DNA of 64,000 nt. It comes from Nitrospirota bacterium. Lineage in GTDB: Bacteria > Nitrospirota > Nitrospiria > Nitrospirales > Nitrospiraceae. The notes under the pieces were generated by a model that was not told where the DNA came from, made no database searches, and was given only the letters and a program-made list of their open reading frames with translations. Made by a program: the position numbers and the translations under genes. How positions within the stretch are numbered: position 1 is the stretch's first letter; each line of letters starts with the position of its first letter. The stretch spans positions 32,001-96,000 of the forward strand of contig CAVPBK010000009.1 in the NCBI GenBank assembly GCA_963701855.1. The letters are read 5' to 3'. Shown piece after piece: positions 1 to 64,000 of the stretch.

Positions 1-79
1 CGGTTGGGCAGTCCACCCCAGCTCGTCACTCAGAGCCACACCGATCCGTTTGGTCCCGTAATCGAGCGCAAGTATTCGT

Positions 80-2725
80 TTACCCTCCATGAGTGTACCG
101 CTGCAACATGCGTTCGACCAGTCCAAAGACCTTTTCCAACGCGGCATCCAACTTGGCAGGCTCCTTCCCACCCGCTTGCGCCATCTCGGGGCGCCCCCCA
201 CCCGTGCCGCCGACTTCCGCCGCCATCTCTTTGATGAGGTCGCCCGCTTTCAGCCGGGTAATCAGATCCTTCGTGACGACGACCAGCAATGAGACCTTGC
301 CATCGTTGGCGGCCCCGAGAGCCACGACACCGCTTTTCAACTTGTCCCGCAACTGATCGGCCAGCGCCCGCATGCCGTTTACATCTAATCCATCCGTCCG
401 CTGCACATGAACTTGCACGCCCGCGATGGTTTTCGACGTGGCCTCGGCGGCTGAACCGCCAGCCATTTTCAATTTCACCTCTTCCAGCTCACGTTCCTTA
501 TCTTTCAGCTGCGTCATAACCTTGCGTGTTTTAGCCACCAGATCAGACTGGCCGACCTTGAGCAAGCTCGAGAGTTCTCGAATATCAGTTTCCAATTGCT
601 TCATATGCGCGAGCGCCCCGCTGCCGGTCTGAGCTTCGATACGGCGCACACCAGCCGCGACGCCGGTCTCCGACACAATTCTAAACAGACCGATGTCCCC
701 CGTCTGCCGACAGTGCGTGCCACCGCAGAGTTCTTTACTGAAGGATTCAACAGTCACCACCCGAACTTGCTCGCCATATTTATCTCCGAAGAAGGCCAGC
801 GCGCCCTTGGCCACCGCATCTTGAATGCTCATGACCTCGGTCTCGACCCGCTCATTCTTCCGCACCTCGTAATTCACGACCGTTTCAATCTCATCCACAT
901 CGCGGGAAGACAGGGGTCTGAAATGGGCAAAGTCGAATCGCAAGCGATTCGGCCCGACGAGCGAGCCATATTGTTTTACGTGAGGGCCCAGCATGTCGCG
1001 TAGCGCGGCATGGAGCAAATGGGTAGCGGTATGGTTTCGCTGGGCGTCCTGCCGTATTGTGGCATTGACGGTCATGCGCAGCTGCTCGCCCTCGCGAATC
1101 CGCCCTTTCGTGACAGTCCCCTTGTGTAAAATCACTGTCGGCGCCGGCCTCGTGGTTTCCGTGATCTCGACCTGCCCATCATGGCCCGTTAATACGCCCC
1201 GGTCGCCGACCTGCCCACCGCCTTCTGCATAGAACGGCGTCACATCCAGAACTATTTCAACCTCATCGCCTTCCGCCGCTTCTTTGACCAACCGGTCGCC
1301 TTTTAAAATGGCCTGCACGAGACTCTCGCTCTCCAGGCGATCGTAGCCGATAAAATTCGTCTTCCCAATACGACCGGCTAGTTCCGCAACCCCAGGCCGA
1401 GCCGTTTCCTGTTCAAACCCGCCGGTCTTGCGCGCACGATTCCTTTGTTCCTCAATTGCCAGGTCGAACCCCGCCTCATCGAGTGTCATTCCCTGCTCTC
1501 GACAGGCCTCCCCCATCAAGTCCATCGGAAACCCATAGGTATCGTAGAGCTTGAACACATCAGGGCCCGTGAGAACCTGACTCCCGGACGAACGTGTATT
1601 CGCAAGCATCTCGTTCAGGATCGGCAAGCCTTGATCGAGCGTGGCAATGAACCGCTCCTCTTCGCCTCTCGTTGCTTCGGCAATCGTCGCGGCAGCGCTT
1701 CGAACTTCTGAATAGACCGGACTCATCTGGCTCACGACCACCGCCGTCAATTCATGAAGGAAGGGCTCGACAATGCCCAACAGCCGTCCATGACGCGCAG
1801 CCCGGCGCAGAATCCGACGCAACACATAGCCGCGCCCTTCGTTCGACGGCAACACGCCATCGGCCATCAAAAACGTGATCGCGCGAAGATGGTCCGCCAC
1901 CACGCGCATCGACCGATCGGTCTGCTCTTGTTCCCCATACCGGACTCCGGCCCTGGCCGCCACGGCGATCAGCAACGGCGTGAACACATCGCTGTCATAG
2001 TTGCTGTAAACGCCTTGTGCCACTGCCGCCAGCCGTTCCAATCCCATGCCCGTATCGATGCTGGGTTTAGGTAAGGGATGCAGAGTCCCCGCGGCATCCC
2101 GATTGAACTGCATGAAGACGAGATTCCAGATCTCGATGACGCGATCGCCCGCGCCGTTCGGCCGATCGTCGCCCGGCACCGACGGTCCCTGGTCGAAATG
2201 TAATTCCGAGCAGGGCCCACAAGGTCCGGTATCTCCCATCTGCCAGAAGTTGTCCTTCTCGCCGCACCGCACGATCCGAGAGGCAGGAACTCCGACCTTC
2301 TTCCATAACTGGTCCGCGTCATCGTCGTCGCGGAAGATCGTCACCCACATCCGATCCTTCGCCAAGCCGACCGTCTGAGTCAGAAATTCCCAGCCAAACC
2401 GGATGGCATCTTCCTTGAAGTAGTCGCCGAAGGAAAAGTTCCCCAACATTTCAAAGAACGTATGGTGGCGTCTGGTATAGCCGACATTCTCAAGATCGTT
2501 GTGCTTGCCTCCTGCACGGAGACACTTCTGCACAGTAACCGCCCGCTTATAGGCGCGCTGGTCCTCGCCGAGGAACACCCGCTTAAATTGGTTCATCCCG
2601 GCGTTAGTGAAGAGCAATGTGGGATCGGCCTGAGGAATCAAGGCGGAACTCGGCACGGCCTGATGGCCATGCTGTTCGAAATATCGAATGAAGGCTTGTC
2701 GTAATTCTTGCGTGCTGTTCTTCAT
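80..2725 (-). CDS. alaS: alanine--tRNA ligase
   Basis: 881 aa; [33 protein letters not shown], editing motifs HTATHLLH and ELCGGTH, C-terminal [12 protein letters not shown]. Confidence 0.99.
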
Positions 2726-2731
2726 ACCGTC

Positions 2732-3217
2732 CTAACATCCATCCCGCAGCAGCGGCGCCATCACTGTCTCAATGGTGTCTTCGTTAAATCCTCGCTGGTT
2801 CAAGAGTCTCGCCAGTCGGCCAAGCGTTTGGATCGAACTGGCCCGCCCAGCCGTCTTGACCACCTGCATGGCCAGGTCCCGTTCGCTCATCTTGCGGTAG
2901 GTAGCCCGCAGCGTCGACTGCACGATGTGGTCCGGACAACCAGTGGCGAGCAGTTCATCTTGCAGCCGTGCACGCCCCATCGGCATATGGGCAAGTCGCC
3001 GATCGGCCCACCGCGTAGCAAAGGCCTCATCGTCGAGGTATCGCAACGCTATCAGCCGTCGAACTGCGGTTCGTATCTGCGCAGGAGGCGCCCCTTTCAC
3101 TGCAAGCAAACGTTCGACCTGCGCCGTCGTACGATCGCTACGGGCCAGCGCGCGTATGGCTAGTTGCAACCACTGATCAGGAGACGGCGCTGCTTTGATT
3201 GTGACTCGCTTACTCAC
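2732..3217 (-). CDS. recX: regulatory protein RecX
   Basis: YLDDEAFA, GRARLQDEL and LNQRGF motifs; directly downstream of recA. Confidence 0.9.
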   Translation of the reverse strand: MSKRVTIKAAPSPDQWLQLAIRALARSDRTTAQVERLLAVKGAPPAQIRTAVRRLIALRYLDDEAFATRWADRRLAHMPMGRARLQDELLATGCPDHIVQSTLRATYRKMSERDLAMQVVKTAGRASSIQTLGRLARLLNQRGFNEDTIETVMAPLLRDGC

Positions 3218-3236
3218 TAGCCTTGAGCAAGATCAT

Positions 3237-3320
3237 TGTTTGGCTTGTCTTGTCTGTTTGGATTTTTTGGTTGAACGAAACGAACCAGATGAACCAAATA
3301 AACAAAACAAATAGACCTGT
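3237..3320. repeat. 9-nt-period imperfect hairpin repeat (family A)
   Basis: G/T-rich arm, GGTTGAACGAAAC core, A/C-rich arm (AACCAGATG AACCAAATA). Confidence 0.75.
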
Positions 3321-4415
3321 TTAGACACCCACCTTGTGCGGTCGCCGTTCCTCGCGTTTCTCCTCAGTCTTTTTTTCGTCTTTCACCGGCATAGCAGAGG
3401 GCTTCTCAATCGTACGTCCAGGCAGACCGGCCAAATCACGAAGCTTTCCTTCAATCTCACGCGCTAACGGCTGGTTACTCAAAAGAATATCTCGCACCGC
3501 GTCGCGTCCCTGCCCGAGCCGCTCGCCCTGATAGGAATACCAGGCCCCGGACTTCTCCACTACTTTCTTTTCGACCCCGAGATCGACTAACTCGCCGGTT
3601 TTCGAAATACCCTGCGCGAACATGATGTCGAACTCCGCCTGCTTGAATGGAGGCGCCATTTTGTTCTTCACCACCTTCACACGTACACGGCTGCCGGTCA
3701 CCTCCTGCCCTTCCTTGATCGACTCAATGCGGCGGATATCCAACCGCACGGACGAATAGAACTTGAGTGCGTTGCCGCCGGTCGTCGTCTCCGGGTTGCC
3801 GAACATCACGCCGATCTTCATCCTGATCTGATTAATGAAAATCAGGGTCGTCTGCGACTTGGAAATAGCCGCCGTCAATTTGCGAAGGGCCTGCGACATG
3901 AGCCGCGCTTGCAGCCCCATATGCGCATCGCCCATTTCACCTTCGATTTCGGCTCTCGGCACAAGCGCTGCGACAGAGTCCACCACGATCACATCGATCG
4001 CTCCGCTCCGGACGAGCGTCTCGGCAATTTCCAGTGCCTGTTCACCAGTATCGGGCTGCGACACCAACAGATCATCCACCTGCACGCCCAGCTTCTTGGC
4101 ATAGCCCAAATCCAGCGCATGTTCGGCATCAATAAAGGCCGCGGTGCCACCGGCTTTCTGTGCTTCCGCAATCGCATGCAGAGTCAATGTTGTCTTGCCC
4201 GAGGACTCGGGACCAAAGACTTCGATCACCCGACCGCGGGGAAGTCCGCCAACACCCAGGGCAATATCGAGTCCGAGGGATCCCGTCGAAATCGCCGGAA
4301 TATCCATCTGAGCATCGGCCCCCCCTAGCTTCATGATGGCCCCCTTCCCATACTGCTTCTCAATTTGGGACAGGGCCAGATCCAATGCACGCTTCTTGTC
4401 GTCTTTTTCAGTCAT
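3321..4415 (-). CDS. recA: recombinase RecA
   Basis: GPESSGKTT Walker [35 protein letters not shown]; start set at MTEKDD behind an AGAGGAG RBS. Confidence 0.99.
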
Positions 4416-4516
4416 GGGTACTCCTCTTGTGATAGAGCGATCGGGGGCGATTATACCCAAGTTGAGAGAAAGAAACCTAGCCCACCGAATAGCTGCGCAA
4501 GACTGGCGGGAACTGA

Positions 4517-4629
4517 AGTTCTGAGTGCTGAGTTAGGGGCGGATCGGGAAAGCCGGGGCGGGAGACGGTTGCTCGGCTGAAGGCCGAAGTATTTAGAACT
4601 TCGAACCCAGAACTCAGCACTCAGCACTT
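4517..4629. repeat. 7-nt-period inverted repeat (family B, CTGAGTG/CACTCAG)
   Basis: GTTCTGAGTGCTGAGT ... ACTCAGCACTCAGCAC arms; similar at 18262-18386, 27662-27735, ~41811-42012 and ~48994-49030. Confidence 0.75.
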
Positions 4630-4727
4630 CTTCATCTGTCCTGCGCATCGCTTGCGCCTCGTATGTAATCCCGTGTATTCATGCGATTTCATTGACCGGC
4701 AGAGGGGATAGGGCTACAAGTACTACT

Positions 4728-5816
4728 ATGCCTTCGACTCTCGTCCCTAACACAAGCGACCATAAACCAACCGTCCTGATCGTCGACGATGAAGCCGCCC
4801 CGCGCGCAGCACTCACACAGATCCTCAGGCAAGACTTCCACATTCTCACCGCGGAAAATGCTCATGCAGCCCTGGCCATCCTCAATGATCACGGTGTTGA
4901 TCTCGTCACGTTGGATTTGAAATTGCCCGATCGTTCAGGATCGGACCTCTTGCACGACATCAAGCGCGCGCATGCAGAGACCGAAGTCATCATGGTCACG
5001 GCCTATGGCAGTCTTCAGTCAGCGATGGACTGTATTCGCGACGGCGCGGCCGGCTTCCTCCTGAAACCATTCAATGCCTCAGAATTGTTGGCCATTTCCT
5101 TGCAAACCGCTCAGAAGAAGCTGCGCCTCGATCAACTGCGTCCGGTCCTCATCAACTCGACGACACTCTGGGATCCGGAACCAGCCTGCAGCAAAGCTTG
5201 GCAAGTTCTCATCAACGACTACACCACCATGAACCGCAAGGGATCGCTCTCCGCGTCGCAAAACAATGAGACGTCGCCCTTGGTTCCCCTGATCTCCGAC
5301 CTCTTAGAAGCCAAGGATCGTCATCTGCTCAATCATGGAAGTCGCGTCAGTTTTTATGCGACGCTGGTTGCCAATCGACTCAGCCTTCCTCTCGCCGAAC
5401 AGCAGTCGCTCGCGCTCGGCGCACTCGTGCACGATCTCGATTTGATCAGCACCGGGGACATTAACATCCTCAACATGGAATCCGACCAGCAGATACATCG
5501 TCCCGACCTCGGCGCGAGGATGGGCCGAGCGATGGGATTACCAGCCGATGCCGTGCAGATTATCGCCCTCCATCACGAGCGATGGGACGGAACAGGCTAT
5601 CCATTTGGCTTACGAGATGAACTCACGCCCTTGCTCGCTCGCATTGTCGGTATCGCCCAAGTGTTCGACGACCTGACTGCCGAAAAACCTGGACGCACGT
5701 CCCTCCCCATTGACGAAGCCCTGCAACAGATCGAGCAGCAAGCCGGCATCGCCTTCGATCCCACGCTGACCGAACTCTTCTGCCGCACCATGCGCGAGCA
5801 ACCTCCGCAGCAGTAG
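4728..5816 (+). CDS. response regulator with HD-GYP-type domain (possibly degenerate)
   Basis: REC (LIVDDE, DLKLP, LKPF) plus HD and HHERWDGTGYP. Confidence 0.9.
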   Translation: MPSTLVPNTSDHKPTVLIVDDEAAPRAALTQILRQDFHILTAENAHAALAILNDHGVDLVTLDLKLPDRSGSDLLHDIKRAHAETEVIMVTAYGSLQSAMDCIRDGAAGFLLKPFNASELLAISLQTAQKKLRLDQLRPVLINSTTLWDPEPACSKAWQVLINDYTTMNRKGSLSASQNNETSPLVPLISDLLEAKDRHLLNHGSRVSFYATLVANRLSLPLAEQQSLALGALVHDLDLISTGDINILNMESDQQIHRPDLGARMGRAMGLPADAVQIIALHHERWDGTGYPFGLRDELTPLLARIVGIAQVFDDLTAEKPGRTSLPIDEALQQIEQQAGIAFDPTLTELFCRTMREQPPQQ

Positions 5817-6191
5817 AACCAAGAGGCTACGCCTGACTCACATTGCTTGCGGCTGATACAACCACAAGGGGCAAATCAGTGCGCCGTGCCGTGTTCAAAC
5901 CGAAAAATGATCCGCTAGTTTTCCAACACAGACACCGGCCAGAAGCCCACCAGCTCACATTTTAACGGATGAAGCCTGTACCCCTGGCAGGGGCCCATAC
6001 CCTGCCCTATCAGCGCCTCATTCAGGCGTGCCAGAATCCGTGCTATTTTGTCACTGTGCGCCGCCGGCACCCTGCATGCGCCAGTCATCATCCTCAAAGA
6101 ACCTTCTAAGACCCTTATCGAGCAAACACATTCTGATCGTGCGCGCTCTGGGAGCAAGGGATCGGCACGGATGTCATTCCACCCTTTCTAT

Positions 6192-6803
6192 CTAGGCTGT
6201 TCTCAGTCGCACCTCCCACAGCTTCGTATAGACCGAACCGGTCGGCTTCAATTCACTCTTCATCAGCACAACCGAGTCCACCGCCAACGAGCCCAATGAA
6301 ACCAGCCGGTTCAGCACTCCGACCTTGGCCAAGGCGACGCCAACGTGCCGCTCTCCCATCTTAATCCTCGCCAAGGTCAAATGTGGACTGAACGGTTTCG
6401 CTTCGCGGAGAAAGCCTAGGCCTTCACAAGCCTGTTCGATTGCACCATGGATCTCCGAGATTCGCTTCGCCTCTGCTCCTCGCTCCCAATGCTCCGACGG
6501 CCCCATCCACAGCACGCGCGGACTATGCGGACGAGGAAAAACCCCGAGTCGTTCAAGCGGCACATTCACAGCTGTCTGGCTTCCGATCGCCTGATCAAAC
6601 GTAGCGCGTAGCGGATCAATGACCTGTTCATCCATATCGCCAAGAAACTTGAGCGTCAGATGAATCGATGCTGGCCGCGCCCACGAGATGCGCATGTCCC
6701 GCTTCATCTCCGGCTCAATTGTATGCTTCAACTCCTGTTGGACAAGGGCTAGTTCAGCTTGCAATGCATGAGACAGTTCAACGGCAAGGAAGGCCCGGAT
6801 CAC
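6192..6803 (-). CDS. thpR: RNA 2',3'-cyclic phosphodiesterase (2H family)
   Basis: RAFLAV N-terminus, two HLTL motifs; adjacent to cinA near recA. Confidence 0.93.
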   Translation of the reverse strand: MIRAFLAVELSHALQAELALVQQELKHTIEPEMKRDMRISWARPASIHLTLKFLGDMDEQVIDPLRATFDQAIGSQTAVNVPLERLGVFPRPHSPRVLWMGPSEHWERGAEAKRISEIHGAIEQACEGLGFLREAKPFSPHLTLARIKMGERHVGVALAKVGVLNRLVSLGSLAVDSVVLMKSELKPTGSVYTKLWEVRLRTA

Positions 6804-6807
6804 TTCA

Positions 6808-7041
6808 AGCCCGCATTATTCAAGACGGTTCGTCGCGAGACCGGCGCGCGGAGATTAGGGGACTGGCACTGCCGTCTTCGGCGGTGCCTGTCCCGCTCCC
6901 AAAACGGGGACAGGCGCCAAAAAGAAGGGCGCCAGTCCCCAACAGTACGGTGAGGGTCTGAGGGGCGAGCCCGTCGGCCGAAGGCTCGTCGTAGCAGCGG
7001 ATCGGCGATTGCAGCAGAAATGTTCATGAACAATGCGGGCT
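6808..7041. mobile_element. MITE-like element (family C) enclosing a REP-like palindrome
   Basis: 18-bp terminal inverted repeats AGCCCGCATTATTCAAGA / TCATGAACAATGCGGGCT (2 mismatches); interior GGGGACTGGC...GCCAGTCCCC. Confidence 0.6.
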
Positions 7042-8317
7042 AGGCCTTATCGAACAGCCAGCGGCGAAGAACGTCCAATGCAGCTTGTGACGACCGCTGT
7101 TTAATGACATTCCGGTCGCCGTGAAACCGGAATTCCCGTGCGATCGGCGGGCCAGTCCCATCATCCAACCCGACATAGACCAGCCCGACCGGCTTGATCT
7201 CGGTCCCGCCTCCCGGCCCGGCAATGCCCGTAACGCTGAGTCCCACCGACACGTTGGCGCGCTCACGAATGCCGCAAGCCATCGCCGCTGCGACCTCTTG
7301 ACTCACTGCGCCATGTCGGGCAATCAGTTTCGCCGGCACACCCAGCATCTCCGTTTTCGCCCGATTGCTGTAGCAGACAGCGCCACGATCCACATAGGCA
7401 GATGAGCCAGCCACCTGCGTGAGCCGATGGCCAATCAATCCCCCGGTGCAAGATTCTGCGACCGCCACCATGAGCCCTCGTGTGGCAAGTTCACGCCCAA
7501 CGACTGCTTCCATCGTGTCTCGACCCTCGGCAAAGAGCCAATCGCCGAGTCGTGAGCGAACATCGCTCGCCACCCTTTGAAGCAGATCACGATTCTTCTC
7601 CGTGGCAGATTGATTCCCCTTCGTCGTCAGTGAAACCAGCACCCCCATGGGCGATGCGAGCAGCCCCAGGTCAATCGGCACTCCCTTCGGAATGATCCCT
7701 TTGAGCTTGGCATCAACGTCCGCCTCCGCCAAGCCGAACGTATGAAACACTTGACGGATGATCGGCGCTCGGGAAGACCGGCCTGACAATTCGCTTGCTG
7801 CGCGCAGAAATGGCACAACCTCCTGCCGCATCATCTCTTCCATTTCTCGCGGCACGCCGGGCAAACAAATAATCAGTGCCTTCTTCCATGTTAGGCAGAA
7901 CCCCGGCGCAGAACCGACTGGATTCTTTAATACAGCGGCGCCGGATGGAATCAGAGCCTGACGCAGTTGCGCGGGGTTCGGTATGCGGCCCCATTGCGCG
8001 AGTCGAGCCGTCATTCCCTCCAATGCTTCCTTGCGACGACTGAGCCGGTGTCCAGTAGCGTGCGCCACCGCCTCTCTCGTGCAATCGTCTACGGTGGGGC
8101 CGAGTCCGCCGGTCATGACGATCACATGAGATCGCTTTACGGCTGTGTGAATAACCGTAACGATGTCCTGCCGTTCATCGCCAACGACCGATTTGAATCG
8201 AACGGCGATTCCAAATTTTCCGAGTTCATCAGCGAGGAAGAGAGAATTGGAGTCGGATCGGCCCCCGATCAGCAGTTCGGCACCGATAGCGATGATTTCT
8301 GCGTCGAGTTGGTTCAT
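7040..8317 (-). CDS. cinA: CinA-family competence/damage-inducible protein (MoCF-like + PncC domains)
   Basis: GGLGPTVDDCTRE, LPGVPREM, AESCTGG, GIAGPGGG; the 12 codons upstream of the chosen start are repeat-derived. Confidence 0.95.
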   Translation of the reverse strand: MNQLDAEIIAIGAELLIGGRSDSNSLFLADELGKFGIAVRFKSVVGDERQDIVTVIHTAVKRSHVIVMTGGLGPTVDDCTREAVAHATGHRLSRRKEALEGMTARLAQWGRIPNPAQLRQALIPSGAAVLKNPVGSAPGFCLTWKKALIICLPGVPREMEEMMRQEVVPFLRAASELSGRSSRAPIIRQVFHTFGLAEADVDAKLKGIIPKGVPIDLGLLASPMGVLVSLTTKGNQSATEKNRDLLQRVASDVRSRLGDWLFAEGRDTMEAVVGRELATRGLMVAVAESCTGGLIGHRLTQVAGSSAYVDRGAVCYSNRAKTEMLGVPAKLIARHGAVSQEVAAAMACGIRERANVSVGLSVTGIAGPGGGTEIKPVGLVYVGLDDGTGPPIAREFRFHGDRNVIKQRSSQAALDVLRRWLFDKA

Positions 8318-8327
8318 ATGGTCTGCC

Positions 8328-8417
8328 TCGTTTATCTGGTTTGTCTGGTTCATCTGGTTTGTTTGGTTGCTCGACCCGGTGAAACCAAATAACCAAATGA
8401 ATAAGACAAACCAAATA
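8328..8417. repeat. 9-nt-period hairpin repeat (family A)
   Basis: GTTTATCTG GTTTGTCTG GTTCATCTG GTTTGTTTG ... AACCAAATA arms. Confidence 0.8.
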
Positions 8418-8431
8418 ACGATCTTCTTTTG

Positions 8432-9085
8432 TTATTGAATCTCGCTAAAATCTATAGAAAAGTTCGACTCTCCTCCAGTCCCCGGATACACAGCAATCAA
8501 GGTTTTGGCCTTCAGATCGAAGTCGGCATAGTTGAACGACGCCACGACCTTCGCCTTAAACCGAGGACTCTTCGGCCAAACGACACTGCGATTGGCTTGC
8601 GCATCAAATCGCACTATCACAGGCTTGACCGTCTTCCCCTCCTGATTGAGCACCATATAACTGTCTACCGCAAAAGTTGGCGTATTACCGAAGATAACCG
8701 CGCTGATAAGCATCGTGTTGCCTTCCAGCACTTGCGTCACATCTGCCTCGCTCGGCTGTAGTCCCCGCAGTGCCATATGCGCGGCCATCACCGATAGGGC
8801 TCGTATTTTTGTGATCAAAAATCCCTTAGGCTGGACCTCGTCTGCCACTCCAAACTGCACATAAAAACTATCCGGAGACATCCCGTTCTGCGCCGCTTCT
8901 TTACCCTGATCGAGTGCAGTCTGAATCTGCTGCGCGGTAGGATGCACGTCAATAGCATATGCAGGCACATGAAGGAGGCCACTCAACGCAACAGTGCCCA
9001 CGCACAGCAACATATACGTCAGCCTACCCGTCGGCCGGAGCCTCTGGGCGGCGTGCCGATGGCTCTGTAGAGCCCACATGAACAT
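8432..9085 (-). CDS. hypothetical exported protein
   Basis: 217-aa ORF with hydrophobic stretch ending AYA; start uncertain. Confidence 0.65.
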   Translation of the reverse strand: MFMWALQSHRHAAQRLRPTGRLTYMLLCVGTVALSGLLHVPAYAIDVHPTAQQIQTALDQGKEAAQNGMSPDSFYVQFGVADEVQPKGFLITKIRALSVMAAHMALRGLQPSEADVTQVLEGNTMLISAVIFGNTPTFAVDSYMVLNQEGKTVKPVIVRFDAQANRSVVWPKSPRFKAKVVASFNYADFDLKAKTLIAVYPGTGGESNFSIDFSEIQ

Positions 9086-9326
9086 GCCACTATCAGAACA
9101 CTCTTCTCATGTCAACGAACGGCCCAACCTTCCACCGCCCGTTGACAAGAGCAACGGTGTAGTGATAAAAAATCGAGCCGCGCTGAGCCAGAATTATTTA
9201 CGAACGCCGTCGTGAAAACGCGTTCCTCGTGAAACAAGGGAGCCCTACACGGCACCTGCAGCGGAAGTATTCCCCAATAGTTGTCGCTAGCACGCATCTT
9301 CAAAGAAGATATACGGAGGAGTTTCG

Positions 9327-10049
9327 ATGTCGACCCCTGAACAAACCCCAGCGCCTCAAACACCGAGACGTCAATATGTGAACTTCGTCTTCTACAAAAT
9401 CGACCCGGCCTGGCGGCGCCTCCCCGAGAGTGAACGCACCAAAGGGAAGCAGGAGTTCATCCGTGCGGTCGAGGAGTATACCGGCAAGGTGCTCGTGGTG
9501 GCCTACTCCTCGGTCGGCATCAGGGGCGATTGCGACATCATGCTGTGGCGGATCAGCTACGAACTGGAACTATTCCAGGACATGACTACAAAGATCTTGG
9601 CTTCGGGCTTGGGGCAGTACCTGACCACACCCTACTCCTATCTCGCGATCACCAAGCGGTCCGTCTACGTGGATAATCACACGCACGAAAATCAAGAGAG
9701 CAAGCGGCTGACCGTCGTGCCAGGCAAAGGCAAATATATTTTCGTCTACCCGTTCCTCAAGACGCGCGAGTGGTTCCTGCTCACAAAAGCGGCACGGCAG
9801 GGCATGATGGACGAGCACATTGAAGTCGGCCATCGCTTCCCGTCGGTGAAACTGAATACGACCTATTCTTTCGGGTTGGATGATCAGGAGTGGGTGGTGG
9901 CATTTGAGAGCGATAAACCGGAAGACTTCCTGGATCTCGTAATGGCGCTCCGCGAAACTGAAGGCTCCCGCTATACCTTGCGCGACACGCCGATTTTTAC
10001 CTGCATTCGCAAGAGCCTCAAGGAAACGCTCGACACGCTCGGCGGCTGA
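9327..10049 (+). CDS. chlorite-dismutase-like heme protein, probably coproheme decarboxylase (ChdC/HemQ type)
   Basis: YPFLK, proximal His in MMDEH, SFGLDDQEWVVAFE; lacks the distal Arg of true Cld; GGAGGAG RBS. Confidence 0.8.
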   Translation: MSTPEQTPAPQTPRRQYVNFVFYKIDPAWRRLPESERTKGKQEFIRAVEEYTGKVLVVAYSSVGIRGDCDIMLWRISYELELFQDMTTKILASGLGQYLTTPYSYLAITKRSVYVDNHTHENQESKRLTVVPGKGKYIFVYPFLKTREWFLLTKAARQGMMDEHIEVGHRFPSVKLNTTYSFGLDDQEWVVAFESDKPEDFLDLVMALRETEGSRYTLRDTPIFTCIRKSLKETLDTLGG

Positions 10050-10158
10050 TCTGGTTCATTTGGTTTGTTAGGTCTATTTGGTCTATCCGGTTAGTCTGGT
10101 CCAACCAAATAACGAGACAAACCAAAGAAACCAAATAAACGTTTTCAGCATCCTGCTA
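10049..10158. repeat. family A hairpin followed by a lone TTTTCAGCATCCTGCTAG element end
   Basis: periodic arms; terminal sequence matches the right end of the element at 13282-13481. Confidence 0.65.
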
Positions 10159-10178
10159 GAAGCGTTTCGACATATCCA

Positions 10179-10391
10179 ATGGCTGACAACAATGCGCTCT
10201 ACGCGGTTCGTTTTCCAGACGGGTCGGTGAGCCTGTACATTGACGAAGACTATGCAATTGAACGCGGGGTGGACCCAGCCACTCTCACTCGCGTGGAAAT
10301 CCCACGAGACCTGTTTGTCAGCGGAACCATTCAAGAGATTAGAGAATATGTCGCCATCTACCTTGAGTCGCAGCATTCCGGCAATGCATAG
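10179..10391 (+). CDS. small hypothetical protein
   Basis: 70-aa ORF with protein-like composition, co-oriented with neighbours. Confidence 0.65.
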   Translation: MADNNALYAVRFPDGSVSLYIDEDYAIERGVDPATLTRVEIPRDLFVSGTIQEIREYVAIYLESQHSGNA

Positions 10392-10594
10392 AAAACATTA
10401 GTATCCTGCCCGACATTGTCGTTCGTGACGAGTCGAAAGTAGTTGCGGCCAGATGAGCGGCGCAAGGCCTGGAAAAACCGGAGGTGTATTCGCTAGAATA
10501 TGCCGAGGCATTATTCGAGCCGAGCACGACGCAGATAGTCGCAGATCGTTCCGCCGCAGTAGCTCAGTCAATATCGGACAGGTTCCTGCACCCA

Positions 10595-11782
10595 ATGACC
10601 ACAATAGCCTCACCGACATCGCCACTGACCGTTGAAACAATCCGATCCGTCATCGATGCCATGCCCATACAAGGGCGGATTATGCTTCGACTGATCCTAC
10701 TCCAGTACTTCGACATCACGGACGAAGAAATTTTATATATCGTGGCAGACCGACCGGATCCCCGTTGCGTTGCCGGAAGCAAACCCACCAACATCACCAT
10801 GACCAAGGAATCAATTAAGGTGGTCACAGACCGGCGTGACCAATACCGACGGCAGGTACGGCTCAAACGGGAACGGACGTGGCTGCAAGGCGAGAGTCTT
10901 CGGAGTCTCGCGCAGCTCCGTGAGGGTTTCGCCGACCGTGCCCGCACCCTCCTGGCCGACCGTTTCTTCGTCTCCGCCGAGACGCTCGATGCCCTGCATG
11001 CATCCGCGAGAACAGTATTGCCCAGACCGGCAATTCGCCTGCTGGAGCAGCGTTGGGACACCGATGAGATCACAGCTGAGGATTATCAGCAACAACGACT
11101 CAGTATCGAGTTCCAAACCCAACTCCGCATGGCAGAAAAATATCGTACACGGCGCATCCTGGCGGAACGCGAGCGACAGAGCGCGATATCAGCGCCCCTG
11201 CAAGATCACGAAATTGCACATGTATGGGGCATCCCCGCCGGCAGTCTCGCCGCTCGAAAAGTGAAGTACCTCACGCAGTATCTGCAAGCCCTCCAGTCCA
11301 GGTTACAAAGCGACGGGGCAGCCACGACGTCCCCAGTGGATTTATGGAAGGAAACCTTCGTGGTGCTCGCAACGCAGCCCATCGAACGTTCGCTCTCGAC
11401 CTATGATGGGTTGGAAAAAACAGAATCCGCGCTCATCGACAAACTGACCGCCATGGTCTGGGGCAGTCTGCCGGAGGAGATCGAAGTGAAGTTCTGGACC
11501 TCGCTCGTCTTCGGAGCCAGCTCCAATGCCATGCACTCAGAAATCACCAGAAACTTGTTTGGGCTGCAACGGCTCATTACCATCCTCAACGACATGGACC
11601 GCTCTCCCGAGGCAATTGATGACGACTTACTCAAGCGGACCGCAGCCACACCCAAGATTGCGGTGGAAGCGCTTGAAACCGCTGCTGAGCATCCAGTAAT
11701 GGAATTGAGCGAGATGCAGGCTCAGATACTCAATAATATGAGGGGAGAAGATGCGAGCGGAAGATCCTCCGATAAGTGGTAG
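10595..11782 (+). CDS. hypothetical helical protein with split sigma-region-4-like motifs
   Basis: long ORF; IDAMPIQGRIMLRL and LQDHEIAHVWGIPAGSLAARK. Confidence 0.75.
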   Translation: MTTIASPTSPLTVETIRSVIDAMPIQGRIMLRLILLQYFDITDEEILYIVADRPDPRCVAGSKPTNITMTKESIKVVTDRRDQYRRQVRLKRERTWLQGESLRSLAQLREGFADRARTLLADRFFVSAETLDALHASARTVLPRPAIRLLEQRWDTDEITAEDYQQQRLSIEFQTQLRMAEKYRTRRILAERERQSAISAPLQDHEIAHVWGIPAGSLAARKVKYLTQYLQALQSRLQSDGAATTSPVDLWKETFVVLATQPIERSLSTYDGLEKTESALIDKLTAMVWGSLPEEIEVKFWTSLVFGASSNAMHSEITRNLFGLQRLITILNDMDRSPEAIDDDLLKRTAATPKIAVEALETAAEHPVMELSEMQAQILNNMRGEDASGRSSDKW

Positions 11783-11807
11783 CCCGCATCCGGCTAATGC
11801 CCTTTCA

Positions 11808-11835
11808 TTGCACTTTTCCATGGGTAAAGTATAAT
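11808..11835 (+). promoter_or_regulatory. sigma70-type promoter
   Basis: TTGCAC-N16-TATAAT just upstream of the 11847 ORF. Confidence 0.55.
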
Positions 11836-11846
11836 GTCTTCATATC

Positions 11847-12284
11847 ATGGCCAGACAGTCACACTTCCATCCACAGCTTCAGCATAACCGAGTGGCACGC
11901 TTCCTGACTCTTCTACTCCCCCTTCTCGCCTTCAGCCTGGTACCGTTGCTTGCGCAGGCATCCGGTCTTCTGGAAATTACCGAACTCCTCACACACCCTG
12001 AGCAATACGATCGCCAAGAAGTGGTGGTAACCGGCCAGGTCACCAACGTCCAACTTGCGACGAATCGGCAAGGCCAGCCGGCCTATGGGTTTCTCTTGAA
12101 GGATCAGGCCGGCACGCTGAAAGTCATCAGCCTCGGTCAAATCGAAGTTCGAGAAGGCGACCAGGTAATTGTGGAAGGAGTCTTCTCGCGCCTTCGCCAG
12201 GTAGGACGCACGATCATCTACAACGAAATCAAAGCCCTCTCAATCAAACCGATAAATCGGCTCAACCCCGACCTAGTTGGTTGA
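11847..12284 (+). CDS. exported OB-fold protein
   Basis: signal peptide; ELLTHPEQYDRQEVVVTGQV ... EGDQVIVEGVF pattern. Confidence 0.7.
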   Translation: MARQSHFHPQLQHNRVARFLTLLLPLLAFSLVPLLAQASGLLEITELLTHPEQYDRQEVVVTGQVTNVQLATNRQGQPAYGFLLKDQAGTLKVISLGQIEVREGDQVIVEGVFSRLRQVGRTIIYNEIKALSIKPINRLNPDLVG

Positions 12285-12362
12285 TCTGGTTGCTCTGGTT
12301 TGTTTGGTTGATTTGGTTTATCTGGTTAGTCTCGTTCAACCAAATAAACAAGACAAACGAAA
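12283..12362. repeat. family A hairpin between convergent genes
   Basis: periodic arms around GTCTCGTTCAACC core. Confidence 0.7.
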
Positions 12363-12372
12363 CAACGGCTTC

Positions 12373-13245
12373 CTAGCCCTCGCGCGGATAGTTCAACGCC
12401 CATCCCAGCAACTTGTCCTGAACTCGATCCGGTAACCACTTCACCATCCAAGCACGCAACTTAGCATCCGTGCCTACGAGATAGCGGGTGCGAGGGTGAA
12501 CGGCCGTTAATGCATGGTATACAGCTCGAACCACCGCACCCGGTGGAATCGCTCGCTGAGCCGCCTGTGCAATCGCTTCACGAATTCGGATCACAGCCTC
12601 GCCATAGAGATCCTTGGCCTCTTCGCTGACAGACGATTCAATGTCCCTTGCCCCCTTGGCTGATTTCTCCCAAAGTGGCGTCGCGATCGCCCCCGGCTCA
12701 ATAATCGACACCTGAATCCCCCAGGGTCGCAGTTCCATTCTCAACGCATCTGTCAGGGCCTCCAAAGCAAATTTCGATGCAGAATAGGGCCCCAAGAGCG
12801 GAATAGTCCCTCGTCCGGCAATCGATCCCATGTTCACGATTCGACCTCGGCCTCGGCGCAGCAACGGGAGGAACGCCTGCGTGACAGCGATCTGCCCAAT
12901 CACGTTGACCTCAAGCTGTTTCCGCAGTTGGGATAACGGAATCACTTCGAGGGGACTCCCGATAACGATCCCGGCATTATTGACAAGCCCCCCAAGACCA
13001 CCCTCGCCTACAACCCGTTGCACCATTTCGGTGGATCTCATAATCGACCGCTCATCGGTGACATCGAGCATGATGGGAATAAGCGATGGACCACCCCTTG
13101 CGGCAAGCGCCTCACCTGCCTGAGGGTTACGAACACCGGCAAACACTGTCATCCCACGAACGGCGAAATCGAGTGCGCAAGCCTCACCAATGCCGGTCGA
13201 AGCACCGGTCACCACAACAGCCATGGACGACGGACGATCAGACAT
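12373..13245 (-). CDS. short-chain dehydrogenase/reductase
   Basis: TGASTGIG, NNAG, YSASK. Confidence 0.95.
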   Translation of the reverse strand: MSDRPSSMAVVVTGASTGIGEACALDFAVRGMTVFAGVRNPQAGEALAARGGPSLIPIMLDVTDERSIMRSTEMVQRVVGEGGLGGLVNNAGIVIGSPLEVIPLSQLRKQLEVNVIGQIAVTQAFLPLLRRGRGRIVNMGSIAGRGTIPLLGPYSASKFALEALTDALRMELRPWGIQVSIIEPGAIATPLWEKSAKGARDIESSVSEEAKDLYGEAVIRIREAIAQAAQRAIPPGAVVRAVYHALTAVHPRTRYLVGTDAKLRAWMVKWLPDRVQDKLLGWALNYPREG

Positions 13246-13281
13246 AGCAGGCTGCGAAAAAATTCTGTGGGCAACAGTCTC

Positions 13282-13481
13282 GCAGGATGCTCAAAAAGTC
13301 CAGACTTCTCACCCACCCAACCCTGGCGCGCCGAGACGCGCCTTGTCCCAAGCAAAGCCGCAGCGAGCAAATAGGTTGAGGTCGAGGTTAAGGTTGAGCG
13401 AAGATCAGACTCTTTTTTTTCTCAGACTCAACCTGAGCCGTAACCTTCCAATAACGCTGGCGGACTTTTTCAGCACCCTGC
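13282..13481. mobile_element. MITE-like element (family D) enclosing a 6-nt-period hairpin
   Basis: 20-bp inverted ends GCAGGATGCTCAAAAAGTCC / GGACTTTTTCAGCACCCTGC (2 mismatches); interior AGGTTGAGGTCGAGGTTAAGG...CTCAACCTGAGCC. Confidence 0.65.
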
Positions 13482-13523
13482 TAGGCGAGAGTACCACGAC
13501 TGCCTGTAAGAGAGCAGCCTCCT

Positions 13524-13756
13524 AGGTCAGCATTATTCATGACGGTTCGTCACGAGGTGGCAAAGTGGTGCGCGGGAAACGTGAAGACTGGCTGGTCTCT
13601 CTTGTTTTTCTAGTTTCTCTCGTTCGCTTGGTCGAACCAGATAGACCAGATGAACCAGAGAGACCCTCTCATCGCGCTTTTCCCGCTAGTCTCGTCCGTC
13701 TCGTTTGAATCAGGCATCGGCAATTGCAGCTGAAACGTTCATGAATAATGTGGGTT
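13524..13756. mobile_element. MITE-like element (family C) enclosing a family A hairpin
   Basis: ends GCATTATTCATGACGGTTCGTC and ATCGGCAATTGCAGCTGAAACGTTCATGAATAATG shared with 6808-7041. Confidence 0.6.
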
Positions 13757-13784
13757 AAATATATAAGAATTAACTCGGCAGAGC

Positions 13785-13813
13785 TTGACAGATCACGGTT
13801 CTTTCATTATGGT
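13785..13813 (+). promoter_or_regulatory. sigma70-type promoter of the ppx operon
   Basis: TTGACA-N17-TATGGT. Confidence 0.55.
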
Positions 13814-13964
13814 TTTCCGCTGTTGTACCATCATCCGACCACGACATGCCCCACAGTTCAGTGTGGTCTATTCTCACGCGGCACGAGAGAAAATAATCCG
13901 GCAATAAATCGCATACATCAGTTGAAGTATAAATTATAAGTAACTGAAATATAATAATTAATTT

Positions 13965-15515
13965 ATGGCAAAGATTGCCGTCATCGACATCGGAACAAAC
14001 TCAATCCATATGGTGCTGGCTGAAATCCAGCCGGACGCAGGCTACAAGATTCTCGATCGCTTCAAAGACATGACGAGGCTCGGGAACGGCGCCTTTACGA
14101 CGCACCGCCTCTCCGATGAGGCAATCGCACGTGGACTCGACGTCATTCGCAACCTCGTCACCCTGGCTAGGAACAAGGGCTACGATCGCATCATCGCTGT
14201 CGCCACCAGCGCTGTGCGCGAGGCAAAAAATGGAGGGGATTTTGTTGATCTCGTGGCCAAACACGCAGGGCTGGCCGTCCGCGTCATCAGCGGCACCGAA
14301 GAAGCCAGGCTGATTTTCCTGGGCGTCAAAAACAACGTGCCCATGACAGAACAGCCGGTGCTCTCAGTGGATGTCGGCGGTGGGTCGGTTGAACTGATGG
14401 TCGGGAACCGCGACCAGCTCATCCACTCAAAGAGCCTGAAGCTGGGCGCCATCAGACTGGCGGATGAATTCCTCAAACGCACGCCACCTTCTAAAAGAAT
14501 GCTCCGCTTACTCGAAGACACGGTGACGACCCAGTTACAGGGCGCCCTCGATTCATTCAAGACCAAACGATTCGATTCCCTGATCGCCACCTCCGGCATG
14601 GCGGCGAACTTGGCAGAAGTCATTCATCTGCGCCGAACGAATCGCCCGCTCCCGCAAATCAATCTCGCCACGGTTTCACTGAAGGACGTCAAAGAAATCG
14701 AGCAGGATCTCCGTCAATCTACCATTAGAGCCAGGCTGGCGATCCCCGGACTAGATCCCAAACGCGTCGATACCCTGTTTCCTGCCACGTTGGTCCTTCG
14801 GCGTCTAATGGAGATCTCGGAGCGAGATGAACTGACCCTTTGCGATAAGGCCATTCGGGAAGGCATGATCTACGACTTTGTCCATCGCCACCGTGAACGG
14901 CTTAAAACGGAAGCGGAAATTCCCGATTTGCGCCGGCGCAACGTCATGGCGCTGGCCCGTCGCTGTCACGCCCCGGAAACCCATAGCCTTCATGTCGCCA
15001 GCCTGGCCCTGCGCCTCTTCGACCAGACGGCACGCCTCCATCGTCTGGGACCCACCGAGCGGAACTGGCTTGAATACGCCGCGATTCTGCACGATGTCGG
15101 CTACCTCATCAACGAACAACAGCATCACAAGCATGCCTACTATCTCATCACGAATAGCGGCCTGGGTGGATTATCCGGCGAGGAGATTCAAGTCGTCGCG
15201 AATGTGGCCCGCTACCACCGGCGCGCAATCCCGCAACGGAAACACGAGGAATTCGACACCCTCTCACCCAAATACAAACGAATCGTGCGGATCCTGTCCG
15301 CGCTGCTTCGGATCGCCGATGGCCTGGATCGAACGCATTTTTCGGTCGTCCGCACCCTTGATGTGCGGCTCGGCGCCACGGTCACCATCATCGTTCGTGT
15401 CACAGGCGATGCGGAGTTGGAAACCTGGGCCGCCACAGGCCGGGCAGATCTCTTTGAACGCGTGTTCCGCCGCCGCGTGAAGTTTTCCGTCATCTTGCAG
15501 GACGATGCCGCATGA
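13965..15515 (+). CDS. ppx: Ppx/GppA exopolyphosphatase with C-terminal HD domain
   Basis: IDIGTNSIH, ATSAVREA, ISGTEEARL, DVGGGSVE, LHDVGY. Confidence 0.95.
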   Translation: MAKIAVIDIGTNSIHMVLAEIQPDAGYKILDRFKDMTRLGNGAFTTHRLSDEAIARGLDVIRNLVTLARNKGYDRIIAVATSAVREAKNGGDFVDLVAKHAGLAVRVISGTEEARLIFLGVKNNVPMTEQPVLSVDVGGGSVELMVGNRDQLIHSKSLKLGAIRLADEFLKRTPPSKRMLRLLEDTVTTQLQGALDSFKTKRFDSLIATSGMAANLAEVIHLRRTNRPLPQINLATVSLKDVKEIEQDLRQSTIRARLAIPGLDPKRVDTLFPATLVLRRLMEISERDELTLCDKAIREGMIYDFVHRHRERLKTEAEIPDLRRRNVMALARRCHAPETHSLHVASLALRLFDQTARLHRLGPTERNWLEYAAILHDVGYLINEQQHHKHAYYLITNSGLGGLSGEEIQVVANVARYHRRAIPQRKHEEFDTLSPKYKRIVRILSALLRIADGLDRTHFSVVRTLDVRLGATVTIIVRVTGDAELETWAATGRADLFERVFRRRVKFSVILQDDAA

Positions 15516-16261
15516 GCAACCAGCCCCCTCCATCCATCACTCCCCACCCCTATCCAGGGAAACTCATCATCGTCGAGGGCATCGACGGGTCCGGCAAGAG
15601 CACGCAATTGCTGTTGCTGCACAAGTGGCTGGAGTCGAAGGGTCATCGAGTCTTTTTCACGGAGTGGAACTCCTCGGAACTGGTCAAAGACACAACCAAA
15701 CGGGGAAAGAAAAACAAAAGCCTGACCCCGACGACGTTCAGCTTGTTGCATGCGACCGACTTTGCCAGCCGGTTCTATCATGACATTTTACCTCCGCTCA
15801 AAGCCGGCATGATCGTCTTGGCCGACCGCTACATGTACACGGCCTTCGCGCGTGACGTCGTCCGCGGCGTTTCGCCTGAATGGATTCGCAAGCTCTATAG
15901 CTTCGCCATTACACCCGACATGGCCTTCTACTTCAAGATACCGATCGAGTCAGCCATCTCGCGGCTCCTCGGAGGCACGCGTGGACAATTCAAGTACTAC
16001 GAAGCCGGCATGGACATGAACCTGAACCCGGACGTTACCGAAAGCTTCCGCCTCTTCCAATCGAGCATCCTGGCTCAATACGAGAAGATCGTCGATGAGT
16101 TTCAGCTCATCACGATGGATGCGACGAAAGACATCGAAGCCCAGCAGAACAACATGCGCCGGCTCGTGGGAGAGGCGCTCAAGGACTACAAACCAAGACG
16201 GGGCACCCATGGTCGACGCACGGTATTTTGGCGACGGTTTGATCTACCTAAATCCGAGTGA
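15512..16261 (+). CDS. thymidylate-kinase-like P-loop kinase, copy 1
   Basis: EGIDGSGKST, LADRY, YYEAGMD; ATGA-coupled to ppx. Confidence 0.85.
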   Translation: MSNQPPPSITPHPYPGKLIIVEGIDGSGKSTQLLLLHKWLESKGHRVFFTEWNSSELVKDTTKRGKKNKSLTPTTFSLLHATDFASRFYHDILPPLKAGMIVLADRYMYTAFARDVVRGVSPEWIRKLYSFAITPDMAFYFKIPIESAISRLLGGTRGQFKYYEAGMDMNLNPDVTESFRLFQSSILAQYEKIVDEFQLITMDATKDIEAQQNNMRRLVGEALKDYKPRRGTHGRRTVFWRRFDLPKSE

Positions 16262-16943
16262 CCTCAAAGGGAAGCTCATCGCCATCGAAGGCACCGACGG
16301 TGTCGGCCGCTCCACGCACATCGAGATGTTGCAGGAATGGCTGGAGGTGCAGGGCTATGGCGTGATCACGACCGGCTGGACCCGTTCCAATCTCATGTCA
16401 AAAACGATCGAAATGGCCAAAGAAGGCAACATTCTCGACCGATGGTCATTCAGCCTGCTGTACGCCACCGACTTTGCCGATCGCTTAGAGCACGAGATTA
16501 TCCCCGCGCTTCGTTCAGGCTTCATCGTCCTGGCCGACCGGTACATCTATACGGCCCTCGCACGCGATTTTGTGCGCAGCGGGAACCGCCAGTGGGCGAG
16601 AGACGTCTTCGGCTTCGCCTTAGTGCCGGATCTCGTCTGCTACATGCGTATCGACGTCGAAACACTCGTGCTGCGCGTCATCGAAACCAAAGGAATGAAC
16701 TTCTGGGAATCAGGAATGGATCTTCGTCTCGGCAGCGATCTCTACGACAGCTTTAAAAAATATCAATCGCTCCTGATCGAGGAATTCGACAAAATGGCAG
16801 AAGAATTTCATTTCGAAGTGATCGATGCCAGACAGTCGCCGGATGAGATCCAGGACGCACTGCGCAGCAAGATTCAGCCGCTACTCGCCACCAACTTGCG
16901 CAGCCCGGCGCTACCGTCCGACCACCTGATCCAGCCGACATAA
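16209..16943 (+). CDS. thymidylate-kinase-like P-loop kinase, copy 2
   Basis: EGTDGVGRST, LADRY, FWESGMD; start set at MVDARY. Confidence 0.85.
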   Translation: MVDARYFGDGLIYLNPSDLKGKLIAIEGTDGVGRSTHIEMLQEWLEVQGYGVITTGWTRSNLMSKTIEMAKEGNILDRWSFSLLYATDFADRLEHEIIPALRSGFIVLADRYIYTALARDFVRSGNRQWARDVFGFALVPDLVCYMRIDVETLVLRVIETKGMNFWESGMDLRLGSDLYDSFKKYQSLLIEEFDKMAEEFHFEVIDARQSPDEIQDALRSKIQPLLATNLRSPALPSDHLIQPT

Positions 16944-16950
16944 GAAGATT

Positions 16951-17036
16951 GTTATTTGGTTTGTTTGGTTGTCTCGTTTGTCTGGCTTTTGGTTGAACGA
17001 AACTACCAAATCAACTGATAAACAAAACAAACCAGA
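16951..17036. repeat. family A hairpin between convergent genes
   Basis: periodic arms around GGTTGAACGAAAC core. Confidence 0.75.
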
Positions 17037-17552
17037 TCAACCTTCCACACCCAGTTTCCCGATCGCCCTTAGCTGACTCGGCGTCAACCACCAACGCAGA
17101 ACACCTTGACCTGGCTTCGGCGGAATCGACAGTTCAATCAGGCAAGCCCCGGCTTTCTTCAGGGGGAATGATGCAGAGGCTCGTCCGGATAGGAAGACAC
17201 TGGCTGCCATGCCCAGCTGCGGCTCGTGACCGATACAGAGCACACAGGACTCCGGCGGAAGATCGTGCAGAATCGACAAGAGCCGATTGGGCGGCGCATC
17301 CGGCAAGAGTGCATCGACGATCTGCACCTCAGCGCGAACTCGCAGCGAGCGGTGCACAATCGTCGCCGTCTCGATCGCCCGAATCAAGGGACTCGACAAG
17401 ACATGAGTCGGCTGCACATCGAGCCGGCGGAACCCAGCCGCCATCTGCGCCACGCGCTTCGCCCCGCGCTCAGTCAAAGGACGATCCGCTTCGGACCCTT
17501 CCCATTCTTCTCGCTCCACCGCAATACCATGCCGTACCAACACACAATCCAT
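17037..17552 (-). CDS. sixA: phosphohistidine phosphatase SixA
   Basis: RHG, DRPLT, SSPLIRAIETA, GHEP. Confidence 0.92.
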   Translation of the reverse strand: MDCVLVRHGIAVEREEWEGSEADRPLTERGAKRVAQMAAGFRRLDVQPTHVLSSPLIRAIETATIVHRSLRVRAEVQIVDALLPDAPPNRLLSILHDLPPESCVLCIGHEPQLGMAASVFLSGRASASFPLKKAGACLIELSIPPKPGQGVLRWWLTPSQLRAIGKLGVEG

Positions 17553-17807
17553 CTTCCCTCGTTTCTGAATCAAGATTATTCGTAACTACTCAGGTCGATA
17601 GGCTGAAGGATTTTGGGGGTTGGACTTCTTGCGCAACAAGGACTCATCTCTGCTTGAACCCAAAGTCGTATGAACTGAGAAGGTATTGAATGACGTGATT
17701 CGTGTTTTGCGAAAGCATTTTTTATAGTCTTCACACTTCAGCCTTCAGCCTGAACACCTGAGTCGTTACGATTATTCATGAATCCGCTCCCCGCCGCAAG
17801 CGCATCT

Positions 17808-17845
17808 GAATCAAATCGGATTCTCCTATTAATCAAAACAGATTC
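17808..17845. promoter_or_regulatory. tandem palindromic activator sites
   Basis: GAATC-AAATCG-GATTC and TAATC-AAAACA-GATTC, 22 bp start to start, ~115 bp upstream of a sigma54 promoter. Confidence 0.7.
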
Positions 17846-17960
17846 AGATCAGATATGCCAGTCATCTCCTGCGCCTGAGCATATCCATTCGTCATCATGA
17901 AAACCCGGTAATTTTCAACGCAATGACGAGAAATTTCTCAAACCCGTCTATGTAGGCTAC

Positions 17961-17976
17961 TGGCACAACGATTGCT
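17961..17976 (+). promoter_or_regulatory. sigma54 (-24/-12) promoter
   Basis: TGGCAC-AACGA-TTGCT. Confidence 0.8.
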
Positions 17977-17986
17977 GTATGTCTCG

Positions 17987-18235
17987 TCAGAAGGGCACCA
18001 GGCGAAAACCGGCACAGAACATTCGAAAGAGTCATCAGAGCCATTTGAACCTATGAGGCGAGATGAGCAGTCAACCATCAGTCATTATTGGGCTCTTCGT
18101 GAGAACTCAATGGCGACATAAATCCTGGGCATACCAACCAGACCATCCTCCTCTGGTTGGGAGCCTTCTGGTTGACTGAGCGTCAACGCCATGGGAGCCC
18201 CGGCTCTGTCCTACCCAGAGCTGCGGCTCCCTCCT
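17987..18235 (+). ncRNA. candidate structured sRNA or long leader
   Basis: follows the sigma54 promoter; perfect 10-bp and 9-bp stems and a closing GC-rich hairpin. Confidence 0.4.
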
Positions 18236-18261
18236 TCCTAGCTGAGCGAGACGGCTAAAGA

Positions 18262-18386
18262 AGTGCTGAGTGCTGAGTAGTGGGTGAGGCGGACGGAAAG
18301 GGCGAGATGGGCAAAGACGTTCTAAATTCTGAGTTAATAGGTTCTGCGTTGCCCGGAATTAACTCACAACTCAGCACTCAGCACTT
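18262..18386. repeat. family B inverted repeat
   Basis: AGTGCTGAGTGCTGAGT ... ACTCAGCACTCAGCACT. Confidence 0.8.
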
Positions 18387-18431
18387 CTTTCGGACTGTAA
18401 TCGTCTCTTCTGCCAAATGCGGAGGTGGTGA

Positions 18432-19652
18432 ATGAAAAAGCACCTCGTATTCGTCGCGATGCTGATGCTGGGTCTCGGTACTGATCTGACGATGGCCGCA
18501 GTACCCGGTGATGCGCGTACCAAGAAATTTGCCATAGGCTACGAGTTCCTGAAACAAAACAAGTACCAGGAGGCGCGCGCAGCCTATGAAACCGGCCTGC
18601 AAGAATACCCGGCGAATGCCCTGGCGCACTTCTATCTCGGCGATGCCTGCCGAGGCCTGAAAGCCTGGGCCAGTGCGGAAGAACATTACGCGACATCGTT
18701 GGAGCTGGATACGAAATCTTCGGTGGCCGGGTTAGCCAGACAACGGATGCTAAAAGCCAAAATCTGGCGCTTGCTGAGCGAAGGAAAGCTGGCCATCAAC
18801 GAACCGAACACCCCACCCAAGAAGATCGCCGAGGCCAAGGACACCCTGGACATTGCGAACAAGCTGGGGCTTGATGACGAGCAACAGATCTTCTACCAAC
18901 AGGTGCTAGTGAAACTTCAGCAGCGACACACACAGAGTCATGAGAAGCCGGCGTCGGCCCCGCAGAAAAATTGGTCGATGGCACTGGTGCCAGCGGGGGA
19001 GTTCACGATGGGGAGTGCGACAGGAGATGCCGACGAACAACCGGTGCACAAAGTCTATGTGGATGCCTTTTTCATGGATATGCACCTACTGTCGGTGGCG
19101 CAATATGCGAGGTTCTTGGAAAACACGCACCATGACGTACCACCGGAGTGGAGTCTCATGAACAGACCCCAGAACCAGAATCGCCCAGTCGCCAATGTGA
19201 ATTGGGTTGATGCGGAGGCCTACTGCAAATGGGCCGGCAAGCGTCTGCCGACCGAGGCGGAATGGGAGAAAGCGGCCCGGGGGACAGATGGCCGGACCTA
19301 TCCCTGGGGAAATGAGCCTCCGACAGGGCTACACGCGAACTCAGGGAAAGAAGTCTGGAATAACCATGCAGTAGTGACACCGGTGGGATTCTTCGAAGAG
19401 GGCAAGAGTCCCTATGGTATCTATGACATGGCCGGGAATGTCTGGGAATGGGTCGGCGATTGGTATGACAAGGATTATTACAAGGCCAGTCCCTCACAGA
19501 ACCCGACAGGACCGCCAATGGGCTTGTACAAAGTGATTCGTGGCGGCTCCTGGGGCAGCAGTCGGAATAGCCTGCGCTCCTCGAACCGAGAAACCCATTT
19601 AACATCATTCCAGGGCTTCGGCACCGGGTTCCGCTGTGCGAAGACGCCGTAA
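18432..19652 (+). CDS. exported TPR + FGE-sulfatase (SUMF1-like) domain protein
   Basis: signal peptide, TPR-like helices, RLPTEAEWEKAARG, YDMAGNVWEW, RGGSW, GFRC; GGAGG RBS. Confidence 0.92.
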   Translation: MKKHLVFVAMLMLGLGTDLTMAAVPGDARTKKFAIGYEFLKQNKYQEARAAYETGLQEYPANALAHFYLGDACRGLKAWASAEEHYATSLELDTKSSVAGLARQRMLKAKIWRLLSEGKLAINEPNTPPKKIAEAKDTLDIANKLGLDDEQQIFYQQVLVKLQQRHTQSHEKPASAPQKNWSMALVPAGEFTMGSATGDADEQPVHKVYVDAFFMDMHLLSVAQYARFLENTHHDVPPEWSLMNRPQNQNRPVANVNWVDAEAYCKWAGKRLPTEAEWEKAARGTDGRTYPWGNEPPTGLHANSGKEVWNNHAVVTPVGFFEEGKSPYGIYDMAGNVWEWVGDWYDKDYYKASPSQNPTGPPMGLYKVIRGGSWGSSRNSLRSSNRETHLTSFQGFGTGFRCAKTP

Positions 19653-19793
19653 TCTGGTTTCGTCTGTCTGGTCTATCTGGTTGGTTTAGTTGCTTGACCC
19701 AGAGAAACCAAACAAACGAGACAGACGAGACCGACCAGATAGACCAGACAGACCGAATAGACGAGACAGACCAGATGAACCAGAAAGACCAGC
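19652..19793. repeat. family A hairpin with expanded right arm
   Basis: about ten GACCAGATA-like 9-mers. Confidence 0.8.
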
Positions 19794-19831
19794 CACCAGC
19801 ATGGCAACCAGTCCGGCCCCCCCAAACGTAC

Positions 19832-20140
19832 CTATTGCTAAAAATGCCGTACAGGTTTAATACGAGCTACCAGTTGCTTGCACGTCGCAGTGAATGTGTG
19901 CTGTGTGACTGGTTTCTCTCCCTGAATCTTCAAAGGAGCCGGCCATGAATGGCACCTCAGGCTTCCGAGAAGTGCGGTCTTCTACCTCCCGATCACCAAC
20001 AAATCGGTTGCTGCACGAGCAACGGCATCAATTCGGAACAGGTTCCTGGCACCTTCTCCGTACTCACGATCTCATTGCTCTCTCCACAGACATCAGCACA
20101 AAGAGAGAAACGGTTCCTGACACCGTTTTCATTCCCAAGC
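19832..20140 (+). repeat. ~285-nt structured element, copy 1
   Basis: aligns by eye over its full length with 20141-20420 and 27811-28105. Confidence 0.9.
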
Positions 20141-20420
20141 TTAATACAGGCTACCAGTTGCTAGCACGTCACCGTTTGTGTGCGCTGTGTGATTGGTTTC
20201 TCTCACTGGACTTTCGAAGGAGCCGGCCATGAATGGTGCTCAGGCTTCCGAGAAGTGCGGTCTTCTAGCTCCCGATCATCAACAAATCGGTTGCTGCACG
20301 AGCAACAGGCTCAATTCGGAACAGGTTGCTGGCACCTTCTTCGCGCTCACGATCTCGTCGCTCGCTCTACAGTTATCAGCACAAAGCAAAAAACGGTTCC
20401 TGACACCTTTTCTATCCCCT
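20141..20420 (+). repeat. ~285-nt structured element, copy 2 (tandem)
   Basis: begins TTAATACAGGCTACCAGTTGC, 284 nt after the equivalent at 19857. Confidence 0.9.
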
Positions 20421-20440
20421 GACACCTTTTCTATCCCCTC

Positions 20441-20545
20441 AAGCGGGTGCAAGTGATGCTCAATGATCGGCCGCGAAAGATCCTGAACTGGCATAGCCCC
20501 GCCCATGCCTTTCACCAACTGTTGCACTAGGACCTTGAATGCACC
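20441..20545 (+). mobile_element. IS30-family remnant (transposase C-terminus plus right end)
   Basis: translates KRVQVMLNDRPRKILNWHSPAHAFHQLLH*, matching the IS30 LNxRPRKxL motif; followed by TGTTGCACTAGGACCTTGAATGCACC. Confidence 0.75.
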
Positions 20546-20692
20546 CTGACACCATTTCTGGATCTCTCAATTGTAAGCGTATCGCTTCCTGCAGAAGGAG
20601 CAACGGGATTAATACGGAATAGGTTTCTGGCATAATTTCTGTCTCTTCAGAAGTTACTGACAAAGAATGAGCTTCTTCCCAGGGAGAAAAAG

Positions 20693-21463
20693 ATGCAAAA
20701 ATTAATGGCCAGTATTCTCATGCTAGCACTCCTCCTTTCGCCAGCCCTCGCAGGCAGCTTGTTGGCCGCCGACACGACTCCTCCTGCTCCTCCTGCAGGA
20801 ATAGCAATTGGCAACCCTGAAAAGGTGGACCCCTGTACCTCTTTTGCGATGATCAGTTTGCCTCTCAACTGGCCTGTGGTCGATCCCACGAAGCAACTGG
20901 GGTGGATCACACCGAAGAAACAAGAAGGGAGCGTCTTGTGCTGGGCAGCGACCACAGAGATGGCTCTAGGCTACCATGGCACGAACGTTCCGCAATGTAA
21001 GCAGGTTGATGACGAATTCTACTCTTCATCGAATCCAGGAATCTGCTGTCAGAGGGTTGCTCAGAACCTTCCGCTTACCTCTACCATATGCGATAGGACG
21101 GATTGGAACCCGCCCAACTTCAACCGGTATGGGTTCCACGTGAAGACGAATCTTACGATTACCGACTGGTCTCAGCTACAGACCTATATTTGCCTAAAAC
21201 AAAGTCCATTTATTTATTTCTCCGAATACAACGGAGGGGGTGAACATACCGTTTTGGTGTACGGATATGACGGGAGCGTGAATCATGTCTTTATCGTCGA
21301 TCCAGACAATCCTGCTACGGGCCCATCGCTTGATACTACATGGGACTTCGACACCTATTTTAAAGGCGGGGTAGATCCATATCTCGTCCATACGCGAGAC
21401 TATGTCGATATTTGTCCCAATACGTCACTAGACCCCAGCGGATCATGTCAAATTGTTTATTAA
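20693..21463 (+). CDS. secreted papain-like (C39-like) cysteine protease
   Basis: signal peptide; QEGSVLCWAA, HTVLVYGY and IVDP give a Q/C/H/D set. Confidence 0.8.
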   Translation: MQKLMASILMLALLLSPALAGSLLAADTTPPAPPAGIAIGNPEKVDPCTSFAMISLPLNWPVVDPTKQLGWITPKKQEGSVLCWAATTEMALGYHGTNVPQCKQVDDEFYSSSNPGICCQRVAQNLPLTSTICDRTDWNPPNFNRYGFHVKTNLTITDWSQLQTYICLKQSPFIYFSEYNGGGEHTVLVYGYDGSVNHVFIVDPDNPATGPSLDTTWDFDTYFKGGVDPYLVHTRDYVDICPNTSLDPSGSCQIVY

Positions 21464-21477
21464 CTAATGAGAATGCC

Positions 21478-22147
21478 ATGCGTAAGACCTCACGCTCCAT
21501 GCCAAAACTCCTTCTGTTAGTCGCAGGGATATGCGTTCAGCTCTTTGTTATCGCGGGCTGTTCGACAATCGCGCAGAAGGAGCGTGAGCAGGAAGCTGCT
21601 AACAAAGGCCTGGACCTTTTGCGTGAGATCACACAAAAGCCCACGTTTAGGCAGACATTTCAAAACTATGGATTCGATTCACCGGAGCAAGCGACCGATC
21701 TTGAATTCGGGCGTCTCCTTCAAATTTATTGGGTTCGCTTGGATCGCCTGCGGCAATTCCATTCCGGAAATGACGCACAACAACTGCTGGAACCGCCGTT
21801 CGAAGTGATACATCCGATCAAAGCTTCACGGGCAAGTTACATCCTCAATCACAGTAACATTCTCCCGGAACCACAAGACATGGAAGGCTTCGCGTTTTGG
21901 CGCATCTACCTTGATCCGTCTGCTGACACAGTTCCCACAATATAAGAATTCAAACTCGAGTTTTGTGGTCCGAATCCCAGCGCTCAATCTCTATTTTCTC
22001 GGCGACCATATCAGCGGGCAACTCCTGTTGACCGCGATCGTTACTCGACCAGAGTTTCATTGGGAGGCGGGCCAGACGCTGCCAGCTCAGGAGATATTCT
22101 CCAGACTCGTGTTAGCGGCGAGAGCCCGTGGCGACGGACCCGGTTAA
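21478..22147 (+). pseudogene. lipoprotein of unknown function, one frameshift near 21825
   Basis: lipobox IAGC; reading continues in another frame as HGQVTSSITV...VRIPALNLYFLG to the stop at 22147. Confidence 0.65.
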
Positions 22148-22194
22148 GACATCGCGTTTCTTGTGACCGTTCAACCAACCAAGGAGGGTAGCAG

Positions 22195-22497
22195 ATGAAG
22201 ACAATGTGTATGTTTCCTAAAGTGGGCATGCAAATGTTAGTAGTCGTGTTTTTCTTGGCGATCTTGGGTGGATGTATCACGCTGGACTGTAAGGACTGTT
22301 GTGGAGGGCCCGGAGGAAACTGCCCTAACGCTGATGCGTCTCTTGAACCATCCCTTGCAAGCCCCGGGCACACTTGCGTCGCTGGCAGTCTCAAATGTCA
22401 AGACCACCGCAAATGCAATCCACCACAAAAAACTTGCCAAGATGTCTATGCTGCCATCGATGCAACGACGGGGACCTGCGGTTGTTCGTGTAAGTAA
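22195..22497 (+). CDS. small Cys-rich lipoprotein or exported peptide
   Basis: AAGGAGG RBS, hydrophobic leader ending LGGC, 11 further Cys. Confidence 0.7.
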   Translation: MKTMCMFPKVGMQMLVVVFFLAILGGCITLDCKDCCGGPGGNCPNADASLEPSLASPGHTCVAGSLKCQDHRKCNPPQKTCQDVYAAIDATTGTCGCSCK

Positions 22498-22763
22498 CAA
22501 CTGCCGCTTCCGGTTCCAGCGGTCAACCAGCTGGAACTGCTGCTCAGGAGGAAAATAAACATATTCCATCAAAACCTCCCACAAAACATGCTACTTCTCG
22601 CACTTTACGCGAATTAGAGGTGGATTAAAACTTTACTCAACAGTACTTTTCAGAACAAGTCAGTATTGATAGAGATGCGTCGTCCGAATGCTGCACGCAC
22701 GAAAAGCAGGCACAGCATGTGTTGTCCCCTTGAAGTTCGGTCAGGTAACCGGAGGATAGTGCC

Positions 22764-25700
22764 ATGAGCATTCGTCGCTCCGATCAGCGTTCAGCGAATC
22801 CCTCCTTTCTGTCGATTTTAGGTCTCACGGGACTTCTTGTCTTTCTATGTCACGCCAAACCAGAGATCATTGACGATGCCTACGCCGAGACCACGTCTCC
22901 GATTACGTCATCAGGGCTGAACACGACCATTACGCACTCTGGTTCCACGTATGATATTACAGGTGGAACCAGGCCGGGGAACGGTCCCAATCTTTATCAT
23001 AGCTTCGGTGAGTTTGGAGTTCCTGCCAATAACATCGCCAACTTCCTGAACGAGACTCCCAATCTGACGACTTCCAATATCCTTGGTCGTGTGACCGGAG
23101 GGAATCCGTCTAATATTTTCGGTACCATTCAAACCACTGGATTCGGCAACGCAAATCTCTTTTTGATGAATCCGGCCGGCTTTTTGTTCGGTCCGAACGC
23201 CACCGTGAACGTCGGTGGAATGGTGTCTTTCACCAGCGCTGATTACCTCAGACTCACGGACAATGCGCGGTTCAACGCCATCCCTAATACCGCAGTGGAT
23301 TCCTTGTTAACTGCCTCGCCGCTGATCGCCTTTGGATTCCTGGGATCAAATCCCGGAGCAATCACCGTTCAGGGCAGCCAGTTCATGGTAACGCAGGGAA
23401 GCGGCATCTCGCTGGTCGGCGGGAATATCACAATTCAATCTGGCACCCTCAACGACGGCACGGTCCAACCAGCCAAGCTTACTGCCCAGGGTGGTCAAAT
23501 CAACCTCACCAGCATCGCATCGGCTGGAGAAATACTCTCCTCAAATCTACAGTTAGGAGAGAATGTAAATGGCACGTCATTCACTTCCCTGGGGGGCATC
23601 ACAATTAGTCAGGATGCCCGAATCGACACCGCGGGGGCTATCGGTGGCACCATCGCGATTCGCGGTGGTCAACTCACAATAAGGGACGGCGCTACGATCG
23701 CCAGTGAATCAAGTTCGAGCCCTTCACCATCACCAGGCTCGGTCACCATCAGCGGAGCTGGCGTCCAAATGACAGGTGCAAATGTGATGGTCAACGGAAC
23801 GAATGTATCTGTGACGGGCTCCAAAGTGACTGCGGCCAATCTCGACGGCTCAGGAGGAATGATCACAATCACGGCGGGAAGTGCGGATCATCCAGGAAAT
23901 GTAACTGTGGCTCAGAATGCCCTACTGGACGCCAGCGGTACCAGGGGCGGCAGTATTAGCATCCGAGGTAAACAGTTGGTGGTGGACAACGCCACAATTT
24001 CAGCAGACAACAGAAATGCGGACGGCGCATCTATCGCCATTAACATAAATGTTACTGGAGACCTGTCCATAACCGATGCCCGAGGGATTCCCGCGATGAC
24101 GGCGCGAAATATGGGCACGGGAAATTCTGGCGAAATACGGTTGACCTCAGGCAATTTAGTAGCGACATCAAGCTTCAAACCTTCCTCTTTCACCACTACG
24201 TTGATTGATTCCCACACCTCGGGAGAGGGTCGAGGCGGAGACGTCTGTATCACTACAGGCAATCTCACTGTAGCAGGACCAAATAGTAACGCGTTTTTCT
24301 TTATCGATAGCGGAACGGTGGGGAATGGGCGTGGAGGAAATGTCTCAATCCAAGCCAACATAGTGGACCTCAACTGGACATCAATCAGTACGGGCCAATT
24401 CAACGTAAGTGCCCTGGTGGAAGACACCAGCGGCATCAATGGTTCAGCCGGCGACTTGACCATCGCCGCCGACACATTACGGCTCAGGAATTCTATTCTC
24501 GACACAGGTGCCTTCCTTGGACTATCCGAGTTCCAGAAGGGAGGAGATATCACCATCAATGCGCGTGACATCTCCATGATGAACACCCAAGCTGGCTCGA
24601 CTGGTCTTGACGGCGGTGGGACTTTCGTTATTAAGGCCGACAGGCTCGTAACAGACTTCACCTTCTTCGAAACAGATACGGTGTCCGGACCAGGGGGGGG
24701 AGTTAAAGTTAACGCTCGCGCAGTTGAGTTGACAAACGGAAGTGCCTTAATCAGCAGTACATTCGGCGACGGCAATGCAGGAGATATATATGTGACTGCC
24801 ACTGACCATGTAAATCTCATAGGTCGTACCGGTCCAAATCCTCAGGGAAAGTTTGAGCCAAGTGGTCTCTTCAGCAACTCGTTCGGAGATTTGGGTAGTC
24901 ATGGGAATGCGGGGAATATCGCTGTGACCACACCAAGGCTAGACATGATCGGTGGTCGAATCAATACTGTCACAGCATCGAGTGGTAACGGTGGAAACGT
25001 GACGCTCAATGTAACGGATAAGATCTCGATATCTGGAGAGTTTCTTTCAGATCCGAACATTGTGCCTTCAATTTTTATCTTAGGTCCTCTTGCGCCGAGC
25101 GGGATCGTTACTCAGACAATCGGCAGCGAATCCTGTTCGGGACCCTGCGGCAATGCCGGAAACGTGTCAATCACGACTGGCTCGCTGATTATGGGCAGCG
25201 GCGCCCAGATTGATGCCGGCACCAGCGGTGCCATGCCAGGAGGCGCCATTACTGTCCATGCGACGGATACGATCTCGATGTCTGGAACATTGAGTAATGG
25301 CTCCCCTGTCGGCATTTTCAGTCGCGCGTTCTCGACCGAACCCGGTTCTGGAGCCGGCGGCAACATTGCTCTCACAGCCGGGCAGTCCGTTATGATCTCA
25401 AATGGTGCCTCCGTCTCCGCGAGTAGCACCGGACCTGGCACCACGGGCAACATTCAGATCAATGCCGGCAGCCTATTTGCGATGACAAATCATAGCTCAG
25501 TGACGACAGAAGCCGACCAGGCAAGCGGTGGCGCAATCAAGATCTCTACGACTCCCAACGGCACGGTCCAGCTTACCGATAGCAAGATCAGTGCGTCGGT
25601 TCTCAACGGTGCAGGTGGTGGCGGCAGCGTGAATATCGATCCGCAGCTCGTCATTTTTCTGAACAGCCAGATCCTGGCCAACGCGGTGAATGGACCGGGC

Positions 25701-26150
25701 GGGAATATTTCCATCACGACCAATTTCCTGTTGCCGGACGCGAACAGCACGATCAGCGCCTCCTCGCAATTCGGCGTGAACGGCACCGTGACGATTCAAT
25801 CGCCAAACGCTCCGATTAGCGGCCATATTCAGCCGCTGGGAAAGACACCACTGATCGCAACGTCGCTGCTCAATCAACGCTGCGCATCGTTGGCCGGCGG
25901 TGAGTTTAGCAGCTTCACCGTGGCAGGCCGGGACAGTTTGCCAACTGAGCCGGGCAGCTGGCTCACCAGCCCACTGGCCCTGAGCTTGGCCGGGACCGGG
26001 AGCGGCACCTTGCCCGATAAAGGTGTACGCGCAGGCATCGATAATGATCCTGCACGTGAGACCACAGTTCTGTCGTTGCGACAGATCGCACCGGCTGGCT
26101 TCCTGACCCAGGCCTTCGCGGTGGATGAGCCGACAGGCTGTCAATCATGA
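22764..26150 (+). CDS. filamentous-haemagglutinin-family TpsA exoprotein 1
   Basis: TPS domain NLYHSF, RVTGGNPSNI, NLFLMNPAGFLFG; recurring GxGGxIxI beta-helix repeats. Confidence 0.93.
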   Translation: MSIRRSDQRSANPSFLSILGLTGLLVFLCHAKPEIIDDAYAETTSPITSSGLNTTITHSGSTYDITGGTRPGNGPNLYHSFGEFGVPANNIANFLNETPNLTTSNILGRVTGGNPSNIFGTIQTTGFGNANLFLMNPAGFLFGPNATVNVGGMVSFTSADYLRLTDNARFNAIPNTAVDSLLTASPLIAFGFLGSNPGAITVQGSQFMVTQGSGISLVGGNITIQSGTLNDGTVQPAKLTAQGGQINLTSIASAGEILSSNLQLGENVNGTSFTSLGGITISQDARIDTAGAIGGTIAIRGGQLTIRDGATIASESSSSPSPSPGSVTISGAGVQMTGANVMVNGTNVSVTGSKVTAANLDGSGGMITITAGSADHPGNVTVAQNALLDASGTRGGSISIRGKQLVVDNATISADNRNADGASIAININVTGDLSITDARGIPAMTARNMGTGNSGEIRLTSGNLVATSSFKPSSFTTTLIDSHTSGEGRGGDVCITTGNLTVAGPNSNAFFFIDSGTVGNGRGGNVSIQANIVDLNWTSISTGQFNVSALVEDTSGINGSAGDLTIAADTLRLRNSILDTGAFLGLSEFQKGGDITINARDISMMNTQAGSTGLDGGGTFVIKADRLVTDFTFFETDTVSGPGGGVKVNARAVELTNGSALISSTFGDGNAGDIYVTATDHVNLIGRTGPNPQGKFEPSGLFSNSFGDLGSHGNAGNIAVTTPRLDMIGGRINTVTASSGNGGNVTLNVTDKISISGEFLSDPNIVPSIFILGPLAPSGIVTQTIGSESCSGPCGNAGNVSITTGSLIMGSGAQIDAGTSGAMPGGAITVHATDTISMSGTLSNGSPVGIFSRAFSTEPGSGAGGNIALTAGQSVMISNGASVSASSTGPGTTGNIQINAGSLFAMTNHSSVTTEADQASGGAIKISTTPNGTVQLTDSKISASVLNGAGGGGSVNIDPQLVIFLNSQILANAVNGPGGNISITTNFLLPDANSTISASSQFGVNGTVTIQSPNAPISGHIQPLGKTPLIATSLLNQRCASLAGGEFSSFTVAGRDSLPTEPGSWLTSPLALSLAGTGSGTLPDKGVRAGIDNDPARETTVLSLRQIAPAGFLTQAFAVDEPTGCQS

Positions 26151-26441
26151 CCCATCGCGCTTGCGCGTGAAGCGTCTGTCTGGTTCATCTGGTCTATCTG
26201 GATGAGTTGGTTCATCGTGAAGCGGCATGGGGAATGTTGGATGTTGAATTGTCGGCGTAGGACTCGCTCTGACGATTTCTGAACATGCACCATTCAAAAT
26301 CGGCTTTCGATTGCGGGTCGGACGCGATGGTGATGGGTGGTTCTGCGCAGATAATGAGATTTTCATGCGTTTTATGGGTACAATAGGAGCCATCGAGACC
26401 CAAATCAAAGGAATGAGTGGAGAGTTGAGGAGGAACCCACG

Positions 26442-26678
26442 ATGCGACAGACGATCAAAGCCCGCTACCATGACGGAGTCTTACAGCCGTTGGAGCCCCT
26501 AGCGCTCGCGGACGACGCGGAAGTGCAGGTCACGGTGGACACCGAGATGGCTGTCAGTGCCGAGGAAATTTTGCGACGTGCCGCACGGGTCTACCAGGGG
26601 CTCACCGCCGAAGACATCGCGCATGTGGAGGCCATCGCCTTGGACCGGCAGCACTTCTTCCGTGAACCGTCCGCCTAA
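26442..26678 (+). CDS. antitoxin, AF2212/DUF104-like
   Basis: TIKARYHDGVLQPLEPL N-terminus; GAGGAGG RBS; TAATG overlap with the PIN gene. Confidence 0.8.
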   Translation: MRQTIKARYHDGVLQPLEPLALADDAEVQVTVDTEMAVSAEEILRRAARVYQGLTAEDIAHVEAIALDRQHFFREPSA

Positions 26679-27088
26679 TGCCTCAACCCGCAGTCCTGCT
26701 TGACATCGATATTCTCTCTGAACTCCTCAAACAACATCCGCTCGTCCTGCAACGGGTACGGACCTATCTCGCCGAACACGAGCGGCTCGCCTTCTCGATC
26801 ATCACCCGCTATGAACTGCTCCGCGGGCTGAAAGCCAAACAGGCGCAGACCCAGGAGGCGGCATTTACGCTCCTGTGTCAGGCCAGCCTCATCCTTCCGC
26901 TCACTGACCAGGTGGTGGACCGCGCCGCCACGTTGTATGGTGAACTCCATCGGCAGGGTGCCCTGCTCCCCGATGCGGATCTGCTCATTGCCGCGACGGC
27001 GCTGGAAGCCCAGCGCATATTGGTCACAAACAACCTCGCTCACTTTCAGCGCGTGCCCCATTTAGTCATCGAGACCTGGAAGCGGTAA
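26678..27088 (+). CDS. vapC: PIN-domain VapC toxin
   Basis: LLDIDIL, ITRYELLRG, DLLIAATA, VTNNLAHF. Confidence 0.92.
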   Translation: MPQPAVLLDIDILSELLKQHPLVLQRVRTYLAEHERLAFSIITRYELLRGLKAKQAQTQEAAFTLLCQASLILPLTDQVVDRAATLYGELHRQGALLPDADLLIAATALEAQRILVTNNLAHFQRVPHLVIETWKR

Positions 27089-27365
27089 CGCGAGCCACAC
27101 CCTCCTGCCCGATGCAAACCTAGCTTGTCCGGATCCTGACGCGCTGTCTTCCGGTGCTCCGACAGCTCCTGTCATGGCTGCATCGGCTCGTACGACGGCG
27201 ATGGCCACATACCGGTAGCCAGGCCTCACCACCCCATCGAGTCTTTGCCCAGCTAAAGCCACAGCAGGAACCACGCGGTGGCGGGATCGAGCAATCACTC
27301 CCCACCTCGCCGTTTCCTTCCTCTGCTTCGAAGTGCCCAGCCACGCAACGACTCCATTGAGTTCT

Positions 27366-27462
27366 TTTATCTATCTGGTCTGACTGGTTGGTCTGGTTGC
27401 TTGACCCAGAGAACCCAAACAATCAGATAAACGAGACAGACAATACAGACGAGATAGACCAA
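27366..27462. repeat. family A hairpin
   Basis: GCTTGACCCAGAGAA core shared with the copy at ~19692. Confidence 0.75.
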
Positions 27463-27469
27463 AGCGCGT

Positions 27470-27510
27470 CTGAATCCATTTTGATTCTCGTAGAATCAAA
27501 ATGGATTCAG
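27470..27510. promoter_or_regulatory. tandem palindromic activator sites
   Basis: GAATC-CATTTT-GATTC and GAATC-AAAATG-GATTC forming a perfect 19-bp inverted repeat. Confidence 0.75.
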
Positions 27511-27622
27511 TTGAAATATGGCTAGTTATGTTCTCTGCCTCCTAGTTTCCTTTGACATCGCGAAATCCTGGCATTTTTAAGGCAACCAAAAAAGATTTTC
27601 CAAGGCCGACTACAGAATCCGC

Positions 27623-27638
27623 TGGCACAACGATTGCG
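27623..27638 (+). promoter_or_regulatory. sigma54 (-24/-12) promoter
   Basis: TGGCAC-AACGA-TTGCG. Confidence 0.8.
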
Positions 27639-27810
27639 CTATACCTCACGTTATGGAAGGCAGTTGTGAGTTCTGAGTGTGTGTTGTGCGTGAGTTTCGG
27701 ACAACTCAGTATCCCCCAACTTAGAACTCAGAACTAGTTCACGCTTCACGCAGCGGATATGAGACGGGATAAGGTGATCTGGTCTGTCTAGTCCATATAA
27801 CCCAAAATAT

Positions 27811-28105
27811 CTATTGCTAATAATGCCGTACAGGTTTAATACGGGGTACCAGTTGGTAGCGCGTCACTGTTTATGTGTACTGTCCGGCTGGCTTTCCTCA
27901 CTGGACTTTCAACGGAGCCGGCCATGATTGGCACCTTAGGCTTCCAAGAAGTGTGGTCTTCTCCCTCCCGATCATCAGCCTTGGTTCCTCGAAGAGCAAC
28001 GGCATCGATTTGGAACAGATGCCTGGCATCGTTTACGTACGCACGATCTCATCGCTCTCTCCACAGACATCAGCACAAAGCGAGTAAAGGTTCCTGACAC
28101 CATTC
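27811..28105 (+). repeat. ~285-nt structured element, copy 3 (more diverged)
   Basis: CTATTGCTAA..AATGCCGTACAGGTTTAATAC start, GGAGCCGGCCATG, CCACAGACATCAGCACAAAG, GGTTCCTGACACC end. Confidence 0.88.
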
Positions 28106-28188
28106 TCAGAACCTCAATACTCTCATTAAAAACGCAGGAATGGGGCATCGAAGGGAGCCGCAATTCCTATCAAACCAGGAGGGCACAG

Positions 28189-28596
28189 ATGAAAATCCGC
28201 AGATCCTTCTTCGCACTGACACTTGTCAGTCTCATATTCGTCGGTCTGCTTGCTCTAAGCATCCCGGTCCCAGGATTCGCTCAGCCGCACACATGCCAAT
28301 CAAACTTGTCGGGTCATTGGCCATCGAGCCCGTATGGGCTAGGTGGAGTTAATAGTTTCACCTTTTTGTTCGCCAGGGACTGCACAATCCCCTCTGGTGC
28401 GATAACATTAAAATGGTTCATCAACAAATATTCTGATAATTCTCCACTCTGTACTGCTACAGCTCCAGCAAATTTCACTTCTACATCGAATCCGCCGTAT
28501 ACGGTCAGCGTACCATGCGGATCCCTCCCAATTGGACTAGGGCCACAGGTGAAAGTGACCCTTTCCTACCAGACAACGTCGGGAGGCTCTGGATGA
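28189..28596 (+). CDS. exported hypothetical protein
   Basis: AGGAGG RBS, signal peptide ending GFA, 4 Cys; may extend to ~28634 through a frameshift. Confidence 0.7.
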   Translation: MKIRRSFFALTLVSLIFVGLLALSIPVPGFAQPHTCQSNLSGHWPSSPYGLGGVNSFTFLFARDCTIPSGAITLKWFINKYSDNSPLCTATAPANFTSTSNPPYTVSVPCGSLPIGLGPQVKVTLSYQTTSGGSG

Positions 28597-28677
28597 ACCA
28601 TCCTCAGCAGACTTATTACAACCGAAAACCATGACGCCGGTTTGCGCTGACAGCGTCACACTTAGTGGAGAATGGAC

Positions 28678-29136
28678 ATGAAAATCTCAGGTCTTTGCCA
28701 AAGAATTTCGAGCTTAGTGGCAGGAGGAACTCTCTTGGTGAGCTGCTTTCTACTCTCAGGCTAATATTTTATTAAGACCCATACTCTGTTCGGAGAAGAA
28801 CTCGACAAGTTTCCTTCCGTCGTTCTAACCGCGCAGAATCATGATTGTACCACTTACGTGTTCGATTGGAACGTGTCCACAATTGGTGGAGTCTCGTTAT
28901 CTAAATTCAAACCGAAGGCAACGTATTGGAGGCTGCATCTCTTTAAGTTTTCTACTGGCGATCTCATTGCCCCTGCTAACGCCAATTGGAAACTCTTGGA
29001 ATACGACACAAAAGAAACATATGAAAAGCTTACATGCAATATATTGTATCGGGCTGATCTTGACCTTACCGATAGTATCGAATCTGGGGAGCATGCTAGG
29101 ACTTACAGCCTAAACTTTTTATTACACGACGAGTAG
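28678..29136 (+). pseudogene. exported hypothetical protein with a frameshift near 28760
   Basis: GGAG RBS, MKISGLCQ... hydrophobic leader; joins the open frame ending at 29136 if one base is removed. Confidence 0.55.
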
Positions 29137-29354
29137 CGCGCGGCTCCAGCCTTGCATCGGGCCGGACAGCAAGTCAAGCCGGCTCGATGTGCGCTCTTCG
29201 TTGGGCGCAGAGACTTGTCAGGGTAGATGCTCAAAGTGTTTTTCATGCAATCAAGACTTTGGCTTAGCCACGATTGAGCAGTCTTGGCATGGCAATTGTG
29301 GAATTGACGTCAAGAAGCGTGCCGTATGATTCCTTTCGTTGAGACATCAGGAGG

Positions 29355-32300
29355 ATGAATCATGCAACGTATCTTCCTGTTTTGGATGCCGGCTCCGAGC
29401 CGTCTTTCACGATACTTGTTCTTGGACTTCTGCTACCGTGGCTTTTCTACGTACCGATTGCAAGTAACGTTCAAGCCGGAGTCCCTACGGCGATCTCTCC
29501 GACTGACGGGACTGGAAGCCCTGCCAGCCTTGGTACAGTCATTACTTCAGGAACCTCTACCGTTCCGACCAATCTATGCATCGCAAGCTGTGTGATCACA
29601 GGGGGAACCACCGCTGGCCACAATCTCTTCCACAGTTTCGGTGACTTCAATATCGGCGTATCGGACAGCGCCCGATTCCAAACGGGACTCGTCAACCCTC
29701 TCCCCGATCCAAGCGTGTCAAATATTCTTGCCCGGGTCACGGGAGGGCTTCGAATCTATTCGGAAACTTGGACAGCGCCACCTACTACCCTTCCGCCAAT
29801 CTGTTCCTAATGAACCCTGCAGGATTTTTGTTCGGGCCGAATGCCACCATCAACGTCGGCGGGATGGTGGCCTTTACCAGTGCCGATTACCTCCAGCTGA
29901 CAGATGCGCACGTTTCAACGCGATTCCCAATCTGGCAGCCGATGCATTGCTGACTGCTTTGCCGGTTGCCTCGTTTGGATTCTTGGGATCAAATCCGGGA
30001 GCCATCACCATTCAGGGAACCCAGTTCTCCGTAACAGAAGGGCAAGGTATCTCTCTCGTCGGCGGCAAAGTAACGATTCAGTCAGGCACACCTGATGGCG
30101 GGATCAGCACCAGCTCAACTTCGGCACCAAACGGCAAGATTCAGCTGGCCAGCGCCGCCTCGCCCGGAGAGTTCGACGCCGCAACGCTCCAGGCGCTGCC
30201 AAGGGAGTGATCATCGTCGTTCACCTCCTTGGATCCATCGCTCTAGCATCGGGCTCAAGTATCGAACGTCAGGGCGCGAGTACGGTTTCGATTATAGGCG
30301 GGAAATTTGTTATCTCGGTGAACAACGCGGTGCTCTCCACTCACCTCTTCGCAGACCCCAGCCTGTCAAAGACGATTTCGCTGAGCCCAGGCAGTTCAAT
30401 AGTGATGTCAAATTCTGGAACAGATCTGGGCACTGACATACAGCTCATCGCCTCGAACGTCCAGATAGACGGAGCTTCCATTATCACTAGCCCTATTGAG
30501 GGGAGTATCGGAAAGGGAGGCAACGTCACGATCATGGCTACAGGCCCTGCCTCCTTCAATAACTCATTCATCGATACGCATTCTGACGTTGCCAATGGCG
30601 GCGGCGGAGCAGTCAAGGTGTCGGCTTCGGATCTGACTCTGCATAACACCACTATTATGACAAGCGTCTTCGGAGACGGTGTTACCCCAGTGACGAGCGG
30701 CGGTGGAGGTGGGGCAGTGACATTAAGAAAATACCACAAACGGATCATTCTCCATGACCGACTCAGCAATTGATACCTCTTCATCTTATGCCGGGAAAGG
30801 TGGAGAGGTGACGTTCACGGGCACTGAGAGTGTCACTCTGACACGATGCGAATATCCATACGGATTCATTCTTTCCAGTTTTAAATAACAATGCAAATAG
30901 CGGCGCAGTGGGCGCACGGCTCTCCTGTGGTTTTCTCTTCAAGGACAGCTTTATCTCTACATCTGTCAATGGAGACGTTGCCACACCCATAACAGCAAAT
31001 AGCGGGGCAGTCAACGCTGACCGGAATAAGGAGTGTATCCTTGCTACGCTCGTCAATCGATACCAATTCCTTTAACACCGAGGGGAATTCCGGTTCGGTA
31101 ATGATAACGGCTCCCACCGTCACTATGGTCGGAGACCCGAACCTTGTCGGGGCTGGTATTACTACTGGTACACATAATTTCTCGGGAGATCCTAATTCTG
31201 GCAATGGCGGAGATATCGTGATCACGTCAACGGTAACCAACGTGACCTTCACCGGGGCACATCTCGATAGTGCGGCCGACGGCCTCGGAGGATTCGGCCG
31301 CAAAGGAGGAGACATTCGGATTAGTGGCGCTCAAAGCATCCTTCTCGACAACGGAACGGTCTTCCTGTCCTCGACAAATAGCAAGGGCAACGCGGGGAAC
31401 ATGAGACTGGTGAGCCCGCATGTGACGATCAGAGGGCAGAGTACGCTTTCAAGTTCTACGTTTGCACAAGGGAGTGCAGGAACAATCACAATCACAGGCA
31501 AAGAGAATATTGCTATCGAATCGAGTTCGGCTCTCTTCACACTCGCAGACAGTGGGAGTCAAGGGCCGGCGGGACATATCGAGTTCAATACCCCGCAAGT
31601 TGACGATTGTTGGAGGAAGTCGAGTTCACAGTGAAACCTTCGGCTCAGGCCCAGGCGGTACTGTTACCGTCCAAGGCATCACTGGTCCTGCACAGTCGGT
31701 CTTGATCAGCGATCCCGGCAGCGGCATCTTCACCAACACGCGCGATACCGGCGCGGGCGGAATATCTTCGTAATGCCAACTCGGTCACGCTTCAGAACGG
31801 CGGCACGCTCTCGGCAACAACATCAGGTACTGCATCCTCGGCCACAGGCGGCACGATCACGGTGGACGCGGCGAATACCATCACCATGAACAGTGCCTCA
31901 ATCACGGCCAAGAGCGACGGGAGTGGCGAATGCCGGCAGCATCGATCTCACCGCGATGAACGGATTTACGATGCAGAACAGTACCATCACGACACAAGCT
32001 GGACAGGGGGCAGGCGGCGGCAACATCAAAGTGACCACCTCTCCATCGGCCACAGTGTTGCTCGAGAACAGTCGGATCAGCGCCTCGGTCGCCGACGGGT
32101 ATGGAGGCGGCGGGAACATTTCGATCGATCCGCAGTTCGTGATTTTGCAGAACAGCCAGATTCTCGCGAACGCGGCCCAGGGTCAGGGTGGCGCGATCAC
32201 GATCACCAGCGAGGGCTCTTTCTCTCCGATGCGAACAGCACCGTCAAGCGCGATCTCGCTCCGGCGTGAATGGCACCGTGACAATTCAGTCGCCGAATGC

Positions 32301-32637
32301 CCCGCTCAGCGGCCATATTCAGCCGCTGGGGAAGACACCGCTGATCGCGACGTCGCTGCTCAATCAACGCTGCGCATCGTTGGCCGGCGGTGAGTTTAGC
32401 AGCTTCACCGTGGCGGGACGGGACAGCCTGCCTACCGAACCGGGTGGTTGGCTCGCCAGTCCGCTGGCCTTCGGCTCGACCGGATTCAGTGCCGGCGCCG
32501 TAGCAGAGGCAGGCACACAGGCACGCGTCATCGATCCCGCGCAGGAGACTCCCCTCCTCTCATTGCGACAGATCGCACCGGCCGGGTTCCTGACCCAGGC
32601 CTTCGCGGTGGATGAGTCGACAGGCTGTCAATCATGA
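29355..32637 (+). pseudogene. TpsA exoprotein 2, multiply frameshifted
   Basis: NLFHSFGDF, NLFLMNPAGFLFG and a C-terminus nearly identical to TpsA1, spread across many ORF fragments. Confidence 0.88.
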
Positions 32638-35546
32638 CCCTTTGCGCAAGTGCACCGGGCTCCTCACGACCACCGAACCGCGCGTATGTCTATCGCGCTC
32701 GATTCAGCGGTTTCGCGCTGTTGGCACTCGGACTTGTAGTTGGCGGCTGTGCCACGATGGACCCGAGGGAGTTAACGGCCTGTAGCTCTTATGTCATCGA
32801 GGGTTTTCGGCCAATCGCTACGGAGCGCACCGGGCGGTTTCTTGGCAAGGTCAAAGAGAACACCGCTCGCTGTCGAGGCGGAGGCAAAGCGGTCGACGGT
32901 CGCGCCCTCCCGTGGGTGGATTGGCAGAACTACTGGGCCACCGGCGACGCCAACTCACTGGCCTATGGTGCGGCGGACGGAAGTGAACACCTCGCTCCGA
33001 ACGGACGCGGCATCGACGGCGCGTTGCTCGACCTCGAGTACCAACGCATGGAGATGATCAAGTTCAACCTGTTCGACAACAGCGGGACCTACCCGTGAAT
33101 ATGTGCTCGGCCGTGGCGGAGTCGAAGGACCAGCCCTCAAAGTCTGGAACTCCATGCGACTACCCAATGACCATCCCGATTACACCACTGTGGGCGGCGC
33201 CGGCCCGCAACTCTGCCACGGCGATTTAATCCGCTTCCGCACCCCCACTGGCATCTGCAACGACATCACAAATCCTCTCATGGGGTCGACCGCGATGCCT
33301 TTCGCCCGCAACGTCCAGTTCGAGACCACCTTTCCAGACCTGGGAAAGAATGAGGTGGCCAAGAACCGGCACGGCGATCGGCTCGGCTTACTCAAACCGG
33401 ATCCGCAGGTGATCAGTCGCAAGCTGTTCACTCGGGTGCAATCAGAGCCGGACAAGTGCAAGGCGGACTCCGGATTGCCTGGCGGTTCCGTTGAAGCCAA
33501 TTGCGATTATAAACCGGCCCCGTTTTTCAATGTCCTCGCCGCCTTCTGGATCCAATTTATGACTCACGATTGGTTCTCCCATCTGTACCAAGGGGACAAC
33601 TCCCCTCAACACATGGCCATGGGCTGCGCGACACATCTGGTCAACAACATTGATACGCCTCTTTCGCCGGACGATGTTGCCAGGCTCGGATGCCGCCCAG
33701 ATGATCGGATTGATCAGGCCATGATGGCCGAGGCCAATGACCCGCCGTCCTTCACCGAGAAGGGCAAGGAATATCTATCCCGGGCGTACAAGACGACCCA
33801 CAATAACGTCACAGCGTGGTGGGATGCGTCACAGCTCTATGGTTACGATGATAAGTCTCGTAGTCGCGTGAAGCGCGATCCCAATGACCGGGCCAAGCTG
33901 CGCCTCGATCCGGTGCGAGCCGGCGATCCGCTGGGTTACCTGCCGGTGTTCGAGGCAAGCGATCCGATCAATGGCGTATGGCGCGGCCAGGAAGCGACGG
34001 CCTTCCCGGATAATTGGTCTATCGGTCTGAGTTTCTTCCACAACGTGTTCGCCCGAGAGCACAACCGGTTCGTGGACGAGTTCCGCAGATTGCAGCGGGA
34101 CGAGCAGATGAAGGACATCGACAGCGGGCTGCGCAATCCTCTGAACCCGGAGCGAGACATTCCTTACCAGTGACGTCACCGACGACGAACTCTTCGAAAT
34201 TGGTCGGCTCGTGGTCTCAGCCGAGATTGCCAAAATCCACACCACCGAGTGGACGACCCAACTACTCTATGACGAGCCGCTCTACCTGGGCATGAATGCC
34301 AATTGGCACGGTCTCCTGCGCGAGGACGACCCGGTCTCGGCAGCGATCGAGAAGATCGTGGTACAGAACTTCGGCAAATCCCACGACGCCAAGAAGGCAA
34401 ATCAGTGGTATTCCGTCTTCGCCGCAGGATCAGGGATTTTCGGGTTGGGCAGCCACGTCTATGCCGACGATGCGATCTTCGCCCTCTATGATCCGAAGAA
34501 GACAGACATCTGGAGCCTCAACAAACTGAACCACATCAACGGGGGGGTCAACCACTTCGGTTCGCCGTTCAACTTCCCCGAGGAGTTCGTCACCGTCTAT
34601 CGGCTGCACACCATGGTCCCCGATCTGATTGAGTACACAGAATTGGCGGACGATCCTCGTACCATCCGAGACAAAATCCCGGTGCTGGAGACTTTCCGGG
34701 GGAAGGCTACGCCGGCGATGCGAGAGCGAGGACTCGCCAATTGGGGCTTGTCAATGGGCCGCCAGCCGCTCGGACGGCTCACGCTACAGAACCATCCCCA
34801 GTTCCTGCAAAACTTGCCGATGGATCGCTTTCACACAAACACCGACAAAATCGACGTCGCGGCGCTCGACCTGATCCGCGACCGCGAGCGCGGCGTACCG
34901 CGCTTCAATGAATTTCGCCGGCAGTACGGACTCAAGACCCTGACGAGCTTCGACGACTTTGTGGACCAGCGACTACCCAAGGACTCGAAGGAGCGCATGC
35001 GGCAAGAAGAATTGATACGCCTCCTCCGCGAGGTTTACGGCCAGCACACGTGTGACGCGTCAAAGACAATTACCGATGCGCAAAAGAACGACGACGGGAC
35101 ATGGATCAACGACTGCCTTGGCCACCCCAACGGCAGTATGGTGGACAACATTGAGGACGTGGACACGGTCGTGGGCTGGCTCGCTGAATTTCCTCGGCCT
35201 CATGGCTTCGCCATTTCCGAGACCCAGTTCCAGGTATTCATCCTCAATGCTTCGCAGGCGCCTGTTCAGCGACCGGTTCTTCACCTCCAGCTTCCGTCCT
35301 GAGTTCTACACGCATCTTGGTGTGGACTGGGTCATGAACAATGGCCCGGGCGGCAAGAACATGGAGCCAAACAAATCGAACGGCCACGAGGTGGACGTGT
35401 CGCCCCTCAAGCGCGTGTTACAGCGGACCATCCCGGAATTAGTGCCGGAGCTTGAGCACGTGGTCAACGTGTTCGACCCCTGGGCCCGCGACCGTGGGAA
35501 GTATTACGCCTTGCAGCCACCGCCGGATCGAAAGGCGGCACAGTGA
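32634..35546 (+). pseudogene. animal-heme-peroxidase family (alpha-dioxygenase-like) lipoprotein, 3 frameshifts
   Basis: VVGGC lipobox; WIQFMTHDWF, WWDASQLYG, REHN, KIHTTEWT, VYRLH, DRERGVPRFNEFRR; +1 indels near 33093, 34168 and 35255. Confidence 0.85.
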
Positions 35547-35731
35547 CCGAGAAGGACAGGCGCACGAGTCTGAGTGAGCCGATGGGAGGCATGAGCGCAG
35601 GCGCTGGGCAAGTGGCAAGTGGTCAGTGGCGAGTGGATGACATACGGATTCTGTCGTTGCGTCAGATCGCGCCGGTCGGGTTCCTGATCCGGGCCTTTTC
35701 GCTGGACTCGTCGGCGGGCTGTCAATCATGA
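35543..35731 (+). repeat. orphan third copy of the TpsA C-terminal tail
   Basis: LSLRQIAPVGFLIRAFSLDSSAGCQS* versus LSLRQIAPAGFLTQAFAVDE[P/S]TGCQS*. Confidence 0.85.
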
Positions 35732-37534
35732 CCCATTCGCACTGGGGAACCGGCACATGCCTGCGCCCCTTGGTTCGTCAAAGCAACTCTTTCCCGGTAT
35801 CGGTCTCACCATGGTCATGCTATTGGCATCTACTTCAGTCTTCGCACAGACTGCGCTCGACCCGACGGGGCGATCAGGCGAACCGCTCGGCCCCCTGAAG
35901 GAAGAATTTCAGCGGCCCAAGCCGCCTCCAAGTCCCGTGCTTCCCATCGTCCCACTCACGCCGGAGACCGGGGTGCCGACACAGCCCGGCACGGTGCAGG
36001 TATTCGTCCGTGACGTGAACGTGATCGGCAACACCGCCTTTTCGGATAAGGAGATCGCCGAGGTGACGACCCCCTTCAAGAACCGGACGTTGGTTACCGA
36101 GGATCTTGAACGGCTCAGGCTGGCCCTCACCCTCCTCTACATCAACAAGGGCTACCTGACCTCCGGCGCGATCATCCCCGACCAGGACGTCACGTCTGGC
36201 GAAATCACGGTGCAGATCATCGAAGGGAAGCTCACTCGGATCGACGTCGAGGGCAACCGCTGGTTCCGTTCGTCCTACCTGCGCGACCGCCTCTCGCTCG
36301 GCATCCGCACGCCGGTGACGCTCGGCCCCTTACAGGAACAGCTGCAACTCTTGCAGCAAGATCGCCGGATCGAGCGCGTCAATGCGGAACTGCGGCCCGG
36401 CGATACAGCGAGGCGACAGCCTGTTGAACGTGCGCGTGGCGGACCGGAATCCATTTCATGCCACGATGGAGGTCAACAACTACCTGACGCCACTGGTCGG
36501 AGAATTCCGTGGGGTCGGCACCCTCGTCCACGACAACCTGACAGGCCACGGAGACCCGCTCAGACTCAGCTATGGCCAGTCGAGCGGCGCCTTTCCGATG
36601 GTGGACGCCTCGTACGCCCTCCCCTTCAACCGATACGGGACGACCTTTTCTCCGTACTACCGGCGCACCGGCTTCAAACTCATCGAGCCGCCCTTCACTC
36701 CGCTGAACATCAAGTCCAACTCGGAGATCATCGGCATGAGTCTCCGCCATCCGATTTATAAGACCGTGACCGACGAGGTGGCGCTCTCGATCATCGGGGA
36801 GCATCTCTTCACCCAAAGCTTTCTCTTCAACGGCACCCCTGACCAGATGACGTTCAATTCGTTTCCCGGTTATCAGAATGGGGCGGCAACGGTCTCGGCA
36901 CTCCGTTTCGCGCAGGACTGGACCCACCGCACGCTCGATACCGTGCTGGCCGTCCGCTCGCGATTTAGCGTCGGCTTGAACGTGCTGGGTGCGACCATCA
37001 ATGCGAACCCCGACACACCCGACGGCCAATTCTTCTCCTGGCTGGGCCAGGCGCAGGGGATTAAACAGTTCGGTGAGAATTTGTTCGGCATGCAGCTCCT
37101 CGGTCACATGGACCTGCAACTCACCAACTCACCACTGTTTCCAGTCGAGCAGGTATCGCTCGGCGGCCGGTACACGGTGCGCGGTTACCGCGAGGTGACC
37201 ATCCTGCGCGACAACTCGTTCATGGCTTCGGTCGAGCCCCGCTTTCCGTTGGTCCGCTGGGCAAACGGGCAACCGATGTTCCAGTTCGCACCCTTCGTGG
37301 ATGTCGCGCACGGATGGAACATCGGCGCGCAACCACGCAACCGTGATTACCCCACTCGCCTTTTCCACCAACACGCTCGCCAGCGTGGGCGCCGGTCTCC
37401 GGTGGAATATCCTGCCGGACGACAAGGCCAGCTTCGAAGTCTATTGGGGGCAGCAACTGAACCACGTGCCAAGCATCGGCAACACGATTCAGGGTCATGG
37501 AGTGCATCTGGGTATTGTGGTCAATCTTTTCTAA
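35728..37534 (+). pseudogene. ShlB/FhaC-family TpsB transporter, frameshifted
   Basis: POTRA YINKGYLTSGA, IIEG; VRGY motif; C-terminal Phe; indels near 36405 and 37330 and possibly near the start. Confidence 0.88.
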
Positions 37535-37668
37535 CAGGAGCTGAGGTCAAGGTTAAGCGTCTGCAGCGAAGATCAAACTACTCTTTATCTCAACCTCAAC
37601 TCGCTGAAGCCTCTAACCTTCTTCGATGTGTGAGTCGATGGCAGCAAGACATGCGCAACGGAAATGAT

Positions 37669-39979
37669 ATGAGATCTCAATCTGCTCAGACTTGCCCTGC
37701 TCTTGATCCTCGCGAGCGGGCTCGTGCTGGCCAAGACATCCGGAACGGTCGCCGCGCTCGAGCCGACTCCGGACATCTTGATGACGCAGGGGCTTCAGGC
37801 GTACCAGCGGGGTTCATTCGATCAGGCGCTCGCCGCATGGAAGCAGGCGGCAGATCTCTATGAGCGAGACGGCAAGGCTAAAGAACAGAGTCAGGCCCTG
37901 GCACAGGCTGCGCAGGCCTCGGAATCGTTAGGGCAGCTCAGTCAGGCCTTGCAGCAATTGGAACTGGCGCTGACCCTGGCTCAACAGACAGGAGATCGCA
38001 CCAGGATCGCTGCCGTGCTGGAGAATCTCGGTCGGACGTACCTGGCGGCGCGCAAACCGGACGCGGCGATGCAGTATCTGACTCAGGCGTTGGCCATGGC
38101 ACAAGCCGATGAGGATCGGCGCCTCATCGCGGCCATCCACAACGACCTCGGCATCGCTCATGTCGCGCAACAGCATGACAAAGATGCGCTGGCCGCTTTT
38201 GCTAGCAGCGCACAAGAGGCACAAGCGGCCGGTGATCGCCCTCTGACCGTGCGGGCCCACATCAATGCGGCCCGCGTGGCGTTGAAGCTGAATCAACCGG
38301 ACCGCGCGCGTAACTGGCTGGACCAGGCCTTGGATGCTCTGAAAGGTTTCGAGCCTTCGCACGACAAGGCCATGAATCTCATACAGGTGGGACTGGGCTA
38401 TCAGCAACTCCGTGCCTCTATGTCGGCCATGAACGCACCCCTGCTGCTGCGTGCGGCCGGCGCGCTGCTGGAAGCGACAACCGTAGCGGAGCAAGTCGGC
38501 GACGCAAGGACTCGCTCCTATGCCGAGGGCTATCTCGGTCACTTGTATGAAACCGAGCATCGCTACGACGAGGCATTGCAACTGACCAGACGCGCGGTCT
38601 TCTCCGCCCAGTCTGCCAACGCGCCGGAGTCGCTCTTCCGCTGGCAATGGCAGCTCGGCCGTGTGCTGGCGGCGACGGGCAAGCTGGACGAGGCCATTGC
38701 CTCTTACGGCCATGCCACCACGACCCTGCGCCCCATTCGCACGGAAGTCGCATCCGCATGGGGGAACGATGTAATAGCCGGAGAGGATTCGGTTCGCGCG
38801 CTTTTCTTTGAGCTGGCCGATCTGCTCCTCCATCGCGCCTCGCTGACGGCCGACTCGCAAGAGGCCGAGCAGTACCTGGTCCGTGCACGCGATGCAATCG
38901 AGACCTACAAGGCCGCCGAGTTACGGGATTACTTCCGGGATGACTGTGTGGATACGATGCAAGCGCGTATCACGAAAATGGACCAGCTGGCCGTCGGAAC
39001 GGCCGTGGTCTATCCCATCGTCTTTGCTGATCGTTTGGAACTGCTGGTCAGCCTCCCCAATGGGCTGAAAAGACTGACGATCCCCGTCTCGTCAATCACG
39101 CTCACAAAAGAAGTGCGCGTCTTTCGCAAAACGGTCGAAAAGCGAACGACGCGCGAGTATCTCCCACACGCCCAACAACTCTACGCCTGGTTGATCCGCC
39201 CGCTCGAGCCGGATTTGGCCTCCTTCGGAATCGATACACTGGTCTTTATCCCCGATGGCCCGCTCCGCACGGTGCCGATGGCCGCGCTCCATGACGGCCG
39301 ACAGTTCCTCATCGAGAAATTTGCGCTGGCCACCACACCCGGCCTGAATCTCACCGACCCAAAGCCGATCGACCGCGACAAGGTCCGGTTGTTGTCGAGC
39401 GGACTCACACGAGCCGTTCAAGGATTTCCCTCCCTCCCCTTCGTCGAAGAAGAAATCAATTCCATTCGTACCCTCTACCAGGGCAATCAACTATTGAATG
39501 CCGATTTTTCGACTCCGCGTCTTGAGCAAGAATTACGAGACCACCCCTATGGCATCTTGCACATTGCCACCCATGGCTGGTTTGCCTCAGACACCACGCT
39601 GTCCTATTTGTTGACCTATAACGGAAAACTCACCATTGATGAGCTGGACCGTTTGATTGGACTATTCCGCTATCGAAAAGATCCACTGGAACTCTTGACC
39701 CTCAGCGCGTGTCAGACCGCCATTGGCGACGACCGTTCGGCGCTCGGCCTGGCCGGAATAGCCATCAAGGCCGGGGCTCGGAGTGCCATCGCGACACTCT
39801 GGTTCATCAATGATGAAGCCTCGGCTACCTTGGTCTCTGAATTCTACCTGCAGCTACGAAATCCCAAGCAGTCAAAGGCACAGGCTTTGCAACAAGCACA
39901 GCAGAAGCTCTTGGCAGATCGGGTCTACGAACATCCGGCATACTGGTCGCCGTTTCTGTTGCTGAACAACTGGCTATAG
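37669..39979 (+). CDS. TPR + CHAT (caspase-like) protease, probably exported
   Basis: TPR repeats, HIATHG and LSACQT dyad motifs, HPAYWSPF; open from TTG at 37703, ATG at 37669 is one base out of frame and would complete a signal peptide. Confidence 0.93.
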
Positions 39980-40013
39980 GGGACAGGCACCCTTCCTATT
40001 GGTGCCTGTCCCC
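39979..40013. repeat. REP-like palindrome
   Basis: GGGGACAGGCACC-N9-GGTGCCTGTCCCC perfect 13-bp stem; related to the palindrome at ~6858-6940. Confidence 0.75.
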
Positions 40014-40188
40014 GTCGGGACTCCTACTGTTGTTGTCCTCGTCACTGTGCTACTGTACGCTGGCGCGGGAAGAATGTTATTTGCTTTGTTAGGTTTGTCT
40101 TGTTTATTTGGTTGATCCAGACCAACTCGATTAACTAAACAAACCGGATAAACCAGCCCGATCGCGACCTGCCTGGGAGGTGCCACCG

Positions 40189-40941
40189 ATGCGAAACCCA
40201 ACTGTTTCTCTTCTAGCAGGACTGATCCTGAGCGTGGGGCTGTATGATCCGGCTGCAACGCCGGCGGTAACGGATAAGCCTGGCGTCGCTCAGTCAGGGC
40301 TAACGGAGGATACGCCGCCTCTCGTCTACACGCCCCCCAGGAAACTGACACCACGTGCTCGCGTGGGTGGTGGATTGCGTGGAACCGACGGAAAAGATCC
40401 CGTGCTCGAAGCCTTGGTGCCGGACCATGTCGGGTACACCATCAAGAAGTCTCCCATCTTGAACTGGTTTATCTCAAAACCAACGGAATACCCTCTGAAA
40501 TTTACGCTCATCGACACTCGATCAGTCACGCCAATACATGAAGGCGGGATTCCCTCACCGGATCATGCAGGCGTCCATTCGATCAAGCTCAGTGATTGGA
40601 ATCTTGCACTGGAGCCGGACGTGCAATATCGCTGGTACATCTCCGCGATTCGCGATCAAGACTCACCATCGAAAGATATTGTAGTCGGCGGCATTATTGA
40701 ACGTAGTGAGTTCAATGCGGGCGTCGTGGAAATGCAAGTCGATCTGAGCTGCGACCGGCTAAGCATACGGAGAAATGCCGAGAATAGTTTTTGGTACGAC
40801 GCCGTATCCTGTCTGAGCGATCTGATCACCACCAATCCTCAAGATACCTCTTTCCGACGCATGCGTGCGGCTTTGCTCAAACAAGTCGGCCTCAACGGCG
40901 TAGCAGAGTGGGATCTCAAGTCGATTCCGTCAGAAAAGTAA
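40189..40941 (+). CDS. DUF928-like exported protein
   Basis: RVGGGLRG, ALVPDHVGYT, YRW, FWYDA, LLKQVGL pattern; follows the CHAT gene. Confidence 0.8.
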   Translation: MRNPTVSLLAGLILSVGLYDPAATPAVTDKPGVAQSGLTEDTPPLVYTPPRKLTPRARVGGGLRGTDGKDPVLEALVPDHVGYTIKKSPILNWFISKPTEYPLKFTLIDTRSVTPIHEGGIPSPDHAGVHSIKLSDWNLALEPDVQYRWYISAIRDQDSPSKDIVVGGIIERSEFNAGVVEMQVDLSCDRLSIRRNAENSFWYDAVSCLSDLITTNPQDTSFRRMRAALLKQVGLNGVAEWDLKSIPSEK

Positions 40942-41141
40942 TCGCTCGCCAAATTTGCGAGACTCGCAAGACCAGCGAGAAAAGCGCGACGGACGAAGAA
41001 GCGCTGCGTTCGATATTCCGAAAACCTCAAACTTCTTACCTCAAATCGTCCGCTTTCACACCTCTCTTATTCGCGTCTAACCCAGCACTTCCTCGTGACT
41101 GAGTGGGTCTTTACCCGTCGCGCCTATTCCGGCCAATCCGG

Positions 41142-41290
41142 TAATCAAATTCGATTCAGTATCGAATCGTTTTCAATTCACATAGGCTGCTTCCATCTTC
41201 ATTTCTGTGACGTCGCCTGATGCAATTCCTTGAAAAACCATAGACCGCAACAGAGAATGCACACATTTTATATTAGGCATGCGGCTTGCT
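41142..41290 (+). promoter_or_regulatory. tandem activator sites plus sigma54 promoter
   Basis: TAATC-N6-GATTC (41142), GAATC-N6-AATTC (41164), AGGCAT-GCGGC-TTGCT (41275-41290). Confidence 0.65.
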
Positions 41291-41339
41291 GGATAGAGAG
41301 TAGCCGATGCCTACCCTCTAGATGAAAGGAGCCGCAGCC

Positions 41340-41543
41340 ATGGAACTGATAATCCTTGAGATACTCATTGCGGGGCTGATTGCTGGGCTGGCGGTGATCG
41401 TCTGGATGATAGCTCGCAACTACTTTGATGACGACCATTTCTTCGAGGACAATCAGTTAGGAGGAGTCCGCTTGTCGGAAACACATGATCAGGAGGAACC
41501 ACAGAAAGAGCACTCATCCGGACAGTCGAAGGCTGCGGCCTGA
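41340..41543 (+). CDS. small single-pass membrane protein
   Basis: AAGGAG RBS, N-terminal hydrophobic helix, acidic tail. Confidence 0.7.
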   Translation: MELIILEILIAGLIAGLAVIVWMIARNYFDDDHFFEDNQLGGVRLSETHDQEEPQKEHSSGQSKAAA

Positions 41544-42054
41544 CAGTGGACTGCTTGCTCTGGTCTGTGTGGTCTAACTGGTTTGTCTGGTTCATCTAGT
41601 TGGCCGGGTTTAACCAAATGATCGAGACAGACCAGATCAACCCTCTCCCATCACGCCCATTTCAGTTCTCTTCTCCGTTTCAAACTCAGCATTCAGAACT
41701 TCGTCCCGGTACCACCCAAGCACGACTCTTGCTGTATATCGTATTCGTTGATTGCTGGCGAGGCACGTTACAATGCGGGACGAGCGGCTACCCCGTGGCA
41801 TGGCAATGGAAGTTCTGAGTGCTGAGCGGGAAGACATAGGGTTCTGGTTCGACTTATTCGGAAGACTCAACCGCATGATCAGCAAAACCTTGCCGGCCTA
41901 TTGAAAGAACGCGACGAACTGCTCAGAATATTGAACAGTATCATTCTACCCATGCGCCGCTAGATCATGACTCGTGAAAACTCAGAACCCAGAGCTCAAA
42001 ACTCAAAACTCGGCGAAGCCGTTGACTCCGCACTTTCTATCGCCTGAGGTCTCG

Positions 42055-44013
42055 ATGCTCACCGATGCAAACCCATATTCCATTCTCGTCGTGGAAGACA
42101 ACCTGGACCTTGTCATGGGGCTACAGGATTTCCTGCACTATGATGGCTACGACGTCACCATTGCCGACACCGTCGTTGGCGCTATCGAACTCGTTCGAAC
42201 CCATCGCTTCAACGCCATCATTCTGGACCTGGGCCTGCCGGATGGCGATGGGATCGATGTCTTGAAAGAATCCCAATGCCTAGACCCCGCTCTCCCTGTC
42301 GTGGTCGTAACCGCCCATATCTCGCCGGATCGCACCCTGGGAGCACTGGCGGAGGGCGCGTATGCCTATCTCACAAAACCATATGACCGGGAGGAGCTTC
42401 GGCACATCCTCCGTCGCGCCATCGGAGTCAAGGAACTCGCTATCAAAGTCGAACGGACGGAACGCCTCCTCAGCCAAAGCGAAGAACGCTTGGAGCTCGT
42501 GATCCAAGGCTCCAATGACGGCTTCTGGGATGGACGGGTCCTTCCCGGCGAACCGTGGAATTCCCCGCGTACACCGGTGTGGTGGTCTCCTCGCGTCAAA
42601 GCCATGCTGGGTTATACCGACGAAGAATTTCCCGATGTCTTGGAGAGCTGGGCTTCTCGGCTTCATCCCGAAGATACCGACCGCGTCTTCGATGCCTTGA
42701 CGGACCATATCGAGCGCCGTGGTCCCTACGACGTGGAATGCCGGATCCTCACCAAGGCAGGAGAGTATCGCTGGTTCCGCGCCCGAGGCCAAGCGATCTG
42801 GGACGAGACCGGCCAGTTAACTCGTATGTCCGGCTCCCTCCGGGACGTGACGGATCGCAAACTCACGGAGGAGGCGTTGCATCGTAGCGAGCAATTGCTC
42901 CGAAACGTGGCCGACAACACGACGGCGGTCATTTATGTCAAAGACGTCGACGGCCGGTTTCTGTTTACCAACCGCCGCTTTGAGCAGCTGTTTCATCTCT
43001 CGACCGAACAGATAGTCGGTCATACGAACCACGAAATCTTTCCACGAGAAATTGCCGATGCATTCCGCGCAAACGATCTGCGTGTCCTGGAGCAGAACAG
43101 TACCGTGGAATATGAAGAACAGGCGCCGCTGGAGGACGGATTGCATACTTTTCTCTCGATTAAATTCCCGCTGTGCGACCACGCCGGCACACCTTACGCA
43201 ACCTGCGGTATTTCTTCCGACATTACCGAGCGCAAGCGGACGGAGACAGCCCTTCGAACTTCGCAGGAAAACCTACGGCAGGCTCTCCAAGCGTCCAACA
43301 CGGGACTATGGGATTGGAACACGGAGACGAACGATGTCTGGCTCTCCAGAGAATGGAAACGCCAGCTTGGGTACGAGGAATCAGACATGAGGAATGCCTT
43401 CGAGTCATGGGAGACGCATCTGCATCCCGACGACCATGACAAGGCCATTGCGTTTGTGCGGACCTATCTGGCACACCCCGTTGGCGATTACCAACAGGAA
43501 TTTCGCCTGCGGCACAAGGATGGGACTTACCGGTGGATCGAGGCCCGGGCCTCGCTTGTAAAAGAGCCGGATGGTCGACGGGTTCGTCTCCTGGGATCGC
43601 ACACCGACATCACCGAGCGCAAATGCATCGAACACAACCTCCGCGCTCTTACGGAACAACTTCGCCTTGCCCTGAGCTCGACAGAGATGGGGACGTGGAG
43701 TTGGGATCTCCAAAGCGATCACATCTATTGGTCCTCGCAAGTCGATAGGTTCTTCGGCCTATCTAACGGGGCACAGCCTCGCACGAAGAAGGACTGGCTG
43801 GAGCTTGTGTACCGGGAGGATCAGGAGTTGCTGGCGCGTATGATGCGTCAGGCAATGGATCAAGCCGACGCCAACCTGACATTTGAGCACCGCATCATGA
43901 GACAGAACGGCAGCTTCCAATTGTGTATCTGGATTGGTGAAATTATTCGCGATCATGACGGAAAAGCTTTGCATATATTGGGGACGGTGCGCACCACAGA
44001 CTGTGGCGCGTGA
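42055..44013 (+). CDS. REC + four PAS/PAC domain protein without an output domain
   Basis: LVVEDN/LDLGLP/TKPY; repeated WDW..LHPED..YRW..DITERK units. Confidence 0.88.
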   Translation: MLTDANPYSILVVEDNLDLVMGLQDFLHYDGYDVTIADTVVGAIELVRTHRFNAIILDLGLPDGDGIDVLKESQCLDPALPVVVVTAHISPDRTLGALAEGAYAYLTKPYDREELRHILRRAIGVKELAIKVERTERLLSQSEERLELVIQGSNDGFWDGRVLPGEPWNSPRTPVWWSPRVKAMLGYTDEEFPDVLESWASRLHPEDTDRVFDALTDHIERRGPYDVECRILTKAGEYRWFRARGQAIWDETGQLTRMSGSLRDVTDRKLTEEALHRSEQLLRNVADNTTAVIYVKDVDGRFLFTNRRFEQLFHLSTEQIVGHTNHEIFPREIADAFRANDLRVLEQNSTVEYEEQAPLEDGLHTFLSIKFPLCDHAGTPYATCGISSDITERKRTETALRTSQENLRQALQASNTGLWDWNTETNDVWLSREWKRQLGYEESDMRNAFESWETHLHPDDHDKAIAFVRTYLAHPVGDYQQEFRLRHKDGTYRWIEARASLVKEPDGRRVRLLGSHTDITERKCIEHNLRALTEQLRLALSSTEMGTWSWDLQSDHIYWSSQVDRFFGLSNGAQPRTKKDWLELVYREDQELLARMMRQAMDQADANLTFEHRIMRQNGSFQLCIWIGEIIRDHDGKALHILGTVRTTDCGA

Positions 44014-44068
44014 AGCATCATTCGTCTCTCAGGTCTGTCTTGTCGTGGGTCCGGACCAGAAAGACCAG

Positions 44069-45037
44069 ATGAACCAGACTAACCAGATAGACAGGCTCTT
44101 CCGTGCGGGGCGTTGCTTTGCTGCCTGGACGGTGCTGGGACTCGTCTGCTTGCTCGGCCTCTGTACCCTGTGTGTGACCGAATCCTTTGCGATGGACATT
44201 GCCATCCTGCATTCTTCCAGCATTCCCGCGTATCAGGAAGCCGTTGCAGGCTTGAAAGCTACTGGCCCGATTGGAGCGATCTATACCGAATACGATCTGC
44301 AAGGCGATTTGGAGCTTGGGAAAAAACTCTCACGCAAACTGCGGGAATCGCATCCGTCATTGGTCGTCGCCGTGGGACTCAAGGCCGCTTTGGCAGCGAA
44401 AATGGAAATTGAGAACATCCCGATCGTCTATATGATGGTCCTGGATCCGTTGAAATATCAACTTACATCCGCCAACATAACCGGCACGCTCCTGGAAGTT
44501 CCCATCGACCGACAGCTGAAGATCATGCGGATGTTCCTGCCGAACCTTCAACGAATTGGGATGCTTTACGATCCAGGCAAGACCTCCTCTCGGGTGAAGG
44601 ACACAATCCAGCTAGCCACCATCTCCAACTTTCGATTGAACAGCCTTCCCGTCGAGAGTGACAAGGATATTCCCCAGCAATTACGCACGCTGCTCCCGGA
44701 GATTGAAGCCCTCTGGCTCATACCGGACTCAACGGTGCTGACGAACGAATCAATACGATTCATTCTTGAATCGGCGCTCGCACATCAGATACCCGTGATC
44801 GGATTCTCACCGGAGTTCACACGCCTGGGAGCTTTGCTCAGCTTGTCCGTCAACTACGGAGAAGTCGGACGAGAGACCGGATTGCTTACGAAGCGTATTC
44901 TCAACGGAGAAATGCTTCTGCCGCACAATCCTATACCGATCGAGCGACACGTGATCACCGTCAATCTCAAGACCGCAAAGTTCCTGGGCATGACGTTTTC
45001 GAAGGAATTGACGAGTCTCATCGATGAAACCTATTAA
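44069..45037 (+). CDS. ABC-type substrate-binding-like periplasmic protein
   Basis: VAVG, IGMLYDP, LWLIPDSTV, VNLKTA; start uncertain. Confidence 0.8.
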   Translation: MNQTNQIDRLFRAGRCFAAWTVLGLVCLLGLCTLCVTESFAMDIAILHSSSIPAYQEAVAGLKATGPIGAIYTEYDLQGDLELGKKLSRKLRESHPSLVVAVGLKAALAAKMEIENIPIVYMMVLDPLKYQLTSANITGTLLEVPIDRQLKIMRMFLPNLQRIGMLYDPGKTSSRVKDTIQLATISNFRLNSLPVESDKDIPQQLRTLLPEIEALWLIPDSTVLTNESIRFILESALAHQIPVIGFSPEFTRLGALLSLSVNYGEVGRETGLLTKRILNGEMLLPHNPIPIERHVITVNLKTAKFLGMTFSKELTSLIDETY

Positions 45038-45050
45038 TGTGGACCGGTAA

Positions 45051-47330
45051 GTGAATCCTTCTAATCCACTGAAGACACCCAGAGCCGCCGTGGAATTACC
45101 CGCATACGGGTTCCGCAGCCTACGCATAAAGTTTGTGTTATTTTTCAGCTTCATTCTCATCATCGCGTGTTCGGCCTTGAGCTTGTATTACATCAAAGAG
45201 AGGCGAGCAGCAATGACCGAGAGCCTCCATCAACTGGGAACAATTCTCCTCACCGGCGTTGTCAATAATGAACACTTCCAATATGCGGGCCTTGTGGCGG
45301 AAGATCCCGACACGCTTAAACAATTTATTCAAGGCCTCCTAGCTGTCCAGGATGTGGAATACGTGCTCATTACCCGCCTAGATGGATCCATACTCGCCCT
45401 GCACAGGAAGGGAACATCCCAATCTTCTGTCGGCCTTGACCTACCCGTGAATGATTCTCTATTCCCGGACAATCAGATTGCAAAACAGCTCTTCCAATCT
45501 ACGAATAGGACTCCTCTGATCACACGCAGCCCCCTCTCCACCAAGACAGAAAGGTTATTTGATTGGGAGCAAATCGTATACGACTTTGCCCTGCCCGTGC
45601 TGCGAAGGACAACAGAAAAGACCGCGCCGCCGCCATTCTCTATCCAACTGGATGAAGGAAACACCAAATCATCCCCGCCACAGCCTGCGCTCGTATCCGG
45701 TATCGTCCAAATAGGATTGAGCGACGCACGCCTGAAACATGAACTCGCAGCGATGATCAGAAACTTTCTCCTCTTCACCGTCGGTATCATCGGCGCAGGT
45801 GCGCTCGGCGCCCATCTGCTCATCCTCCGCATCACGAAGCCCCTCGGGAGTCTTACCGGTGTAGCCCGACAAGTGGCCGGCGGCCAGTCGCCTGCGCTAC
45901 TCACACCTGCCACCCGCGACGAAATCGGCCAACTGACGAGCATGTTTAACCTAATGACTCACTCATTACAGGAGCGGAGCATCGCCATTACCGCAAACCT
46001 GGCCACCATTAAACACCAAGTCAGCCAATTGACCACGTTACATCAAGTCAGTGCGGCCATCGCCCAGACGCTGAACCTGAACCAAATTCTTAGCACCATC
46101 CTGCAGCTCCTGATTGCCAACATGGGTTTTACACGGATGTTTTTGACGTTGCGCCATGCCGAACGGGACACGGTGTATGTGGCTCAAATCGCTGGAGTCT
46201 CGCCGGCCATCGCGGAAGCAGCTCGCCGGCTTGAGCTGCCGATCCAGGACGATAACAGTCTCCAAGCCGACCTGCTGATTCACGGCAAGCCCCTGCTCGT
46301 CCACAGCCTTGAGGCCGTGGCTCATCGTGTGCAACCACCGGTACTGGAGCTGGCTCGCCAAGTCGGGGTGACATCCTTCGTCGCAGTGCCGCTCCAGAGC
46401 CAGAACCAGACGCTCGGATATCTCGCCGGTGACCGGGGCTCACAGCCCTGCACGGACGAAGATCTCCATATGTTGCTGACGATTGCCAGTCATGTGGCCG
46501 CGGCCATCGACAATGCCAGAGCCTATTCCCATCTCGAAGAGATCACGACACATCTTGAACAGCGTATTGCGGAACGCACGCAGGAATTGACCATTGCCAA
46601 TGCACACCTCCAGAAGCAAGATCGGCAGCGGTCGCTGTTTCTCTCTGTCGCTTCGCATGAATTGCGCACCCCCATGACCGTGATTCGCAGCTTTGCAGAC
46701 AATATGCGTGACGGTATTGCAGGGCCAGTCAGTGAACAACAAATGGCCTATCTCACTCGCATCGGATATAACCTGAGCCGACTCACAAGAATCATCAATC
46801 AATTGCTTGATTGGTCCCGCCTCGACAGTAAAAATGAAACGCTTTGCCTTACGCCAATCTGCGTCGAAACATCCGCCCGTCTAGTCGCCGAAAATTTGCG
46901 CACCGTTGCGGGTGATAAAACAATTGCTCTCGAAATCCTGCACGCAGAAGGGCTTCCAGCAGTCCAGGGGGACAGCGATAAGCTGGAGCAGATTCTCTGG
47001 AATCTCATTGGCAATGCTATCAAGTTTACGCCGCCAGGCGGCCGCATCACCGTCGGTTTCCAGACTACCCCCGATGGCTTTGTCGAGACCTCTGTCGCCG
47101 ATACCGGTTGCGGGATTGACCCGAGTCACGTCGGAATGCTTTTCCATGAATTTTCAAAACTGCCGTCTGCGAATCCCACTGTTCAGGGCGCTCAACTTGG
47201 CCTATTCATCACCAAAAGCCTGGTGACGATGCATCGAGGAACCATCGGCGTGGAGAGCACACCCGGAGCTGGTACTCGCTTTTATTTCACAGTGCCTGTC
47301 GCGTCTTCGCAGGAAGCGCAGATCAGGTGA
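45051..47330 (+). CDS. membrane sensor histidine kinase (HAMP-GAF-HisKA-HATPase)
   Basis: two TM helices, DEIGQL, SHELRTP, NLIGNAIKF, DTGCG. Confidence 0.95.
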   Translation: MNPSNPLKTPRAAVELPAYGFRSLRIKFVLFFSFILIIACSALSLYYIKERRAAMTESLHQLGTILLTGVVNNEHFQYAGLVAEDPDTLKQFIQGLLAVQDVEYVLITRLDGSILALHRKGTSQSSVGLDLPVNDSLFPDNQIAKQLFQSTNRTPLITRSPLSTKTERLFDWEQIVYDFALPVLRRTTEKTAPPPFSIQLDEGNTKSSPPQPALVSGIVQIGLSDARLKHELAAMIRNFLLFTVGIIGAGALGAHLLILRITKPLGSLTGVARQVAGGQSPALLTPATRDEIGQLTSMFNLMTHSLQERSIAITANLATIKHQVSQLTTLHQVSAAIAQTLNLNQILSTILQLLIANMGFTRMFLTLRHAERDTVYVAQIAGVSPAIAEAARRLELPIQDDNSLQADLLIHGKPLLVHSLEAVAHRVQPPVLELARQVGVTSFVAVPLQSQNQTLGYLAGDRGSQPCTDEDLHMLLTIASHVAAAIDNARAYSHLEEITTHLEQRIAERTQELTIANAHLQKQDRQRSLFLSVASHELRTPMTVIRSFADNMRDGIAGPVSEQQMAYLTRIGYNLSRLTRIINQLLDWSRLDSKNETLCLTPICVETSARLVAENLRTVAGDKTIALEILHAEGLPAVQGDSDKLEQILWNLIGNAIKFTPPGGRITVGFQTTPDGFVETSVADTGCGIDPSHVGMLFHEFSKLPSANPTVQGAQLGLFITKSLVTMHRGTIGVESTPGAGTRFYFTVPVASSQEAQIR

Positions 47331-47542
47331 AGCAGGTAGAAGACCGAAGGACGAGATTCCGGACACTTCAGCCTTCGGCCATCAGCAATTGGGAGGAGTG
47401 TATTTTCCCATGTCGATGATCTACAATTTCAGAACTTCAGGCTGATAGGCTGAAGGGGTTCAGGAGTTCAGCATGCGTGATCACACAGACCTTCAGCCTG
47501 AATTCCTGAATCCCTGAACGCCTGATTTCCTGAGCAGACACA

Positions 47543-48988
47543 ATGCGCGCAAAAATTCTCATCGTCGACGACGACCGCGATATTCTTCTCGGGCTCGAGA
47601 ATCGTATCGCGTGGATGGGGCACGAGCCTGTCACAGCCAACAACGGCAAAGATGCGCTGCGCCTGATTGAACAAAACGAATTCGATCTCGCGCTCCTGGA
47701 TTTGGAACTGCCGGGTCTGTCAGGTCTGGAGGTTCTGGAGAGAGTGAATGGGGCCTCGCACAGCGAGCAGCAACCCGAAAAGAACACCAGCCCAGCTTGC
47801 ACCGCACCGCTCATCATTATCCTGACCGCATTCGGCACCGTCGAGCGCGCCGTGCACGCCATGCAGCTTGGCGCATTTGATTTCCTGACGAAACCGTTCA
47901 ACGCCGACCATCTGACCGTCGTGGTGAACAAAGCCCTGGCCACGGTCACGTTGCACCGTCAGGTCGATGTTCTCCGTCAGGAAGTCGACGATCGGTACGA
48001 CCATCTTGTCGGAACCAACGCCAAGATGGCAATGCAACTCACGATCGCCAAACAAGCGGCGCAATCCGATGTGTCCGTCCTCCTGCTCGGTGAAACCGGC
48101 ACGGGAAAGGAGGTCGTGGCCCGCGCGATTCATCGTTGGAGTCCACGCCGCTCGAAACCATTCGTGGCGGTCAATTGCGCGGCTTTGCCGGAGCATCTTC
48201 TTGAGAATGAACTGTTCGGTCATGAAAAGGGCTCCTATACCGGAGCAGTCAAACGGGAACCGGGCAAGATCGAAATAGCAGAAGGCGGAACGGTGTTTCT
48301 CGATGAAATCGGAGATATGCCGCTCCCCTTACAAAGCCACTTGCTGCGGCTTATCCAGGATCAAACCTTCTACCGCATAGGCGGAACCCAGCTGGTTCGC
48401 ACCAATGTACGTTTCATCGCAGCCACGAATAAAGATATATTGCGCGCAATCCAGCAGGGCACATTTCGTGAGGATTTATACTACCGGCTCGCGGTGATTA
48501 CCGTACCACTTCCGCCCCTGCGCGAACGGATGGACGATGTCCCTGCACTCGCCAGGCATTTCCTCGATCGTGCGGTCAGAATGGGGGTTCATCGCTCCTG
48601 CGCCCTGAGTGAACATGCCGTCCAGGTGTTGCAACAGTATCCGTGGCCTGGCAATATCCGCGAACTTGAAAATGTGCTGATGCGTGCAGTTATCTTGTGT
48701 CCCAAAGACACTCTTGACCCCTCGCACCTGCACCTGCCGGATTCAGCATTCCCTTCGGCGACCGAGCCAAAAACTGGATCTCCTCCTCGCCACTATCATG
48801 AAAGCATGGACGCCTACAGTCGGACGATTATCGAAGAGGCGTTGCGCAGAAATAGATGGAACCAAACCAGGGCAGCCGAAGAGCTTGGCCTTCAACGGAC
48901 CTACCTCACGAGGCTACTCCGTCAGAAAGACATCTCTGGCAGACAGCCAAAAGATTCTACTTCATCTTCCAAAGACGATTCGCGCTGA
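47543..48988 (+). CDS. sigma54-dependent response regulator (NtrC family)
   Basis: REC, GETGTGKE, ELFGHEKGSYTGA, FLDEIG, WPGNIRELEN, Fis-type HTH. Confidence 0.97.
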   Translation: MRAKILIVDDDRDILLGLENRIAWMGHEPVTANNGKDALRLIEQNEFDLALLDLELPGLSGLEVLERVNGASHSEQQPEKNTSPACTAPLIIILTAFGTVERAVHAMQLGAFDFLTKPFNADHLTVVVNKALATVTLHRQVDVLRQEVDDRYDHLVGTNAKMAMQLTIAKQAAQSDVSVLLLGETGTGKEVVARAIHRWSPRRSKPFVAVNCAALPEHLLENELFGHEKGSYTGAVKREPGKIEIAEGGTVFLDEIGDMPLPLQSHLLRLIQDQTFYRIGGTQLVRTNVRFIAATNKDILRAIQQGTFREDLYYRLAVITVPLPPLRERMDDVPALARHFLDRAVRMGVHRSCALSEHAVQVLQQYPWPGNIRELENVLMRAVILCPKDTLDPSHLHLPDSAFPSATEPKTGSPPRHYHESMDAYSRTIIEEALRRNRWNQTRAAEELGLQRTYLTRLLRQKDISGRQPKDSTSSSKDDSR

Positions 48989-49049
48989 AAGCCGTGCTGA
49001 GTCCTGAATGCTGAGTTCGAACCCTGAACCCTTCAGCCTTCGGATTATC

Positions 49050-49418
49050 TCATTTTCCCGAATAGTAGCGCATGCGGCTGCCGTGAAGAAGGGACAGTTC
49101 AATTTCACTGGCCGTCAGGTCAAGGGGGAAATAGGCGCCTGAAATTTTTGCGGCGTTGATGCTGGCGCCTTCAAGCCGCGCGTTGCGAAAGTCGACGCTG
49201 CGAAGATCGGTCTGCCGAAAATAACAGTCGCTGAAGTCCAGACCATCGGCATCCAGCCCTCTCAGGTCGAGACCGCGCAGATCGCATCCCCGCAAGTCAA
49301 CTTTCTCTCCCGACGCTTTTTTTACGTTAAATTCGGTGATACACCCTTCACGTAGCAAGCGATACATCGGGTCATTGGGAATTCGCAATTTGGAGCGGGT
49401 GGGATTTGTGGTATCCAT
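49050..49418 (-). CDS. pentapeptide repeat protein
   Basis: DLRGCDLRGLDLRGLDADGLDFSDCYF repeats. Confidence 0.88.
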   Translation of the reverse strand: MDTTNPTRSKLRIPNDPMYRLLREGCITEFNVKKASGEKVDLRGCDLRGLDLRGLDADGLDFSDCYFRQTDLRSVDFRNARLEGASINAAKISGAYFPLDLTASEIELSLLHGSRMRYYSGK

Positions 49419-49520
49419 AGGGCCTCCGTCTGGTCTGGTCAATCTCGTTTCTTTGGTTAGTTTCGTTCAAGCAAAAACCAGACAAACTAAATGAACCAAA
49501 CAAACCAAATCACGTTCTTC

Positions 49521-50447
49521 TTATGCTAAGGGAACTGTGAACATGACCTCGTTTCCCTTGTCGTTATACGCAATGTCAGGAAAGAACGAATGAACGAGGA
49601 ATATGCCTCGTCCACTGGCATCCCCCGGGGGGCACACATCAAAACCTGATTTTACGAGCGACTTCCAATTAAACCCCTTCCCTTCGTCGGCAATCTGATA
49701 CGTCAACATCTGTCGCCCCTTGTCGTAAATCGTACGGATAGTGACCCGACGGTCCCGAAAGCGGGCATCCTGCCTGCGCCGCTGGACCAGCTCGTCGTAC
49801 TGGTCCTTCGCCATGGCTTCGAGTTTCTCACGATAGCGAAGTTCAAGGCAGCCATGCTCAACCGCATTCATGACGAGTTCTTGCAACGCGGCTCGAAGAT
49901 GAAGCTGACGCGCCTCCATCAGCCCCATGGCCGTACCTTGAACAAGCCAGTTCACCGTGCTTTCGATGAAACTCGGGTCGGTACCCATGAGCAGCACATA
50001 CTCCAGCCGTTCGACACCCGGCGCATCGTCCACAGAGACAGGCAGCGAATGGGTTGCCCGCTGTAGAACCTGCGCGAATGCATCCTCATCAATCGGCTGC
50101 TGCACATAATCAAGAGCGCCGGCGCGCAACCCTTCCAGCGTCGATTCGTCATGGCCTGCATCGGTGAGGAGTACAATGGGGCAGCTTGGGCGACGCTCGT
50201 GAATCTGCTTCACCAGATTAATCCCGTCCTGTTCCGGCAGAAAAAGATCTGTAATCACGATATCGGGCTGCGTCATATCGAATGTTGAGAACCCGAGCGC
50301 GGGGGTCGCAGCAGATATCACTGAATACCCCTTCGCCCTCGCATACTCCAATATCACAGTCTGGCTATCGGCATTGCCGGCTACGACGAGCAACGTACGC
50401 GCCTGTGCATGCAAACAAGTAGCAACCACCATAATAGATATCTCCAA
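49521..50447 (-). CDS. REC + RsbW-like kinase/ATPase domain protein
   Basis: REC (ITDLFLP), ELVMNAVEHG, DEGKGF, GRGIFL; start uncertain. Confidence 0.85.
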   Translation of the reverse strand: MEISIMVVATCLHAQARTLLVVAGNADSQTVILEYARAKGYSVISAATPALGFSTFDMTQPDIVITDLFLPEQDGINLVKQIHERRPSCPIVLLTDAGHDESTLEGLRAGALDYVQQPIDEDAFAQVLQRATHSLPVSVDDAPGVERLEYVLLMGTDPSFIESTVNWLVQGTAMGLMEARQLHLRAALQELVMNAVEHGCLELRYREKLEAMAKDQYDELVQRRRQDARFRDRRVTIRTIYDKGRQMLTYQIADEGKGFNWKSLVKSGFDVCPPGDASGRGIFLVHSFFPDIAYNDKGNEVMFTVPLA

Positions 50448-50497
50448 CGATTATTTACCGAAACACGACTCCTGCGCGCGCGATCCTGTCGTCTCGA

Positions 50498-50869
50498 TCA
50501 TGATGGAAACCCTTCGGCGATCAATTCCCGAAGCGCGGCGTGCACCTCGTCCAAGTGCGTCTCGACAACCATACAGACCGACAAGGCCTCGGCTAACTCC
50601 CCCTGTCGGCCCAACTCTTCCAACCGTTTCGTACTCTCGAACAGTCGTGTCGCACACATCTGTATGACAGACCCCTTCAATTTATGCGCAGCGGCCGCCA
50701 ACCCGGCGCCATCCAACCGCTCCAGAGCCGCGCGCGCCGCCGCCGCTGCCTTGGGACTCTCCTGCAAAAAAATCTCGGCCAAGGTAAGAAAGAGATCTTG
50801 ATCTCCATCGGCTTGGCTCAACGCCTTGGAAAGGTCAAACACCTCCGTTTTACCCACGGTCTTATCCAT
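50498..50869 (-). CDS. Hpt domain protein
   Basis: AAHKLKGS. Confidence 0.9.
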   Translation of the reverse strand: MDKTVGKTEVFDLSKALSQADGDQDLFLTLAEIFLQESPKAAAAARAALERLDGAGLAAAAHKLKGSVIQMCATRLFESTKRLEELGRQGELAEALSVCMVVETHLDEVHAALRELIAEGFPS

Positions 50870-52133
50870 TAAATGTCCTTTCAAGGCTATTGGTCAGTTC
50901 AAGCCCCAGGACCGCCGCATCGTCCGAAAATTGTTGCGCTTGTTGCCAGCCTTGGGCTGCTGAAAAGCTGGACCTGATCGTCGCCGAAAGAGACGTTTGC
51001 TTCTCGGCATCGATCACCGCTTGGAAACGGTCTCGTCCCCAGACCTCCCCGCTTGAAGACGGGGCCTCGTAAATCCCATCGCTCAATAAAAACAGCCGGT
51101 CGGCAGGCTTCATGCAAAGGCGGTCGCATGCAAACTGCGCGGACAAATCGAAACCAAGGGGATACGATGAGCGCGTAAGCCATTGGGACGGACGCTGAGC
51201 CGAGCTGAGCAGAGCGCCGGAATGGCCGGCAGTCGCGTACGATAGGCTGCCTGTCGGCAAGTGAAGCAGTCCCACCCACAGGGTGAAATACTCCCCATCG
51301 TCGCTCAAGGGAAACCGCCGATTGACCTCGAATAAGACCTTCCCAGGATCGTACGATCCAATCAATTGAAGCATGTTGTCCACTCGCAGACATGTCATCA
51401 GCGAGACCGAGCGCAATGCGGCGGAGACCCCGTGTCCCGACGCATCCATCATATAGAGGCCGAGATTGTCCGCATCGACCGCCATCACGCCAAAGAGATC
51501 GCCGCCCAACAATAAAGACGGCTGATACTCCCATGCCAGCTCGATTCCTTGGGTAAAGCTTCCTTGTGGGGGAAACTGCGAACGGATAAATGCGGCGGCA
51601 GCTTGGAGATCGGCTTCCGTTTCTTCCTGCTTCCTTTGCAGTAACTTCAACGACGACTCCAGTTGATTGCCGGTTGTTTCCAGCTCTCGTAGCAAACGGC
51701 TGGTGCGCAGACCGGCCAGCACGCGTGCAGTGATTTCCTGTTTACTGGCCGACTTACTCAGAAAGTCGTCGGCGCCTCGCGCCAGCCCTTCGACAATCTG
51801 TGCCGGTTGATCCTGGCCGGTCATGAGAAGAAGCTGGCTTGAATTCAACAAGGGATCACGGCGCACTGCTTCACAGAGCGTCGGCCCATCCATCTCCGGC
51901 ATCATCCAATCGACGACAAGAAGATCCGGGCGTTCACGTCTGGCCACGTCCAGACCCACTCGCCCATTCTCGGCTACAAGAATTCGATACCCCAACCTCC
52001 CCAACCGCGCAGCCATACTCGCTCTGGTGACTGGTTCATCCTCCACGAGGAGGATTGTCGCGGCAGACGCCTTAGGCTGTGCAGACAAGGCGTCAGCCTG
52101 CCCAGTGTGTTGCACTGTGTTCGAATTCATCAT
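50862..52133 (-). CDS. REC + SpoIIE/PP2C phosphatase
   Basis: DWMMP, GGD, DASGHG, SDG, DD. Confidence 0.92.
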   Translation of the reverse strand: MMNSNTVQHTGQADALSAQPKASAATILLVEDEPVTRASMAARLGRLGYRILVAENGRVGLDVARRERPDLLVVDWMMPEMDGPTLCEAVRRDPLLNSSQLLLMTGQDQPAQIVEGLARGADDFLSKSASKQEITARVLAGLRTSRLLRELETTGNQLESSLKLLQRKQEETEADLQAAAAFIRSQFPPQGSFTQGIELAWEYQPSLLLGGDLFGVMAVDADNLGLYMMDASGHGVSAALRSVSLMTCLRVDNMLQLIGSYDPGKVLFEVNRRFPLSDDGEYFTLWVGLLHLPTGSLSYATAGHSGALLSSAQRPSQWLTRSSYPLGFDLSAQFACDRLCMKPADRLFLLSDGIYEAPSSSGEVWGRDRFQAVIDAEKQTSLSATIRSSFSAAQGWQQAQQFSDDAAVLGLELTNSLERTFNG

Positions 52134-52145
52134 GCACCAATAGCA

Positions 52146-52484
52146 CTATGCCGCACGCGCGGTGAGCGCATCTTCCTCGCGCTCATAGATCGGAATCATC
52201 ACCGGAATATTCGCCAGGCTCATGACCTCCCGCACGTAAATCTGAGGTTTCAGCAGACTGATCTGGGACTGCGCCCGTTTTAAGCTCTGCGCAGAAATCA
52301 CGAGCAGCCCGAGCCCTGCGCTATCCACGAATCGCACTTTTTCAAAGTTCAGAATGAGATGTTTACATCGTGCCTGTGTCGCCTTCTCAACGGCCGCCTT
52401 AAAGGCGGTTCGATTGGCATAGGTCAAGTCTCCCTCGATATCCAAGATAATCCCATGTGAAAAGGAGCGTTCTTTGATTGTCAT
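52146..52484 (-). CDS. STAS anti-sigma-factor antagonist
   Basis: FVDSAGLG with the phosphorylatable Ser. Confidence 0.9.
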   Translation of the reverse strand: MTIKERSFSHGIILDIEGDLTYANRTAFKAAVEKATQARCKHLILNFEKVRFVDSAGLGLLVISAQSLKRAQSQISLLKPQIYVREVMSLANIPVMIPIYEREEDALTARAA

Positions 52485-52599
52485 GTCATCACCCTTTCTT
52501 GTGCAAAACGATTAATGAGCTCACCGTCTCAACACTCGTCGTGACTGATGTGTCTGTTCACTGGTTTAACCAATAAACAAGACAAACCAGATGAACCAG

Positions 52600-53646
52600 C
52601 TAGAGCTTGCAGACATAAGCCACAATCGCAGCGGGAATCTCCGACAACGGCAATATTTTATCCACCCCGCCCAGCTTGATCGCCTCTTTCGGCATACCGA
52701 ACACCACGCAACTGGCTTCGTCCTGTGCGATCGTAAACGCGCCGGCCTGCTTCATCGTCAACATTTCCTTAGCGCCATCGCCACCCATGCCGGTAAGGAT
52801 GACTCCGATTGCGTTGGCGCCGGCATACTGGGCAACCGAAGCAAAGGTCACATCGACGGACGGTCGATGGCGATTCACCGGTGGATTCTGGTTGATCTGA
52901 ACGCTGTAGCGCGCCCCGCTACGTACGAGTGTCATGTGATAACTGCCTGGCGCGACCAGAGCATGGCCCGGCAAAACGCTGTCGCCGTCTTCGGCTTCCT
53001 TGACTGAGATTTGGCACAGGCTGTTCATCCGATCCGCCCACGTCTTTGTGAAGTGTTCCGGCATGTGCTGTGTGATCAAGATCGGCGGCGTATTCGGCGG
53101 CAGAGCCATCAACACATCCTTCACTGCTTCCGTGCCTCCTGTGGACGAGCCGATCGCGATGATCGTATCCGTCGTCTTGATCATGGCAGCCTCAGGCGTC
53201 AGGGGTGCGGCTCCCCCCTTACTCCCTGCTCCCCTGCCCTTCACCTTCGCCTGCGCGGCAGCCTTCACCTTGGCGATGAGATCCTGAGCCACCTCCTCCA
53301 TGCCTTCCCTAAGATCAATTTTTGGCTTGGTGATGAAATCCACCGCACCTAACTCCAATGCGCGTAAGGTAGTCTGGCAGCCAACTTCGGTCAGCGAACT
53401 CACCATCACAACCGGCATCGGATGCCCTCGCATCAACTTCTCAAGAAACGTCAGTCCATCCATTTTAGGCATCTCGACGTCGAGCGTAATCACATCCGGG
53501 TTAAGCGCTTTGATTTTTTCACGAGCGATAAAAGGGTCGGGAGCGGACCCGATCACTTCGATCCCGGAGTCTTTCGACAACAGCGTCGCCAACACCTGCC
53601 GCATCAGCGCCGAATCATCGACAGTCAATACGCGAATTTTCGCCAT
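52600..53646 (-). CDS. cheB: chemotaxis methylesterase CheB
   Basis: REC plus [24 protein letters not shown]. Confidence 0.98.
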
Positions 53647-53710
53647 AAGCCCCCTTGTATCTCGTGAAACATGAAACGTATGTCGTTCAGGATTCGACGC
53701 TGCACGTCGC

Positions 53711-54346
53711 TTAGAAAAGCGTGGCATCCTCCACCGACAGCTGTTCCCGCTGCTTGATTTTTAATGCATAATCCTTCTCCCGTTCGAAAATCGTCTTATT
53801 CTTGATATGCTCAATCTTCTTCATCAAGACACGCCCCGAGTCAGTAAAGTAATAGACCTTGCGGGGGAACACATCGCCGAGATCGGTCTTGACGATTGCG
53901 AGTCCCTCGCTCTTCAAGTACCCGATCACCCACTTGGCATTGTTCGCGCCCACATCGATATGGCCTTCGTAAATCCTGCCGGCACCAAAGAGCTTGATTT
54001 CCATACGACTTTTCACCCCACCCTGTTTGAGGATCTCGTTGATCAACGATTCCATCGCATACGATCCATATCGGGTGGATTCTCCCCAGGAATTACTCCC
54101 ACCTTCTTTCGGCTCCGGCAGCATAAAGTGATTCATCCCGCCGACCCTTGCAATCGGATCACGGATGCATGCAGAGATGCAGGACCCCAAAACTGTGTAC
54201 ACAACCATAGGGTCTCTGCTGACAAAAAACTCTCCTGGCAGGATGGTCGCAATCTCATGCGGAAACCGATGGTCCCGCATGCGCCGGATGTGGGCGAACG
54301 CGTCACATGAGGCGTCAGGCGTCAGATGCAAGGGGATATTGGTCAT
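53711..54346 (-). CDS. cheD: chemoreceptor glutamine deamidase CheD
   Basis: [15 protein letters not shown]. Confidence 0.96.
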
Positions 54347-54393
54347 GATTCGCGATGCTTCCTCTCCGACCGTGCTGTTTTACCTATCACCCC

Positions 54394-55212
54394 TCACGTC
54401 CCTTTCCGGTAAATCGTAGGCGCAATCGACTTGAAGGAATGAGCGACCCACTGCAAGCTCTCCGAATGCCCGATGAATAGGTAGCCACCCGGTTTCAAAT
54501 AACGATGAAACTTGTTCACGAGGGTTTCCTGGGTCGGGCGATCGAAATAGATCATGACGTTTCGGCAGAAAATGAGATCGAGCGGGTTCTTGATGGGGAA
54601 ACCGTCGTCCATCAAATTTATGCGCCGGAACGTAATCGCGTCGGCGAGGTGCGGTTTCACCTTAAAGACTCCGGTTTGATCACCTCGCCCGCGAAGGAAA
54701 TGACGTTTCATGACGCCGGGCGGCACGGTACGAAAACACTCTTCGTTGTATAAGCCTGCTGCGGCTTTAGCCAGGACGCGAGTCGAGAGATCCGAGGCCA
54801 ATATTTTCATATCCCACCGCTCGGGACTCCGCACCGCTTCGTACAGCGTGATGGCGATCGTATAGGGTTCTTCCCCGGTCGAACAGGCAGACGACCAGAT
54901 TCGAATGCGTTTGGCGCTGTCCAGCTCTGGAAGAATCTTTTCGCGTAGGAAATCAAAATGCTTTGGCTCGCGAAAGAAATCCGTTTTATTCGTTGAAATC
55001 AGATCCAGCATCCGAGTGAATTCTTCATGTGCCTGATCTTCTACCACCTTCGCGTAGTATTCCGAGAAAGTCGCCAGGTCAAGATCGTGCAGTCGTTTCG
55101 AGAGACGGGAAGCCAAGAACGACTGTTTTTGCTCACTCAGCGAAATGCCGCTCTCGTCGTAAATCAACGTGCGAAACCGGTGGAATTCTTCTGCGGTGAT
55201 CGAGTACTCCAT
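54394..55212 (-). CDS. cheR: chemotaxis methyltransferase CheR
   Basis: TDFFRE, CSTGEEPY, IFCRNVMIYF, GHSESL. Confidence 0.98.
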   Translation of the reverse strand: MEYSITAEEFHRFRTLIYDESGISLSEQKQSFLASRLSKRLHDLDLATFSEYYAKVVEDQAHEEFTRMLDLISTNKTDFFREPKHFDFLREKILPELDSAKRIRIWSSACSTGEEPYTIAITLYEAVRSPERWDMKILASDLSTRVLAKAAAGLYNEECFRTVPPGVMKRHFLRGRGDQTGVFKVKPHLADAITFRRINLMDDGFPIKNPLDLIFCRNVMIYFDRPTQETLVNKFHRYLKPGGYLFIGHSESLQWVAHSFKSIAPTIYRKGT

Positions 55213-55280
55213 AAATAGGCGAGGATCCGGTTACACGCGGCGTGCCGATGCCCTGCCAGGTTGAACCCAGGGTCACTTCT

Positions 55281-55307
55281 CTATCGGTTAGTTATGGTCG
55301 ATTCTTA
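55281..55307 (-). promoter_or_regulatory. sigma28 (FliA)-type promoter
   Basis: minus strand TAAG-N15-ACCGATAG, ~70 nt upstream of cheR. Confidence 0.6.
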
Positions 55308-55470
55308 ACTATGAAACTTCCTGCAGCAGCCGACTCCGTAGAAGGAGCCACTTCGGTTACGAAAACCTGCGGCTACGGGCGTATATAGCGAAGGAGAATC
55401 AAAACGAAGACCAGGCTGGTCGCTGAGGGGGAGGGAAGCAGAAAATATTGCCGCTCAGCTAGAAGCCTGT

Positions 55471-55699
55471 GCGGCATTGCCTTCATGACGAGGGGAATGA
55501 GGTGCGTCCAGATGCGAGGCCGCAGACTCGAGGCTGATCCCCGTTTTGTGTTTCACGCCTTACGTTTCAGGTTCCAAGTTTCTAGTTTCCGGAGAGGGTT
55601 TCCTGACAACATGAAACCTGAAACTTCGACTCCGTGCAAACGACCCTTCACGGAGCGGATCGGCGTTTGAAGGGGAAACATTCATGAATAATGCGAGCT
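55471..55699. mobile_element. degenerate family C MITE-like element
   Basis: right end GCGGATCGGCG...ATTCATGAATAATGCG shared with 6808-7041; interior GTTTCAG/CTGAAAC repeats. Confidence 0.5.
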
Positions 55700-56028
55700 C
55701 ATGCTGACAACAGGATCATGGTTTCCCTCGGACAGGGCCTTTCGGGTAATCAGCGGGTCATCTCGCCAGAGTCGGTCCATAACAAATTACCATCTGTTAA
55801 GTTTAAGGTTGATGCTGGCGCGTTGACCCAGCGCGCGAGGATCTTTCCCTGCACCCGGGATTGCAGGAGATTTTTCAGATAATCATTACCCTAGCAGCGA
55901 AGCACCTGATCTCGTCACTCCTAAGACTATTTACACATGTTTTTTTCTATGCGCAGGCACGAGGCGAAGACCTTCACCATCTCACCGCGCGCTCGTCTCA
56001 CTTATCTCGCATGTCATGCTTTGCATCC

Positions 56029-58476
56029 TTAGAATTCCTCGAACTCTTCTTCCGTCTTGCGCCGCTCCTTGCCGTTGCCGGCGGCGACGCCGGCCGGTTC
56101 CTCCCAACTCTTCGCCTTCGTCGGAGCCGCGAACTTCTGGTCCCGTGCTTTGATCCTAGGTTTCGGGGACAAGCCGGCACCCGGTGCAAACTCCCCATCA
56201 AAGGCCTGACTCGTGCGTGCCGTATGCTCTCTCATCTCCGCCATGGGTGGCATCGCCATCTTCATCGCTCCGGAAGCAGTGATCTTGAAAGCCTCGACCT
56301 GCGTCATCAGCGCCTTGGCCTGCTCCCGCATGGATTGGCTGGCGGCCGTGGTTTCTTCGACCAGCGCGGCGTTCTGCTGGGTGGTCTGGTCCATTTGCAT
56401 GATGGACGTATTCACCTGATCGATGCCGCTGGCCTGTTCCTGCGAGGCCGCTGTGATCTCGGCAATGATGTCTGTCACATGCTTGACCGACGTCACGATC
56501 TCATTGAGTGTCTTGCCGGATTGATTGACCAGCTCGCTCCCGTCCGTCACCCGCTGGAGCGACTCTTTGATGAGGCCCTTGATCTCTTTGGCTGCGGTCG
56601 CTGACCGCTGCGCCAGGTTCCGCACCTCGGCGGCCACCACGGCAAACCCACGCCCATGCTCGCCCGCCCGCGCCGCTTCAACCGCGGCGTTCAGCGCCAA
56701 TAGGTTGGTCTGGAAGGCGATCTCGTCGATCACGGTAATGATGTCGGCAATCTTCGTGCTACTCTTGTTGATCTCGTGCATCGCCTCAACTGCCTTCGTG
56801 GTCACGGCACCGCCCTTGGCCGCCACGTCGCGCGCGGCCACGGCCAGCTGATTCGCCTGTTTGGCGTTGTCGGCGTTCTGCTTAACCGTCGAGGTCATCT
56901 CCTCCATCGCGCTGGACGTCTCCTCCAGCGATGCGGCCTGCTCGCTGGTCCGTTGCGAGAGGTCCTCGTTGCCCTTGGTGATTTCTTCTGCCCCCAACGA
57001 CACGCTCTCCGCGGCTTCACGCACTGTATTGAGGGACACCTTCAGATTGGTGATCGCACCGTTGATGCTGCCCTTGATCTGTTCGAGCTCACCCTCGCAG
57101 GCTATCGTCAGCTGGTCCGTCAGGTCGCCCTGTGCCAAGTTCGTCAGCACCCGCTTGGCCTCTACCAGAAACTGTTCCATCTTTGCCGTTTGCACTTGTT
57201 CCGCCGTCGCCTTCGCTTGGAGTGTCTTCCCCATTTCATTGAACCCCCGCGACAGCAGGCCTACCTCGTCCGTCGTCGTGACTGGAACCCGCGTGTCAAG
57301 CGCGCCGCCGGCCAGCTTCGCCGCCGCCTCGCTCACCCGGACGATGCCTTTGGCGCCGATGCGCCCAATCAGGATTCCGATCAGCAGGATCAACATCACA
57401 CACACGACAATGGCGATCAGTACGTTCCGGTTGATTGCTCTGGCATCGGCAGTCGCATCGGCATGATCGACCATGATGAGGACCGACCAATTCATGCCCG
57501 GATAGCCTAACGCCCCCTTGAGGTGCGTGTAGCCAATCACTTGTTGTATTCCGGTCCGTGGGTGGGGCTCAATCGCAAAGCCCGGCTTGCCGGCCACGGC
57601 TTCTTTGGCCGCCGTAAGCCCACGATCAGCCAAATTGGTGGTCATCAGCGTCGAAAAATCGTGCCGGAACCGGTCACTGCCCGCGCCCGCAGGCTCGAAG
57701 TTCGCGAGAATCTTGCCGTCCTTATCGAGGAGGAGAACGCTCGAGTTGGCGAACCCGGCATTCATCATAACCGTTTGGGCCACGCGCAGGATATCTTCTA
57801 CGAGCGAGAACTTCGCACGATTGCTCCAGTAGGCCACGACTTTGCCGTCCCTATAGACCGGGGCCGAAAAGCCCAGCGTGAGGCCATCATCGCCGGGATA
57901 GGCTGCTTTCACGTCCGGATCGACATGAAGATCTTCGATATACGTGCCGGTCGCCACCGTGTTGCCCGGCGCCGCGAACGGCATCGTGGTCGTAAACTGC
58001 TGGGCCTTCAACGCCCGGAACCAGGGCGTCTCGGCGTAGTTCTTCTTGTAGAGGTCGTGGGACTGGATGGGCTTCCCGTCGGCATCCTTGGAATTCACGG
58101 CGATCACGCGCCCCTCCAGGTCGACCAGCAAGCTCAAGGAGTACAGATCGTAGGTGTCCACATATTGGTTGATGACCTGTCGGATGGGATTGCCCTCGGC
58201 CTCGGCACGATACCAGGCGGTCTTCTGATCGAGCACGCTATTAAGCCCGAACGCCTGCACATCGCCATAGCGTTCGAAGAGGTTGCGATCAATCTTGTCG
58301 GCCACTCCCTCCGCCATTGCGTGAAAGCGCATCCCGGACGAGTTCTCGATGGTCAGACTGGCGTTGTACGCAATCAACCCGATGACCACCATTGGCACGA
58401 AACCAAAGAGAACAAAAAGCGCGGTCAGTTTCGCGGTGATCCCCCAACGACTAGAACTTCGCTTCATGTCGTCCAT
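56029..58476 (-). CDS. methyl-accepting chemotaxis protein (periplasmic Cache-like sensor, HAMP)
   Basis: two TM helices, [31 protein letters not shown]-terminal EFEEF pentapeptide. Confidence 0.97.
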
Positions 58477-58586
58477 AATCGGTCGCCCCCTTTTCTGGAC
58501 TAGAAATCGGTCTAATAAGGTTTCTAGTCCCACGTTTCATGTTGTCCGGACACCCCTTCAGAAAACCACAAACTCAAAACCGGAAA

Positions 58587-58800
58587 CTAGAATTACTCGA
58601 ACTCGTCTTCCGTCCTGCGCCGCTCCTTGCCGTTGCCGGCCGCGACCTCGGCCGGTTCTTCCTGACTCTTCGCCTTCGACGGAGCCGCGAACTTCTGATC
58701 CCGTGCGTTGAACCCAGATTTCGTAGACGAATCGGCACTCGGTTTCGACTCCCCATCAAAGGCCTGACTCGTGCGCGCCGTGTGCTCTCTCATCTCCGTC
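58587..58800 (-). pseudogene. orphan copy of the MCP C-terminal tail
   Basis: [16 protein letters not shown]...AAGNGKERR duplicates 56029-56240. Confidence 0.85.
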
Positions 58801-58943
58801 GTATAGCGAAATTCCCGAACCATGTTCCTATCACTCTTTCCTTCCTTGGCTGCCGATTATTTTGAGGCCAGGTTGAAAATCAAAAGTCCGAAGAGCGGAG
58901 TTCGAAGATTCAAATACTTCAGCCTGCCTCACCTGTCCTGCGC

Positions 58944-59459
58944 TTAGGCCGAGACCGTTATGATTTTCTGCAACTCGTTCTCGCTCAATAATCGGTCAAT
59001 ATTCAGCAGCGCTACGAGCTTATCGCCACACTTGGCAATGCCGTTCAAGAAACTCACATCGACCTTAGCTCCGAACTCCGGCGTGGCCTGAATGTCCTTT
59101 TGGCTGATGTTGAGCACATCTGATACGGAATCTACCACCAGACCCATGATGCGATCCCGCACGACGACCACGACGATGACGCTGAGCATCGTGTAATCGA
59201 TAGTTGCCATGCCGAACGTGGTCCGCAATTCGACGATGGGCACAATCGTGCCGCGCAGATTCATGACCCCTTTGATGTAGCTCGGCGTGTTGGGGATCTT
59301 CGTCACGGTCGTGTAGCCCTTGAGTTCCTGTACGCGTAAAATATCCACCCCGTAGAGTTCTTCGCCGAGCTGAAACGTCAGGAACTGGCTCCCGTCCGTG
59401 GCGAGCCCAATTTGCTGATTAAGTTCCTTTGTCGAGGTCTCAGGCGTTACTGTTGTCAT
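58944..59459 (-). CDS. cheW: CheW
   Basis: QFLTF, GVMNLRGTIVP, GLVVDSVSDV. Confidence 0.97.
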   Translation of the reverse strand: MTTVTPETSTKELNQQIGLATDGSQFLTFQLGEELYGVDILRVQELKGYTTVTKIPNTPSYIKGVMNLRGTIVPIVELRTTFGMATIDYTMLSVIVVVVVRDRIMGLVVDSVSDVLNISQKDIQATPEFGAKVDVSFLNGIAKCGDKLVALLNIDRLLSENELQKIITVSA

Positions 59460-59540
59460 AAGGTTCTCCTATTAGTCTGTCGCATGTGCTTAATTGAACC
59501 GGACCAAACATATAGGCCAAACAGACCGCTCTCGCTCGCC

Positions 59541-61700
59541 TCACGCCGCAACCGGCACAATCCGGCGCGACATTTCGATCAGTCCACGAACATCCAAAAT
59601 AAATCCGACCGTGCCGTCGCCCAAAATCGTCGCGCCGGCGACGCCGTCGACCTTGCGGAAATTCTGCTCCATGCTCTTGATAACGACCTGTTGCTGGCCG
59701 ATGATTTCGTCCACCATCACGGCGACCTGCTCCCCTTCCGTTTCAAGAATCAAAAGAATTGCCTTAGCAGGATCGGTGAATTCCGGCTGCAAGGAGAACA
59801 CATCGTACAGGCGCATCATGGGCAAGTAGGTGTTGCGCACGTCGATGAGTTCGCCCTTGCCGGCGACGGTCTTAATTTCGCCGGCTTTCGGCTGGATGGA
59901 TTCCAAGATCGACAGCAACGGCACGATGTACGTCTCTTTACCGACTCGAACTGTCATCCCTTCGATGATGGCCAGGGTCAGCGGGAGCTTGAGTGTAAAA
60001 ATCGTGCCTTTGCCCAGCGTCGTCTTGATGGTGACGGCGCCGCCCAAGCTTTCGATATTCCGCTTGACGACATCCATTCCGACACCACGGCCTGAGATAT
60101 CCGTTACCTTTTCCGCTGTTGAAAACCCTGGCTTGAAGATTAAAGGCCATATCTGGTCGTCGGACAGTTTTTCGTGTTTCGCGATCAAGCCCTGTTTAAT
60201 GGCCTTAGCGAGAATTTTCTCGCGGTTCAACCCTCGCCCGTCGTCTTCGACGGTGACGCAGATACTTCCACCTGCATGGAAGGCATTGAGACGGATGGTT
60301 CCAAATTCAGGCTTGTTGTTATCAAGGCGTTCTTCCGGCGCTTCCAACCCGTGATCGGCCGAGTTCCGCACGAGATGTGTCAGCGGGTCGCCGATGGATT
60401 CGATGACGGTCTTGTCCAGTTCGGTCTCTTCGCCTGACAGGACGAGCTGAATTTTCTTACCGGCTTTGGCCGAGAGATCACGGACTAGTCTCGGGAACCG
60501 GCTAAAGGCAGTGCCGATCGGCAACATCCGGATGCCCATGACCCGCTCCTGAATCTCGCGCGTGTTATGCTCCAATTGCGCCATCCGTTCCAGCAACACC
60601 GGCATCTGACTCATCTCGAAGTGGACTCCGAGATCGCTCAACATTGACTGAGTAATGACCAGTTCGCCCACGAGGTTAATGAGCTTGTCGATCTTGTCGG
60701 TATCCACACGGATCGACGTTGCCTCGCTTTTCTTCGATTGTGCGGCGGACTCCTGTTGCTTCTGCTTCTGTAAGGCCTGCTCCACCTGCTGCGGCGTAAC
60801 CGCGTGCTGCTCAATGAGAATCTCACCCACACGCTTTTGCTGTGCGAGCGCGTGGTCGAGTGTTTCTCGCGACACAACCCCGGTTTCGACGAGAATCTCG
60901 CCAAGGGGTTTAGGCTTCCCCTCCATGCCGTCAGGAATGAGCGGCGCTTCATACCTCACGCCTGCCGCCTTGCGTTCCTCGATCATGAGATGACTGTCTT
61001 CCCGAACAAACTCAAACACCGCATCCACAACCTGCCGGCCCTTGGAAGTTTCTAATTTCATCGTCCAGGAGAGGTAGCACTTCTCCGGATCCATCGTGGC
61101 CAACTCCGGCAACTTCGTCGTATTGACAGTGACCTGGGATAAGATCCCAAGATCGGCAAGTTCCTTGAAGATTTGCAGCGGATCAAGACCGCGCTGAAAG
61201 AGCCATTCCGGTGGTGTCCAGGCAATAAGAAAGGTTGTGGCTGAGGTTGAGGTCAAGGCCGTAGAGGAAGAGGAGCGGTTTCCCTTCTCGACCTTAGCCT
61301 CAGTCTTGACCTTTGTGTCGCTTGCGGCCGCCAGTTCAGCCGTGAGTCGTTGAACCGGTTCGTCATCCACTGGTGAGCCGGTCTTGGCTGCATCGATCAG
61401 CAGCTTCAAACAGTCGGTCGATTTGAGCAGGAGGTCCGCGATTATCGGCGTGACGACCTTCTGGCCGTTACGAAGCAGGTCGAGCAGGGTCTCCATCTTA
61501 TGGGTAAACTGCGCAACCGCGCTGAACCCGAACATGCCGCTCGTGCCCTTGATCGAATGGGCCGAACGAAATATCTTGTTCAACAGATCCAGATCCTCGG
61601 GATGCTGCTCGAGCGCCAGCAGCCCCTCTTCGACCACAGCCAAATGGTCGCCGGCTTCTTCGAAAAAGGCCTCTTGAAATTCCGATAAATCGTTACTCAT
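59541..61700 (-). CDS. cheA: chemotaxis histidine kinase CheA
   Basis: FRSAHSIKG, HLVRNSADHG, SGRGVGMDVV, LPLTLAI; start set at MSNDL. Confidence 0.98.
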   Translation of the reverse strand: MSNDLSEFQEAFFEEAGDHLAVVEEGLLALEQHPEDLDLLNKIFRSAHSIKGTSGMFGFSAVAQFTHKMETLLDLLRNGQKVVTPIIADLLLKSTDCLKLLIDAAKTGSPVDDEPVQRLTAELAAASDTKVKTEAKVEKGNRSSSSTALTSTSATTFLIAWTPPEWLFQRGLDPLQIFKELADLGILSQVTVNTTKLPELATMDPEKCYLSWTMKLETSKGRQVVDAVFEFVREDSHLMIEERKAAGVRYEAPLIPDGMEGKPKPLGEILVETGVVSRETLDHALAQQKRVGEILIEQHAVTPQQVEQALQKQKQQESAAQSKKSEATSIRVDTDKIDKLINLVGELVITQSMLSDLGVHFEMSQMPVLLERMAQLEHNTREIQERVMGIRMLPIGTAFSRFPRLVRDLSAKAGKKIQLVLSGEETELDKTVIESIGDPLTHLVRNSADHGLEAPEERLDNNKPEFGTIRLNAFHAGGSICVTVEDDGRGLNREKILAKAIKQGLIAKHEKLSDDQIWPLIFKPGFSTAEKVTDISGRGVGMDVVKRNIESLGGAVTIKTTLGKGTIFTLKLPLTLAIIEGMTVRVGKETYIVPLLSILESIQPKAGEIKTVAGKGELIDVRNTYLPMMRLYDVFSLQPEFTDPAKAILLILETEGEQVAVMVDEIIGQQQVVIKSMEQNFRKVDGVAGATILGDGTVGFILDVRGLIEMSRRIVPVAA

Positions 61701-61765
61701 GTTTGAACCCTGTGATGGGTGACAGGCAATGAATGCGAGATTCGATGGATCACCTCTCACTACTG

Positions 61766-62137
61766 TTATGCCGGCAACACCTTCGCGATCACTTTCAGCA
61801 TCAACTCGGGATTGAACGGCTTCACGATCCACCCGGTGGCGCCAGCCTCTTTGCCGGCTTGCTTCTTGTCTGCCGCCGACTCTGTGGTGAGCATAAGAAT
61901 CGGAGTAAACCTGAATGATGCCATCTTGCGGAGTTCCTTGATCAGACTGATGCCGTCCATCTCCGGCATGTTCAAGTCGGTGAAGACAATGTCCACTTTG
62001 GGCTCACCGGCAACCTTCGCGACGGCATCTTTTCCGTGTTCCGCTTGCACAACCTTGAAGCCGGCATTCGTTAAGGTGAACGCCACCATCTGTCTCATGG
62101 TCGGCGAATCGTCCACGACTAACGCTGTTTTGCTCAT
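61766..62137 (-). CDS. cheY: CheY response regulator
   Basis: VVDDS, TDLNMP, LTTES, WIVKPF. Confidence 0.95.
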   Translation of the reverse strand: MSKTALVVDDSPTMRQMVAFTLTNAGFKVVQAEHGKDAVAKVAGEPKVDIVFTDLNMPEMDGISLIKELRKMASFRFTPILMLTTESAADKKQAGKEAGATGWIVKPFNPELMLKVIAKVLPA

Positions 62138-62241
62138 CTTCTCCTCCAACTCTAAGCCGTGGGCTTGAATGCCGTGAAACGCGTTCCTGAATTACTCGCG
62201 AGCATAACGAGAGCCGCTTCACATCCCTTGGGCTCCCATTC

Positions 62242-62811
62242 TCAAAACAGCGTGGCGGAATCCGCATCCCTTTCTGTCTGTGCCGTTTCGATCGGTACTG
62301 GTTCTTGATAATCGGAGACCAGAGTTGCCGCATGGAGGCGGCGCTCTTCATCCATGGTATAGCTCTCTTCAAGCCGTTGCAGCGCCGCAATTTCCTGCTT
62401 CGCGCCTTCGTCCAGCGGCCCCTTCAACAAGGCTTGGAGATGCTTCTGCCATTGATCCAGCGCCTGGGTTACGTGTTCCAACTTCTGCTGAGTGATGTCT
62501 TGGAATTGCATCGCCATCACGACCTTAGAAAGATCTGCCGATGTATCTGCATGTCTTGAAACCTTAGTTGATGATGTTAATGCGCTGATGTGCAGCATCA
62601 AATCCATCGCCGCCCGTTCCGTTTGTTGTGCCACGGCGACCATTTGTTTCTTCAAGACCGGAATCATGGATACGGCGCAGGTGGCAAATGCTTCCCATGC
62701 CTCCTGATGCGCTTTCAGGCTCACGAGTTCGCTCGTCTCACCGCCGGCTATCGTGGGTCGTCCAGGGCCTTGGGCGTTTCGCATAGTTCGGGCCGTGAGT
62801 CTAACTTCCAT
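62242..62811 (-). CDS. CheZ-like helical protein
   Basis: MQFQDITQQ carries the D-x3-Q motif; located next to cheY. Confidence 0.6.
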   Translation of the reverse strand: MEVRLTARTMRNAQGPGRPTIAGGETSELVSLKAHQEAWEAFATCAVSMIPVLKKQMVAVAQQTERAAMDLMLHISALTSSTKVSRHADTSADLSKVVMAMQFQDITQQKLEHVTQALDQWQKHLQALLKGPLDEGAKQEIAALQRLEESYTMDEERRLHAATLVSDYQEPVPIETAQTERDADSATLF

Positions 62812-62892
62812 CGCGGTTTCTACTCATGTCCATGCGTGAAGCGTCGTTCGTTTCCAGATTCGAATGCTTCACGCGATGCGCTTCATTTACTG

Positions 62893-63156
62893 CTACTCAC
62901 TGAGCGGCTCTGAGAACCCAAGCTGAGTCACTTTTGCCTGCAGCTCTGGCGTAATGCCTGTGACCAGAAGACGTCCCAGCTTTCGGGCCGCCCACATTAA
63001 CTGAATAGCCGCGGTATCCACGCGCGCAACCTGTGAAAGATCCAGGCAGACCAATCCATCGTTCGCAAGCACCGCGAGCAGCGACTCCTTGAATTCAGCC
63101 GCTTCAAAGATCGTCAATTCACCAGATGGCTTACAGAGCTTGGAGTCGGTATCCAT
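62893..63156 (-). CDS. small STAS-domain protein
   Basis: GELTIFEA, LDLSQVARVDTAAIQL. Confidence 0.88.
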   Translation of the reverse strand: MDTDSKLCKPSGELTIFEAAEFKESLLAVLANDGLVCLDLSQVARVDTAAIQLMWAARKLGRLLVTGITPELQAKVTQLGFSEPLSE

Positions 63157-63197
63157 CGTGCCTCTTGATGCATTGCAGGTTGGAATCGATGGATTCG

Positions 63198-64000
63198 TTA
63201 TCGGGATGTTCTTCGCGATTCTTGAGAGCTGGAGGCCTGACTTCGTTCATAGACGGGAGGCTGGCTCCGATACGTGGCTGGAGGCTGTACCGCGAGGGGA
63301 ATATCATTTGGAAGAGGACTTGCCTCTTGCTTCACTCCCCCTTGATGAGCGCCAAACATCTCCAGGGCGGTGCGCGGCTCAGCCTTCTCGACCGGCTCTG
63401 GGATCGAGTTTCGTTCCTGGACGACGATCTCGACCCGACGGTTCTTCGCCCGATTCTCGGGCGTCAGATTGTCCGTGAGGGAATGTGAGTCGGCATGACC
63501 CACCGCAGTGAGGTGATTGGACTGCACGCCATATTCTTCGGAAAGCGTTCGTACTACCGTCACAGCACGTGCGGCAGACAGCTCCCAATTAGACGGAAAT
63601 TGCGCTGTGGCGATCGGCACATTGTCGGTGTGCCCTTCGACACGCACATGACGATCCAGCTCAATCAGCACCTCACCAATCGCCTCTATGAATGGACGGG
63701 CCTCGGGCCGAAGGGCGGATTGCCCGGTGCGAAATAACACCGTGTCCGGCAGCGTCAACACGATATCTCCATTTGTGAGTTCCTTCAGCTGAATAATCTC
63801 TAAATGTGTTTCATTCTTGAGGGAACGCATGATCTGACGGAGGCGCCGAACCGCCGGTTCCTTTGCCTCTTCAATGGTCGGCTTCAGCGACAAGGCTTTT
63901 TCCTTCCCAATTGTGAAGGGCGTCAGGGTGTTCGGGGGGCTGACAAGAGGATTGAGCGCAGCTTTAATCGAATCGCTTACCGTTCGAAACTTGCCCTCGT
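63198..64000 (-). CDS. motB: flagellar motor protein MotB family (5' end outside the window)
   Basis: VEGHTDN, SNWELSAARA, NRRVEI; frame open to the window edge (EGKFRTVSDSIKAAL). Confidence 0.9.
   Translation of the reverse strand, partial: EGKFRTVSDSIKAALNPLVSPPNTLTPFTIGKEKALSLKPTIEEAKEPAVRRLRQIMRSLKNETHLEIIQLKELTNGDIVLTLPDTVLFRTGQSALRPEARPFIEAIGEVLIELDRHVRVEGHTDNVPIATAQFPSNWELSAARAVTVVRTLSEEYGVQSNHLTAVGHADSHSLTDNLTPENRAKNRRVEIVVQERNSIPEPVEKAEPRTALEMFGAHQGGVKQEASPLPNDIPLAVQPPATYRSQPPVYERSQASSSQESRRTSR

Follow-up and report, generated by a model that had tools for sequence, protein, structure and literature searches.

Several described systems share parts with the locus analyzed here. In Pseudomonas aeruginosa, the TpsA/TpsB pair CdrA/CdrB exposes a Cys-bearing C-terminal tail in the periplasm and is partnered by the periplasmic cysteine protease LapG, with a link to cyclic-nucleotide signalling (as outlined in PMC5422565 and PMC11898600). 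Likewise, the Haemophilus HMW1/HxuA anchor holds the C-terminus in the TpsB pore by a Cys-containing segment, the disulfide being intramolecular (PMC5422565). On the protease side, Myxococcus DdvA is described as a periplasmic TPR-CHAT protein with a His-Cys dyad, a membrane anti-sigma factor thought to cut itself and proposed to be a signal-activated protease that rests until activated; it is the only periplasmic TPR-CHAT that we found studied, and its trigger is given as not known (PMC11506125). The Craspase TPR-CHAT and separase, both cytoplasmic, also combine TPRs with a caspase-fold protease that a bound ligand or inhibitor controls allosterically (PMC11506125). Furthermore, caspase-fold domains are associated with CHASE2 in the EACC2-caspase systems, where the caspase is fused N-terminally to the sensor (PMC8195603), and the Sinorhizobium NsrA-CyaK/CyaD pathway couples outer-membrane sensing to CHASE2 adenylate/guanylate cyclases (PMC13001267). 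According to PMC10581220, the ligands of CHASE2 are not known.

The locus described here lies in a window of 64,000 nucleotides from a Nitrospiraceae-like genome and comprises tpsA1, tpsA2, a heme enzyme gene, tpsB, a TPR-CHAT gene and a DUF928 gene, all confirmed as real and, as the preliminary description had stated, co-oriented from tpsA1 to DUF928 (Table 1). In contrast to CdrA/LapG, the locus itself encodes the protease, a TPR-CHAT, the conserved unit is one Cys plus a docking peptide instead of an intramolecular hook, and the predicted binding lies away from the active site; no LapG-type or LapD-type domains were found among the locus and flank proteins scanned. Whereas HMW1/HxuA forms its disulfide within one chain, the second tail Cys of TpsA appears dispensable here, and the co-conserved Cys sits on a partner protein. 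Unlike DdvA, the window CHAT has a signal-peptide-like stretch only and a secreted-filament partner; the locus scans returned no sigma-factor domain, and the DdvA-type combination of cytoplasmic anti-sigma domain, TM helix and cognate ECF sigma factor was not found. Compared with cytoplasmic Craspase and separase, the ligand would be the tail of a secreted protein. The likeness to NsrA holds for the CHASE2-containing version of the module, whereas that pathway, as described, uses a beta-barrel receptor without TpsA, CHAT or DUF928, and the window copy has no linked CHASE2; the main text of the EACC2 report mentions neither DUF928, hemagglutinin nor two-partner systems. In the literature searched, we found no description of a TpsA-tail/TPR-CHAT module, and DUF928 was scarcely present. 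The module is a widespread and apparently unstudied secretion system, of which the window contains one copy; new here are the tail-CHAT coupling, the predicted docking and the co-conserved Cys pair.

Table 1 Features of the locus, in window coordinates
Feature	Position	Strand	Remarks
tpsA1	22764..26150	+	1128 aa, intact; signal peptide, TPS domain (PF05860, residues 49-269, E 5e-36), variable middle, conserved tail
TpsA1 tail	25758..26147	+	residues 999-1128; unmatched in Pfam
Cys1040 codon of TpsA1 tail	25881	+	predicted CHAT contact
TpsA1 tail peptide 1055-1072	25926-25979	+	predicted CHAT contact
PIN-domain gene	26678-27088		between the two tpsA genes
Small ORF	28189-28596		between the two tpsA genes
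tpsA2	29355..32637	+	tail-bearing paralogue; at least 9 frame segments (at least 8 frame changes)
Heme enzyme, fatty-acid alpha-dioxygenase-like	32634..35546	+	probable lipoprotein, judged from sequence; 3 frame changes
tpsA 3'-end remnant copy	35639..35728	+	just before tpsB
tpsB, outer-membrane transporter	35757..37534	+	POTRA_2 (PF08479) and ShlB barrel (PF03865); 2 frame changes
Exported TPR-CHAT protease (predicted)	37669..39979	+	open frame from 37703; signal peptide frameshifted; PF12770, E 9e-58
CHAT codons, numbering from 37703	Cys415 38945; His624 39572; Cys670 39710
DUF928 exported protein (predicted)	40180..40941	+	PF06051, E 1e-31

The hydrophobic N-terminus of TpsA1, with its signal peptide and N-terminal TPS domain, and the linked tpsB, frameshifted in the window and intact in relatives, identify a two-partner (type Vb) pair, and from this gene content TpsA would be exported through TpsB. 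Repeats are also present between the two tpsA genes, and an Rfam search gave 0 matches. The C-terminus is the conserved part of TpsA and the middle varies; a Pfam scan found no toxin domain in the C-terminus, and the variable C-terminal toxin and immunity gene of CDI (CdiA/CdiI) were not found. The two tails, previously called near-identical, share only 78% protein identity (130 aligned residues) and 77% DNA identity (568 nt), and the two quoted Cys occur at both ends. At 50% identity, 8439 clusters match the tail profile. The first tail Cys occupies its alignment column in 302 of 304 tails and is displaced by one in the remaining two, so that it is kept in all. The later, terminal Cys (Cys1126 in TpsA1, present in the window copy) is missing in 20/304, a count that includes some partial or frameshifted records, and several tails without it stop just past the docking peptide. 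Judged from this alignment, the terminal Cys is dispensable, and the obligate two-Cys C-terminal hook of the CdrA/LapG type was not observed.

The enzyme encoded ahead of tpsB had been taken for a heme oxygenase type, which is incorrect: domain scans returned only An_peroxidase matches and no heme oxygenase domain, and the closest solved structures are plant fatty-acid alpha-dioxygenases (4KVJ/4HHR; E 4e-56). The heme-ligand, catalytic Tyr and substrate-binding motifs of a relative (L018), to which the window enzyme is 75% identical over 357 aa, align to 4KVJ, and this alignment accounts for what we take to be the distal His, the catalytic Tyr with the proximal His, and the substrate-binding His and Arg. 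The enzyme resembles a fatty-acid alpha-dioxygenase, with putative activity of that kind, and differs from the plant proteins in being bacterial, longer (1110 aa in L018) and a probable lipoprotein. A role as core part was rejected, the gene being present in 7 of 52 loci and 1 of 31 in a second set; the dioxygenase is variable cargo, accessory to the module. The tpsA 3'-end remnant is likely a scar of the duplication that inserted it.

At least 15 local frameshifts hit tpsA2, the dioxygenase, tpsB and the CHAT signal peptide, the last being only partly seen in the window because of single-base insertions relative to relatives near 37644 and 37680. Genome-wide error was rejected as their cause: of 161 queries, 97 orthologous genes were scored, a set with a bias towards conserved genes, and these contained 1 frameshift in 134 kb. 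The breaks are local, yet TpsA genes on contigs C4 and C6 are likewise in pieces. True pseudogenisation competes with assembly error as the explanation; the breaks are mostly single-base, the aligned dioxygenase and tpsB have zero in-frame stops, and, among the indels listed, the extra base at 35255 is absent from 97-99% identical contigs (runs X1, X2), although these come from other strains. Assembly errors are the probable origin, pseudogenisation the less likely one. Owing to the frameshifts, the window copy is a poor test object.

The His and Cys motifs of the CHAT protein are intact as first described (H624, C670), and the catalytic His is found in 156/156 and the catalytic Cys in 155/156 CHATs from three phyla, predicting a proteolytic caspase-fold enzyme. 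Its probable signal peptide, only partly visible in the window, is borne out by relatives: all 65 aligned CHATs begin with a hydrophobic stretch, compared to 27 of 587 internal control segments, supporting an exported rather than cytoplasmic protein. In close orthologues ~40 residues precede the first TPR. Cys415 is present in 154/156 CHATs; the two exceptions are unrelated TPR-CHATs, and the stretches retrieved around them contain no TPS gene. Tail Cys1040 and CHAT Cys415 are near-invariant across three phyla. An intramolecular Cys415-Cys670 lock is disfavoured, since Cys415 persists without Cys670. Some paralogues (L136-L140) have no DUF928 nearby and show HT replacing HG or Ser replacing Cys. 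In the AlphaFold2 model of CHAT (18 sequences) residues 544-674 fell below pLDDT 50, too low to assess how the dyad is arranged, so that a fold search yielded TPR proteins only. A PDB sequence search gave TPR-region matches alone among the best 60 of 81. CHAT could in principle serve chiefly to anchor or chaperone the TpsA tail in the periplasm, its proteolysis secondary or vestigial, as would suit an interface predicted to need no active site, the paralogue group with HT and the retention of Cys415 and His624 in L140, where the catalytic Cys is Ser. We consider this unlikely given the persistence of the dyad across three phyla and the recurring linkage to DUF928 (27/29 genomes) and CHASE2 receptors, which suggests signalling.

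The TpsA tail and TPR-CHAT travel together, and the coupling is strict. Among 201 Nitrospirota genomes the tail occurs in 29, all 29 with a CHAT orthologue, compared to 0 of 27 genomes with a TPS domain and no tail, 6 of them in the window's family; the orthologue total of 30 genomes is made up by one contig-edge fragment. Tails widespread without CHAT, which would have spoken against the protease-gated system of the preliminary description, were not encountered. A tail lies within 12 kb at 37/39 CHAT loci, paralogues included. Of 300 scored genomes of the Gammaproteobacteria (the class of G234), 13 hold the tail, 12 a close CHAT orthologue and 11 both. The orthologue searches in both groups scored 3-5 candidates per genome, and the profiles were built from the same families, the related genomes not being independent. 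On cyanobacterial plasmids, the TpsA gene adjoins or is fused to CHAT in 7/8 regions opened, and similar loci reside on plasmids of cultured Nostoc punctiforme, Nostoc sp. PCC 7120 and Anabaena cylindrica. In G235, a genome of unstated completeness with a tail TpsA and TpsB, CHAT was not found at E<=1e-20; G341 and G420 show a tail match and no CHAT; in G165 tail and CHAT are unlinked and DUF928 was not found.

Two natural TpsA-tail-TPR-CHAT fusions (L260, L266) contain exactly three mature Cys, corresponding to the tail Cys, the 415-equivalent and the catalytic residue. Three CHATs without the first TPRs (L164, L273, L266) pair with tails without the docking peptide; degenerate docking peptides also stand alongside full-length TPRs (L144, L162, L166). 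By placing CHAT at the TpsA C-terminus, the site of CDI toxins, the fusions could hint that the TpsA tail carries CHAT out as cargo and delivers it as an effector, either to the cell surface or to adjacent cells, much as in contact-dependent inhibition; a disulfide tether would suit releasable cargo. Such a role is very unlikely: among close relatives CHAT is 85-90% conserved against 37-51% for TpsA, unlike polymorphic toxins, a small variable immunity-like gene is absent after CHAT, and TpsB passes unfolded chains (as described in PMC5422565).

Structure prediction of CHAT with the TpsA tail, the pairing suggested by the preliminary description, yielded a complex with a score of 0.71 (best of 3 controls, 0.00); the mark applied was reached by 116/157 solved and 2/215 mismatched pairs. 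The runs share at least 43% of contacts, with a partner pLDDT of about 38-39. In the predicted interface tail residues 1055-1072 lie on TPR residues including G77, N147, N188 and E309 (97-100% conserved), and tail 1039-1040 meets CHAT 414-415 and 418; mean conservation is 0.59 for interface residues and 0.60 elsewhere. Peptide complexes are solved for LGN/Pins, which the TPR superhelix resembles, so that the groove pose may be carried over from them. On this model, the tail peptide quite likely binds in the groove of the TPRs, and a Cys1040-Cys415 disulfide, deduced from two interface lists that give no explicit 1040-415 pair, is somewhat favoured. Neither H624 nor C670 is among the confident contacts. 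The original view of the tail as a two-Cys anchor or prodomain cut by CHAT found no support in these contacts or in the 20/304 tails without the terminal Cys; the likely role of the tail is that of a docking ligand, not of a substrate.

CHAT might still grip the tail and cleave TpsA, so that the filament is released or matured, in the way LapG acts on CdrA (PMC5422565, PMC11898600). The strict coupling, the intact dyad (155/156), the at least 90% conserved Arg1056 beside the docking peptide and the possible use of TPR docking as an exosite would fit, and the fusions recall auto-processing caspase-fold domains (as described in PMC3482391). The complex model, moreover, may show only the resting state. 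We nevertheless hold cleavage of TpsA to be rather doubtful: no active-site residue makes a confident contact, no conserved basic or acidic site precedes Cys1040, the terminal Cys is dispensable, and a cut after Cys1040 would, if the disulfide forms, leave the filament tied to CHAT.

Building on the observed gene content, motifs, co-occurrence and fusions, we tentatively propose, with slightly less than even confidence, a two-partner system with a dedicated exported TPR-CHAT that is tail-docked and tail-controlled. The TpsA tail would stay periplasmic, docked in the TPR groove and likely disulfide-linked through Cys1040 to Cys415, and the 80-kDa protease bound to it would keep the filament from slipping out of the TpsB pore. 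By analogy to allosteric switching of TPR-CHATs elsewhere, the tail could act as the ligand through which binding, pulling or loss of the filament outside the cell sets protease activity; for such tail control we regard the case as evenly balanced. Once activated, CHAT would cleave a further protein of the envelope. The most plausible candidate is DUF928, within the flexible N-terminal segment that contains an Arg motif (based on 30 aligned sequences), although we rate DUF928 as a doubtful substrate.

DUF928 was previously called DUF928-like; it is a true PF06051 member (110 bits, curated cut-off 26). It is predicted to consist of a low-confidence Gly/Arg N-terminal segment, an Ig-like domain and a helical domain, with the fold closest to MtxA (4Z29); an atlas search gave only leads under 0.9. 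At loci with a linked CHASE2 receptor, cut DUF928 might relay to it. CHASE2 as obligate partner was rejected: it is absent from the window locus, linked at only 13/52 and 14/31 loci, and not found in the module genomes G168 and G222; 130/201 genomes have some CHASE2.

A gene-neighbourhood pattern has now become a set of residue-level hypotheses, namely one Cys per partner, an 18-residue peptide and conserved TPR residues. If correct, disulfide attachment of TpsA to a separate enzyme would constitute a new anchoring or sensing mode in type Vb secretion. Speculatively, and with low confidence, the module may represent a new class of trans-envelope sensor, in which a filament covalently wired to a periplasmic caspase-like protease, by disulfide and TPR-bound peptide, would upon surface contact make CHAT cut DUF928 into a ligand of CHASE2 receptors. 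Such a sensor would explain thousands of unannotated TpsA tails, the exported CHATs of cyanobacteria, Nitrospira and Gammaproteobacteria, DUF928 and one CHASE2 input, and surface events could steer a protease inside the envelope.

The genome carrying the locus (G000; 4.3 Mb, completeness 97%) has a single match each for CHAT and DUF928, and its two TPS loci on contig C6, each with its own tpsB-like genes, lack a match to the conserved TpsA carboxy-terminus (residues 999–1128 of TpsA1; hereafter the tail). The tail has no Pfam match, and its profile matches 8439 clusters at 50% identity. Across 201 Nitrospirota genomes, the tail profile matched 29 and the TPR-CHAT profile 30, namely the same 29 plus one contig-edge fragment. 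DUF928 had a match in 32 genomes, among them 27 with a tail (of 29), bearing out the gene association noted in the preliminary description. The TPS domain was found in 55 genomes, and none of the 27 lacking the tail, six of them from the family of the window, contained a module-type CHAT. A tail lies within 12 kb of CHAT at 37 of 39 CHAT loci, and CHAT within 35 kb for 54 of 61 tails (63 matches minus two partial remnants); as related genomes do not count independently and these same families supplied the profiles, all these counts describe patterns and not p-values.

Features of the locus and of related loci (coordinates without prefix refer to the window, G000:C9:32001-96000)
Feature	Position	Strand	Remark
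~280-nt repeat, three copies	19852-20410 and 27831-28113		78–82% identical; nowhere else in genome
Small exported-protein genes	20693-22497	+	upstream of tpsA1
tpsA1	22764-26150	+	intact
PIN-domain (VapC-like) gene	26678-27088	+	with small ORFs (+), between tpsA1 and tpsA2
tpsA2	29355-32637	+	
Heme enzyme	32634-35546	+	
tpsB	35757-37534	+	
TPR-CHAT	37703-39979	+	
DUF928	40180-40941	+	intact
REC-PAS, ABC-type substrate-binding protein, HAMP-GAF histidine kinase, sigma-54 regulator	41974-48988	+	downstream of DUF928
Probable outer-membrane barrel, FecR protein, CHASE2 cyclase, consecutive	G000:C12:85147-90745 (L033)		
Isolated remnant, tpsA 3' end and tpsB start	G000:C3:167954-168043 (L036)		
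Natural TpsA-tail-TPR-CHAT fusion	L260:5858-11128		Acaryochloris (cyanobacterium)
Natural TpsA-tail-TPR-CHAT fusion	L266:2109-7037		gammaproteobacterium
Long TpsAs, proprotein-convertase P domain in variable middle	L025:9213-14420; L030:8026-14136		
DUF928 in genomes lacking tail and CHAT matches	L147:10453-11211; L148:9571-10275		

Likewise, among 300 scored gammaproteobacterial genomes (one was not scored), 13 contain the tail, 12 a close CHAT orthologue and 11 both, the centre of the survey included, and two genomes with weaker CHAT matches carry divergent tails below threshold. Exceptions to the pairing are G235, G341, G420 and G523, and G165 has both genes unlinked. For eight cyanobacterial plasmid regions, examined from 81 matching records, TpsA adjoins or is fused to CHAT in seven and DUF928 is present in six. 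Two genomes, G216 and G192, contain tandem arrays of three to five tail-bearing tpsA genes per single CHAT, suggesting interchangeable filaments serving one protease.

Complex prediction of CHAT (residues 20–758, numbered from 37703) with the TpsA1 tail yielded a score of 0.71, a mark attained by 116 of 157 solved pairs and 2 of 215 mismatched pairs, with the best control at 0.00; at least 43% of the contacts agreed between runs and the partner pLDDT was at least 38. The confident contacts comprise tail residues 1055–1072, a docking peptide placed in the TPR groove, as well as 1039–1040, and on the CHAT side include 414–415 and 418. Neither catalytic residue, H624 or C670, belongs to these confident contacts. 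The TPR resembles LGN/Pins, for which solved peptide complexes exist, and the predictor may therefore have carried the groove pose over from those known structures. Mean conservation was 0.59 for the interface compared to 0.60 for the remainder, with G77, N147, N188, E309 and C415 of CHAT conserved at 97–100%. Binding of the tail by CHAT is a prediction, backed by the co-occurrence and the fusions.

The first tail cysteine (Cys1040) occupies its column in 302 of 304 tails and is shifted by one column in the other two; a later one is absent in 20, some of them partial or frameshifted, and several tails stop right past the docking peptide. Of 156 distinct CHATs, 154 keep Cys415, and the two exceptions are unrelated TPR-CHATs that have no TPS gene in the retrieved stretch. 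All eight cyanobacterial CHATs have Cys415 as well, and it is retained even where the catalytic Cys is replaced by Ser. Both fusions contain exactly three mature cysteines, corresponding to the tail, the 415-equivalent and the catalytic residue. Three CHATs lacking the first TPRs pair with tails lacking the docking peptide, the converse not always being true. From the interface residue lists we infer a Cys1040–Cys415 pair, an idea predating the complex prediction. The paralogues L136–L140 combine very short TpsAs (~425 aa) with CHATs in which HT replaces HG, one with the catalytic Cys-to-Ser exchange, lack DUF928 within the 8 kb retrieved, and possibly represent a non-catalytic version.

The best reading of these data is a periplasmic tether, in which the tail peptide would sit in the TPR groove and a putative intermolecular disulfide would link TpsA to CHAT. 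Such a tether would keep the filament in TpsB and connect the filament's state with a caspase-fold protease at rest. The main rival is cleavage of TpsA by CHAT, as proposed in the preliminary description. Cleavage of some protein is likely, as the dyad is conserved (His in 156 and Cys in 155 of 156 CHATs); the predicted tail contacts lie at the groove and around Cys415. Besides the tether, DUF928 would be a candidate substrate, which is speculation. It is exported, with a predicted Ig-like and helical structure (pLDDT 88.5) whose closest fold is MtxA (4Z29; Z 9.9, rmsd 4.7, 157 aligned), and its low-confidence amino-terminal segment holds two arginines invariant across 30 sequences. DUF928 can occur without the module, in one of two such cases (L147, L148) near a TonB-dependent receptor-like gene.

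In the window, tpsA1, the CHAT body and DUF928 are unbroken, and frame changes affect tpsA2 (at least eight), the heme enzyme (three) and tpsB (two). The CHAT 5' end contains single-base insertions near 37644 (compared to 9 of 11 relatives) and 37680 (10 of 20 relatives). Conserved genes elsewhere in the genome show one frameshift in 134 kb (97 of 161 queries scored), indicating that the damage is local. The aligned heme enzyme and tpsB have no in-frame stops, an extra base at 35255 is absent from close strains, and many relatives carry intact versions of the module genes; uncorrected long-read errors are a likelier cause than decay in this strain.

The heme enzyme matches An_peroxidase. The nearest counterparts of its intact relative (locus L018, 1110 aa) are plant fatty-acid alpha-dioxygenases (4KVJ, E 4e-56), to which its heme, catalytic-tyrosine and substrate motifs align. 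Such an enzyme is encoded close to the tail in 7 of the 52 loci that extend at least 6 kb downstream (from 77, some sharing one genome) and in 1 of the 31 metagenome loci that reach 4 kb or more upstream (from 80). Other relatives carry subtilases near this position, and tpsB is preceded by a duplicate of the tpsA 3' end that probably marks the insertion; the enzyme is cargo outside the core module. The remnant on contig C3 is not surrounded by module genes.

CHASE2 is linked in 13 of the 52 loci and 14 of the 31 metagenome loci, is present in 130 of 201 Nitrospirota genomes, and was looked for without success in two genomes that have the module. The sole CHASE2 gene of G000 adjoins a FecR gene on contig C12, in a row with the probable barrel gene that recalls Sinorhizobium NsrA-CyaK. 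In several relatives, REC-PAS and substrate-binding genes again follow modules without CHASE2, a TonB-dependent receptor being present in some, possibly as an alternative output or through mere synteny. The proteins encoded upstream of tpsA1 include a C39/C70-like peptidase, a probable lipoprotein and a cysteine-rich protein of 100 aa, a slot taken by subtilases or lectin-like proteins in relatives. The ~280-nt repeat flanks these genes and tpsA1 and may mark cassette insertions. At locus L020 a PIN gene likewise lies upstream of tpsA.

The literature on DUF928, CHAT and two-partner secretion, as far as consulted, gave no account of the module, and gene neighbourhoods of this kind may appear in the supplements of PMC8195603 and PMC3482391. 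The module is a real and widespread form of two-partner secretion, apparently not described so far, in which an exported caspase-fold protein is the dedicated partner.
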